Under the pieces are notes generated by a model. It searched no databases. It saw only the letters and a program-made list of their open reading frames with translations, and was not told the origin of the DNA. This document shows, piece by piece, positions 1-64,000 of a DNA stretch of 64,000 nucleotides; position 1 is the first letter of the stretch, and each line of letters opens with the position of its first letter. The translations under genes and the position numbers were made by a program. This stretch comes from Laetmonice hystrix (taxonomy: Eukaryota). The stretch is taken from positions 8,494,001 to 8,558,000 of the forward strand of contig OZ249445.1 in NCBI GenBank assembly GCA_965235115.1. The letters are read 5' to 3'.

Positions 1-1020
1 TTGCTACAACACCAGTGGAACATTAGTTGCCACAAAACGTCAGCCCACACAAATGTCTGAAAGGGGCGGCTCTGCCGGAGAAGGGGTTTCTGCCCCGGTT
101 ATTTTTTAAAACTTTGTAGTCGTGGGACTGCAGAAGTAAAAATGGGGGAGAAAAAACATTTATTTTACTGTATATAGGCCACTTTAGTGGGCAGTGGGAC
201 CAAGATGCTGACCCGTGACCTCAGGGCCTGCAGGGATCGATTCCCCCTCGAGCCAGATGTGAGTATAGGCTTGCTATTTAAACCCCTAATCACAATCCAA
301 GATGTTACTGGTATTTCCAGCAAAACGGGCTGTTTTCCTTTTCGTTCGCCCCCTTTTTCTGTGACTCCAATTTCATTCGATACTTCTGGATAGTTCCATG
401 TACATGTAGTGAAGACAATGGAACTGCTCGGTCATTTGCCCTTAATTTACAGCTATTTTATCGGACTACGTGCACGACCGGCTGCTGAGCGTGACAAAGT
501 GGCGTACTGATATTGGACTCGTGAACATCCAATGCACTCAATACCCGAGTGTCGTTCCTCAGATTGGGTCCGCCATGGAAATTGACAATTGGTTTGGAAT
601 AAACACATGATCGCGTGCAGGCCCCACGGAGGCGAGTCTCGGACACAACACCGGCACGGTAAAGATTGGGTTGCCTAAAATCTACGGTAATTATTATAAA
701 CTGACTACTGTTGAAATGGGTTCCTCCACCCGTAATCACCTAACATTCCTGGAGTTGGTCTTCGGAGGTTTTGTTGCAACAAGTAATCAGTGCAGACCAG
801 AGGTTCAAATGTACCGACCAATAAATATATATGGAATACATGTTGCGGAGTTGAATCACTCATGCAGGCGACTTCAGAATTAAGACTGATCACTGCTGCA
901 TCTAAACATCGGTAGGCCTAATTATAACAATGCCGCATCCATCTTGCTCAGTAATTCTATAATGCGACAGAACCGCTTGTGATGCTGTCACACATTCATA
1001 AACATATGGCAAACCCATAA

Positions 1021-1136
1021 CTTACTTGGACCATGCACTTTCTCCAACATTACCCACTTGGACCCAATTTCTCCAACATTATCCACTTGGACCTACTTTC
1101 CCAAACGTTACCCACTTGGACCTACTATCTCCAACA
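1021..1136. repeat. Degenerate 29-bp minisatellite, about 4 copies
   Basis: Unit approx. ACATTACCCACTTGGACCYAMTTTCTCCA repeated with a few substitutions. Confidence 0.85.
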
Positions 1137-3455
1137 ACATGCATGGTAGAAAGACGATGAATAATTGGTGATGATAGGCCCCCTATCTGTAACAGACAGG
1201 GAGGCTTCAGAAAGCCTTTGTTATAGCAGATAGAACAGTTTCTTGGCATGCTACATGTACCAGGTAATAATACCAGGTCGGGATTCCATGGGAGTTATAC
1301 GGTACAAAAGTTTCATCAATAGATCAGTCGTTCAGAAATTATTACCGATTACAAAAATGGATTTTCACAAAACATGTGGTTCAAATACTTTCGTTGAAAC
1401 CAGTACAGATGAGGAGTTCGATTGGAGATACTCCATTCAGTGTGGCAAGAAAGCATAGCTCAATGTCTGTGACATATGACGGTAGGCTTCTATTCAGTGT
1501 TAATGGTCTAGAACATTTCCAATTTTAGGGACTCAATAAATTGAGTGACACTAAATGCTTGAGATGTGCTGGTAAATGCCTGGTCTACATCTGTATATGG
1601 GTACATTCTTGTTAGAATCTACTGTTTAAAATTCGTCGACAACAGCACTAATCGTTTATCAGCGTTACAGTTCTGTCAATGACATGGTAAAATTCCGTGA
1701 ACCAATTTCTGTGCAGGTGATACATAAACATACAAGAACCCTGCGGATAATCTGCCTTGATCGATACGATAATACAAGGGACCAACGACTGGCGATTGGC
1801 ATTATTACATGGAGTACTCGCAGTTTGTCACACCACCTTATATTAGCCAATAACACAGGTTGAGGGTATTGATTTCAAACCATGTTCGGGACTGAAACAA
1901 CAGCTGTTCATCTCCGCGTAGATCCCCGCGCACCCTCCATACTGCACGCATTCACTTTAACGTTCACTCTGGGTCCTGTTGGTGACACTTGACATCATAG
2001 TGTTGGCTCAGGTTTACCTTTTTTGGAAGTAAGGAAATCATTTCCAAATGTGCAATTTGTGTCCTATAGCCAGTGCAACTAACAGCCTCGTTACCAGATA
2101 CTGAGGCGCCGATGGGATCATCCGTAGTTAAATTAACATTCCCGGGGCATGCAGGTGGCGACCTTAGTGTCGCCTTCTACATAAAAATGAGACAATGGAA
2201 GGGTTTCTAATTCCCCGTGTCCATAAATCATACAGACTGGCTCAACCCTGGCCAGTACGCGACCTCTAATAACACGGCCAACGGAATATATTCTAGCAGT
2301 TTGTACCTAAGATAAAAAGCTACCCCCAAAATGCCTTTCTGTTTTGGGTTTTGAAAAGCTGAAAGAATAAAAACTTCATGGGGATCATTTAGGCGTTTCA
2401 TCGACACTACATGAATACAGATTAGTTGTTCTTTCCGGGGCTACGGAAACTGTAGGATCTATGGGTCATGGCCCTCTGACAGCAACCTGAATGACATTCA
2501 GGGATAATCAAAACGAAAATCTCCCACATGGACTGCTGGGTGGAGGGAAAGGTTGATGTTGCTGCGATACAAAGGTAGTAGCTATCGGAGCCCAACCATT
2601 ATTATAGTCGATTCATGATTTATTCAGTGAATATAAAATTAGTAGGATGGACATGGAAAAGCATGATCTGACACAGGCACAAGGCCGTCCATGTGAACGG
2701 ATAACCGCCCGATTTCAACCTGTTTAGTATTTGCTGATTCTGCATAACAGTCTCAATGAACTGGATCATCAGAATGTGCCAATGACCAATGTGCCATGCA
2801 GACACGGACTTTGATTTTAGTCGTTCTCATGTTTTTCATTATTCAAGAGAAGTCTTATTGCCACAAAGTAAAAATGAACTCGAGTATATTTCCTGCTCAC
2901 CGTAATACTGTTATTAAAACCGCAGTCAGACTGTATGCATTGAACGCTAGGTGATTAGGATTTGACAACGTTATTAATGGGGACATGGTCCATGCAAATA
3001 CGCATCGGATATTGCTCTCTTGACGTCCAGGTCCTTGAGAGTGTATCATCAACGACCTACGTCACGTGACAAGACCCATTGCCCTCATCATGAAGGACCC
3101 CGGATGACTGATCCTGCACTCTGATTCTCCACCCTGTCCCCAGACTCGGACTACTCGTGGCGTAATCTGACCCGCGGGAAGGATGGCTCCTTCTCGTACC
3201 TCACTCGTGCCTCATCCCATATTCTCATCCCATATAATGTTACACCGTACTACACTCCTGTGAACTGCCATGATCATTAACCAGAAATATGATCGGCCAG
3301 GGATTCCGAGGTTCAAATAGGTACCCCATAACTGAACATGTTTGTGCATGGGCCTATGTACCTAAATATACATTGTAGCTAAAATACTGCCTACAAGCCA
3401 ATTCACGCCCATAAATATCATGTATAGGCCAAATATTATTAGAGTCTTGTCTTAC

Positions 3456-4042
3456 TTGTTTTTGTCGCTGAGCTCGGAGCTGCTGGCGGACCATGACATA
3501 ACGGGTATCTCGTAGAGACTGAGTAGTGAGGCCACGGGAAGTGCCAGTCTGGAGGCGTACGGCCCCATGACTCCCGCCACGTCATAGTACGGCGGAATGG
3601 TGCGCCCTGAAGCTGTACCAACTGTTCCCGTCCCGTCGCACATGTCCCGGACACACGCCTTGACTGGGATGAACTTGGCCGCCCGGGCCAGGGCCACACT
3701 CTCCCTGTCACAGTCGTTGAGGATGGCGAACCCCAGGCTGATATTTTTGAGAATGCCCTCGTCAGAGTTTATCTTCTTGATCTGGTAGGATATGGCAGAC
3801 GCGACCTGAACGCCGACTGGAGCAAGGCTCTTGCTGCAGAGCGTTCCCTCCTCAGCGTTGTAAAGTCGGACGAGAGCCCCAAGGTTGATGTCCCCTGGCT
3901 GGTAGTAGTCATCGTCCGGGAGGTCATCATTGGGATACTCAAACACTGTCAGTACGGGACGAGGGGTCTCCAGCAGAACTATCACACAGCCCAGGAGGAG
4001 GTAGAGTGTGAGCCGAAGTACCCGGGGCCTGTACCGGCTCAT
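3456..4042 (-). CDS. First coding exon of a class C GPCR (metabotropic glutamate receptor-like): signal peptide plus start of the Venus flytrap (ANF receptor) domain
   Basis: Hydrophobic N-terminus, then GDINLGAL, IKKINSDEGILKNISLGFAILNDCD, VAGVMGPYAS, LLSLYEIPVMSWSASSSELSDK, all matching the mGluR/CaSR flytrap pattern. The ORF stop at 3452-3454 lies inside a canonical donor AA|GTAAG (GT at 3455-3454). I could not recognise a downstream exon in 1-3453, so the gene runs off the window. Confidence 0.88.
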
Positions 4043-4252
4043 CCTGATTCACGGTCCTTACACGGGTCTGGTAATGATCGTTACGCCCTGTCCTTCAATC
4101 ACTGAAGTTTGCTCCTGTTTCCGCAGCCGATGCAGGATAACATTGCAACGCCATGAATCCCATCCCTAACCACCGACCAAATTGCGCGCTGCCCTCGCTT
4201 GATGAAAACCCTCCATAATATGGTGCATAATTATAGTCATATATGTGGGCGG

Positions 4253-4295
4253 CTGGTGTAGGCCTGGTGTAGGCCTGGTGTAGGCCTGGTGTAGA
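4253..4295. repeat. 11-bp tandem repeat, about 4 copies
   Basis: (CTGGTGTAGGC)n read directly, upstream of the GPCR start codon. Confidence 0.9.
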
Positions 4296-6188
4296 CCGAG
4301 TAACGTTATGTAATGGATGTAGAACTGATCCGTGTGGCTCACGCTACCAGCAGTCGCCGACCGAACTGTCGGGTTAGGCTCACATTATATTTATGAGACG
4401 AAGGCCGCTTGATGGAAACCTTTAGGGGTGCCATTGTTGTCTTGTATTAGTAAAATTCTGAGGCTGACAATGAACAACCTAGGCTGTTCAGCTGCCATTT
4501 GCACCTGTATGTAATTTGCTCATCTGGCCAGATCCCGACCATCAGTTTCCATTGGGGCTGGCTTGTTGATCTACTTTGTCCGACTGTTGACCTGGTGTAC
4601 CCAATGCAATATACCGTTATGATTATCCATCAATTGTGTTTTCTGTGAATCAGTGTCCGGTGTGATGGTTCCATGGGGCGGCGATATAACGGCTCACCGC
4701 CAACATGACTGGCGGACCCCGTTCGTTACACGTCACTCCCGGGGGTGGCTGGGTTGCCCGGCGGGGTTCACCAAATGATCAATGTCAGTCTCAGTCAGTC
4801 AACCACGTGTAGATCCCATCCAGCGCGCCTCGCCCTACAACCACAAACATTATCTATGTACACGGTAAACTTCCAACAGTCTATCATGTGTCCGACTCGA
4901 TCCGTCAATTGTTAGCCAACTGTGTGCTTTTGTTAACAACACCACTATACCACAACAAGCAGGCCCGACTCGGACAGACAATAGCAGCCATAACACCCGT
5001 GTGCTGCTGATCTATACGTATTGCCTAAACCAGTCAATTCAAGGCCGCCACATTAATCTCGTTAATCCTAGAGTCACTGTAGATAGTATGGGATTACATG
5101 CAATTATTCGAGTAGGCAAAGTTCATTGGAACAGATCTAATGTTAATTCTTTTTCCATCTTTATATCACATTGATATGCTTTTTGTCATCATAGTCTTAG
5201 ATGCACAAAATCCAATTCTCCCAAATATATATGAAATAATCCCTTTATAATGTTCCATGAATGAATTATAGGTGTTGTTTTGTGTTCGTATATTGGTCAT
5301 GCCACGCTATAGACCCGGAAATGAACTTATTCTTACTGTTTTAAGGACATACATATGTAGGCACAATGTGAATCACAATATCATCGTCATTCTCCACACC
5401 ATTATCATCACCACAAGGATGCTTTGTATAGGCCGGGACCATCCTATCAAATCAAGCTGTTCAGCAGTCCTCCCCTTCCGCGTTCACACGAAGACTGTGA
5501 CAGAAGCAAGCAAGGTGTGCACCCGGGCTGACCCCCCCCCCCCCCCCCCCCCAAGCTAGCCCTGTCCTGTCCTGAGGTCCCGTCTGGCGGTCCGGCCCCA
5601 GCCTGTATATAGCCAAGTCCGGGACACTGGCAGATATACGGCCAACCTGATTGAAGGGTGACCAACCTATAGAAGGATGGACCACAACGGTATCAGTATC
5701 AGTTGACATGTTATTTTAACTTAAAGTGGAGCTTACTCTACATGTGGTATATATACTACAGCCGCTGTCTCAACAGGTGCTGTATACATGGGCAGTCGTC
5801 CATGGACACAGACACAAATACAGCTGGAAACAAAAAATCGCTTACGGCTTTAGGCCATACACATGTAAAAAAAATATATATATAAGTAAACAATTTTAAG
5901 GGAAAAGGGGGGAAGGGAAGATAAACGAATCTATTTCCAACACGGCATCAACGTCGCTAAAACTTCCTCGTCCTCGTCCGCTCAGGACTGATGTTAAACC
6001 GCTTTGTGAAATACGTTTTTTTTTGGGGGGGGGGGGATATTCAGTGCAGATCCAGGCTACAGATAGCGAATACAATAGGTATATAAAGAATCCTTGCACC
6101 CCTTTATAAGTATTTGTGTCACTTGCCCCCTGCCGACATTCCCTTTAACGGTCGAGTGCGCCTCGTGTGATTAATCGCATGCAGCACG

Positions 6189-6919
6189 GCAGATCTAACG
6201 GTGTAGAGTGTACCTGCTGAGGACAACTGTAAGGTCTACTTATCGAATCCGACACAGCAGATCTCTCGGTGTGCAGTGTACGAGTCTGCTGAGGACAACT
6301 GCAAGGTCTACTTATCGAACCCGACACAACAGATCTAACGGTGTGCAGTGTACACAACAGATCTAACGGTGTGCAGTGTACACAACAGATCTAACGGTGT
6401 GCAATGTACGAGTCTGCTGAGGACAACTGCAAGGTCTACTTATCGAATCCGACACAGCAGATCTCACGGTGTGCAGTGTATACAACAGATCTAATGGTGT
6501 GCAGTGTACGAGCCTGCTGAGGACAACTGCAAGGTCTACTTATCGAATCCGACACAGCAGATCTATAACGGTGTGCAGTGTACGAGCCTGCTGAGGACAA
6601 CTGCAAGGTCTACTTATCGAATCCGACACAGCAGATCTAACGGTGTGCAGTGTACGAGCCTGCTGAGGACAACTTTATAAGGTCTACTTATCGAATCCGA
6701 CACAGCAGATCTCACGGTGTGCAGTGTACGAGCCTGCTGAGGACAACTGCAAGGTCTACTTATCGAATCCGACACAGCAGATCTAACGGTGTGCAGTGTA
6801 CGAGCCTGCTGAGGACAACTGCAAGGTCTACTTATCGAATCCGACACAGCAGATCTAACGGTGTGCAGTGTACGAGCCTGCTGAGGACAACTGCAAGGTC
6901 TACTTATCGAATCCGACAC
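6189..6919. repeat. Compound minisatellite: nine ~72-bp units with three 28-bp truncated units
   Basis: Unit GCAGATCTAACGGTGTGCAGTGTACGAGCCTGCTGAGGACAACTGCAAGGTCTACTTATCGAATCCGACACA. Short units (ACAGATCTAACGGTGTGCAGTGTACACA) match its first part. Confidence 0.95.
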
Positions 6920-9900
6920 CTCGCTCTCCTCAATCACTTAGTTTGTCGGTCAGTCGCCCACCTTCTCTCGCCCTCTCATAGATCTCTATCCCAGCTAATG
7001 TTAGTGAACCCGAGTTTCATTACCTGACCTATGGGGTTCAGTTAGGCGCACCCTCGCTAATCCTGGGGTGGTTTATCTCCAGTGAATAGGATAAAACAAA
7101 AGAGATAGAAATAAAGTTTAGATCAAAGATATCCATACAAACGGATTAGCATATCGTAGCCTATAACTTGGTTGATACTGGCTGAGCAACTAGGGGATAT
7201 CTAGGCATGTTTTTTTCTACTCTTACAACATACCCAGAGGCTGTCAGTACAGTGTTAAATTAATGAGTATTACTGCATAATTAATAGTTAATTAATCTAT
7301 ATTATATCTAAACTTCTCACGGCGATGCTTGGCCGAATTACACCGTATTAGCCGGGTTTTTGTCCAAGGTTACTAATAGATTGCTTCGCAAAGATTCTTT
7401 TCTTTACATCGCGATATCTTTCCTCACCCCTCACCCTTCCCGCAGAGAACAAATGTCACATCTGGACCTGGCCTTCCCCCGAGCCACCTGTGCATACAGT
7501 ACCCACGTTTCCGGACCCAGTAGTCACCTTGCCGTGCCTCGCGGCCGCCGGACAGCACGCCCGGTAGACACACACCCACACCCATACCAACACGGGGGAC
7601 TCGCGGCATCATCGGGTGAAACAGGCACCGATCCAGAAGCAGGGGTTCTAAATGGGGAGAGGGATACCTCCAATTGCCATGGTCCCTAGATTTTTTTTTT
7701 TTTGGGGGGGGGGGCATTAAATTGGGAATAGAGCTATTGGATTTAGTCTTGCCGCCCCAAACTCTATCCTCCTCGCGCGGCGCCCATGTATTTCTTTTAG
7801 ATCATATAGATCTTCCTCTATGCCACGCCACAAATACCATTCTCTATAGAGCTGTGAAGATCATTTTAATTAGTGCTAGAAAGATTTAATTCTGGCAGGT
7901 CAGCAAACACCCCTCCCCCATTCCACTGAAACCGTCATCATCAACATCATCGCCATCGCCACCAAACATCATCATCATCATCACATACACATGTACATGT
8001 ACGGCTGACACCATGGGGCGGATCTAGGGAAATAAAGTCATGTAGGGGAGCCGTAAACAACAACCACAACAATAAACTTAACACTTAACGTATATTTTTG
8101 TGTTACCCCCGCTCTGATTAGCTCGTAATCAGGACGGAAAATCCAAACGAAAACTACAGGGCTGTGCTTAAATAGAATTATTTCTTAAGAACGAGTGAAA
8201 TGAAATAGTTCATTGTAAGTGGGTGTACGACCTATATACAAAACGGGAGCAGATACTGCAGGACCTGCCAACCTATAGAGCTCTATGTGCCTACTCACAT
8301 TGTCTGTTGATGTGATCGCCGTAGTCGGGGTGTAGTTTATAGGCGCCTCACTCCAGCCGTCAACTGAGGTCAACTGTAGTTCTAGCTCCAAGCATGTGCA
8401 GACTGCAGTGTTCTTTTCCGGCAAACTCCCTCGATCTGTACACAACATGTGCGTATGTCATGCGTTCTGTTATAGTTGACCCATCCTTGACACTGAGATA
8501 TATTGGTCGGTCGGCGTACGGTACTTGTTTCGTCTCGGTTTGTAAGTCGAGACCACAGACCAGATAGGAAGTAACCAAGTGCCAGGTTGCAGGCACGCGG
8601 TTCTTGCTGCCGCTTGGTGGCGCACAGCTCACCAGGAGGCGCTGCATGTAGAGGATGGTCGGTTGATTTTTGCTCGAACGCCAAGGCAACATCCTCGGTG
8701 GTCTTCATAACGAAATCACACGTCTGTAAGGCGCGGCTGAGCAGGCAGACGGGGCGGACGGGTTTAGTTTCAGTATGAAGAGGCTCAGACCAACACTTTT
8801 TCACACTCACACTCTTTTCCACACTCAGAGGCAGTTTTTCTGACAGAACTATAACCCACGTATACGTCTACTTTCCCCCTGTTTCCACCACTGATCGAAT
8901 CTCAGAGTTCTTATCTACTTGATAAAATGTATAACCAACCGATATGACCAGCCTCAGTCATCACTAGACTGGATGGAGTCTGGAGGGAGTAAGATATGGA
9001 GATACTGATAGTAGCAGTGACAATGAACGTATAAACATTAGGCATACAATAAAAAAAAAGTAGCCTTAAAAAATCCAAAATCCACTCAATACATGTACAC
9101 TAATTATGCCTATGACGTGCCTCGCCACAAGAATTGATCGGAGCCAGTGGATGCTTTACCTTTTTCAATCCTTTCAGACCTAGAAAGATAAAGACCATAA
9201 AGATCCAAATGCCTAGACTTCTATATACGCAGGCCCCTATAGTCTGAATGAGAAGAGTATACTTTGGGTGGCCAGGGAAGTATATTTTTATCAAGGGGTG
9301 GGGGTGTGTGTACCTATACAGTATGGCCAAACAAATAAACTAAGATGTGGGTACAATGCTGAAGGAAGGCTTCATACAGCTGACTAGTATGGCTTTCCAA
9401 TAATTGGAGGTTGTCAGGGATTATGAGATTGGGAATTTTCCCCTCGAGGGAGGGAAGAAGGGAGGGACTACCCACTTAGTGAAATCAGCTCCTGTAAACA
9501 GTCGTTTACGACGTCGGAACTCGGGATTTTGGTGTTGTGTATTTTTCACATTTCTAAAGTAGACACTATTGTATTCCTCTACAAAGTTAACCTAAATACA
9601 GTAATGGTGGTTTATTTGTATCACATAGGCTATAGTATAAATAGATAACTCCAGTGACGCAACAATGATGCAGGCCTCAGGCCGTGAAGATACGGATGAA
9701 AAAGGTTAGTGTTCGTTACATCAAAAGAACAATAAAGTGAAATGTTCCGGGGTGAAACCCACATGAATAGATTGGGAAATTGGTGCGCATTGATAAGAGT
9801 GTGTGCGTGCCGGGTCCATGTCGATTTCAATTGCTATTGACCGCCGTATACCATGGCGACTGCCTGTAACCACAGATACGTCATTTCCCGCGAGGACGAT

Positions 9901-10689
9901 ATCTCAAGGGACGTGATCGAGAACCTCCTCCCTCCCCCTGGCGTCAGGCGGCGACAACACTCTGGGCCGTCCTTTATTTACTCTGTCAATATACCGCCTT
10001 TAACCTTTGGTGTTTCTAACTTGGAGGTGATTATTGGTACGGTATTACGTACTCAATATTTACACATGTAGGCCTGAGTCTTTATACTTTTGTAGGAGAT
10101 TACTGAAACATCGCAAGACTCCAATCTCGGCTTGTTCCCCATGTAACAAATGCGCATCTCCCTTGCGAGCAATCGATAGAGGCCTGGATTGCCACTGAGA
10201 CCTTCATAAGACAGTGTCCATATATCATTAGTTGCGTATCTGGTATATTGGACATATTATGTATATATTCCATGTTTCCGACACCCTGAACGAAATTCCG
10301 ACAGATTATGCTTTACACATATCACATCACAACATCCAGAACCTATATCATGAACGTTGTAGTTTTATTGGAATTCATGATTCATGCATACAGTGCCAAT
10401 CATATACAATAGCTGCTAGATTGATAGTTACTCAAACTGCCAGCTATCAATCTCTCAAGTAACAATCACCATAAAGCCGTGTCCTGATTTGTATTGAATT
10501 TCCAGAATGGCATGCAGGATAATCACAGCTGATTTATGTGAGCCCTTCTGAAGATCCTTATGGAGGACCTAGAGATCCTTACGGAGGACCTCGTTACAGG
10601 GGGACAACGAACACGAAAGGGGGGGGGGGGGCTAGTCTTCGTAGATGACATAGTGTTCCTTTGTGTCACCTTTCCAGGTCACAATGCTT

Positions 10690-10970
10690 ACTAGTAGCTT
10701 TATTACTGTGTTTGCACCGTTTTCAAAATACACCCTAAAATGTTTGAATAACCTTGATATCACCTTTCCAGGTCACTCAAGATCAACAGAAATGGTGGAA
10801 ATAAAAGTTATTGTGACTTCCTATCCATGATTAATGATCAAAAATTATCCTGAGAGGATAGGTGATCTTTGGTCAGAGTTTCATGAAGATTGACGGACGG
10901 ACGCCCGTACGGACGGACGACGTACGGACGGGCGGAGGGTATAAGTTAGCCTCCGTTGGGGGCTTAAAAA
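10690..10970 (+). mobile_element. Probable 3' end of a non-autonomous Helentron-associated (HINE/DINE-1-like) interspersed repeat
   Basis: GGAC-type microsatellite (GACGGACGGACG...) followed by a short stem-loop AGCCTCC-GTT-GGGGGCT and an A-run, the general layout of these elements. The left boundary is approximate. Confidence 0.45.
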
Positions 10971-11188
10971 NNNNNNNNNNNNNNNNNNNNNNNNNNNNNN
11001 NNNNNNNNNNNNNNNNNNNNNNNNNNNNNNNNNNNNNNNNNNNNNNNNNNNNNNNNNNNNNNNNNNNNNNNNNNNNNNNNNNNNNNNNNNNNNNNNNNNN
11101 NNNNNNNNNNNNNNNNNNNNNNNNNNNNNNNNNNNNNNNNNNNNNNNNNNNNNNNNNNNNNNNNNNNNNNNNNNNNNNNNNNNNNNNN
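10971..11188. other. Assembly gap (218 N)
   Basis: Run of N. Confidence 1.
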
Positions 11189-14100
11189 GAGACAAGATGA
11201 GAGCTCCGAAGGTTCCATGGAACAACCCCTGCTATACTTGCCTGGACCTAGTACAAGAACCCTCTTGAAAATGAACCACCCCGAATGGATGTAACTGGTA
11301 TAGACCCTATATGTGTGCATACGGTCCTTGAAAAGAGGGACGTGTAGGGCCCTCCGCGGTGAGTCGCAAGGCGGAGGTACTTACACCTAATAATTTATTG
11401 GAAGTGCGCAAACTATAAAGCAGAGGCGAGATATCAGGCAGAGTACCTGAAAGTCTCCTATTGATAGAAGCTTGGGTCCGGTGCCTCTCAAATACAATTA
11501 TGAGTTGTAGCCATGTGAGGCTGTATGAGTATAGGCTACTTGTGCGTTACAGGGGAAATACTCATGGTTCATGGCTCTTGGTGGTTGGTTTGAGCTGAAC
11601 GACTCCAATAACGTTTGCACAGCTTATAACATTTAATTTATAGTATAGGCGTACACTCAAATTGTCTCACTAAATCACCTCTCAACCACACAATGAGCAC
11701 GAATGGTCCCTTGTTAATTAATGTAGATGGAACCACTCTTTATTACCATTCCTGGTAAACACACATTAAACGCTTAACGGGAGGAATACCATCTGGAGAT
11801 TTAATCTGTCTTTTGAATTCTGATGACTATTCTTGTATCCTATGCATGAATACAAATGGGACAAGTTCATGCCGTCGGATAAATTACCATCAGAAAAAAT
11901 AAGATAGTTAGGCCTACCATGTTTCCATATGGTAAAACGTAATAATGGCCCACGTGTTTGATTACGGTGCTTTCATACCCTGTCTACAAAAATCCGACCT
12001 GAAGAGCACTGTAAATATGCACCACGGCCCCCGTAAATAATCGGAAATTTTGTCAACCTGCGGCATTGACTTAGAACTATAGACTGACGCCCGTGTTTTG
12101 ACGTGTAGTTCTACAGGAATATAGTTCTGAGAATTATTGGTGCGAGGAGTTGACATGTCGTTGGTTTCATATGGATGTGTCACAATCAACAGCAAGTTAC
12201 TGTTGTTATTTCTGACGACATCAGTGGGCGGAATCATATGTGCACACATTGATACACGTCAGTAGGCGTACGTCATAACTCCTCATTCATGTCGCCATGG
12301 ATACGCGTTCGTCGTCAGGAGTGGTTATTTTTCTGCCAAACTTAATACATGGGAAACTGGAATTTAGTAGCAATTAAATAGATATAGGGTTGCTGTTGGG
12401 ATTTAAAACTTTGAAGAAAATAGTTAATTCCAAGTTAAGTCGTCAGCCTATAGGATTAGGCCAACAGAAATGCCTTATGTAGGCCTACTGTCCCCTATAT
12501 TATTCAGCAAAAGTTGGCGCGCATATCAAATGTTCCTGTGGCCTTTTTCTATTTTCTCCCACACATCTACGATGACCGTCTCCGATTGGCGGAGACTGGA
12601 TGACGGGAACCAATGAGAGTAGCCGTTTCAGTCTGCCTGGATCTTTTCGGAAGCCATCAGGACAGAGCACAGTCTTATACCATCCAACAGAGGGTAAGTT
12701 CGACACAGCCTCAATACGCGATCTTCAGCTAAAATAACGTAAATAGAGCCATGTAAGCTCCAGTTTTTCACGCACCTAAATCCACCAATTTCACAATATT
12801 CATAATGGTATTAGAAAGTACAATGAAATCAATTCTGCCCTCCGCGCTGCTCTGTAGATGTACGCGATTTCCTCAGTACGCGCCTTCAAGTGGCTACCAG
12901 TTCGGGGAAGAATTCTCGGTGACTGGGCGGGAAGGGTTGCGCGCTATTCCTGGCTCCCACGCTATCGAGTTACTCCGGATGAGTTGGACTCTCTAAGCGT
13001 GGGCCGGGAGGAAACTACATTCCACCCAACAGACGGAACACACGCTACTGTTCACTCTACAGCCCTAAACGAAAACACTATTTATTCGTATAATGTTATT
13101 TCTTGAACAGATCCAGCAATTACTTACTCTATCTGTGACATATGTAGCAGGTACTACACTACCAGCTATTGACACAGGCCTAAAACATGTTCTCTGCAGG
13201 CAATTTCCGCCCAAAAAACCAACAACCAAAAAAAACACCAAACGAATTTACAGGTTATATAAATTCAAGACGTGATAAAAAACAAAATCACGAAATAGAT
13301 ACCATCTGAAGTTATTGATTCGTAGCTGACTGATTAATATATGTACTGGCAGCTCTTTGGTATAATGGAAGAAAAAAGACGACTGCTGCCATTGTGTATT
13401 ATTGCGAGTTTAGGAAGGTCGGTCGTTGGGACCATTGAAATTGGATTGAACCACAAATAAGGTGCACGTGGCCGGCTTAGAAACGACCGGTATGGGAAAC
13501 GATGTATTGGTATTGCGCGTTTCAAATATAACCCATTACCGCATTTAGTTCAGATAGAATTCTCAATCAACAGACGAAGCTTTCTAATCAATCCCCCCAT
13601 CACGTGACTCACACAGCAGAGTAGGGGCACACTCTGTAACTTTATTACTACTTCATTGGTTTCCACCAAGAAACGTCCCAACAGCAATTCATAGATAAAC
13701 TTGCAACCCACCCTCCAACACATATAGCAGTTAAAAGTTCGAGGGACTCCATAAGTTGATATCTGACAGTTCCTCAATGCCCTGTCGACAGTATTTCAGT
13801 CATATTCAGGACGTGGGAACCATTTAATTCAGTCAAGGGACCTATTTTATGATGATGAGGATGAAGTGAAAAAGAAACCTGCCACCGGGAGGCAATCCCC
13901 TACTCTTTTCGAAAAAGTCAAGGGTTTTTCTATATGCCCAGTCGCACAGACACGGCTGGACATACCAAAGCCTTTGATGACCCAGTTGCGGAGCACTGGG
14001 GAGAGCCGTGAGAAAATGGTACTGTGCCACCCAGATGATTTTGCAATCCGACACTCGACCACTTCCCCACAACAGCCCTCGCCCCATTTGTCGCCTTTTA

Positions 14101-14422
14101 CGAACAGTCAGGGGTGGAGCTGAGGATCATTCTTACCCCTGATCCCCAAGGGGGGCAGTAAAAGAAGATTGGTTCCGTGCGCACCATTTGTAATTTGGCG
14201 CCATATTCTGATATAGGCAGACCATCTAGCCGTCCCGTGATTCTCCGCAAGAAGTTGTTTTTGTTACTTTCTACCGAAATGCCTCTTTAAAACAAGCCTG
14301 TTACAAAACGGTGTACAAATGGCGCATAAATTCTATAGCGACCCACAACGTAAGACACATTCAACATTTTAATAACATATGTCAAGTCTGAGCACACATA
14401 CTTTGTATAATTTCAGACCATC

Positions 14423-16288
14423 ATGGCCACATCTGCTATCACAGATCGAATTGTCTCCAGCATACGGGACTTGTGGAACAGCCGGGCACTTTCTGACGTG
14501 ACGCTCAGAGCAGACGACAAAACATTCGACGTCCACCGAATGCTTCTCGCAGCTTCAAGCGATTACTTTATGGCTATGTTAACCAGCAATATGCAAGAAA
14601 CCAATAGCCCGACTATTGATTTGAAAGGCGTTTCTGCAGCAGGATTAGAACCGCTACTAGAGTACATATACACAGGCCACTTGCCCGTAACAAATGCCAA
14701 CGTCTGTGATGTTATTCTGGCGGCAACTCACTTACAATTAGATACTGCCATCTCATACCTGACCAATAAAATGAACAAAATAATTGACGCCGACAATTGT
14801 GTCGACGTTAAGAACGTTGCCAAGATGTGTTCCCTTGAAGATATTGAGTATATAGCTGAGGACTACATCCTAGATAACTTTGCAAAGGTCATCAGAGAAG
14901 GTAGCCACTGCAGGCTTGATCTACGCGCACTATTGCTTTGCTATTTTAATGAAAGGTCAACAGAATCTGACGCGGTCCTTATTGGACCAGAAATAAAGGT
15001 ATTTCGGTGGATGTGGGATTGGATCGAGTACGGTCCATCAGAGAGAATGAAAGACATCGCCAGGGTCATGGAGGCCGTGCGCTTCCCTCTCATGACGTCT
15101 GCGGAAATTGATGACATCTCCACGACGTCACAAATGACGTCAGACCCTCGCTGCGCGCGTTTATTGCAAGAGGCACGTGACTATCACAACCAACCAGTAA
15201 ACATTCAGGTTTTAAATCAGAGAAAGAACACTCGACTACGCAGCAATCAGTGCATCTTTGTAATCACGGAGCACCCCACAGATCGCCATATCATGACCTA
15301 TGCCCTGTGTTTACAAGACCCTGTTAGCCAGGACGTATCACGAGAGAAGGCTCGGTGGCTTCATCTTACCCAAATCGAATCAGACCTTCCCAAAGTCCCC
15401 TTCAATCCAGATTGCATATCAACCATGGTGATTAACGATTTCCTTATAATCTGCTGCATTCCAGTCTCCGATAAAGCAGGTGAGAAGGCGTCGCCACGTG
15501 GATGCTATATGTTTGATCCTAGGTTCACACGATGGACAAAACTGGCCAGTTTGCACACGGCACGCTGTCTCCCTGCCCTCGTCGTCTGTGACGATTCCTT
15601 GTATGCACTAGGGGGCGCCACAGACAACGGAACCGAGGAGAACGTTGGTACCATTGAGAAATACGACTTTCAGACCGACACGTGGGCTGAGGTGGACAAC
15701 ATGAAGGAAAGAGTGCGTAACCATGCGGCCTGCTGCCTGGATGGTAGGATCTATATAACGGGAGGTCGACGAGAAGATGGCTGCCGCAGCGACAGTGTCT
15801 TTGTATGGGACCCAAAAACGCTCGTGTGGGGACGCAAACTCGCAATGCCAAACGGCACAGAAAATCACAAAATGTTCACCATCAGCGACCAGATTTATAT
15901 GGTGCATCGTTATGATGGGGTAATCAAAACCTATCAGGAAGACCTCCAAAAGTGGGTGAAATTTTGGGTCAGGCTAGATGGGCCGAAGGTCCCCTGTGGC
16001 GCTGACGTTGTGGAAGCTGGGAAGAACCTGGTTTTTATTAACGGCATTCAGGAGCATGACATGTCTGAGAGTGATTCGGAGGACTCGGAACTGGAACGAC
16101 TTGAAGACAGTGACAGGGCGTGTCTTGAGGTGGTCATTGGACAGATGCTACACGGGGCTGGCAGGGTGTTCGTACATAACGACTACCCTGCAGGCCTACC
16201 CCCTCCCCTAATAGTCTGTGGCATCAGGCTACCGTGGCATATGACCGCAGGGGCCCTTCAGAGAACACCTGAGAATAGCTTGAATTAA
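14423..16288 (+). CDS. Kelch-like protein (BTB-BACK-Kelch), 621 aa, CDS in one exon; probable Cullin3 substrate adaptor
   Basis: BTB (LSDVTLRADDKTFDVHRMLLAASSDYFMAM...LLEYIYTG), BACK (NCVDVKNVAKMCSLEDI...VRFPLMT) and kelch repeats (LYALGG...IEKYDFQTDTW, IYITGG...VFVWDP). TTTCAG acceptor at 14411-14416 and CG|GTAAG-type donor at 14350 imply a 67-bp 5' UTR intron. Confidence 0.93.
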   Translation: MATSAITDRIVSSIRDLWNSRALSDVTLRADDKTFDVHRMLLAASSDYFMAMLTSNMQETNSPTIDLKGVSAAGLEPLLEYIYTGHLPVTNANVCDVILAATHLQLDTAISYLTNKMNKIIDADNCVDVKNVAKMCSLEDIEYIAEDYILDNFAKVIREGSHCRLDLRALLLCYFNERSTESDAVLIGPEIKVFRWMWDWIEYGPSERMKDIARVMEAVRFPLMTSAEIDDISTTSQMTSDPRCARLLQEARDYHNQPVNIQVLNQRKNTRLRSNQCIFVITEHPTDRHIMTYALCLQDPVSQDVSREKARWLHLTQIESDLPKVPFNPDCISTMVINDFLIICCIPVSDKAGEKASPRGCYMFDPRFTRWTKLASLHTARCLPALVVCDDSLYALGGATDNGTEENVGTIEKYDFQTDTWAEVDNMKERVRNHAACCLDGRIYITGGRREDGCRSDSVFVWDPKTLVWGRKLAMPNGTENHKMFTISDQIYMVHRYDGVIKTYQEDLQKWVKFWVRLDGPKVPCGADVVEAGKNLVFINGIQEHDMSESDSEDSELERLEDSDRACLEVVIGQMLHGAGRVFVHNDYPAGLPPPLIVCGIRLPWHMTAGALQRTPENSLN

Positions 16289-18167
16289 TGCGTCCTTCCA
16301 TTTTCTGTATTCTTTCAAAATGTCTGCACCGAGAACCTGACCTGGTTCTCGTTTTTTTTGTTTGCCATATTCACGATGTATAATCTTCGAGATGCTTCGA
16401 ATGTCTTCTCAACTTTATAATTAAATATTGTCGATGGTCCTAAGCGGAGCCCCGAATCTGAAGTAAGGAGGAAGGGCTATGTAAAAAATAAAGAAAATAG
16501 TTTATACACATTAGATCTATAGTTGGTTGTAATGAACCGATAATTATACCATCCCTTATAATATTAAAGACATACAATAAGAGTAAAATTAAAATTTATT
16601 CAGCTTTACTTATTACTACATTATGCATGCCTTAATATAATTGTTAAATATAAGGAACTGAAAATGCACCTTGTGGTACTAGACGCCTTGGATGATCTAT
16701 TAGCATAAAGATACTATTGTGAAAGTGCCATAGGTACAAATATACAGGACGTTCTTGACGTCCCTGTGCAGTTAGACATTTCGTTATCAATATAATAAAT
16801 CGACTGATTTTGTAATGACCCATACGGCGCAACCCGTTTCCAATAGGATATTTGTGCTTCCCTCTGGTGCCAAACACCGTAACCCTCGAGACAAATGGGG
16901 CGCAAACATCTATACGATTACAAATTATTATTCAATCTTTCTTATCAATTTTCTGCAGAAGCGTTTGTCATACATTTCCTTTTTTATCCATACTGAAACT
17001 GGGCTAGAGCACATAACGTTCAAGGTGTATTAATTGCAAAGCTAGCTAAGAATCGATCTTCAACTTCATCCAAATTTGTCATCCGAATTTAACTTCAGAG
17101 TTCCACTTTAGATATGTTTGATATGTCAGAAAACTTTGAAATAGAAAGGAGGAAAAGAAAAGGGTAATTTCTCAACAAACTGTTATTCGCATTTTATTGA
17201 AATTTGTCACCATCACTGGCATCCAAACTTTATAACCCAACATGTAGATGACAAGTTCTGGGCCTCTCGTAATATTTCCCCATCAATTCTGACGTGCAGT
17301 GAAGGAGATATTTTTCACCAGAAATCATTTGTTACAAGTGCGCAAAAGATTATCCTTTCGTCAAATAGAAACTGCAGGACCGTTACATACGTATTGCAAT
17401 GAGAACGTGGCTAGATAAGTTCCTCAAACATTCTCCAAAATCAGTGCTCAGTACAAGAAAATCATAGAAATTAGATATCATAATAATATAACAACTTGCA
17501 TTAATACCGTAATACGCCTCGGACCCTTGGCAGACTTTGACAGCCAACTAAAAATATTCTTTGCATGTTCTTCCGTTATAATTTTCCCATAATGAATCGT
17601 TGGGACTAATGATTTTATCTTCAACACTGAAACATGAGATTAGCCAACGTTCTGAACAATAATTTCACATACAAGATCTGTGGTGATTGCTCAACAACAT
17701 CTTAGTTCCAACATCATCCTGCGGTCCCCGTGACGCACGGCCATTACCTCAACAGGTACTGTCCAATCAAGGATGATATCCTACATATCGTTTAGACCCA
17801 TCAGTTGAACTTCTACCACAGTACGGATGTGACGTCTCCACATGCGGGCCTCAGAACTATTAACATACAAGTCTAATTATATACTTTGTGCCTACATGTA
17901 GGTTCACGTACATTGAGAGCGAAAGAATAATAGCAAGCAAAGGTAGTTTTGTGTTCTTACTACGACAGTGAAGTTTATGTAGTACACTATTTACTACGTT
18001 TTACACTGATTGCCGCACTTCACGAAGTTGTGTAGACCAAACAGACAGCAAATGTCTCTTTACTACATACACAAGTAGACTGCCGTCATGTACAGGTAAA
18101 CCACAAAGCAAAAAGCAACTCTCGTATCTCTAGTTTAAATATGGGCCCTGCACACTTGGCTCGTCTT

Positions 18168-18355
18168 ATACCGTTGACACACCGACGCCCCAATGCGCTT
18201 CAAAGTGCTTCAAATCGCATTGATACGGTTCGTGACACACCCAACACGGTTCTCAATGCGCATTGAATCGCATTGAACCCAAGCCACATCCATATGTGGA
18301 TTCAATGCGCTTCGAAGCGCACTGAACAAAACCGTTTTTGGGGTGTCAACGGTAT
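18168..18355. mobile_element. MITE-like element, ~190 bp
   Basis: Perfect 13-bp inverted ends ATACCGTTGACAC (18168-18180) / GTGTCAACGGTAT (18343-18355), with internal palindromes such as TCAATGCGCATTGA. Confidence 0.75.
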
Positions 18356-19993
18356 TACTAGAACCACCTTTAGGATTTCCGAGCACATCTCTCTACTCTG
18401 CGTTTGCTGAATACCTTTACGATACTCTGTGTCTACACTATACGACAAGTGCACTTGAATGCGCCTCTCTCTGGATCATGATAACTGATCACTTCTGAAG
18501 CTATTCTAGGTCGCAACAACAATAGAATATGGTTCTACACCAGAGCAGGACGTTCGATGTCCACGTCCATCATGTCACTGTGGTCAGCGTTCGACTGACA
18601 CCAACATGTCCATATCATACAACTAACCACTCCCGTTTTCCCTTCAGTTCAACATGTATAACACGAAATTACTAAGCCTGAGTATGCCACAGGCCTTGAT
18701 CTTAGTCTCTGACTAGATCATGTCTCACCTTGGACGCCGCCCAAGTACCGCATGGTCCACCCAGTAGTACCCCAATAAACTTTAGGGGATTCATGTTTGC
18801 CCCAAACTGTGAGCTCGGCTGTGGACTGATACTAGACTCCTATACCACCCAAACTGAATCATCGACCTCTCAGGATAAACAGACACCATAATATTCTGCT
18901 TGGGTGTCCTTCAATCGTTTGGTTGGCATCCATACCTGTCTTAGTTACAACAGGCATTGAGAGTATCGACTGAGAAATTATCTGAAAAATTCCCGGGAAT
19001 AGAGGGTAGGTTTGTCCTAAACTGGTTTCAAGGGGTGTGACCCTGTGACAAGAACCAGATTTCCAAGGAAAATCAAAACACTCTCGTCCATGTTAGATTT
19101 ACAAACGCGGATTTTGACGATACATCCTTCCATGTATTGTGCATATGAAAGTTCTTTTGTGGCGTTTCACTGATGTAATATTAGGTCCTAATTTGAAGTG
19201 GATCTTTCATTCAACATTTGACTAAGATACAAGTAAAAATGTAGCTCAAAAAAAGGCCAAACTACATACATACATGTATTTAAAAATTCCGTACCACACT
19301 GTACGAGTCTTCTTATGATACATTTACCTTAGTTAAGGTGACACGTACTGTTTTAAGCATACATGTATTAAGAGTTCTATTTGTTTACAAATTTACAGGT
19401 TAACGCACCTGATCACGTAATATACACAACTACCGGTACTAATATAAATACAACCAGAGTTTCTGCACCAGGTCAGCCGGTAACATCAACTGTGATAATG
19501 ATAATAGCATTAATTCTAGCCTTTGCGATTGATTAGCATAAGCACTTCTGTATACCATTTCATGGTTGAACTAAAAAGCGATCTAGTCCTTCGCCGTATA
19601 TCTACAAGGAGAAAAGATGCAATAGGCGCAGCAAAGAATACGACACACAGATCAACAACATGATTAAATAATGTAATTGTTTTTCTCTATTTAAATGACA
19701 CCCAGGCCTAAGAGCACCGAAAGTGGTCATCTACAAGCTGAATGTTGAACATCAGTAAACAATTCGAACAGAATACAAACAAAGTCTAAAAATTACAGCT
19801 GCGCAAGGAAGTCATTGTACAAATATTTGCCACACTTCTCATAAATGGCCAAAATATTACTACAAAAATAGGTCTCTTTGGACTTCAGTTTCTTTGTCTA
19901 TTTTTATGTGGCAACGCTATGATTTATCATGTCGCAATATATCGACTAATACATAACTTTTCTATGACTATTAGGGAGTGCGAGTAATTCTAT

Positions 19994-22900
19994 TTAGCTT
20001 GTAGCACTGGCTACATACCATTCCACATTCTCATCCGGAGCAACGGGTTCCTCGGGCCCTTCTTTTCCTGCAACTGGTTGAATCTGCCACTCACTCAGTT
20101 TTTTCTTGGACATTCTCTCCGACTTCCTCAAGCCAGTGCAAGACTGCATATGAACATGGAATCCATGGCTTGACCTGTACATTTGGTGACAAGCAGTGCA
20201 CTGGAATATGAAGTTGACTGGTTTGTTTCTACGGGCCTTCTGAGTCAGTTCCTCTGCATCAATGACAGTTGTGGTTCCAGCAGGCCGCTTGGGACCCTTG
20301 GCGGCGGGAACTGCTGGCTTCGGTCTGGCCATCGGCGCTGTGCCTACAACCACCGCTTTAGTTGTCTTCTCTTCCGGCGAGTGACCTAGGATCTTGGCTT
20401 GGGCCCTCGCCAGGATCTGCCCGCCTGTCATACCCTTGAGGCTGGGTGGAGCTGACTTGGCGGTGGGTGATGACGTTTCTGCTGCATCTGGGGATGATGA
20501 TGTTGCGGCTACTGCTGCTGTTGGGGACCCCCCACGATTTTTGCTCAATATAGCTGGCCGGTGAGGAACTGCTTTAATTTTCACAGGCTGTTGATCTTGT
20601 ACAGGGGTACTTTGCACTTTAGCCACTTTCACTGGGGTCTCCTTGGATGATGAAGTCACAGCAAGGGGGGATTTCTGAAGCACCGGCACAACGGCAGCAC
20701 CTTTCTGGAGACCTTTCTCTTTGCTCTGCAGAAGTTGCAGGAGTTCTGGTGGGAGTCCTGATGCAGGAATTGCGAACATCTTACTTGTACCTGAACCAGC
20801 TGGTATTGTAAACCCAGGTGGCAGCTGAATGGGCACCATCTTCTGGCCACCAACATTTATGGGCTTCCCTTGCTGCACTACCTTAGCAGAATCTTCTTTG
20901 CTGGGGGGTTGGTCAGCCTCTTTGCTCGGTCTTGGAGAAACCTTTTTGATAGCTGGCGTTGGTGTTACTTTCTTTGGTTGAGGTTTCTCTTTCGGTTTTG
21001 GTGGTACATTTTTGCTTGGAGGCGGAGTTTTCTTTTGGGGAGTTTCCTGATCTTCTTGCATTCTGACCAGCTTTACCTGGATACTGGAACCGTCGGGCTT
21101 AGCATCAACAAATATCTCATAATCCTTGGACTTGTCAGCTGATATGGTCACCAATCCGTTGGCCAGGCTGATACTCGTGCGATCATCACTGCCCTCCTTC
21201 CCCTCAGCTGCAGCCCTTGACTCAGATGAAGACGAAGCGATGGAGATTGCTGGGGAAGATGGCCTTCGTGGTACAAGAGCAGATGATGGTGGCGCCATCT
21301 GTTTCTTCTGAACTGCCTCCTCTTCTGGTTCTATCTTTATGTCAGCCTCATCGACATCATTATCTACATACTGAAGGGTTCCAATGGTCACTGCAGCCTT
21401 CTCCTTTGTGCCTTTACCGGAGGCCTTGCTTGGGGCCTGGCTTGGGGCCTTGCTTGGGGCCTTGCTTGAGGCCTTGCTTGGGGCCTTGCTTGGGGCCTGG
21501 CTTGGGGCCTTGCTTGGGGCCTTGCTTGGGGCCTGGCTTGGGGCCTTGCTTGGGGCCTTGCTTGGAGCCTTGCTTGGGGCCTTACTTGCAGGCTTCCTAG
21601 AGACCTTACCCTTACCTTTGCCCTTTGCTGACTTTTGTGGCACAGGTTTCTTGCCCTTTGAGGCAGCCCCTTTCTTCTGTACTGTCACGGGGATCTCCTC
21701 TACTTCTGGTGTCTTGCTGGCCTCCACTTTCTGTCGTTTAGCTGCTGGTTCAGGCGTCACTTTTGATACCTCGATTCCATGAACTTGATTTTGATGATCT
21801 GTCCACAGACTGTTAGATTCAAACGTCAGGTCGCACACAGCACACTTCAGCTGCAGGTGGAGATGGCGCTGTCGTTTATGATCCCCTAGCTCTCTGTAAT
21901 TTTTGAATGATTCACTGCAGTCACAGCAGACGATACGACGCGCGTCTATGGATGGCTGGCACACCCGCTTATGCTTTGCCAGCTCCATCCTGCAGGCAAC
22001 TCTTAGGCCACAGTCCAGACACTGTGCTGGTTTACGTATAAAAGAAGCTTCCATCTGATCTGCCGGCACTCTTCCCTGGGCAACTCCATTCACGATGTCA
22101 TTGATGACTTTCTCTGCCATTTGATAGGTTGCTGCTGTTGGCGGGACATCCATCATGACAGGGGACGCAGTCGTCATCACAGTGCAGACCATGCCATCAC
22201 ATTTCCCATTATGTAATTGGTCTGTGTGATCCTTAAGCTCCTGATCGGTCTTGTAGACATCCTTGCAAATGTTACATTTGTAACCCTTGATTGCGACCAG
22301 GTCTTCCCATGACATGCTTCCCTGGTTTGCCAAATAACGATGGGATGTTTGCTTGTGTTCTCTTAACTGCATGCTGCTGTAGAACGATTGATGGCACTGA
22401 AAACACGCATAAACAAGGCTCTGGCCCACGGCAGGGCAAACCCTCTTGTGACCTGCCAGCATGCCACGGTTCTGAACAACACTTCCACAGTCAAGACAAG
22501 TCACTGTTCTTTTGTCCTTGTGCACTTTGGGCTTTTCGCCGAACTTCTCAGGAAATAGTTCTGCCATAGTTGGAGTAAAAACCGCGGCTTTGGGCAGCGT
22601 CTTTGGTGTCTCCGCACTTGTGTTTTCCTTCGGTGCTTTCTGCTGTTCCTTCTTCTTCTTGGCTGGTGGATCTGTCTGGGATGGTGCCTTCCTCTTTGGA
22701 TCCACAGTGGAAGGCTTTTCGCCGACCTTCTCAGGAAATAGTTCTGCCACTGTTGGAGTAAAAACCGCGGCTTTGGGCAGCGTCTTTGGTGTCTCCGCAC
22801 TTGTGTTTTCCTTCGGTGCTTTCTGCTGTTCCTTCTTCTTCTTCTTCTTCTTCTTGGCTGGTGGATCTGTCTGGGATGGTGCCTTTCTCTTTGGATCCAC

Positions 22901-24562
22901 AGTGGAAGGTAACAACATGTTGGGTCCAGCGCCACGGATAACGACACGTTTGTTAGAAGGCATTAGTCCGGCAGAAGCTGCAGCTTTGATGGCCTCTTTA
23001 ATAGCCGCGTTCAGATCCTGGCCCTTGGGAACTTTGATAACCATAGGATGCATGGGATTCGTTGTTGACGCTGAAACTGCCTTGGCGCTGCCCGTCCTGG
23101 ACATTTCTGCATTGGTTGGATTTGGAGGATGTGCCTGTTTCATATGCAATGCTAAATCAAAGGCTGTGAAGAGTCCACTGCACTGACTGCATGCCATACG
23201 ATCGTCCTTACGTTTGTCATTTTTACTGCATCTGTTCCCATGCAATTCAGCGTCTGACTGAGATTTAAAGAGAAGTCCACAATAAGAACAGGGGTGAGAT
23301 GCTCTTCCACTGTGGACTTTCTTGCCCTGAATTGCATTTCCTTTAGAAGCTGTAGTAGTTGTTCCCTTGTTCCCTTTGCTCTGTGGTTCAGGCGATGTAA
23401 CCTCCTTTCTGGCACTAGTGGCCGCAGCAGATGCAGTGCGGGAGGGCCTACCCTCCGAGGGTGTCTGCACCTTTTTGGCCTGTGCCGTCTGCTTTGTAGC
23501 AGTTTTAGAAGACCTGGGCTGGGGGGTGGCCGTCCCTCGCAGTGCTCTTGTAGGCTGGCTTGCGGGCCCTGATATTACCCTTGTTGGTTTTGGTGGGGAG
23601 CGAAGACTCAGCTGTGGAGACTTGGTGGCTACACTTGCTGTGGAGGCGGACCTTAAAGTTGTTGCAGCCCCCCGTCTGTTCCGGACAGGTGAGTGAGAGC
23701 GTGACCGAGGAGGGGACTTAGCATAACGGGCAGGTGTGACAATCACTCGAGTTGGCCTCGGAGGAGAATGTAACCTTGGACTTCTATCTGGCTTCCCCAC
23801 GGAACTTCCTCGTGCTGTCTTAGGTGACACCTTTGCCTGTGATTTACCCTTGGGACTATCGGGTTTTGATCTTGAAGAGGGGCTAGACACTGCCTGGCCT
23901 CTTTTCACAGGAACACCACGTGGCGAGGCCCCATCTGAGAGAGTCCTTTTTCTTGGTGAACCTCCTGATGGTTCTCTTGATTTGACTGGCGACTTTGAAG
24001 GAACCTTTTTAACTGTTTTATCTGTACATTTCTGGACTGAGATAGACCGTTGAAATTTAGCCATATGAATAGGTGATAACTTTACAACAAGTAACCTTTT
24101 AGGAGATTTCGGGGAGCTTTTGGATATTTTGGGAGACTTTTTAATAATAAGCTTCTTTGCTGGTGACTTAGGAAGAGGCTTTTTAGCAGGTGACTTAGTC
24201 ACAGGCTTTTTAGCAGGTGACTTAGTCACAGGCTTTTTAGCAGGTGACTTAGTTACAGGCTTTTTAGCAGGTGATCTTGCGACATTTTTCTTTGTTGGAG
24301 ACTTTCTAGGAGACTTGGCCACAGGTTTCTTGGATGGGGACTTTGCAGCTGCTTTCTTCACAGGAGTCTTGCCAGTTCCTCTCCTGACACCTGCTTTTGG
24401 AGTGCTTGGTGATTTGACAGATGTTTTCTTGGCAATAACCTTCAAAGCCACCTTTTTACTGGGCGATCTTGGAGAAGGCGCAGGCGACTTCTTGGCTGGT
24501 GACCTTGAAATTTTAGGTGAACTTCTCGGGCTTTGAGACACCTTTTTAGGTGACAACTTTAT
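19994..24562 (-). CDS. Large last coding exon of an H1-like SPKK-rich, multi-zinc-finger protein
   Basis: 4.57-kb open frame after a TTGCAG acceptor (phase 0). It has dense S/T-P-x-K/R motifs and nine fingers: CSYC..H..C, CSQC..H..H, CLDC..H..C, CFQC..H..H, CNIC..H..H, CLDC..H..C, CCDC..H..H, CAVC..H..H, CTAC..H..C. Confidence 0.9.
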   Translation of the reverse strand: MKLSPKKVSQSPRSSPKISRSPAKKSPAPSPRSPSKKVALKVIAKKTSVKSPSTPKAGVRRGTGKTPVKKAAAKSPSKKPVAKSPRKSPTKKNVARSPAKKPVTKSPAKKPVTKSPAKKPVTKSPAKKPLPKSPAKKLIIKKSPKISKSSPKSPKRLLVVKLSPIHMAKFQRSISVQKCTDKTVKKVPSKSPVKSREPSGGSPRKRTLSDGASPRGVPVKRGQAVSSPSSRSKPDSPKGKSQAKVSPKTARGSSVGKPDRSPRLHSPPRPTRVIVTPARYAKSPPRSRSHSPVRNRRGAATTLRSASTASVATKSPQLSLRSPPKPTRVISGPASQPTRALRGTATPQPRSSKTATKQTAQAKKVQTPSEGRPSRTASAAATSARKEVTSPEPQSKGNKGTTTTASKGNAIQGKKVHSGRASHPCSYCGLLFKSQSDAELHGNRCSKNDKRKDDRMACSQCSGLFTAFDLALHMKQAHPPNPTNAEMSRTGSAKAVSASTTNPMHPMVIKVPKGQDLNAAIKEAIKAAASAGLMPSNKRVVIRGAGPNMLLPSTVDPKRKAPSQTDPPAKKKKKKKKEQQKAPKENTSAETPKTLPKAAVFTPTVAELFPEKVGEKPSTVDPKRKAPSQTDPPAKKKKEQQKAPKENTSAETPKTLPKAAVFTPTMAELFPEKFGEKPKVHKDKRTVTCLDCGSVVQNRGMLAGHKRVCPAVGQSLVYACFQCHQSFYSSMQLREHKQTSHRYLANQGSMSWEDLVAIKGYKCNICKDVYKTDQELKDHTDQLHNGKCDGMVCTVMTTASPVMMDVPPTAATYQMAEKVINDIVNGVAQGRVPADQMEASFIRKPAQCLDCGLRVACRMELAKHKRVCQPSIDARRIVCCDCSESFKNYRELGDHKRQRHLHLQLKCAVCDLTFESNSLWTDHQNQVHGIEVSKVTPEPAAKRQKVEASKTPEVEEIPVTVQKKGAASKGKKPVPQKSAKGKGKGKVSRKPASKAPSKAPSKAPSKAPSQAPSKAPSKAPSQAPSKAPSKASSKAPSKAPSQAPSKASGKGTKEKAAVTIGTLQYVDNDVDEADIKIEPEEEAVQKKQMAPPSSALVPRRPSSPAISIASSSSESRAAAEGKEGSDDRTSISLANGLVTISADKSKDYEIFVDAKPDGSSIQVKLVRMQEDQETPQKKTPPPSKNVPPKPKEKPQPKKVTPTPAIKKVSPRPSKEADQPPSKEDSAKVVQQGKPINVGGQKMVPIQLPPGFTIPAGSGTSKMFAIPASGLPPELLQLLQSKEKGLQKGAAVVPVLQKSPLAVTSSSKETPVKVAKVQSTPVQDQQPVKIKAVPHRPAILSKNRGGSPTAAVAATSSSPDAAETSSPTAKSAPPSLKGMTGGQILARAQAKILGHSPEEKTTKAVVVGTAPMARPKPAVPAAKGPKRPAGTTTVIDAEELTQKARRNKPVNFIFQCTACHQMYRSSHGFHVHMQSCTGLRKSERMSKKKLSEWQIQPVAGKEGPEEPVAPDENVEWYVASATS
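21422..21582 (-). repeat. Coding 12-bp tandem repeat encoding (K/Q)APS, about 13 copies
   Basis: GGGCCTTGCTTG-type units; translation KAPSKAPSKAPSKAPSQAPS... Confidence 0.9.
22530..22909 (-). repeat. Near-identical in-frame tandem duplication (195 bp + 183 bp) within the zinc-finger gene
   Basis: STVDPKRKAPSQTDPPAK(n)EQQKAPKENTSAETPKTLPKAAVFTPT.AELFPEK.GEKP occurs twice; the copies differ by 8 vs 4 Lys and two residues. Confidence 0.92.
24170..24280 (-). repeat. Coding 27-bp repeat encoding KSPAKKPVT
   Basis: GGCTTTTTAGCAGGTGACTTAGTCACA units, about 4 copies with degenerate flanking copies. Confidence 0.85.
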
Positions 24563-25295
24563 CTGCAAGGATACGTATTTATCATTATCTAATTTTATAA
24601 GTTTCCTGAAGGTTTGTGTAAATAAGTTCTTAGATTGTACTGCTTTTGTACTGTGGTTATTAGGAATTGCTTTTACAAACTAAAGGAGGAACTCTAATAT
24701 AGTTTTTTAAGTAAAAAACATCTTTAACCAGTAACTTTGACTGCCCACAATAAATAAACACATAAAGACAAAACTACACCCACAGGAAAATTATATTTGC
24801 TTAACTGAAATTAGAGGAAGATTCAACAACAGGCCCAAAAATAGAGTTGGTAGCTGACTGTCCTGCATACTGTCAATGAGTAGAAAAATCAATCCTGGAC
24901 CCTTTGACTACATAAAGTCACTCACAATAAATCATAACACATTTACTTAAATTTAGCATCACTATGAAAATTGATTGAATCAGTACAGATGGCCAGCAAA
25001 CCATCAATATTAACTTAAATACAAGGGCAAAGGTGGGGGAAAAACTACAAGACTCTCTTATCACCATCTCTCATACCAATGAAGATGTGATACCAATATA
25101 TCTGCATGAATACTAAAAAGATATTTGATGGCTTTAAAAGACGCCTAGCCAACGAATACTTGTACAAAGATCTACAATGGGTATTTTTACATGGATCACA
25201 GGCATATAAATAACTTTTAACAAAGATACAAGTTGATATAGTTCATATCTCTCCTTGTTCCAACTGCTATCTCTCAGGGTGGTTCATATGTAAAA

Positions 25296-25349
25296 CACTA
25301 GGTGGCGCTTCGTCATGCTAGGAGCGCGGGCATTCACGCCCCCTAGCGG
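25296..25349. promoter_or_regulatory. Pair of oppositely oriented CTCF-like motifs
   Basis: CACTAGGTGGCGCT (+, 25296-25309) and CCGCTAGGGGGCG (-, 25337-25349) match the CCNCNAGRKGGCR core by eye. No binding data. Confidence 0.45.
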
Positions 25350-25616
25350 ATACTTTTATCACTATGTCAGTCGTTGCCATGCATAGGCCTACCCACAAAA
25401 GATCTACGTTTAACACGGTGTTTTTATAACTTTAACACGACAGAAAAAGACCTTTTTCATAATGGTTTTACTGCTTTTTATAAAACAATCATGCACACAT
25501 TTACATTTTAACTCCATTCCTGATAGTTTCATAATGGACACGTATGGACACAAATGAAACAACCCTTTTAAAAATGTTATATTTTTAAAATATTCTGAAT
25601 TCTACAAAATACTTAC

Positions 25617-25712
25617 CCTTAGAGGGGATCTGAAAGGCGACTTTTTGGGGGTCTTGTCTACATTCTTTTTGGGGGATGATCCAACCTTTGATTTCTTCTT
25701 CTGGGATGGCAT
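25617..25712 (-). CDS. First coding exon of the SPKK/zinc-finger gene (MPSQKKKSKVGSSPKKNVDKTPKKSPFRSPLR)
   Basis: TTGCAG acceptor (exon starts 25726), ATG at 25712, AGG|GTAAGT phase-0 donor matching the phase-0 acceptor at 24562, and the same SPKK composition. Spliced CDS is about 1554 aa. Confidence 0.85.
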
Positions 25713-28700
25713 GATGAAAGTAGTTCCTGCAAGTCATGTTACTGACGTTATTTAAAGGGAGTATTATCATCCGACAGATTGACCGGAATCTTTAGATTTA
25801 TACTCACCTAGTTCTAGAATTCGTGAAAGAAATATCTGTGATTTTACCAAGAATAATGCCAATAATATTAATATATTTATGCTGTACAAATCGAACATCT
25901 AAATTGCAAATACTGAAACACCATGTTTGACTTGAAATTTGAGTAATACTAGATCTTTAACTAAAGACATCACCAAAAATAATATGTACTCACAACAACA
26001 ACAAAAAGACTGTCATTTGTGTGTGGGTCAAGGTATCTTCACAGTTCACATTCCACAGAAACTGAGATACATGCATACATTTGAAATCTTAAACATTGGT
26101 ACTATGTAACATGAAACATCTCATGTGATACACACTTTGAGACAAAAGTAAACAAACTAGTGGAGCTGTTTTACATGTCCCTAGATATATTAAGCTCCTT
26201 TTTACAATAATACAGCACATTACATTATCTTTTGATGACATCATACATTTAATATGAGGACAATATTCAGAATTTTAATGTCTTTCATAATGATGAATCT
26301 AGCAAATGAAAGTTCAATGAATAAAAGATGGTAACACCAACCTTTAATGTAAGGGACTAAGGATACTGCCTCATCACTGGGCAACGCCAAATGGGACCAC
26401 TTCTAAAATAAAGGAAGACAAGAACATTTTGGTCACTGCTTTAAATTTTTAGATCAATCATTATATGGTTAATATTTCTTTTGGCTTAAAACGTTTCTAA
26501 ATTAAATTCTTCATGGATGGAATCATTTTAACTTTGGACCATACAAGAAACATTCCAGACTTTTCCTTCAAATGAACATTCACAAATTTAGAAATTCCAA
26601 ATGATGTGTTTATATACCGCAGTATATAATTACGAAAATCAATTCTAAAAACATTTATATTTAATGATGTATTTTTATTTTCCCTCAAATCCAAAAGGAT
26701 AAGATTCAAGACTAAAACAGAGCCTTTCATTCTTTGACTATGTTCAATCAACGTACATTTGTAGGCCAAGCTAAAGTCACCAAATTTACTTTGCGTGTCA
26801 AACACTGAAATATTCTGGAGATAGCACACACAAGTTCTGACACAGTCACAGTGACAGGCATAGCCATAGCAATGATAGCATAGGGGTGCACACAACCATT
26901 ACGCGGTACGGTCTAGGCCTTCTCATTATTAAGGCTGCTCTTTTCCTTTCATTTCGGACGTCCTTATCAGGGCGATTTGACCGGGCCTTCATATCCTCCC
27001 TGTTCGTGTTCCAGTGTTGGAAGCTTCGTGGGCGGCAAGGCTGTTCGAGTCGTTACCGAAAAGGCCGGTGGTGTCGCTGCGATAGCACCCTCCCCGCACT
27101 CGTTAATGACATGCGTACCGTCGCCCCTAGCGGCAGTGGCCAAGACCAACAAAATGTCGGAAGGCGAAGCCGCAACTTAGCCGATGCCTCCAGTCAACAA
27201 CACCACTATTTCTTGGTGTCTCGCTTTTCTAATATGCCCCTAACATATATGTATGATCCCTCTAACCAGAAACGTTTCAAACCTACGTGGCATTATCTCC
27301 CCTTTTAGCTCCACAGAATAAACTTAGGCTAGGTAAATAGGGTAGCAGGATGCGGCCGTGCCACCAGTGTGCGCCATTGTGGATTCCGTCGAATCCAAAG
27401 ATGGCGTGCTGGTGCTCGGGAGTCGGGCTAGCGCAGCCTGGGGACCGACTGCGACACCAATTTCACCCCGACACTGATAAAGTTTGTCCCAAAAGTTGCC
27501 CGATGTCAGTAGGGCACGATCACATGGGTTAAAATATGACAACGCGGTCGTCCTAACGCGCACACGCGGAAATAATACTCGGTAACCGATGATAGACAGC
27601 TCAACTCCTACTGGCAGCGACGGGCACTTGCTGAGGGAGGAAGCCAGTCCTAGCGTAATGACGCCGAACCATTCGCGCGATCTGTGTGCAGCTCCCCCGG
27701 ACACATTACACTAGGTCGGAAGCACCTAACGATCGGTGATACATTATGAACACTGTCTAACAGCATCCAACCCAATGTTATGTTTAATATCGCAAAAATA
27801 CCTACCTTTTATCGTCAGAAGCTCTCAAAATTGATCGCTGCCTGCCTAGCTCGCACAGCGCCACCTACAATGCGACCTTTGGTGCGTGCGTTCGAAGCGC
27901 CCTCTGTGCACGGATTTGATTGGTAGAGCGACTGTGGGCAGGTCAGATTCCGGCAGGTAGGTGGCGAAAACAACAGCCGCCCAAGCGTTCAGCACTGGGG
28001 AAGCGTAGTGCATTCACCGTGCCACTGTCGCCCCCTGGACTATACGCACTCAACCTGCCCCAGTCCAAAGACCTCCGTGGTCGTGATGTTATGATTTTCT
28101 AAGGCATTTATTAGCAGGTCTAGGCCTTATAAATATTTAAAAAATCTAGAGAATAATACTTAATAGCTAAGCTTTATTATTCTCTATCCAATTCACTCTG
28201 GAGATCTCGATTTAATATAGGCCTACATGGCCTTGGCTTAGGCCAGCCAGCTCCCATGCAAGGTAGCTAATGCATGGTAGATATAGGGCTGTAGATCAAG
28301 CAGGTCTCCGTGGTAAGTTTACATCCTCGGCCTAGACAATAAATGCCAGGGGCGGGTCTAGGATTTTGTAAACTGCATGATATAGAGGGTTATTTCCCCC
28401 CTGCTCTTTTTTCTTCGTTTTACTTTTACCTAGGCCCGGGAAGAAGGCGTGCACTCCCGCGCCCCCTGGATGCGAACCTGGAGACAGGCCTATCTGGGCT
28501 CCCAGAGCTAGTTCTATTTATCGGCCTAGGCCTAACCACACGTCTAGTGTCTTCTAAGTTTAGGCCTCTGATAAACCGACTACATATTCGATAGTCGAGG
28601 GCCTGGGCTTACACCCCCCCCCCCCCCCCCCCCAGGGACGTATCTAGAAATTGGTTAAGGGGGGCTTCCTAAGTTTAGGTACTGGTACTTCAGAGGTGGC

Positions 28701-31700
28701 CTTAGGCTTAGAGTTTAGACATGTTCCTCTGGGAAATTGAAAGAAGACATCAAATAATGCAATCTCAGAACGTCTTGTTTTGGAAATATGAAGATTTCCT
28801 TTGGTTAAAATAATGCGCTTTTTATACACTCCTGTTTTACAAAAATGTCCTTAATATAGCAATTTTTTTCAAGGGGGGGGGGGGGGTCCGAGATACTTGG
28901 AAACTCCCCTGGATACGCCACTGCCTCCCCCCTACATTTTATAATACTGAGCATATTTCCTACTTTTATTATTAATTTAACTTTATGAACTAGAGTCCGG
29001 CAAGAGACCGGGATAGGCCTAGATAAGGACCCCCCCCCCCCCGCCTGCATCCAAAGCCGGACATGATCCAGCCACATTTCCGCAGCCACTTGTCCAACCC
29101 ACACGGGAGTCTTCATAATGAGAGAGTTACAGGCGGATCGTGAAGACAGGACCCCTCCTCCCTTGTCACTGATCATTTTATAACTCATATTTTGAAATAT
29201 ATACTCATTAATTTGATCAAAAACATGTTCTATCTCCTAATGCCGCTAACATATGGCTGGTCTATCTGAGATATTCCTTTCAAATGTGACAATTTGGAGC
29301 ACTTTACTGTATCAAAGTTAAAAAGGAAATAACAAGGTAGCAGGGAACGCGGACCATATTGTTTTTTTCTCCTCGGAAATGAAAGGAAATAAGACCTATG
29401 GTATAGAGGCAAAAAGCGACTTAACAATAAACACTCTAAGTAGATTTCATGTAAAATCTGTTAAAATACAGGATCGGTCAGGCACAGGTGTATTTAATAA
29501 TTGACAACTAATCGGCCTTTGACTCGGCATGAATGGAACAAACAAGAACAAATCTCTCCATGATCCCGTTTCCATCAAAATAATAATCACTCGCTTTATT
29601 TCGATAGGACGTTGCAGCCCCGTCCCCGCTAACAGGAGAGACGTTCCACCATTATCGGGATCCGTCCCATACATCCTTTCATACAGCATCTTGTCTTGTG
29701 ATGGGGTTTGGCTAAGACATGATCAGAAACACACACAATATCCTAAATCAACCTTACAACTAACTAAAACAGGGAAATAAGGGATGGCAGAAAAAACACT
29801 GATGGACGACTACACAAAGTCATCTTAATTATGCCAGTATAGCGGTAGTTGCTTTATGTATAGATACTCACTTGATATATTATATATGTATACACATTCC
29901 CTGGGGCAACCTCGTCAAACAGTTCATTCCTTCACTCCTGCTGTAGCCACAACTTTTTCCCTTTCAATCACCACACAAGGCCGATTGACGTTTAGTACTT
30001 TTGGCAAAGAATAATTTCTACGAATACAACGTGATCTATCCCGTATCTATGGTCAGCGTAAACCATCTTTTCAAAAAAGGTATCGATGACGACCTACGCG
30101 TTGGCTTTGGTTGTAATTCCTGTCTAAGGAATATACATATCGTGATTTAATGTTACTCAGTCTCATTACCCCATCTGAAACATACATATAAAATGCTTTC
30201 ACTTGACTTTTGGCACGTTATGTCAGACAAGGTGAATGCTGGTCACACCCTAAATTAATTTTCCCTGGCCCTGACCAGACTGTGACATACATAATGTGAA
30301 ATTATCACCCTATCCCTCATCTGAAATGTTACTCTGGCTTTACGTACATTTGTATCTGATAGTAAAACTATCTGATTAGGTTTCACAGGGTGAAAGTTTC
30401 CGCCTGAAAATGCCTTTATCTCATTTCATCATTTCCACCGCTCAACCCTGAAACTTTATGGGTGTCTAGTTGCATAGCAGATGTCAGCAAAATGTTTACT
30501 GTAAGACAGGATAAAAACATCTTCAACAAATCCAAAAATACAACATGGGAGTGGCCGCAAATAAGAGAAAAAAAAGAACACCTTCTTTGCCCTAATTTTA
30601 CCCGAATAAGTGGCCTATAGAACTGCGCTGGCTGTCTCCTTATTTGCTCAATTTTATGTTTTTAGCCCAGTGCTACCTGTGAGAAAAGGCGACATTACAT
30701 GACTAGATGTGAAATGGCCGGATAGAAAACCCTGTCCTTACACTGTCAAAGTCCTAGATACGACCCTGCAAAGGTACCTAGTTAACCAATCCATATTACC
30801 TGAATTAGACTAAAACTATACAACTGCAAGGTCTCCTTTGGACGTACTGCCTCACTCGCCCCTAAAAGTTTGCAAATTTGACAAAGACTGTCTTAGGAAT
30901 CTTTATTTACCAGCCATCCCGAAATCATTATCTTTATATCAATTTAATACATGAACAGTATCAGATAAGAAACCAAGGACTCTCTGAGATCTCAACGCAC
31001 CATGAATCATGTCCGAGAATAACAATCTGTGTGTCTTATACGTCTGTTCTATTTTGTTTAAGTACAATACATTTCTTATCATACAACTGGCTAGATAATC
31101 AATATACCGTTTTGTCTGTTGGAATATTTTTGTCTAATTCCTAATAATAAAGATGATTGAACCTGCCAGTTGTGCATCCAAGTTGGCACAATTGCCTACT
31201 CTCTTACCTCCTAAACACAGATCCTTTCAGTCAAACCTTCTCTATGTTGTCATTTTCTTTTTCTATGATTCGGAGTTGCCTTTTCATTTCTTTTAGAAGG
31301 ATCACCCAACACCAGATGTCGCAAGGCTAACATCAATGAAATGTCAGGGCAAGGTTCCATGCTACACCTTTGAATTCAACTGCCTTGAAACCTGGCTACT
31401 AACCTCGTTCATCAAGTAGGGGTAAAGGGCACATTAAGTCCGGGGGGAAATTAGGCTCCAAATGCAAGATTATATTGGATCTTAATGCCCCATACGTGTG
31501 GGTAATAGACCCCATTTATAAAACATAATTTGTTATATTTTCTATACATGTTTCTAATAGATCTGCTGTGGGTTTATTAACAGTGACGTATTTGTATTTT
31601 CTGAATAGTCTAGGCTGCGCTTTCCCCGTATATATATAGAAATATGAAAGAATCAAAAAGTGTGCCCCCCTTGCCCTACATCTCACCAAAACTGTGATGA

Positions 31701-32485
31701 CAAGGATTTAAATCTTTGGCAAACATTCTACACAATCAAAATTATATTCTACTGCCGTTCACCACACCAGGAAGTTAATGGGGAGAAAGGCCATGCATAT
31801 TGAGACCGAGCAATCAAAGAGATTACAAACCACTCAAAAAGCAAAGCTCGTTACATACCAGGTCTCAACAAATTTTACTTCTTTTTTTTTTACCCAAACC
31901 AAACATCAATTACAAAATTTTATCACCATCCACAAATCTTAGCTAAAACAATTCATTTTGTCTACAGTATTAAGATACATCTATATGTACTTAGAAGAGC
32001 AATTGTGTTATAAGGCACCTTTCGTTCACAGATATGCTCTAAAGATCGGAGGAAAAATGAAGCAAGCCAACACCAGTTTTCTTGCCTCTCATCTTGCAAA
32101 CAGTGAAAACATGCCTTTTCTCTATCTTGCTGTATATTTACTTCAGACGTTTGATTGTCTTATATTCCTGAATAGTTGATAGCAAACTAAAAACCAATAC
32201 ATGTACCTAATAACTCTCTGAAACCACACTGAAAGCAAAATAGTATCCTTGTCATAATGTGAATAATATGCACATTTAACTTCAAAGTTTTTCGTGTCCA
32301 ACAACTATTTGTTATTAATTCACCCTGACAAATAAGAGGCCTTACAAGATGCATGTAAATATATGACCTGTGGCATAATGAACCAGTAGTAATTGATCCA
32401 CTACCAAGTGACACCACTGTAACCAGGGAGTCTGGAGCTGTCTCTTAAGTCCACAGTCCACATCATTCTAACGTCGGCCAGGCTG

Positions 32486-32624
32486 TCATCTGGAGTTTTT
32501 GGGTGTGCTGCTGATGCTACGGCGATCATTGGAACTATAACTTGAGGATGGGCTATGGGTGACAGATCGATGCCGAGATTTTGAGCCATTGGGTGTATGT
32601 GACCTGGACCGTGGCCCTGGATAC
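32486..32624 (-). CDS. JMJD6: JMJD6 coding exon 9 (Ser/Arg-rich tail, stop TGA)
   Basis: TTTTTGACAG acceptor, phase matches exon 8; reads YPGPRSRSHTPNGSK...PKNSR*. Confidence 0.78.
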
Positions 32625-32906
32625 CTGTCAAAAAGAAATTGCCATTCAAAACTGGCGTTGACAACATAAGATGAACCTATAAGTATATCTCAACATATCG
32701 TTTCTTGACATGTTGGTGAATAAAATTTAAAAAGCCAAACCTACACAAAGTAGGTTTGTCCCTCATTTAAAACCGGTTACCCAAAAATATTAAAACATGA
32801 GGGAACAAGCCTTATTGATAAAGACTCATACAAACAAAAGTTTCTTCTTGGTGGAAGCTGAACTCCAACATCCATAACATAAGTTATCTCACAGAAGAGC
32901 ACCAAC

Positions 32907-33082
32907 CTCCTTTTGCGTTTAGTGCCTGCGTCACTGTCCGAGTTGCTGTCTGAGCTGCTATCAGCTGAACTGTCCGAGTCCGAGCTAGAGCTAGAGCCAG
33001 AACTTGAACTATCTGATACAATGGGTGTAGGTTTACTAAGGTCCACTTTGTCTGCAATAGCAGCTAGGTCTGGATGATGAAC
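32907..33082 (-). CDS. JMJD6: JMJD6 coding exon 8 (poly-Ser region)
   Basis: TTTCAG acceptor; VHHPDLAAIADKVDL...SSSSGSSSSSDSDSS...KRKR; AG|GTTGG donor. Confidence 0.88.
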
Positions 33083-33241
33083 CTGAAATGATGAGGAAAT
33101 GCGATTTTTCTTACAATATTAGAAATTGGAAAAAACATCATTCAATGTAGATTAGTATGCAGTAAGTTAAAACACCTTCGAGAAGAAATTTATACATGAC
33201 TTGCTTTAGCATTTATTTAAAGTTAAATGATATTACCTTAA

Positions 33242-33581
33242 AGGTGCTATTCGTCTCGCACAGAATGGCGTTTCTTCTATCATACATTGTGCACATAGTA
33301 CTAGAAAAAATTCCTACCGATACCATTGGCCTGATAAACCTTCTATTAGTTTGTGTACAGCATTTGAAACCTATCTCGGTGCGCACCGAGATAGAGCCAT
33401 TTCCTATGGTGGGGCGTGTCAGGGTCTCCACAGGCCTTCTGATAGAGCCCCATTTGTGCCGTTATCCATAACAAATTTTGATTTCCTTTGTTGTGAAGCT
33501 ATTTCCATGATAGGTGGGATCACATAAACGCCAACAAAATTAAAAATAAAAAAATTGAACTTTTTTTCACAAATAGCACCT
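33242..33581. mobile_element. Non-autonomous Kolobok-type DNA transposon (340 bp) in JMJD6 intron 7
   Basis: TTAA at 33238-33241 and 33582-33585 flank inverted ends AGGTGCTATT(C/T)GT / ACAAATAGCACCT. TTAA duplication with purine-purine termini fits Kolobok better than piggyBac (CCY termini). Confidence 0.78.
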
Positions 33582-33747
33582 TTAAAGTCGAAATTTGTTG
33601 AGGCTCCATGGAGCTTCTCACTGGCTTGTTTACTCCTACTGAGGAAGCAATGGCGACATGTTTCTTCACCATGTATTACGGGTACTTCATATAATGTACA
33701 TTGACATGCTTGGCCCAGTTTGGACCTGGGCACTTGACACAACCTAC

Positions 33748-33936
33748 TCTGAGAGCTTTGAGCCACTTCTTGGAGAGTTTGGGACGGCCACGTACTGTCT
33801 TGTGCCACACAATTGGGAAGTTTGTACGACTACAAAAATTCTGCGTGACTGCAACTGTTTCATCCATGTTGAGGACAACATGCCACCAGCCTCCAGGAAC
33901 AAACACAGTCTCCCCTGGACCCTGCAGGATCTCAAG
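33748..33936 (-). CDS. JMJD6: JMJD6 coding exon 7
   Basis: [23 protein letters not shown]...[11 protein letters not shown]: third Fe(II) ligand His and the GRP motif; canonical AG/GT. Confidence 0.96.
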
Positions 33937-34344
33937 CTGCCAATGATAACACAAGTACTGTCACAATTTGATCAGCAGAGAGGCTGCCAGATGGAACAGC
34001 CTGGCAGGACATGGTCCTGAATGGTACACAATATACCCAGCCCAATACTATCAAAAGTCAATAACTAAAACAATGTTATTATCTTGGGTAATGGCCTAGA
34101 TCATATCACTAAATCAAATCTTCTTTCCCACTAAAGCAAGTTATAACATATCAACATGTAAAATATTAAACTTTTCAGTCTCTTATATTTGTGCAAATTT
34201 AATGTGGTATAATTATATCGAGCCCTAAATAGAGTGTGCAACACTTCAACATTATTTGCATGTTTCATAGTGTTTAAAATTCCATCAGAGGTGCTGGAGA
34301 TGCTTGACGTCTGGTGAACATTACACCATGTATCGTCCACTTAC

Positions 34345-34492
34345 AGGTTTATAAAGGCTGGGCCAATCTGGGGCCTGTGTGCGTGGGTAGACGTAACGAA
34401 ACCATGTGATGGCCTCGTCGCGGTGCTTCCACCCCTCCCCTGGACGAACCTTGAGCAATTCTTTAGGTGTCTCCGTTGGAAACAAGCACCAC
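34345..34492 (-). CDS. JMJD6: JMJD6 coding exon 6
   Basis: [15 protein letters not shown]...EAITWF...PRTQAPDWP; canonical splice sites. Confidence 0.95.
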
Positions 34493-34741
34493 CTGGGGTA
34501 CAGAAACAGAAGCAAGCAGATGTGACCATATTGATCCAGATAGATACTTTTGTAATGTGTTTTTTGTTCATAAAATATACTTACCACATGGAAAGAGGGT
34601 ATTTAGGTGGACCAGGAAATCAAAGACCATGGGTTCTAAATGACTTTAACTTATGAATTTATTGTTGACATTACAAACAAAAATTTGGCCTTGGCCATAA
34701 AGAGGAATTTCTGTGCCTGAATAGGTGCAAAAACATGCTCA

Positions 34742-34885
<144 letters not shown>

Positions 34886-35129
34886 TTACACTCCCATGTA
34901 GAGAGTCCCGTGGCAGCAGTGATATTTTAAAGGTTTAAACAGAAACATCTAGCATGTGTTTACCCAAGTATTTGAAATATAACATGCACAACACACTAAC
35001 TTTAGAAGGAATGCAATTGGAAATCCCTACTATCTGGCATAATAACATAAACATGACATGATCATGGCGGGGATGAGGTCAGTAACATTATACATGCCGC
35101 ATGACATTTACGCAGATAATGTACTTCAC

Positions 35130-35230
35130 CTGTAAGGGGGACGTTTTTCCTCTCCTGCATACTTAAATAGGTCATCGCGAAAATATTTTGGAACTTCATA
35201 GTCCTCAAGTATTTTACGCCTCTTTGCATG
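35130..35230 (-). CDS. JMJD6: JMJD6 coding exon 4
   Basis: [34 protein letters not shown]; canonical splice sites. Confidence 0.95.
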
Positions 35231-35460
35231 CTGGAATAAATCAGAGGAAATCAGGAATTTTCATAGATACAGCCATTCATACAGGTGAATCAACATTCCT
35301 GAAAAGGATCCAGTGCTTAGATTTTGGACATTCAATGAGATTACACTGAATTGGTCACAGGAGAACATGTTTCTATAATAACCGTTTTACTCTAGATCCT
35401 TTACATCGATCTTTACATATTTTATCTTAGCTGAGAAACCTTATAAAGTGCAACACATAC

Positions 35461-35613
35461 CTCTCCAAAGCTGCTGTCAAATATATACAAAGGGCTATCG
35501 TCCCTCATTGACTCCATGTATGATGTGAAATATTTCATCTTTAACTTCACTGAATACCCGTCATCATCCTCTCCACATTTAAACTTTTGATTCCTATATT
35601 TCTTTTTGAGACG
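35461..35613 (-). CDS. JMJD6: JMJD6 coding exon 3
   Basis: [28 protein letters not shown]...[14 protein letters not shown]; canonical splice sites. Confidence 0.97.
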
Positions 35614-35874
35614 CTGCAAAAAGGGTATTCATCAACAACATTCAACTTTTTTTCCAGACAATGCCAATATTGGACAACAAACTCTTCAGTTACTTTATAG
35701 ATAATTTTCTGTGGTATCAGTCTACCAAGTTGATAAATGAAGTTAACGTAATTAAAAAAAACCCAGTAGTTACTAACGGGTAGTTACATGATGGAAAAAA
35801 ACCCACTTATTTTCCCTATGTACATATATCTTCCCTACTGTCTTTATCAGAATCACCAACATGTATCACTTTAC

Positions 35875-36089
35875 CTCCTTTGTCCATTTAAGGTTGGCTT
35901 TCCAATCATCTTGGAAATTGGTCACAACCACTGGTCTATAGACTTTCTCATACTTTTCTATGAATTCTTCCATTGTCACCTTGCGGCAATCAATTCTAGG
36001 CATTGCATCCCGTCTTTTGATTGGCTCCAGGTCCAGACTAAAGGTGTTGGAGTAGTCCATTTTATGCCAGCCATGATGCTCCTTGAGTT
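35875..36089 (-). CDS. JMJD6: JMJD6 coding exon 2
   Basis: ELKEHHGWHKMDY...EEFIEKYEKVYRPVV...WKANLKWTKE; TTTCAG acceptor, GAG|GTAAAG donor. Confidence 0.93.
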
Positions 36090-36269
36090 CTGAAACATAG
36101 GTTATATCCAACGGGGTCAGGCAGTGACTTACCATCAGCTTACCATCCTCAGTAACAGACGGGTGACCCACTGCCACTGGTGGGTCACAGATCTCTGGCA
36201 CTGTTTCAGGTGTTCCCTGGAGTGTCTTCGGTTTCTTCTTTACAAATTTACAAGTTATAACTTTCAAAG

Positions 36270-36488
36270 TGGTTATTCTGCCGTCAGACGGCAGAATAAA
36301 TAAATTAGTTTGACTAAACAATGTGTTTGAGTTAGGGTAAAGGTTAGGCCTAGGGTTAGTGTTAGTTTAGTCCCAAAATTGTTAATTAGGAACTAATTAG
36401 ATAATCCGGTATTCTGCCATCAGACATCATCCAATAAGAATCCAGTATTGCAGTCACATGACCCATCCATAGGCCGGCAGAATAACCA
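36270..36488. mobile_element. MITE-like element with telomere-like internal repeats in JMJD6 intron 1
   Basis: Perfect 14-bp inverted ends TGGTTATTCTGCCG / CGGCAGAATAACCA, with degenerate TTAGGG-like units at about 36329-36370. Confidence 0.75.
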
Positions 36489-37037
36489 TAAGCATAACTG
36501 TATGTCAAATGATGATCATGTCAGTGACAGCAGTTACTAGAGTTAGCAAGTGTCATCATTGACACTGGACTGGATAAGTTAAACCACAAATGTCATTGTC
36601 CTAGAAAAGATGATAGGCAACGGTTACCCACCGACTGTAAGTCTAAACTGAGGCTAAAAAGGAACCACTCACTCACCCACAGCCTCTGGCAGTCTGGGCC
36701 AATTTGGTCAGTGAGCGAGCGAGACAGCAGGGAACTTTAAATAGCTCAAGCCGTGTGGGCGATAATGGGGGCAGTGACGCTGTTTTACAAGGTGGAATGA
36801 TCTTCTCACATTTTCCAAAATATTGTTCAACAAACCTCAAGACCATTACCGAGAAAGGACATTTTTCATAGACCATTTGTGTATTAAACTAAGGTTTAAT
36901 TGAAGCAATGATTGCTTGCTTTCTGGATTAAACTACATTTGATTAGACGTACTCCAACAAGTCAGAGTAGCGAAGCTGCTAGCTCGGCGAGTCTCGGATC
37001 TCCTACTCCTACCGTCAAACACCAATCAATCACTAAC

Positions 37038-37092
37038 CTGGCCTGGCTCGATCTTTAGCCTCTCTTATTCTTTTACGTGACCTTTTATCCAT
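37038..37092 (-). CDS. JMJD6: JMJD6 coding exon 1 (bifunctional arginine demethylase / lysyl-hydroxylase)
   Basis: MDKRSRKRIREAKDRARP matches the JMJD6 N-terminus; G|GTTAGT donor. The nine exons total 1272 nt = 423 aa + stop, with consistent phases. Confidence 0.93.
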
Positions 37093-37199
37093 TCCTAGAA
37101 CACGATCATAATAGAATCTACGACAAATATGTCGATCAAATGTAGATAGTGTGACCGACACCTCTTCGCCCTCTGCTTCACTGCGCCACAACCCTAGAG

Positions 37200-37262
37200 C
37201 TACTTCTGCGCATGCTCTACCTCACAGGTGCTGTTTACTTGGGCCCCCGAGCACGTGGTGTG
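37200..37262. promoter_or_regulatory. Probable JMJD6 proximal promoter
   Basis: CpG-rich patch 110-170 bp upstream of the ATG, with an NRF1-like TGCGCATGC (37207-37215) and an E-box CACGTG. Confidence 0.4.
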
Positions 37263-38205
37263 GACGCACGTACGCCCATCCCGTCCAGGGGGGGGGGGGG
37301 GGGGGGGGCTTCAGTGGCAGGAGAGACAGAAAAGTAAAATTAAGAAATGTGTAGGTTGGGACCAGCGTGGGTTCCTGGACTGGGGGGGGGGGGGGCGAGT
37401 TTTCCGAAATTTATTAAATTGCCAAATATAATAAATTATAATAGGCCCTATATATTTTTGGAGGGGGCCAATGCCCCCCCCCCCCCACCACCACCACCTG
37501 GATCCGCCGATGGTTAGGTGGGTGGCAAGGCCTAAACTGGCGTGAAAGCCAGTGCCCCAGGGAGTGTGTGTGTGTGGGGGGGGGGGGGGAGCGTGAGCCC
37601 ATTTCCAAGCAAACACCCTCATCCCTGTTCTTTTTACTTCTGCCAGCAATGAGACTCGCCACCCATAGATCAAGGTCATGGTGTTGATGAGGGCTTAACT
37701 TTCCAACTTACAGATTTAACTGAACACATCACAAATAAAATGTAACGGCCGGCTCCACATTCAGTCTAGCTACTTGATATGACTTCCACTGATGGTTGGT
37801 ATTAGAACACTGATTATGCGGGGGGGGGGGGGGGGGTAGTGTATTGATGACAAAGGCGTACACGGTTTGTTGTGAAGGACAAGGCATGGGCGGATCCAGG
37901 ATTTGGTAAGGGGGGGGGGGTTGAGGGGGGGGGGATTTACTTTGGGGGTTGGTAGCATGGTCAAATCAAATCAAATCTATACGGAGAAAAAGACAAATTG
38001 GCTGCCTATAGGGGGATTTAACACCCTGCCCCCGATCCCTCACCGAACAGTTGTAACACCAAGAACACTATCCACAAATGAAGAACAGCAACTGGTTGTT
38101 AAAACACATTATATTTATTAAACACATCGAGTGATTCTGGTCTATGTACACTTTGTTGTTGGTTTTCTTCTCTAATGCCACCTGCATCGGCCATTAACCC
38201 TCGGA

Positions 38206-38220
38206 CGCCCTCTAGCGGCC
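38206..38220 (-). promoter_or_regulatory. CTCF-like motif
   Basis: GGCCGCTAGAGGGCG on the minus strand, between JMJD6 and the giant-exon gene. Confidence 0.45.
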
Positions 38221-41200
38221 GAACTCGCACTCTCCTGTTTACACTGCACACGTACACACCTGCGATACGGCGTTCACGACTGAGTTATAAATGCAGGTTT
38301 CATCCATAATGGTGTTTAATAATAAACGGCAATAATCACACTCCTAAAGACGACGTTGTGGCTACTGCTGCGGTTCCAGACGGGCTCTCTGACAACTCAA
38401 AAATCTACTAGGACTCACTTGGATGACGATCATAATGATCACCGTAAACCTCTTTTTTGCATTTTTTTCTCTGATCATTTATACCACCAAGTCGGCAACA
38501 GATGAAAACGACAGGTCCTACTGATAATACATTGATTGATAACTGCAAAGACAAAGCAAATCACTTATTTTTACGCACGAATTGTTCACAACAGCAGCCG
38601 TCTACGGTCATTAAATGTTGTACCAAGACTCCTTTAATGACTGCACATGATCAGTGATGATCTGGGCAGAGAGGTTTCATTACGTGTATAACATTAAAAC
38701 CATATTTAAATATTTGTTATACAGCTTTCATTTCAAAGAGAAAATCTACCAGTACGCACAAACAAGTCCTATAACTGTGTTCAAGGTGAAGTTCATGAGG
38801 TCCTGGTGTGATATTCTCACGTCCCTGTCTGAAACATGGCTTATACTCCCACACAGGCCTGACCTAAAACAGACAGGCTAACGTTTGGATCTTAATATCA
38901 TGGCTATAAATAAAAATCTGGGGAACCCATCTTTGTACAACATGCCTCGAAACATCGTCAATTTGGAAATCGAAACAACATCGTGGTTCATGGTTCAAAC
39001 TAGGCAAAAATGGACCCCATGTGTTTCTATACTAACCAGTGCTAAGAAAGTTTCAAAATGATCACCCAGAGAATACGAGAACAACGGACTACTAGAATCG
39101 TAAAAGAGTACGGAAATAAGAGGGCTAAAATCTTGTACATGGAAATGATTGTCATATTCTGACTATAATTACCTAAAAAGCTATTTTCAGAAAAGAAGAG
39201 ACATGAAAACTTGATATCAGAATACTGATATTAAGAATGGTATTAGACAGACTATATCAATTAAAATCTGTTAATAAGGGAGAGCTACATATTCTACGAT
39301 ATATGTAGCGTCGACTGTTTCGTTTTGCAATTGTCACATCAACAATAATCAGATAGATAACAATGGGGGAGAGGGGAGGATGTTACGCCACAGCTCAGAC
39401 TCTACAACAACCCTATTTATGACATCTTTATAATACATGACGGTTGTATTGATGGGGCCTCCCTTGCCAGCCTAACAAAACACGTCAGGCATGCTTTATG
39501 GGACACTACATACTGCCCTATAATTACTATGTCACGCACACATACATGTAATCACACACGCTCAATACGCAGGCACACTCAGAAACACACCCACACACAT
39601 GGTAGACCTCTATTTGACAATTAAAGGACTACGTAATCTGGCAAACTTCACTTTCTTTCCTGTTTACAAATTTCCTTCTATGTCATAATGCAGATGGCTT
39701 TTCTAACAATGTATCCACTGGTCTGTAATAAATAGAGCTACTTAAGACAAGACGACCTGGACTTCTGGAGTTGCAGATGTCAAGGTTTACACAGTGCATG
39801 GCCCTTGCCCCCTGTGGCTTGTTTCTCTTTCAAGAGTAATAAAATAGGTCTAAGTCCACATGAATAAAATGGGCCGACTCACAAACTACCCTCTTGGCCA
39901 TAAAGAGACCCATTCCCTCAAATAGTCTCTGATCTATTATCTAATACTTCATATGATCAGACAGGCTTCCAAACATACATAGTGATCTGACGGACCGAGC
40001 AGTTGGTTAGCCTGGCTGTACGACCAGAGACCGGGCACTCGGCGGAAGACGGCCACTATTAGTGCCATCTACGTCAGCTCTACACAAATAGTCAGCTGAG
40101 ATATTTCAACATGTTTTCTTTTTGTTTTGTTGGCTGTACATCATTTCACATATACATACTTATATATACATATGTGTATCCGCATGTTACGATATTCCAG
40201 TGGTGTGGAAACCCAATATAGTGACCGTTTGGCCATGTGAAGTTAAAACAGCCAATCCAAAGGATAGAAACAAATTTGAAGAATTAGAAGGTGCCCTTAC
40301 CCGACTTTACACCCCCCCCCCCCCCCACCCTATTTTGTCCCCACAGAAGCACAATATCAATATATACAGTCATACATCCATTACTATGGCGTGCCAGTCA
40401 ACAGCACTGACCCGGCTACCGGGCACCTACAATATATAATAATAATAATAAGGTATCTTCACGAGTACTACAACTTCTACTTAAACAGATATCAATTCAC
40501 CAATATGTTATCGTTCGGTTGCAAGATGCAAAAATACAATCTGTTCCTGTATAAGTGTTATTAAATCATAAATGCAGCTATAATGCTCTCTAAGAAGCTT
40601 CCTTTGCACCTGGTTCATTTATAAGTCCGAAGGTACCCACATATTCTACGATCAATTCAAGTCATGAGGACCCACTAAAAATGTCCGTCTTTCTCTGTCT
40701 CGATGAGCACAACGTAAAAGACGTTGTGGTACGATTCATCGGCTCCAGCCTCGGGAGCCCTTCCCAAGGGGAGTTCTTTTACATCAGCTCAGGCTCAGTG
40801 TCATATGCAAATACCATTCTCTTCTATGTAAGAAAGAGGTACAAAGCACCCTGCAATGTCTATCATAGTACATTATCTTATTACAATTGTATTGCACGAT
40901 GAAATGGGCTGACTTTACCACTACACCCCATAGTCACTGGTTCGACACAAAACCAGTGACATTTAATTGGTTCAGGAATTCTCAATGAATAGGGAACACA
41001 CAATGTTGATTCCCAATTGACTATCAAACTCTCTATACAATGTTCATGCACAGTGGCAGGTTGGACATATACCACATATCTTCCTATATCGTTTAAGAGT
41101 ATTCTCTTTACAATTGCCAACCCACTCAGACTGTTGTGTGACATTAATAACATCAGATTTACATAAATATAAAACCACATCAGAGTAATTTACATAATAC

Positions 41201-41387
41201 GAATATATATGTAGTAAGAGACAAGACACAACAAACATGCACTGTACATACATACAAAATGTACACAATATATAACCAGACCACCCAATGTCATAGAGAC
41301 ACTGGGCACCCAGTTGTCAGACACCCTAATTAACTATCTGTTTTTTCCTAAGCGGGATTTCTCGGTGTGTATTGTGAACAGCTATCA

Positions 41388-44300
41388 TCACAAAGCCCCC
41401 AGGCAGAAGGCCTCATGCTGGTTGTAGGTCCAATTGTCTGTGAATACCTCCCCACATGCACAAGTATACAGTCCCATGGAAGAAGACATCCACGCATTAT
41501 TCCCGTGACCTGATTCATCCCCGGAGGACCCTGGAGTCCGAGGTCCCCGAGGTGACTTATGCTGCATCATACGTTTCTCTTCCATAGCTTGCATCGATTC
41601 CCAGAGAGCACTACTAATCTGGGGGTCGCGGGAAGGTGTGCGCATGCTTTTCCAACCTCCTGCACTATGCTGTAGGGAGCCAGGAGCCCGAGCTCGAGGA
41701 CTCTCAGCCAAATTGCGGGGGATTCCGCCTCCTCCGCTTCCAAGAGTCGGGTTGCCTCGGTTTATCTCTTCGGTGTTACTAGGAAGTAGTTCATGGCCAT
41801 CAAAAGGTGTTCGACTGTTCAGTAAGGAGTTAACTTCATCCACATCAAATGCTGGCATTTTGGTGGGGTCAAACTCAATGGCAGAAGCAGTCAGCAAGCA
41901 ATCCATGCGATTGTCTGTACCATCGGATAGTGTTGTCGACTCGACATTTGGAACAGCTGGGTTTGCATTTTTGTCCTTCTTTTTTCGTGAGCGCGATTTC
42001 TTTTTATTTGGTGTTGGTGTTTCTTGAATGGCGCTAGGACCAGCCGTAATGAGATCTGGCTTGACGACGGGAATTCCCTCCGAGCTGGTGATGGCTTCTA
42101 GGTCACTGATGTTAAACAAGGGACTTTCCGTTCTGGTTGTCTGGTAGGAACTTGAGGTTGAGTTACACTGTGGCATGGTAAGAGTAGGCGGTGACATGGG
42201 AGATGACCCAGGCTGTATGGTGTGCTCCCCATGCACCATTGGTGGTCCAAGATGTGGGGGCTGACTCATCATGGCGTCTTCAGTGGCACCAGCTTGTACA
42301 CTGTTGATGATCGACTCCAGCGCACTGAGATCGGGAAGCCCACTGTGAACTGTGGAAACATTCATTCCAATGCTCTGCAATCCTAGCATGCTTGGTGTTG
42401 GTAAAATGTTTGTGTTTTCTGGAGCATTAATGTTCATTCCGACCAATCCATTGGCCGCACTGCTTTGTTGGCTTGCTGGTCCAAGGACTGGCTGCAGAGG
42501 TGAAGGTTGGTGATCTTCACCATTGCCGGGCCCAATAGTAGCTGGGGACATGATCTCTGAAGGCGTGCCAACTGCAGACTGGTCTGAAATCACAGACAGG
42601 AATGAATTGACGTCAATGGGTGAAGATTCTACACTGCCATCAAATATGCTGAAGGCGCCATTTCCATGTTGTTCGCCAGAATTACCAGCACTTGTTAGAC
42701 TGTCCACAATGTCAATGTGAGCTTGCGACTTGTTACTGCCTGGATCGTGCATGCTGGAACCATTAGTACGGTCCAAGAAGTCACTCTGCCCCATGAAGAA
42801 CTGGTCTGACGTGTTACTGAGAGGATTGGTGGGGTCAAACTGCTGCTGGAACCTTCGCAGCAGATCTGGCAGTGAATCATGTTGACAACACTGGCAGTCT
42901 TCCTCACAAGGCAGCTCTGGTAACCTGATGGGATCATTGATGAACCGCTGGGACAAAGGCTTCTTGGGCTCATGTTCATTGGAACACAGCTCCTTGGACT
43001 GATCAGATGTGCTTGCTGTCTCATCTGTCTTGTCGGTCTCAATACTCGGCATTTCATCACTGCGGGACTCCCCGTTGAGAATCCTTCCATCTCCATCCAA
43101 TCCTGAGGAATCCTTAGCTCCCTCCTCGTCTGAGGAATGCTCGACATCATCATCCACATCTTCATCTTCACTTTCAGATTGAACACTGTCATTACTCATC
43201 CGCCTGAAGTCATTCTGGCTTTGTTTGCTGATGTGTTTGCCAGTGCGGCCGTCACCTCCCTTAACAGCCAAATAATCTTCATCAGATATTCTGGTCTCAT
43301 CGTCATCATCATCTTCATCATCTTCATCGTAGCCATGGTTATCATGCGTCGTTCCCATACACTGCGCTGTGATGTGAATGTCCTTTCCTCTCGACATTGG
43401 CTTTGGTCCTTTGCGGCCGACTGTTGGGTGTATGGTTGGATATGGTGTCGCGTCCTCCCTGTCTGAGGTAGATGGATGACTGGACCGTGGACTGGTGAGT
43501 CCGCCCCATGGGCTCGTCGTGCTGGTGCTTCCTCTAGGGCTGGTACTGTGGCCGTGATGTGGTGTATGGTGGGGCGTGCTGGGAACGTGGTGCATTGGCC
43601 ATGCACCTGGAGGCATATGTGGTAAAGTACCCGACAACCCAGGCAAACTGAACCGTCCCATTCCTCTTGGCCGGCCACGACCACGACCCCTTCCTCGCCC
43701 TCTCCCTCTGCCTCGTCCCCGACCGCGACCTGTTCCTCGACCTACTGCTGACCCATACAGTGGACCAGGTACAAACTTGGCTGGAGCTGGGGCACTCTCA
43801 TTGTCTGAATCTTCATTGTATGTTTTAATGTTCTGGTGTGCAGCACGTGGCCGCCGTAGGGGTTCCTTGGGTGGGCCAGGCACGTCTGACTTCTCCTCTT
43901 CCTGCGAGGACTGGGCTCCATGAGAGGATCCCGCAGGGCTGAACATCTCGCCCTCGACAGGGGTGGTGCCATCAGTGAGGGCAAGCCTCCCCAAGGGTCG
44001 CTTCTGGAACAGGCGTCCTGGTGCTGAAAAAACATCCTTCCCGTCTTCATCATCGGAGTGGAAATCATAAATATGTTCATCCAGGCCCTTGTTGCTTGTT
44101 GTGGTGGTCATAGTTTTAGTTGTGTGGACAGAGGTAGTTGTAGTTGAGGAATGTGTTTCATGCTTTGTGGTAATGGTGCGCTCTATTTGTGTTGTTGAGA
44201 ACTCACGGTCATCATCATTTGAGGAGATATCTTCAATGTGGACGCTTTCCTGTCCCGTCCTGCCTCGTCCTCTGCCCCTGCCTCTTCCACGTCCACGACG

Positions 44301-47300
44301 TGGTAGAGGGACAAGAGCTTCCGTGAATTCCTCATCAGCATTGCGAGTTTTTGGTTCAGTATTGTCTGCCCCGGAGCTCTTCCAGCCACCAAGTCCTTTG
44401 ACCAGGTTCAGTTTGAGGGTCGGTTTCTTCGTCGATGGCTCTTCTTTTTCATCATCCAGATGTACATGACTTGACTTCCTTTTATGTGTTGTCACCACCT
44501 CTTCTGACTCGCTATCACCACGATGACCACTGCTAGACCGCCTGATACGGGTACTGGTTGTTTTGTATGTCTTACTGATGACCTGAGTGTGTGCTCCATG
44601 TGGCGTGTAAGATGTATCGTCTGGCTCTTCTTCGTCAGTGGAATCATTGTACGACACCTCCTTGACTGTGTCACGTAACTGCGGCGGACGATTGCGCACA
44701 CACCGGGCCTGATTTCTGTAAGCATACAAAGCACGTTCCTTTTCTAACGAATATGGGTAATTAGGAGGACTAAACGTGCCATCATCGTCATCGTCTTCGT
44801 CCTCCTTGAGATCTTCTATGGCAGGCTGTCTGGGAGTATTACCGTGGTGATGATACACGTGTTTGCGGTGGTATGTACGCTGCTCACTGTGTTCATAGGC
44901 GTCACTTTCTATGCCGGATCGCTCGACCACCTTTTCTTCCACTGTCTTTCCAATCTTCAGTTTCAGTTTGAGTGGGTCTGCCCCTGTGGCTCGTTCAACT
45001 CGTACATAGGTACGGGTTTCCACTGTGACAGTTTCATATGTAGTTTGTTCATACGACTCAGACCAGTCAGGCAGAGCCACGGCATTCGGTTGGTAGGCTG
45101 CATGGGGGGTCCACCTGTGGCTGAATCCATGCTCCTCATTCTCACTGTCCTCAAAGTCTTCATCTGGAGATTCCTCATCTCCCTTCCTTGGTTTCGTACC
45201 CCCTCTGTACTTGTAACCTAATCTCTCTGGTTTGGCAACTTGACGTTTGGGCATGACACGGACTTTGGATGCTGGCTCATCTTGCAGGGGACTTGTTTCA
45301 ATATCCTCTGGGACAGGTCTTTTTTTCGGAGGTCGACCACGGCGTTTAGATCCGGGCACATTTGACTGCATGAGTGCCTGTACCTGACTGTCGGACAAGC
45401 GCTCAAGGAGGACTGTAGGTTCACTGTTCTTGCGCGACCGCTGACCGGAGTTTGGCGACATGACTTCCTCACCATCACTGTGATCACGAACACCTGACAC
45501 ATCTGATATAAACGCACTGGAATCAGTTGACCTACTCAGGTCAGCATTGGTCGCCTCAAATGAATCTTCAGCGTAATCATTATCATCATCTGAACTGCCA
45601 GTATGTTCTCGTACTATTACACCAGGCTGTACTGGCGGCAGGTCATGGACTGAGTCCCTGGATTTCTGGTGATCATCCTTCAACTGAGGTGCAGATGATC
45701 CATAACTTTCACTTTTTTCATTATATCTGCCTGTCAGTTCATCACTTACAGACTTTCTACTTGACCTTCTCCGTCTGATTGGGGATGTCATTTCACCTTC
45801 AGTACTACATACATCCACACTGCTTGCATCATCACCAGTAGAACCCAGTGAATCAATGGATGCTCTAGAGTGACCCCGGCCTTTCCCCCGCGCTCTCCCC
45901 CGTCCTCTGGCCCGACGACTTCTACCTCGTCCCCGGGAAGGCTTAACTTCAAACTGGGGATGACCACCATGATCATCACTATGATCATCTAAGTCAGGTA
46001 TACCTTCATCAATAACCAGTGGGCCACAATCAGAATCTTGCCATGGAGAACTATCTGTGCGTGCTATGAGATCTGGAATTCTAGGCTCTTCTAAAGGTGC
46101 ACTCTTCAAGTTGATTTTGGCAGGTGTAGTGTCATCCGTTTCTACATTCTGTAGTTGACTTGATACCTGAGAGATCGATTCAACACGAGATACCTCTGAC
46201 ATGAACCCAGTGTCCACCTTTTCACCTGCATGCTGCTCTTTCACACTAGAATGTTTATGTTCACTGTACAAGTCACTGTTCTCACCTCCATATTCATTTG
46301 AAACCTCTGCTGAGTCACTGGGTCTTTCATTATCCTTACACCTATCACGATATTTATGTCTGTCTTTGTGACTCTTTTTGCTTTCTCTATGTTTTCTCTC
46401 TTTACCTTGGTGTTTCTTTCTGCTTTGAGAACAATTTTGCATTGCTAATTCTTCGCTGTCTTCTGCCTTGCCATCAGCAGAAGGTCTAAGGTCACTTTTG
46501 TCTTCTGGCTGACTTGCAGGGATGTGGCTATGAAGATCCAAGTGTCTGGAATAGATCGGACCTTCTGGTGGTGGCATTTCAGGTTTGACAGTGTCTTTCC
46601 TGTCCTCAGCCTTTGACTCCCGTTTGACCTCAGAGTCTGTGAAGGGAGGTGGCAGTGGTATGGGCGGCAATGCTGAGTGTTTGGGAGATGCTGATGGATG
46701 GGTGAACAGTCCTGGATGTCTTGGGGACATCCCCGGATGCCTTGGGGACAGGCCTGGGTGGCAAGGGGACAAACCTGGATGGGGGGACATGCCACCTGTA
46801 CGCTTCACCCGGTTAATAACAATCCTCTGTGTTTTCACAATCGTTACTCTACCACCTGGTTCACTGACTGGTACAATTTCTGTACCCCTCCTCGGAACAA
46901 GAGCACCTGTTTCATCAGTTAAAGCCCGCTTCTTTGGGGTCAAGAAAATAGACCTTTCACTGGACTTACTTTCGTTTAAACTATTCATAGCACCTTCTTT
47001 ACAAAAGACAGATTGGTCACATTGTGACTTACCGACCATTTCATTAGAGGTGGCTTTTAACAATTCATCCTTTTGGCTCAGGCTGGTACCTTTCTGGCCT
47101 GCCTGCCTTGACTGAAAACCTTCACTTTCAGAAGAAGCACCTTGATCCACTGGCGTACAACTCACTTCACCACCACTGCTGCCTAGTGCAGGTCTTGATT
47201 CACATGACGGTTGTGCAAATTTACCCTGAACTCGTGGTGCACTTCCCCCTTGGTGGGGTGTCAGAGTGTCATCACCTGTTTGACGAAGCATGTCTCGCAG

Positions 47301-50300
47301 ATCTTTAAGAGGCAAGTCTTCATCTTCTTCGACTACACCAGTAACACGACCTTCTACAGAGGACAAGGAACCTTCAGCAGCCTTAGTGCTATACATACAC
47401 TTCTGGGCCTCCCTACTCTTTGTGCATGTCTCCTCCATTTGACCATCTTCATTCTGAGACCACTTGATGGTCTCCACACCCTTCTTGATATGATTAACTG
47501 TTTTAGGTGAACCCTCACCAGCAATATGGAATTCAGTGATGGAACTCTCGGATACACACTTTGTCTCTGTTGCTTTACATTTACCAATAATACTGTCCCA
47601 CAGACATTTATTGCTGCGTCTACCCTTTTTCGGTACTAGAGCTTTCTCACTTTTAGGGGAGAGCCACAGTGGTGACGTCCCCGAACCTTGCAGAGAGGAC
47701 CTGTCCGTTGTTGAGGAATTGTCTGTATCAGAGGTTGCATCACTGGAGGTGATGCTACTTCGCCTGTTGCTATGGTTACCCAGCCTGTCTTCAGGAGCGT
47801 ATTTCCATGTGCGTTGTGGGGTGTTGGACCTGTCCTCGTCATCACTGAGTTCTTGGGGTGCTAAAAGGACTTCCCCAACCACCTTCCCATGGTTCATAAG
47901 ACGGCTGGACTCCAAACCTTCCTGCTTTACACCACTTAGACCATTACCGCTGTCCACTGCCAATCCTGTTTTTAGTTTATGAAAGTACTTATTAACATTA
48001 TCAATTCCAGGCCTGTTTTCACAATTGTTTCCCCGGTCAGAGTTTAATTGGCTGGACATTTTATTTTCCAACCTGGTAGGATTTTCAAACTCGCCCGTGA
48101 GTTCATTCAGAACAGGTCCACCCTCTTGTCTCTCCGCCTTCTCCTCCTTCACGGCAGAGACCTCCTGCCCTACTGTGCTACACCTCCGTTCCTCAAGTCC
48201 TGACGAATGCTGCTTTTTGTGAGGGAGCCTAGAATAAGGACTATCCTCGAGTCCACGTAAAGAACCCGGAGGCTCCAAACCCATGGCACTGTTAACTGCC
48301 ATCTTTTTATGTTGAACACTGTGACAACGTTTATTGGAAGAAAGAGAGGAATCAGGGTGCATATTCATTTCTTGGTAGGCATATGTCGCATAGGAACCAT
48401 TGGGGACAGTTTTATGCACTGTGTGTTCTTTACTTTGCATAACCGAGCCATCATCATCGACAAACTGACCGCCTTTCTTCCACTCAGCAACCACATTTGC
48501 AGGCAGCTTTTTAAGGACAACTTTCGGTTGAATCAACTGCTCACTGTACTTGTGCGCCTTTTGCAACCCTTCATCATTGGCTGTGCTCTCGTGGTTGCCT
48601 GCCTCGGTCATGGCACTCAGAGGTTGCTGCTTTTGGTCTTTTCTTGACACATAAGGTTCCAAGGCTGCGGCACTGTCTGCTGGAGTCTTCTCAACACCAC
48701 TAGGGATTGGTCCTGGCAAGCTGGCACTGAATGGCACAGCAGATGTCAAAAGAGCTGCCAGTTGGCTGTGACGTCGTTTTTTGGGGCCCAACATAGACTG
48801 GTCTGTTGCACTCGTTCTAGAACCATCCTCTGGCTGCGGCAGTGACTGATTTCCACTCTTAATCATAGCTTTGGCGCAAGACTCCTCGGTCTGGCAGTTG
48901 TCAACCAATGGAAACTTTTTCCAGGGACAGTTGTCATCAGCTGCAAGTGACGACTTCCTGATGTCACTCAGATGAGACATGGAAGAGGACCCATCCTGTG
49001 TTTTTCCTTCTCCTCTGTCCTGGTGTCCTCCACTGGGCAACAAGCTCTCCTGGGACATTTCGTTAGCTCCTTGCTCTCCCACAAGAAGCTGGCCACCTGA
49101 TGGACTACCTGATAACCGTACATCCACTTTCCGAGGTCGACCAACCTTTCGCTTGCACCTGCCAGCCTCCTTTCCCTCCTCCTGAGATTCACCTGATTTG
49201 GAAGACTTTTTTCCATGCTTTGGCGGCCTACTTCGGTTGATGGTTGATCCGTCTGCTGCTTGAATCTTTGGCTTCCTTCCTCGCCTCGCAGTGACCTTCT
49301 TTTCTCCAAGTACAGGCTCCTTTGGTTTTTGAACGTCAGACGGGGGCTTTGATGAGCTGCTGGTCTCTTCACTGTCACTGGCTAATGGATCGGGGAGTTC
49401 ATCTTTGTTGGCAGATCGCAGGGAATATGTGCGCGTGGGATACATATAGCGACGAGGAATCTTTTTGCGTGCCCGAATATTTGCTTTGTCATTGAGCTGT
49501 ATTTTCCGAGGCAAATTATATTCTGGTGAGTGTGCTGGACTACGACAAAAGCGGCTATAGTATGGCAGGTCACGTGTATATCGGCTACTAAATATATTAG
49601 TCGGTTTAGTCCTTTGTAATAGACGTGCTTTTTTTGTATGTCTTTCAGGACTAGTAGGGTCCTCATATGCTCTACGAAACGGAAGTTCAACATGTCGTGG
49701 ACGTTGGTAAAAGCTTGGAGCTTTGCCTAAAATCCTTTCCTTTTTTGTCATAGGCCATATTCTAGCATATTCTAATGTTCGCATTGGGCTGCCTATTGTT
49801 CGATGTGGTGTGCTGATCAACATAGGCACATCTGTAGAGTTAACTGACACTGGGTCAGTTGAGGTCAGGCTGGAACTAACACTTGAATCGGGAGGTTTCT
49901 CCACACTACACACTGGGCCATCCTGACCACTCATACCTGAACTGATGCCTGATACAGGTATGTGTGAAACTGTGTCCATCTCCAGACTACTGGAGGAACT
50001 ATCATTCTGACTTTGCACATTGGCAGTGGATAATGTTAATGATGCTGAGGATGTGGAAGATGTCATTCTACTCCCGCTGCTGCTGCTGTTGGAGTCCTGA
50101 GGCAGGAAGGAGTCACTATGCGAGTGGAGTATGGAACCCCCAGATGGCACTGTCACACATGTACTGGGGCCGTTGAGGTTAGAGAAACTGGTGATGGCTT
50201 CGTGACTGAGACTAAGCTCTGCTGCAGAGCTTGAGGCCACTGACGTCATCATGCCCGTGCTATGGCTCTTAGCTGTCTCACAAGGCTCGGAAATATGCTC

Positions 50301-51677
50301 CAGAACACTTGGAAGTCGGTCTCGAATAGTTTTATCGCGAGGATCACTCTTTTTCTCTTGTTCCCGCTCTCTCTCATGGTTATGATCACGGTCGGTGTCA
50401 TGGTCACGATTTCTTTCACGATCGTGTTCACGTTTGTGTTCACGATACCTGTCATGATCATGAAGTCTTTCATGGTGTTCCCATTTATGACTATGGTCAG
50501 AACCACGGTTTGCCTCATGATTATGTTCATGCTCCTTATTTTGGTCATGACTGTGATTTCGCTGGTCATGCTCATGATTTCTGCTGCGATCACGTTCAAG
50601 TTTATGATCTTTTTCACGTTCTCGATCACGGTCACGCTCCCTGCCATGGTCGTGAATACGTTCTCTTTCACGGTCCCGATCATGACCATCACGTGTTGAA
50701 GTGAACAAATATGGTTTGGATGTGGCTGGAAGTCTTTCTCGAGAGACTGACTCCTTGTAGCTGGAGGATGATGTACTTGTATGGCATGGAGGTGTTCGCA
50801 CTGGAGGGGAGCGCTGCACTGCTCTTTCGGTTGGGGTTCGCGCTCTACGTTCTGCTCTCTCTTCCTCTTCTTTTGAATCACTGTAGGATCGTCGAGCAGC
50901 ATTTCGCTCCTTTTTCTCCTCCTCTCTGCGGCTCTCCTCCAGTCGAAGTGCTTCCTGTCGGAGGCCATGCAGATGAGCAGCGAATGCTGGAAAATGTAGG
51001 TGGGGGTAGTAGGCCATTTCTGTCGGGAACCCTCGCTCGTCCCCAGGCTTCATGTGACGCATGGACATTTCTCGTAGGCTCGCCATGTTGAGGTTGTCAA
51101 GATTTGGGGGCCGCCAGAAACCACCAGGATAGTGTGCAAAGAATTCTGGCCTCATTTGTGCCAAATGGGCGTTGTGTGGATGTGCAGCTGCTGCTGCAGC
51201 TGCAGCAGCTGCTGCAGCTGCCAAGTTCTCCCGCCCTTGCATTTCCAGGGCAGCGGCACGCTCCTTGGCTACGAGCTCAACAATGTTGGTCGGTCCCGGT
51301 GGGAGAAGTCCCGGGATTGGTGGCGGGCGTGCCATGTCGTGGGTGGGAAAGATACTGTTGGCGCGCGACATGCACACGGCCTGAACAAAGTCGTGCTTGC
51401 TCTGGTCCACCCAAGGTTGGGAGACTGACGTCTTGCTCCGTAGATCCAAAACAGATGCTAAAGATGCTGATGTGGCAATATCTGCCCTTGGTACAGGTAC
51501 AATAACACTGGATGACAAGTGATTTGAGTTGCAGTCGGCCGAAGAGGAATCCTTCGCCTCACCATTTCTTTCACTACTGCCCATTTCTCGCCGATCTCGC
51601 TCTCTTTCTCTCTCACGGTCTCGTTCTCGCGCATCCCTCTTCTTGTCGCCACCATTGCCACTTCCTGGCTCCGACAT
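41388..51677 (-). CDS. Uncharacterised 3429-aa low-complexity nuclear-type protein (AT-hooks, RG repeats, C-terminal C2HC-like finger), encoded by one exon
   Basis: 10,290-nt uninterrupted ORF. An in-frame TGA lies shortly upstream of the ATG and a TTTTGCAG acceptor at about 51815 bounds the exon. It has RE/RD runs, poly-Ala, His-rich and acidic tracts, RRGRKP/GRPRK/RRGRPP motifs, and ends YTCACGEVFTDNWTYNQHEAFC. Confidence 0.88.
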   Translation of the reverse strand: MSEPGSGNGGDKKRDARERDRERERERDRREMGSSERNGEAKDSSSADCNSNHLSSSVIVPVPRADIATSASLASVLDLRSKTSVSQPWVDQSKHDFVQAVCMSRANSIFPTHDMARPPPIPGLLPPGPTNIVELVAKERAAALEMQGRENLAAAAAAAAAAAAAHPHNAHLAQMRPEFFAHYPGGFWRPPNLDNLNMASLREMSMRHMKPGDERGFPTEMAYYPHLHFPAFAAHLHGLRQEALRLEESRREEEKKERNAARRSYSDSKEEEERAERRARTPTERAVQRSPPVRTPPCHTSTSSSSYKESVSRERLPATSKPYLFTSTRDGHDRDRERERIHDHGRERDRDREREKDHKLERDRSRNHEHDQRNHSHDQNKEHEHNHEANRGSDHSHKWEHHERLHDHDRYREHKREHDRERNRDHDTDRDHNHEREREQEKKSDPRDKTIRDRLPSVLEHISEPCETAKSHSTGMMTSVASSSAAELSLSHEAITSFSNLNGPSTCVTVPSGGSILHSHSDSFLPQDSNSSSSGSRMTSSTSSASLTLSTANVQSQNDSSSSSLEMDTVSHIPVSGISSGMSGQDGPVCSVEKPPDSSVSSSLTSTDPVSVNSTDVPMLISTPHRTIGSPMRTLEYARIWPMTKKERILGKAPSFYQRPRHVELPFRRAYEDPTSPERHTKKARLLQRTKPTNIFSSRYTRDLPYYSRFCRSPAHSPEYNLPRKIQLNDKANIRARKKIPRRYMYPTRTYSLRSANKDELPDPLASDSEETSSSSKPPSDVQKPKEPVLGEKKVTARRGRKPKIQAADGSTINRSRPPKHGKKSSKSGESQEEGKEAGRCKRKVGRPRKVDVRLSGSPSGGQLLVGEQGANEMSQESLLPSGGHQDRGEGKTQDGSSSMSHLSDIRKSSLAADDNCPWKKFPLVDNCQTEESCAKAMIKSGNQSLPQPEDGSRTSATDQSMLGPKKRRHSQLAALLTSAVPFSASLPGPIPSGVEKTPADSAAALEPYVSRKDQKQQPLSAMTEAGNHESTANDEGLQKAHKYSEQLIQPKVVLKKLPANVVAEWKKGGQFVDDDGSVMQSKEHTVHKTVPNGSYATYAYQEMNMHPDSSLSSNKRCHSVQHKKMAVNSAMGLEPPGSLRGLEDSPYSRLPHKKQHSSGLEERRCSTVGQEVSAVKEEKAERQEGGPVLNELTGEFENPTRLENKMSSQLNSDRGNNCENRPGIDNVNKYFHKLKTGLAVDSGNGLSGVKQEGLESSRLMNHGKVVGEVLLAPQELSDDEDRSNTPQRTWKYAPEDRLGNHSNRRSSITSSDATSDTDNSSTTDRSSLQGSGTSPLWLSPKSEKALVPKKGRRSNKCLWDSIIGKCKATETKCVSESSITEFHIAGEGSPKTVNHIKKGVETIKWSQNEDGQMEETCTKSREAQKCMYSTKAAEGSLSSVEGRVTGVVEEDEDLPLKDLRDMLRQTGDDTLTPHQGGSAPRVQGKFAQPSCESRPALGSSGGEVSCTPVDQGASSESEGFQSRQAGQKGTSLSQKDELLKATSNEMVGKSQCDQSVFCKEGAMNSLNESKSSERSIFLTPKKRALTDETGALVPRRGTEIVPVSEPGGRVTIVKTQRIVINRVKRTGGMSPHPGLSPCHPGLSPRHPGMSPRHPGLFTHPSASPKHSALPPIPLPPPFTDSEVKRESKAEDRKDTVKPEMPPPEGPIYSRHLDLHSHIPASQPEDKSDLRPSADGKAEDSEELAMQNCSQSRKKHQGKERKHRESKKSHKDRHKYRDRCKDNERPSDSAEVSNEYGGENSDLYSEHKHSSVKEQHAGEKVDTGFMSEVSRVESISQVSSQLQNVETDDTTPAKINLKSAPLEEPRIPDLIARTDSSPWQDSDCGPLVIDEGIPDLDDHSDDHGGHPQFEVKPSRGRGRSRRARGRGRARGKGRGHSRASIDSLGSTGDDASSVDVCSTEGEMTSPIRRRRSSRKSVSDELTGRYNEKSESYGSSAPQLKDDHQKSRDSVHDLPPVQPGVIVREHTGSSDDDNDYAEDSFEATNADLSRSTDSSAFISDVSGVRDHSDGEEVMSPNSGQRSRKNSEPTVLLERLSDSQVQALMQSNVPGSKRRGRPPKKRPVPEDIETSPLQDEPASKVRVMPKRQVAKPERLGYKYRGGTKPRKGDEESPDEDFEDSENEEHGFSHRWTPHAAYQPNAVALPDWSESYEQTTYETVTVETRTYVRVERATGADPLKLKLKIGKTVEEKVVERSGIESDAYEHSEQRTYHRKHVYHHHGNTPRQPAIEDLKEDEDDDDDGTFSPPNYPYSLEKERALYAYRNQARCVRNRPPQLRDTVKEVSYNDSTDEEEPDDTSYTPHGAHTQVISKTYKTTSTRIRRSSSGHRGDSESEEVVTTHKRKSSHVHLDDEKEEPSTKKPTLKLNLVKGLGGWKSSGADNTEPKTRNADEEFTEALVPLPRRGRGRGRGRGRGRTGQESVHIEDISSNDDDREFSTTQIERTITTKHETHSSTTTTSVHTTKTMTTTTSNKGLDEHIYDFHSDDEDGKDVFSAPGRLFQKRPLGRLALTDGTTPVEGEMFSPAGSSHGAQSSQEEEKSDVPGPPKEPLRRPRAAHQNIKTYNEDSDNESAPAPAKFVPGPLYGSAVGRGTGRGRGRGRGRGRGRGRGRGRPRGMGRFSLPGLSGTLPHMPPGAWPMHHVPSTPHHTPHHGHSTSPRGSTSTTSPWGGLTSPRSSHPSTSDREDATPYPTIHPTVGRKGPKPMSRGKDIHITAQCMGTTHDNHGYDEDDEDDDDDETRISDEDYLAVKGGDGRTGKHISKQSQNDFRRMSNDSVQSESEDEDVDDDVEHSSDEEGAKDSSGLDGDGRILNGESRSDEMPSIETDKTDETASTSDQSKELCSNEHEPKKPLSQRFINDPIRLPELPCEEDCQCCQHDSLPDLLRRFQQQFDPTNPLSNTSDQFFMGQSDFLDRTNGSSMHDPGSNKSQAHIDIVDSLTSAGNSGEQHGNGAFSIFDGSVESSPIDVNSFLSVISDQSAVGTPSEIMSPATIGPGNGEDHQPSPLQPVLGPASQQSSAANGLVGMNINAPENTNILPTPSMLGLQSIGMNVSTVHSGLPDLSALESIINSVQAGATEDAMMSQPPHLGPPMVHGEHTIQPGSSPMSPPTLTMPQCNSTSSSYQTTRTESPLFNISDLEAITSSEGIPVVKPDLITAGPSAIQETPTPNKKKSRSRKKKDKNANPAVPNVESTTLSDGTDNRMDCLLTASAIEFDPTKMPAFDVDEVNSLLNSRTPFDGHELLPSNTEEINRGNPTLGSGGGGIPRNLAESPRARAPGSLQHSAGGWKSMRTPSRDPQISSALWESMQAMEEKRMMQHKSPRGPRTPGSSGDESGHGNNAWMSSSMGLYTCACGEVFTDNWTYNQHEAFCLGAL

Positions 51678-52392
51678 TCCGCGAGCACGCTGACCTTGAT
51701 GCTGGGATCAGCCGAAGCCGCGGCGCGTTGATGTCAACATGGATGTGGAACAAGAGGGTTGGTCATGGTAGACAAAGTCAGGCCGGCTGGGCTGAGCACT
51801 ACATGATGGCTCGTTCTGCAAAACATAACATAAGGTAACATGAGAACTAACTCGTCTTGCTTTAATTTTATTCTTTTGTGTGTTTTGGGGGGAGGGAAGT
51901 GTAATAGAAATAACAGTGTAACAGTGTAACAGTGCTGGATCTTAAGTTTTTTACTAACAAGCCAGTCCGGCTTGTACCTTAAAAAAGTTACTAGCTCGAC
52001 ATAGTCCGAAAACCAAATGGGAAAGTAACAAAAAACTATAATGTAAACAAGAAGAAACATGTGGAAAGGATGTTTTTCAATAATAAATAATTGATCACAG
52101 CTTGAATCTTGAGTAACCAGTAACTTTACAAAAATAGATGCAATTTTGGTCCGAATTTTCTACAAGCCACCAGGGCATATGATTTTGGCATTTTAAGGTG
52201 CCCGGAATGAAACTTAGGAGCCAATGGCGTCCAGGCATGTGTTCAGTTCCCGCACTAATGTAATTGATAATCAATATAATCAATATAATAATACACTATC
52301 CACCCCGGCACCATTTATAAACACATATTTTTTTAATATACTGGCACATGTAATGCAGCTGTACAGTTTATAAACACCCTGTTTCAGACTTA

Positions 52393-52470
52393 CCTATAAT
52401 CTGCCTTCTTTAAACAATGCCGTGCTGTATATAATCCATGTTTGTAGTACGTCCAATTTTCCTGCAGTTA
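52393..52470 (-). other. Probable small 5' UTR exon of the giant-exon gene
   Basis: Pyrimidine tract + TTTGCAG acceptor and a strong TAG|GTAAGT donor on the gene's strand. The left splice coordinate is firmer than the right. Confidence 0.4.
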
Positions 52471-53329
52471 CTGCAAATAGATCCAGAAAAAAACAATTAC
52501 TTTTGAGAATCACAGGAATTATATGGTTCAGCAAAAACAGTCTTGATTAGTTAGCTTATCAAAATGGGTAATAAGGAATAGGGGATCAATCAAATTTTCA
52601 CAGTTCCTGATGAGTTCCTCTTTACATCTTCCTGATAATAATTAATAAATTACACTAGAATTAAGTTCAGCGTTGGAAGATTATGATGTTTGATGGAAGA
52701 ACAAATTAGCAGGCAGTTGTGTGATGGGAGCAACCAAACTTCATGTGTCGCATATTGTTCCCATTAACTTACAGCAACAGATAAAAAACCGGACCAGTTA
52801 GTTGAAGGTTGACAGGTAACAGTCCTGAACTAGCGGCAAAAAGTTATCTTTAAACCGTCGTACTATGCAAGGTGGACTGGGGCACATATTATTCTGCTGA
52901 ACATTGGCTTCCAAGTTATGAAGGAGCTTATCCTACTAAAGAAAACTTCTGATGGTTCGATTTCTTGTATCCATGCATAATTTCAAGGATGAAACAATAG
53001 ATCTTTATTCCAGCCAAGAATCTTCCATACTGGTAACTTATATACCATTGCTAACAAGAGGGAATTCATATGGTCTGTATGCATTAAAATGCATGTATGC
53101 TTCCCATGATTTTAAACCATCCAAAACAGAATACAACATTGACAACATAATACAATAGAATATTCGATAGTAATTACAATGACCCTTGTCAGGAACACCA
53201 TCAAAGGTAAGTCAGATGGTCCCGCTATCTTGATATCATAATTCATAATTTCTGTCTTACTTATATTTAATTATCAGGATAAGGTTAAAACTATAAGGTC
53301 CAGCTAGTTTGAACCAGTTTTCACATCTA

Positions 53330-53344
53330 GCACCAGATGGCAGT
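53330..53344 (+). promoter_or_regulatory. CTCF-like motif
   Basis: GCACCAGATGGCAGT. Confidence 0.35.
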
Positions 53345-56300
53345 AGCAGTGTACACGGAGGCCCGGCGTGCAGGGCTGTGAGACCTGCGTTGGTGATAGT
53401 GCAGTTTCAGCAGCTGTGGCACACAACGCCTGTGAGCCACCATCTTTGTCCTCCATACTGATGGGAATGCTTCATCTGTCATGATTCTCCGAGGGATGGA
53501 GGATGGGGTTGGGATGTCTGGGTAGGGGTGATTTGAGTAGCTACTCCGGCCACCTCTCCTGGAGGTAGTGCCCCTTTTTTATAAATGTATTACTATTAGA
53601 GTCCCCAGCCAGGGCAGGTAGCCAGCCGTGGGTACTGCATTAAAAATGTCAGGGCACACTCAGTGGGAAGGCAGGAGACTGCCATCTTAATTGACCATGC
53701 TGCCACTGGGCACCACAACACTCCGCCGCTCGCTCAGCTGGCTGTCTCTCCGCTGTTACAGGAAGCGTGCCGCTCCACATCACGACACAATCGGGTCAGC
53801 CTGACCTATATAGACAAACCATGCCTCCTGCGTCACAGCCAACTCTCAGTGTACTGGGGTCGGGGTTGGGTCCGGTGCAGCGAGGGTCGATGCTATCTGC
53901 TCCGGGCGTCTGCCGCCCTCTCGGCAGCACCCACTAACTACGCGGGTGTAGAGAGAGCGGGTGGCAGCGTCGCTACCACCAACCAACCCACCGGTGTTGT
54001 CATACTCCGGGGGTATCGACACCCCCCGGTTAATGCCGGCCACTCGCGTAGGCCTGGCGTAGTAAGGCTGCATTCCATCCGGCATGGCTGCATCAGGATG
54101 GCTGAGCATAGTTGTACGTTGGTTGTACTTAGCAATAAAATGTCGGCGCAGCACTCCTTGTAGATTCCTGCTGCAGCAGAACTCCCCCACCCCCACCCCA
54201 TCCCTCCCCACTACCCCAGGGTATGTGAATTTCCATCTGCATCAGTGCAGGCTGCTATTGTGCAGCGCTTCTCTGGAGGAATCGTAGATCCGTGTGAACC
54301 CATGAGCCGAGCGTGCTGCACTTTGTAGCACTGATTCCTCAGTGAGATCACAGGTTGAAATCCTCGGAATTAAAAATTAAAACCGACGTGTTTTTAACAG
54401 ACCAACCGTCTGACTAGGATCCAGACGTGGCTAGATTTTCCAAGTCACTCCCACCACTGACCCAGTGGGGTTCTTCACCTCAGTGCCCACCTCCCACCTC
54501 CCAGGCAGCCAGCATTTATCCCATGTTTACAGCCGCCAACGGCATGGCTCTCCCAACCAATTCTGAAATCAAATAACAGATCACCCTTCTAGGAGGATTA
54601 AGTATTTAAATAGTAAATCAATGTTACTATAACTTCTCCTTAAATTAGTATAAATAAGTATACATCTCTTCTTTTTTTAATCCCTCATTTCACGTTGCAT
54701 TTACTGCTACAGGAGAGAGAACTTGTTAGGGCCTTGGCCCTGAGAAGAACTTTGTAGGAACACCTTTTTCTGCCTGTACTTGTACATACATCCTGTTAAT
54801 TATTGCTGGTCTGTGGGTTTTCATAGAATCAGCATATAACAGGGAAGACACAGCCACCAAGTGAGCACTAGCTCTAGCAGAATGAAAGTTGGGGGGAAAA
54901 GAATACTTTCCCAGAATCAGGGGGATAGCCCCCCCCCCCCCCCGGCCTTGTGGGCGAGGTGCGACCTACAGTTATAACACTAGGAACGTGGTATAAAACC
55001 GGAAGGGATGATCACCAGTAAGGGATGGTTTTAACAGGTGTGCATCAGTATCCACAGTCTGATGCTCACAGCTGACTTCCTGGTAGTTTCCGTGACACAC
55101 TTCACCAAACTTCCCACTTATCTGTGTTATCCCACGGACAGTAAATCTGATGAAAACTGTTGGGGAAGATAAGGTCAGTCACCGGTCTCGTAAATTCTGA
55201 GTAAGCTCCAGGGTTACAGCTCAATGATTTAACGTTACACCACCATAATGGGCATCCAATCGTGTGATCTACTCACATCACACCACTCTCAGCTAACCCT
55301 GCCTCGAACTTTTTCATTTTTTTTTGTTTGGGGGGGGGGGGCGGCGAGAGGGGGGTTGACACCCGATAAACATCCGGCTAGGTCTTCCGGCTATGCCCTA
55401 CCTTCAGTTTAGTTTCAGTCTGATCACTTGGGGAATTTACCGATTGCATGTAAAAACTTCTTAAGCCATGTGAAATGCTGATCTTTCATTAAGGTACTTC
55501 AAAAATATCTCATCGGGGGGGGGGGGGAGAGAGAGGGCACGTGCCCCCCCCCCTTCAGTTGGCCGAACATGTATAGTTTTTTTTTCAATTAAAAATAATG
55601 TGATCTTGTTACATTATTTGGCTGCTTGAATAAATCATGTTCAGGACGTTAGTTCAAAAAACGTTGTTGTTAATATTTCAAGTAAGAATTTCGAGATTAG
55701 TTTTAACGAATGTCGACTCTTAAAAAGTCTGTGCCCCCCCTCCTTTAAAAAATCCTGACATACATGTACTGGTTTCTTAATAGAAAATTCGTAATACTGA
55801 TTTCTTAATAGAAAATTCGTGGCTGGGAACTTTAAAATAAATGTACTTTCCCAGCTTCCTAGTTTTAACATGCATTTGTGATCATGAGCATCATTTCCCG
55901 TCATTTCCATCACCATGCAATGCTGTAACATTTTCCTTTGAAATCCCTGGTATTTAACCAAGCTCAATTCCTAGAAAGCGTTAACCCATTACTCCTGCTA
56001 ATACTATTACCATTACCTTTATACGGCCATCTCTCTAACTGAGCGGCCTGCCTTCAACTCCCAGTTTCAGTCCATATCGGGGTCGTACTGATCATCGATA
56101 CACGGAAAGAGTCTAGGTATTTTCTTAGACAGATCCACACACCATGATATGCCGGTACATTTTTAAAGATCCAGAGCAGTTCCACGTAGGAGGTGGAACC
56201 GAATTACAGTACTGTAGTTTGATAAATTAACCTCTGAGGGGTTTCAGAGTTATGAGATTGCTTCAAAAATCTGATTTCATTGTGAGATTATAAATGACAT

Positions 56301-57647
56301 GTATGCAAAACCTGGTGCTACCTCATGAAAAAAGGAGTTCACTAAATTATACATGTACAGCAAAAACCTCCAGACCTGTGCTATAGATCTGTACATGTGA
56401 ACACATTTTTCAGGTCACAAATTCAATTTATGACACTGGTCTCTAAATATTTCCTCTTTTTCATGAATAACTCGTAAACGTGGATCTATTATCATACAAT
56501 GCCTAATTCCGTTTTTTTCCATGTCCTCCATGCCCAATCTTCGGTGAAGGCGGGTCAGAATTTTTGGGTCGAGTTGCAATCGATCTCTCCTGCCACCTGC
56601 CACCAAGCCCATATCGCAGTCTATAAGTGCATGGCTGGGGGTGCCCCTCAGTCAGATCTATTATACATGTGCGACATGTCATGGGGATTATTTTCTTTTA
56701 AAGCACAAAAATACGCCGTCCACCATGTCCCTTTTTAAATAAAAGACAATCCAATATTATACGCAGGCCATGTTCTGTCGTGGCAATGCTAGAGATTGTT
56801 CACAGTCAAAGTTCTCGGATTGTCTCCTGAAATGTCACTGAACCTGCCCGGTGTTGTATTTGTTATAATTTACAAAACACAATGCCTAAACCAGATTGAG
56901 TGGCGATTTGCCGATGGCGATTTGGTGAAAATCTAACAGGAGTACAGTGCCTCAGGTGAGCCAGACTGATGAACCAAGTCCAGCCCTGAGGCAGGTGCTG
57001 TCAGCACAGTAGCAGCTGCCTAGCCCAATCATTATAATAAAAACACTTGACTTCATTAGCACTGACCAGCCGCTCCGGTGGGCAGAGTCTACTTCAGGTT
57101 CAGTTAACTGTGGAGGTGCATAATAAATTATCTGTCACTAGTTTTTTTAACTGTTATTCTTATAACCAGATGAGGCATGCATTCAGAACATGGAAGCATG
57201 TACTTAGCTGTTAATATATTGATCTCCTGGCTATGGTTGTACTAAATTCGTGCACGACCATCTGCAACTTATAGGTGAATCAATTTGTTCAGCTAAGTTG
57301 ATTACAGGACTTCATTTACCTAAGCTGTAATATTTCAGGCACTAAACATTCTAGTTCTAAGAATAACAGGGATTGCAATTTGAATACAAAAATGGATGAC
57401 GAGAAATACAGGTTACTACTGGCCTTTTTTCCAGTCTTCACATGGATGTGTCCCTGTAGCGGTTTGATTATAATCTGATTAGCACTACCTGGGCCTGCAG
57501 TCAGTCGGCATCACTTTGATATATGGTCGGCGCCGCACGTACCACAGGACACACAAACCTCCACTTCCACAAGGAGTGACCCCCCTCCCCCTAACTTAGA
57601 ACTAACCGTTGACAATGACAGAAGCTGGTCTATACAGCAAGGCTTAC

Positions 57648-58200
57648 ATCTGTTGATATTCGACCCAGTTTCTTCCTTGGGAAAGCCCTACACTAGTATG
57701 GGTCAAGGACGCTTCAGGCCGTGTGTCCCCACTGCTGAGGTCATATCGACGCATCCACTGTCCACCTAGTGATGGACGGATGGACCGCCATACCTGTGCT
57801 GTATACTTATGTACACCAGTCCTCCATCCCGCCCCTTTGTGCAGGCCCCAGCCCGTTACCAGGCCTGGCTGGCAGTCTCTGACGGCAGTCAGGCCCACCT
57901 GCTGCCTCTCAGACCTGTCAACAAGAACCTTCTGTTTGCAGGCTGCTAACCTGAATCTGAGCATGCCTGGTGCCACCCACTCGCCATTCTCCGCCATCGC
58001 CAGCAGTGCACACACCACACACACCACTTGGAGACAATGCCTGCAGCCACCCCCCGCCTCCTCTGCATCTCCTCCTCCCCCTCCCCCCCTCCTCCTCCTC
58101 CTCCTCTCCCGATAAAATCAGGGTCCAGCCAAGCCAGTGGCAGTGCCAGGCAAACGGTCCAGCGGCCAGCCATACAGATCAACATGTACATTCACTCACA
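57648..58200 (-). other. Candidate upstream (first) exon of the giant-exon gene, containing an open frame from ATG 57997
   Basis: GC-rich block with a (GGA)n tract, strong-context GCGATGG start and CAGAT|GTAAG donor at 57647. The upstream boundary is approximate. Confidence 0.4.
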
Positions 58201-58316
58201 CACTCTCTCACTCACCCATCCAGTACCAGCTCTAATTGAATTATAATTATTGATTTCTGCTAGGCTGCTATCGATCCGTGAGCCAGTAAAATGCCGCTTG
58301 AAATGTTTTCATGGCT

Positions 58317-58332
58317 GCCACTAGATGGCAGT
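58317..58332 (+). promoter_or_regulatory. CTCF-like motif
   Basis: GCCACTAGATGGCAGT closely follows the canonical consensus, just upstream of the candidate first exon. Confidence 0.5.
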
Positions 58333-60523
58333 GGACGGTGAACGCTGGGTTTGTTTACTTCCTGTCTAGGGCTGCATGCCTGAGAAGCCAGGGTTGGGGG
58401 TGGCCTGATGGGGCGGTCACCCACTTGGGCAAAAACGCTTAGCTTAGTTTCAAATACAAGTCGCTAGGTCTAAATATAAAGATAACATATCAATATAATT
58501 TACGTCATCTTAACTGTCTCTGGTTGTCTTTTAATCTATAGGGACTAAAGTAGTAAATGCTGCCACCAATATTGATGTTAGAGATTCAGGTGGTGATCAA
58601 TATCCCAACCTGACGGCCCATCAACAAAACTTGTCTACTTTACCACCAATTACCTCTGGCCGCAATGCGTCAAAACAAGACGTTTTAACCCAGGGCTATG
58701 TACACTGAGTAGTAAACATATAATAATGCAGTGCCTATAGATGATATTATCTGAACGGTACTTCTGACCTGGGAAACTCAAGTGGTTTAACCTCCAAATA
58801 TTTACTCATTAGACACGTTCAGCAAATGTCATATCCTCATCGTCCAAACACTTTTAAAACCTTACTTCTAAATTTTCACCACTTGCCACCCCCATAGCAA
58901 GTTCCCAATGGGTCATTGAGTCAGCCGACAGGCTCTGGCCCAGTGATGGTGAAATATGCTTGGGATGTCTGTATGTGAATGTAAGCTCCTGTGGCGGACC
59001 TGAAAGTCACTGGCCTTTCTTTAACTTTAAAATATCCCTTAATATCCCTCAGGATGCACTATTCTGGGCAGTACATCTTGATAACATTTGGCGGCCCTCT
59101 GTCATGTCACCTGAACCGTTTTCAGTAAGTGAGGATGGTGATTTACTATCGGCTCGTGTCTGGTTCATGAACTTACCATGGATGGGTTCACTCCATGCGG
59201 TGACTTCACTCCTGGGTCAACTTGTGATATGTGTCTGAATAATTCCAATCACAAGACTTTGCATGACCCAATTGGTCACTGCTATTTTCTTAGTGGCCTT
59301 GTCGGGACCTTGATAATAGTTATTTAGGCGCCTCTGACGCCGATAAGCCTAGTCTGGTAGTTTAAACCAGACCCACTAAGGTGCGCAGCATGTGCTTGCC
59401 ATTAGCAGAGTGACACTAAAATTGACAGCTGTGGGTTATGAGTGCTGGACTGCCGGCTTTAGCAAAACACTGGAGACTAACAAACAATGCACATTCATGT
59501 CAATAATATACGACCCGACCACCTACATTCAACCCAACCCCTATGTGATGTCTGCCCTAGTCTGGCCCTGGTGAGGACATTAATAGACCCAGGGAATAAT
59601 GGTAGCCCAAGAGGGTGAGGTCAGTGACATACTTCTCACATAATGATAATGATATTTTAATACCGCATCACAACACACGACTGACACTTATATTGCACTT
59701 GTTACCAAAGCTGTCATTTTTTGTTAGCCCACTTTCTAATACATCTTAAATTTCAATGGTCTATCACTTAAGTGAAACTTGCTGATATGGTCGGAGTTGG
59801 TGACATGTATAACATGTACGCACAATGTATTCTAAAACTTAATTTTAAAATTCCCATGGATATAGCACAGTCAATGCATCCAGGGGAAACTTGCCAGTTT
59901 TGGTAATGGTGCTTTTTCTGACAGGACGCAATTATTTTCATGGCATTATGACGTATATATATATGCCAGATATAAATATTCAAACAGTCTCTCATCTGCA
60001 AAACTAACGTGTATATAGAGGAATAAAACAAAGTTGACAAGGCCCAGAGATACATGTATAGCTTTTTCTCAGAGTCCTTTCTATTTGTAATTAATGGACT
60101 TGACACGATTAATCCTAAAATAGGAAACATCTGACGCCTTTCATTTATCTTCATTACAATGAACTTTAAACTGTTTTAAAATAAGACTGACGTTTGGGAA
60201 CCGTGACCTAAATACTCCTTAATACCCAGCCACATATTATGGCCAGTGGACCGTGACGTCCAAACCTGGACAGGTGTAAACTGAAGGGGACCAGCTGAAG
60301 CACCCAGAATACAAACAAACGGATCTGTAGATAATTTCAGGGTCTGGGTGTTACCGCCAAGTCAGTCATGAATCACAACACCTACCGTTTACTGATCCCA
60401 CCCACGTTTACATGAACTGGGGGCGGTAGATATCGATAATTAGCCAAGTTAAATATCTAATTACCGTCAGTAAGTTATCAAGGTGAGCCTGCTATAAAAA
60501 CACCTGCAAGTCGCACCAGTCTA

Positions 60524-60616
60524 ACCAGGCCCCGGTTTCAAGAAAGTGGTTAACCACGATCTTAACCAATTTTGTTTTAAAACTTTAAAACCACTTTCTT
60601 GAAACCTGGGCCTGGT
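60524..60616. mobile_element. Short foldback MITE-like element (93 bp)
   Basis: 28-bp inverted ends ACCAGGCCC(C/A)GGTTTCAAGAAAGTGGTT with one mismatch around an AT-rich spacer. Confidence 0.75.
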
Positions 60617-62106
60617 ACAGCAATACATGTACTTCATCAGGTTAAGCCTGCAGCAACTAACAATCATCATGAGGAATTCTACTTTAAATTCAGTATGACT
60701 ATACCGTATACATGTGAAAGTCGGTATTTTGTGAAGTTTTTGAACAAAACATCAACATAAGGTGACATGAAGACATGTTTAAAGGTTAAAGTTCAAAATA
60801 CATGCAACTAATTTAACTAATTTTCTGACATCTGAGTGCCCATCTTGTCTCTATATCCTAAAGGCGTGAATTACTAAACACCTTAAAATATTTAATTGAT
60901 TTCAGCATGCCAAGTGAAGTCTCCCATCTACATGTTTGAACAGTCCTTAGGGTTTCTTCCTGGATTTTAGAACTGGGGGGGGGGGGGGGGGGTCGGCAGG
61001 AGTAGGACACAGATAAATCAGCAGCATTCTGCAGCCCCCCGCGCCCCCCCCCCCTCCCCCACTCCTGTGGGCAACAGTCATTTACATACATATCTTTTTC
61101 TGTCTGTATAGTTATACTTAGTTAGATAGCTGTTGCAAGCAGCGCCGCCAAGTGTACATTAATTTTTCACGTCATACTTTTTCTGGACCACACAATAAGC
61201 AGTTCATTCTTGTGAGGGCGGGGGTGGGGGCGCTTAGGAGCGGGAAAAGTCGTGTACTGGGACAGTTCCTTCTTGCCCCAAGGGTAGTAGCAACATAACC
61301 CCTTTGTGCAGGCAAGGATCTATGTCAGCGCTGGTGCGGTTTTTCTAGGGGTACCAGGCACACAATGACAGCGTGAAGACCTACATTTCTTCACAACTTT
61401 ATAGGTCCTTTACAGGGCAAGTTGTGGGAGTGCCTCCCTTGGTTTAATCCATTAGAAAATGCGGAGCCAGGGAGAAGTACAAGTGATGAACTGTCAACGG
61501 TATGGAGCAGAGTGCGATAGATGTGCACACCTCATGTGACCAGGAAGGAACACTAAACATTGTCTCCCTTAGTTCACATCTATACTTTGTTTTAAAAATT
61601 TGATTTTTCAAAATTTATGGTATTTTAAGGGATTGGCTGAATTCGCTGATAATTTGGTAAAATAGTGAAGCGCGACCTCTTCCAAAGCTCTGGTTCCTTG
61701 GAAACATACTAAAATAGGGAGGGGGTGTTGTGAGACTGAAGCCTGAAAGATATGTACATTATTTTAGTCACACATATTTAAAATTACCTGTACACAATTT
61801 GCAGTTGTAACAATTATACTGGTCAGTAGTTATTCTTTTCCTTGAACGCATGAATTTGCCTAATTTAGGGTCATAGGGCCAGAAGTCAGGTTGCCTTGAC
61901 AATGACCTTAGTTGTTTTATGACCTGCCCTGGCTGCAGTCACTGATTGAGTGATGATCTCTGATCTCCTCCCAACCCTGCAGTGGTCAGAAAGGCTCTAG
62001 ATGTATGCATTCACGCACCCATGATCTGCATCCATATCTTGTTCACTTGACCAGCCTAGATCTGCTTATGTCTGTCCCCTGCTGGTGATCTTATTGGCCT
62101 GCTTAC

Positions 62107-62450
62107 CCATCTCCTGGCTACTGCATAATGATCCCCGTGTGCCTGCCGCCGCTCTGACCCCCACCCCTCCACCTACAGCTCCACCTTCCGTCCTCCCCCA
62201 CCATGTCAGTCCACCCAGGCTGTAGGAGGTATATTTAGCCTGTAGGCCTGCCGCCACGTCCAGCTGGCCAGCATCCATCCATCCATCTCTTCCGCCCGCC
62301 CGCTTACCAATGCCAGGCAGACAAACCCTGCCTGCATAATAATATAATGTCCGGCATGGTGGCCGGGCGGGCAGCGGCCTGTGGTACCAGCCACCCACCC
62401 ACTGCCATAGATCACGGTCCTTGTTTACAGCCCTGCCACACACACTGCAC
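62107..62450 (-). other. Candidate alternative upstream exon (minus strand)
   Basis: GC-rich block ending in GATGG|GTAAGC (GT at 62106-62105). The upstream boundary is approximate. Confidence 0.3.
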
Positions 62451-64000
62451 CTGACCCATCAAACCCATTATCTGCCCTGGTCGTCATTCCCACATTCCCA
62501 AACTATCATCATCCCAAATGTCAAGATTATTCAAACTTTCTCTATCAAACTCCATGTCGTTCCAACATTTCAACATCAGCTGTCCCACTCCCATTGAAAA
62601 AGAAAACTCACTGCTCAAAATTCTGAGATGTTCACTTTCTGAAGTTCAGGGTCCAAAATATTTGTAAAAAAGAATTGGTTGGGCCGAGTCAAAACTAAAG
62701 TAACTTCGTTGAACCTCAACCTTAATACGAGTACAATATATAGGCTAAACCAGCAGACGTCATGATCAATTTACCTTCATTCACCACAAAATATTCTTGC
62801 AATAAATTTATCATTCTGGATCTACGTTAATTCACTGGTTTCAGTTGGACCGACTAAGACCGATTCTCTGACTATTGAGGTAAACATGTAACTGAATTGT
62901 GTGACGTCCTGTAAATAAGTCATGCGCCCCGTACAAGGTGACCTACAATGACCTAAAATACATGGCAGATCTGCAGTGTTTTTAATTATAACCATATTTC
63001 TGGTTGGCTGGTTGTCCCTGGAAACATTCCGTGCGGGCTGGTTAAACCAGAGGATCCAGGGCTTTAAAACTAGATTTCACTTGCTCCATAAACTGGTCCC
63101 CGCCTATTGAATGCACTATTGAATATTTTTATTTTATTTTTGATGACTTTCATATAGAGATGAAAATGGTTACTGGGGTGCCTTCACTACATGTTTGACA
63201 CTACTGTTCCTGTAGCTTCAACTGCTTCGAGTGCTCACTGCATGTGTATGACCAGAACTGGGTCAAAAAATGCAGTGGCTACGGGATGTGTGGGCGGGTG
63301 GGGGTTCACAGAATATGTGACAGTGCCCACTGTCTTTGGAACCCTGAGAACTATGACTCAGCAAGCCGATCACAGTAGTATGCACCCTGCGTCAAGGATG
63401 GTAAGGCCTCCCAGGGTCTTCTTACTCCACTCTGGCCAGAGCTTACATATAATTTACAATAAAAGGAGATCTGGAAGACGTTTGTATACTGTAGGATCAC
63501 TGCCATCATCAGATTGACGGCTTTGATCTACCGGTAAGACCTTGATCTGGAGATGGGTGGCGGCGGTGACAGGGCGGGCGTGTCACCTCCAGAGCGGACT
63601 TTACCACTGACACTATGCCACTCCGCCGGCCGTCATCGTCAGAGCAGGTGCTGTCAGATCGCCACCACGAGCACCGCCGCCACCGCTCGATTTCTCCGAG
63701 GCACCACCTCCCACGTCCCCCCTCCCCCATTATACATATGCCACTAGCGTGCGAAGACAATGATATACATGTATAAGTGCAGCCTGTGCTGCGGCGGCCG
63801 CCGTCAGGATGCACCCACACCACAAGGTAGTGGCCGTATCACAGGCTGTCTAGAGAAGGGCCAACTTCCACATTACCTTATTGATCACCGCTCCTCATGC
63901 TAATTTGTACTAGGACTCACCAACCATCTCAACCAATGAATTCAACCAATGAATGTACTCAAAAACCATAGGCCTGACCGGGTCTCTATATAGATACTTA

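What the first reader, a model, noticed from the sequence alone, without database searches (positions are those of the whole stretch)
41388..51677. Giant single-exon orphan protein (3429 aa) with almost no folded domain
A 10.3-kb stop-free frame must be maintained by selection, yet I see no globular domain apart from a terminal 22-aa C-x-C...H-x3-C finger. It has at least three AT-hook-type motifs (about 49280, 49135, 45335), three RG runs (about 45880-45935, 44260-44300, 43660-43745), RE/RD/His blocks and acidic tracts. This is the profile of a condensate-forming chromatin scaffold. The N-terminus is compositionally like atrophin/GSE1/AUTS2 proteins, but I cannot find their signature motifs.
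Basis: partly seen in the sequence, partly recalled or inferred. Interest (0 to 1): 0.7.

Follow-up and report, generated by a model that had tools for sequence, protein, structure and literature searches.

The report
Giant disordered nuclear-type scaffold gene
This is a real gene, kept by selection, for a 3,429-residue, almost wholly unfolded protein written in one coding exon; at least two other invertebrate species carry it, so it is an unnamed conserved family and not an orphan, and its role as a DNA/RNA-tethered docking scaffold in the nucleus is inferred from short motifs only.

Summary
Window 41388-51677 (-) is one stop-free frame of 3,429 codons, against at most 252 in shuffles. It is non-repetitive and has no Pfam domain.

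"Orphan" is wrong. A 14-kb scaffold from another organism (L005) carries a collinear gene of about 3,240 aa in three coding exons. Global identity is 24%, with about 20 conserved islands and a nearly invariant terminal finger. A third species holds a fragment (P0001).

Sixteen SNPs in the sample's own reads split 11 synonymous to 5 non-synonymous (pN/pS about 0.13), with no indels. Selection therefore still acts, on the spacers too.

AlphaFold gives only short helices and a ββα finger.

No named family matches. Auts2, Atrophin-1 and every other Pfam model fail, three word-index searches were blank, and a phmmer search of 1.84 billion representatives found only those fragments.

The most likely function is a nuclear scaffold that binds DNA through AT-hooks and RNA or Tudor-domain proteins through RG runs. 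This is inferred, and condensate formation is untested. No RNA data exist, so splicing is also untested. Giant one-exon disordered genes are common in this probably annelid genome. Interest is modest.

The parts
41388..51677 (-). Complete coding sequence, 3429 aa, one uninterrupted exon; stop at 41388-41390 followed by two more stops
51678..51815 (-). Probable 5' UTR part of the giant exon, preceded by a pyrimidine tract plus CAG that looks like a 3' splice acceptor (untested); in-frame stop 10 codons upstream of the ATG
   Evidence: sequence reading only
51438..51545 (-). Conserved block 1, aa 45-80: ADCNSNH..S.VI.PVP ... LDL
50823..50993 (-). Highly charged single long helix, aa 229-285 (pLDDT 78-95)
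50343..50687 (-). RD/RE/His-rich block, aa 331-445; an RD/RE block lies at the same place in the relative
49389..49802 (-). Conserved block 2, aa 626-763: SP.RT.EY, PMTKKERILG, EDP.SPERHTKKAR.L, a bipartite basic (NLS-like) cluster, YMYPTRT..LRSA
49125..49289 (-). Two AT-hook-type motifs, RRGRKPK (degenerate) and KRKVGRPRKV; the relative has RGRGRPGRGKK at the matching place just after block 2
45873..45935 (-). RG run 1, aa 1915-1935
44925..45398 (-). Conserved block 3, aa 2094-2251: canonical AT-hook KRRGRPPKKRP (45318-45350), RV.P.RQV..PERL.Y, P.K.KLK.G..VEEK.V
44259..44300 (-). RG run 2, aa 2460-2473
43662..43745 (-). RG run 3, aa 2645-2672, ending in GRPR; an RG run lies at the same place in the relative
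42540..42929 (-). Conserved block 4, aa 2917-3046: IR.PELPCEED, LPDLL (LxxLL-type, predicted helix), SSP.DVNSFL, IMSP
41970..42008 (-). Basic cluster NKKKSRSRKKKDK, aa 3224-3236 (NLS-like), kept in the relative
41397..41918 (-). Conserved block 5, aa 3254-3427: DN.MD.LL, FD..ELL, W..M helix, WM..SMGLY
41403..41468 (-). Terminal C2HC finger YTCACGEVFTDNWTYNQHEAFC (C-x-C-x12-H-x3-C), predicted ββα, pLDDT about 70; 18 of 22 residues identical in the relative

Best explanation
This is a genuine, single-copy protein-coding gene whose whole 3,429-aa product is encoded in one exon. The product belongs to an unnamed, conserved family of giant intrinsically disordered proteins. About a third of the residues lie in roughly 20 short conserved islands, which are linear motifs and short helices, separated by fast-evolving but still constrained spacers. 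The protein ends in a single classical-type ββα C2HC zinc finger.

The most likely mode of action is a nuclear scaffold or co-regulator. All the following steps are inferred. Conserved basic clusters import it into the nucleus. Two or three AT-hooks tether it to the minor groove of AT-rich DNA. Three RG runs bind RNA and/or serve as arginine-methylation sites read by Tudor-domain proteins. The conserved blocks (PMTKKERILG / SPERHTKKARIL, PELPCEED-LPDLL, FD..ELL and the terminal finger) dock partner proteins. The long charged spacers give reach and multivalency.

Shown: the gene is real, selected and conserved in layout, and it lacks a globular domain. Inferred: localisation, DNA/RNA binding and partners. 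Condensate formation is possible but wholly untested.
For: Gene reality and selection.
- The open frame has 3429 codons, against a maximum of 252 in shuffles.
- The gene is single-copy in its 627-Mb genome.
- Contigs from the sample's own reads span 6 kb of the frame with no indel and no joint. They carry 16 SNPs, 11 synonymous and 5 non-synonymous. pN/pS is about 0.13 (P=1e-4). Outside the conserved islands the split is 8 to 5 (P=0.003).

Conservation.
- phmmer of aa 55-1000 against 1.84 billion representatives hits P0001 (E=1.9e-8) and P0002 (E=1.7e-6) on block 2.
- Scaffold L005 carries a collinear gene of about 3,239 aa in three exons whose frames join across GT-AG introns.
- tblastn E-values against L005 are 3e-20, 8e-17, 3e-12, 1e-5 and 6e-4 for five blocks in the same order.
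- Global identity is 24%, with 20 islands.
- P0001 and P0002 are 60% identical overall and nearly identical in block 2, so they come from two further species.

Disorder.
- No Pfam domain is found.
- FoldIndex predicts 78% of positions unfolded.
- AlphaFold2 mean pLDDT is 38.5 for the C-terminus and 54 for the N-terminus; only helices and the ββα finger are modelled.

Nuclear and nucleic-acid motifs shared by both proteins.
- An AT-hook lies just after block 2 in both proteins.
- An RG run lies at the same place in both (giant aa ~2650 / relative aa ~2552); both proteins have further RG runs.
- A bipartite basic cluster lies inside block 2.
- A basic cluster lies about 200 aa before the C-terminus.
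- RG dipeptides number 75 against 39 expected.
Against: There is no RNA evidence of any kind: no RNA run holds the locus. Expression, the transcript's ends and any internal splicing are therefore unknown. All functional statements rest on short motifs that also arise by chance in arginine-, glycine- and lysine-rich disordered sequence. The second canonical AT-hook (aa 2114) is not conserved at its position in the relative, which has a plain basic cluster there. The AlphaFold runs used one or two sequences, so low confidence is weak evidence for disorder. The three word-index searches see only certain length ranges, and the collection does not hold this genome's own proteins. 'No named relative' is therefore partly a statement about database coverage.
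Confidence: 0.55

Rival explanations
1. It is the highly diverged lophotrochozoan orthologue of a named disordered co-repressor scaffold (AUTS2/FBRSL1/Tay bridge, atrophin/RERE, GSE1 or similar), with sequence drifted beyond pairwise detection.
For: For the N-terminal 400 aa the Atlas feature search ranks AUTS2, FBRSL1 and atrophin-1 clusters first (score 0.83). The RE/RD repeats, His-rich tract, poly-Ala and Pro-rich N-terminus resemble those proteins in composition.
Against: A score of 0.83 is below the level the tool treats as more than a lead; a third of shuffled proteins reach 0.8. The Pfam models Auts2, Atrophin-1 and the GSE1 domain do not match, even at a reporting limit of E=10, on the isolated N-terminal piece. 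phmmer of aa 55-1000 against 1.84 billion representatives found no such protein. To my knowledge (not tested here) none of those families ends in a zinc finger.
Confidence: 0.15
2. It is an RNA-processing or nuclear-body scaffold (in the manner of SRRM2, SON or ZC3H13) acting mainly on RNA, with the AT-hook-like motifs being incidental basic patches.
For: There are three long RG runs, one conserved in position. RD/RE repeats are typical of splicing-associated proteins: the only other phmmer hit, P0003, is an RD-rich protein matched by composition. A single terminal zinc finger could bind RNA.
Against: There is no RS domain: RS/SR dipeptides number 52 against 68 expected from composition, and the longest RS run is 4 residues. 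No RRM, G-patch, CCCH or other RNA-binding domain is found. A canonical RGRP AT-hook is kept at the same place in the relative.
Confidence: 0.2
3. The long frame is not translated as a whole. Mature transcripts splice out most of it, or the ORF is a non-functional relic, and only a few blocks are used.
For: No RNA data are available. The relative's gene does contain introns.
Against: In the relative the introns are short (about 140-180 nt) and lie between coding exons. Its third exon is itself a 2,451-codon open frame collinear with this one. SNPs outside the conserved islands are still biased to synonymous changes (8 to 5, P=0.003), and no indel is seen in 6 kb. Codon-position composition is uniform along the ORF.
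Confidence: 0.05

Closest known systems
AUTS2 / FBRSL1 / Drosophila Tay bridge and atrophin/RERE co-repressor scaffolds
   Same: Large, mostly disordered nuclear proteins with RE/RD repeats, His-rich and Pro-rich tracts. They are the nearest neighbours of the N-terminal 400 aa by language-model features.
   Different: No Auts2 or Atrophin-1 domain is detected. This protein is about three times longer and carries AT-hooks, RG runs and a terminal C2HC finger that, to my knowledge (not tested here), those families lack. The resemblance is compositional only.
AT-hook proteins encoded largely by one exon (AHDC1/Gibbin, PRR12, TCF20/RAI1) - comparison from general knowledge
   Same: They are long disordered chromatin-associated proteins with a few AT-hooks, and most of the coding sequence lies in one large exon.
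   Different: No Pfam model of any kind reached even E=1 on the whole protein apart from the weak finger match, so their family domains are absent. No sequence similarity was found in any search.
Classical ββα zinc fingers of the C2HC subtype (Pfam PF22992, BIRD-IDD fourth finger, is the best but sub-threshold match)
   Same: The C...C-x12-H-x3-C ligand pattern. Phe and an aromatic residue sit at the canonical hydrophobic positions. A ββα fold is predicted.
   Different: Only one residue separates the first two cysteines, where two to four are usual. The Pfam score is 19.4 bits against a cut-off of 26.3. It is a lone finger at the extreme C-terminus, so sequence-specific DNA reading by an array is unlikely.
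Other giant one-exon disordered genes noted earlier in this same genome (earlier AI note s1-344605, 6,124 aa)
   Same: Same genome and same style: a non-repetitive, domain-free giant coding exon, also reported as kept in two other genomes.
   Different: It is a different locus. I have not seen its sequence or compared it with this one, but (aa 1-300) found only one borderline RE/RD-rich match (E 0.0097) and (last 533 aa) found nothing beyond self in this genome.

Membership tests
AUTS2 / FBRSL1 / Tay bridge | Auts2 family domain (Pfam PF15336) | tested here: not met
   hmmscan of the whole protein (limit E=1) and of the isolated N-terminal piece aa 60-300 (limit E=10) returns no Auts2 match. 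There is only a feature-space lead of 0.83.
Atrophin / RERE | Atrophin-1 domain (PF03154); for RERE also BAH, ELM2, SANT and GATA | tested here: not met
   None of these Pfam models is matched.
GSE1 | GSE1 family domain in Pfam | tested here: not met
   There is no Pfam match other than the weak finger.
AT-hook-bearing proteins (a motif class, not a family) | G-R-P core flanked by Lys/Arg | tested here: met
   KRKVGRPRKV (aa 841-851) and KRRGRPPKKRP (aa 2110-2120) are canonical, and RRGRKPK (aa 797-805) is degenerate. The relative has RGRGRPGRGKK at the place matching the first pair. DNA binding itself was not tested.
Classical C2H2/C2HC ββα zinc finger | Four zinc ligands with a 12-residue spacer, conserved hydrophobic core residues, ββα fold | tested here: inconclusive
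   The pattern C-x-C-x12-H-x3-C has Phe at +4 and Tyr at +10. AlphaFold2 models two short strands plus a helix at pLDDT of about 70. 18 of 22 residues are identical in the relative. Pfam PF22992 scores only 19.4 bits against a cut-off of 26.3, and the CxC spacing is atypical.
SR-related speckle scaffolds (SRRM2 / SON type) | Extended RS-dipeptide domain | tested here: not met
   There are 52 RS/SR dipeptides against 68 expected from composition, and the longest run is 4 residues.
The unnamed family defined here (giant protein, L005 gene, P0001, P0002/P0004) | Collinear blocks 1-5 and the terminal SMGLYTC.CG.VFTDNW...QHEAFC finger | tested here: met
   Five collinear tblastn blocks have E-values from 6e-4 to 3e-20. 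The global alignment shows 20 islands. Block 2 is present in three species.

The most novel reading that the evidence does not exclude
This is a previously undescribed family, possibly restricted to the Lophotrochozoa, of chromatin or RNA scaffolds of about 3,300 aa. Its function would lie wholly in about six short docking blocks and a lone terminal C2HC finger strung on constrained disordered spacers. It could be the functional counterpart in these animals of atrophin/AUTS2-type co-regulator platforms.
Probability: 0.3. Interest if true: 0.45.

Novelty: new member of a known kind. Interest (0 to 1): 0.3.

Why it matters
The result shows that the giant stop-free frame is a working, selected gene with homologues, not a one-off oddity. 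It also gives the family a usable definition: five collinear blocks plus a nearly invariant terminal finger. With that definition the gene can be found and annotated in other invertebrate genomes, where gene predictors and protein databases currently miss it.

The selection signal on the poorly conserved spacers is a small but concrete example of constraint on disordered sequence that is not visible as sequence conservation.

Beyond that, the finding is ordinary for this genome, in which several giant one-exon disordered genes have been noted. Nothing here opens a long-standing question.

Tried and rejected
1. The search for homologous proteins on the whole length, on aa 3250-3429 for candidates of 1886-6000 aa, and on the last 77 aa for candidates of 592-1883 aa. 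All three were blank. The collection does not hold this genome's proteins, so a blank is weak evidence.
2. The exact look-up of the L005 2,420-aa product failed. The cause may only be that the reference translates its GTG start differently, so the result is uninformative.
3. Atlas searches. The N-terminus gave only a compositional AUTS2/atrophin lead. The C-terminus gave generic zinc-finger clusters at 0.86-0.88. Block 3 gave no usable hit.
4. The metagenome scan with the C-terminal block found only another record of the same relative (L008, identical to part of L005).
5. PDB sequence searches with the finger region and with the block 2 profile found nothing meaningful.
6. A paper search for the relatives' accession numbers and for comparable proteins gave no lead.
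7. I looked for the JMJD6 neighbour next to the relative's gene. A tblastx of the flanks found nothing, but those flanks are only about 2 kb long.
8. I considered CtBP (PxDLS), PPxY and PP1 (SILK/RVxF) motifs. None is conserved between the two proteins in a form that fits the consensus.
9. The retrocopy idea: there is no parent or paralogue in the genome.
10. I did not run complex prediction, because no specific partner is claimed.

Full report
**What is there**

The minus strand of window 41388-51677 is one open reading frame of 3,429 codons starting with ATG. It is the only ORF of at least 300 aa in the region. The coding frame has no internal stop, while the other five frames have 87 to 343 stops. 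In 200 shuffles of the same bases the longest stop-free run averaged 135 codons and never exceeded 252. First-position GC exceeds third-position GC in every 500-codon bin. The frame is not built from repeats. Tandem Repeats Finder reports only six small arrays of at most 45 nt, and only 1.3% of hexapeptides recur.

The protein is rich in Ser, Glu, Arg, Pro, Gly and Asp.
- AT-hook-type motifs at aa 797-805, 841-851 and 2110-2120
- RG runs at aa 1915-1935, 2460-2473 and 2645-2672
- an RD/RE/His block at aa 331-445
- acidic tracts
- a terminal finger, YTCACGEVFTDNWTYNQHEAFC, at aa 3404-3425

**No folded domain**

- **Pfam:** the only match is a sub-threshold hit of the finger to a C2HC model (19.4 bits against a cut-off of 26.3).
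- **FoldIndex:** a charge-hydropathy FoldIndex predicts 78% of positions unfolded.
- **AlphaFold2, C-terminus:** the last 534 aa, run with the relative as alignment, give mean pLDDT 38.5. The only structure is short helices over conserved motifs and a ββα finger at pLDDT of about 70.
- **AlphaFold2, N-terminus:** the first 330 aa give mean pLDDT 54, with two charged single helices (aa 13-33 and 229-285) and no compact fold.

Both alignments were very shallow, so this supports disorder but does not prove it.

**It is not an orphan**

A phmmer search of aa 55-1000 against 1.84 billion cluster representatives found two true hits, P0001 (E=1.9e-8) and P0002 (E=1.7e-6). Both match aa 650-810 of the giant protein. 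A third hit, P0003, is an RD-rich protein matched by composition.

P0001 and P0002 are ORF fragments called on short contigs of two assemblies filed as metagenomes. A longer copy of the P0002 locus lies on a 14.2-kb scaffold, L005. A tblastn of the giant protein against L005 gives five blocks in the same order:

| Block | Giant protein aa | E-value |
|---|---|---|
| 1 | 45-80 | 6e-4 |
| 2 | 598-763 | 8e-17 |
| 3 | 2094-2251 | 1e-5 |
| 4 | 2917-3046 | 3e-12 |
| 5 | 3254-3427 | 3e-20 |

The L005 gene has three coding exons. Two short GT-AG introns join the frames exactly, and the third exon alone is a 2,451-codon open frame. The assembled model is about 3,239 aa. It aligns end to end with the giant protein at 24% identity, with about 20 islands covering a third of the residues.

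The two proteins end at almost the same place. The last 30 residues, WM..SMGLYTC.CG.VFTDNW...QHEAFC.G, are nearly invariant.

P0001 and P0002 are 60% identical overall but nearly identical in block 2, so they come from two different species. The family therefore exists in at least three species. The genome itself holds no paralogue.

**Selection today**

Contigs built from three public runs of one sample, probably the sample the assembly came from, cover 41388-47387 without any indel or joint. They differ from the window at 16 positions. Eleven changes are synonymous and five are not, against 23% synonymous sites. This gives pN/pS of about 0.13 (P=1e-4).

Outside the conserved islands the split is still 8 to 5 (P=0.003), and none of the five replacements falls in an island. 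The sample is small and no correction was made for transition bias. Even so, the direction is clear: the spacers are read as protein too.

**Gene model**

- **C-terminus:** the stop is genuine, because the relative ends within a few residues of it.
- **Start:** the start is M1 or possibly M32. The relative starts 27 residues before block 1.
- **Possible 5' UTR intron:** about 138 nt upstream of the ATG there is a pyrimidine tract ending in CAG that looks like a splice acceptor. The gene may therefore have a non-coding first exon, and 'single coding exon' is the safe wording.
- **RNA evidence:** no RNA run holds the locus, so expression and splicing could not be tested.

**Neighbours**

A complete JMJD6-type gene (exons between 32780 and 37221, minus strand) lies 4.2 kb downstream. 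The relative's scaffold is too short to test synteny.

**What it probably does**

The following features are shared by the two proteins at matching places:
- a canonical RGRP AT-hook just after block 2
- an RG run about 780 residues before the C-terminus
- a bipartite basic cluster inside block 2
- a basic cluster about 200 residues before the C-terminus
- an RD/RE block near the N-terminus

RG dipeptides are twice as frequent as composition predicts. RS dipeptides are below expectation, so this is not an SR-type protein.

The conserved blocks look like docking motifs:
- a doubled TKK.R[IL]L element in block 2
- PELPCEED followed by an LxxLL-type helix in block 4
- DN.MD.LL and FD..ELL acidic-hydrophobic elements in block 5
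- the lone terminal finger

My best reading is a nuclear scaffold or co-regulator. It would be tethered to AT-rich DNA by its AT-hooks and to RNA or Tudor-domain proteins by its RG runs, and it would carry partners on the conserved blocks. Every step of that mechanism is inference from motifs. Condensate formation is possible for such a protein, but nothing here tests it.

**Comparison with known families**

- **Compositional resemblance only:** the N-terminus resembles AUTS2/FBRSL1 and atrophin by language-model features, at a score (0.83) that the tool itself treats as a lead only.
- **Named families tested:** the Auts2, Atrophin-1 and GSE1 Pfam models do not match, so I do not file it under any of them.
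- **Database searches:** three word-index searches covering candidate lengths of 592-6000 aa were blank. The collection lacks this genome's own proteins, so coverage of this animal group is poor and absence elsewhere is not shown.
- **Host organism:** earlier AI notes on this genome call it a polychaete or annelid worm, and they report another giant one-exon disordered gene that is also kept in two other genomes. I did not verify the taxon.

**Verdict**

- **Gene status:** it is a real, selected, single-copy gene.
- **Family:** it belongs to an unnamed family defined by five collinear blocks and a terminal C2HC finger.
- **Function:** it is plausibly nuclear and bound to nucleic acid.
confirmed.
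refuted.
reasonable but untested.

As a kind of thing (a large disordered AT-hook/RG scaffold mostly in one exon) it is familiar. As a family it is new to the databases I could reach. Interest is modest.

Noticed in passing
window 19994-24568 (-): A second giant open frame of 1,524 aa. It starts with KSP/SPKK-type repeats, holds several C2H2 fingers (Pfam zf-C2H2, E=9e-8), an internal duplicated segment of about 60 aa and an APSK repeat run. Another first-stage note covers its 5' part (s1-317307).
   Followed up: partly
window 32780-37221 (-): A complete JMJD6-type gene in at least seven exons, directly downstream of the giant gene on the same strand. Its tail exon is Ser/Asp-rich.
   Followed up: partly
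window 14423-16288 (+): An intronless 621-aa BTB-BACK-Kelch gene (BTB E=3e-24, Kelch_1 E=1e-21).
   Followed up: partly
window 3452-4042 (-): An exon encoding a signal peptide and the start of a periplasmic-binding-type (class C GPCR or receptor-like) ligand-binding domain, judged by eye only.
   Followed up: no
window 6650-7027 (+): An ORF made of about four tandem copies of a 23-aa unit (STYRIRHSRSNGVQCTSLLRTTAR), that is, a tandem repeat of about 69 nt.
   Followed up: no
window 37225-37970: A Pro/Gly-run low-complexity stretch (PPPPPP / GGGG in opposite frames) just upstream of the JMJD6 first exon.
   Followed up: no
window 51790-51796 (-): A minimal upstream ORF (ATG followed at once by TAG) in the presumed 5' UTR of the giant gene.
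   Followed up: no
L005 2470-2650 and 4790-4931: The relative's gene has two short GT-AG introns inside the coding sequence at places where this genome's gene is continuous. This means intron loss here or gain there.
   Followed up: partly
window 10971-11188: An N run of 218 bases (assembly gap or mask), left untouched.
   Followed up: no
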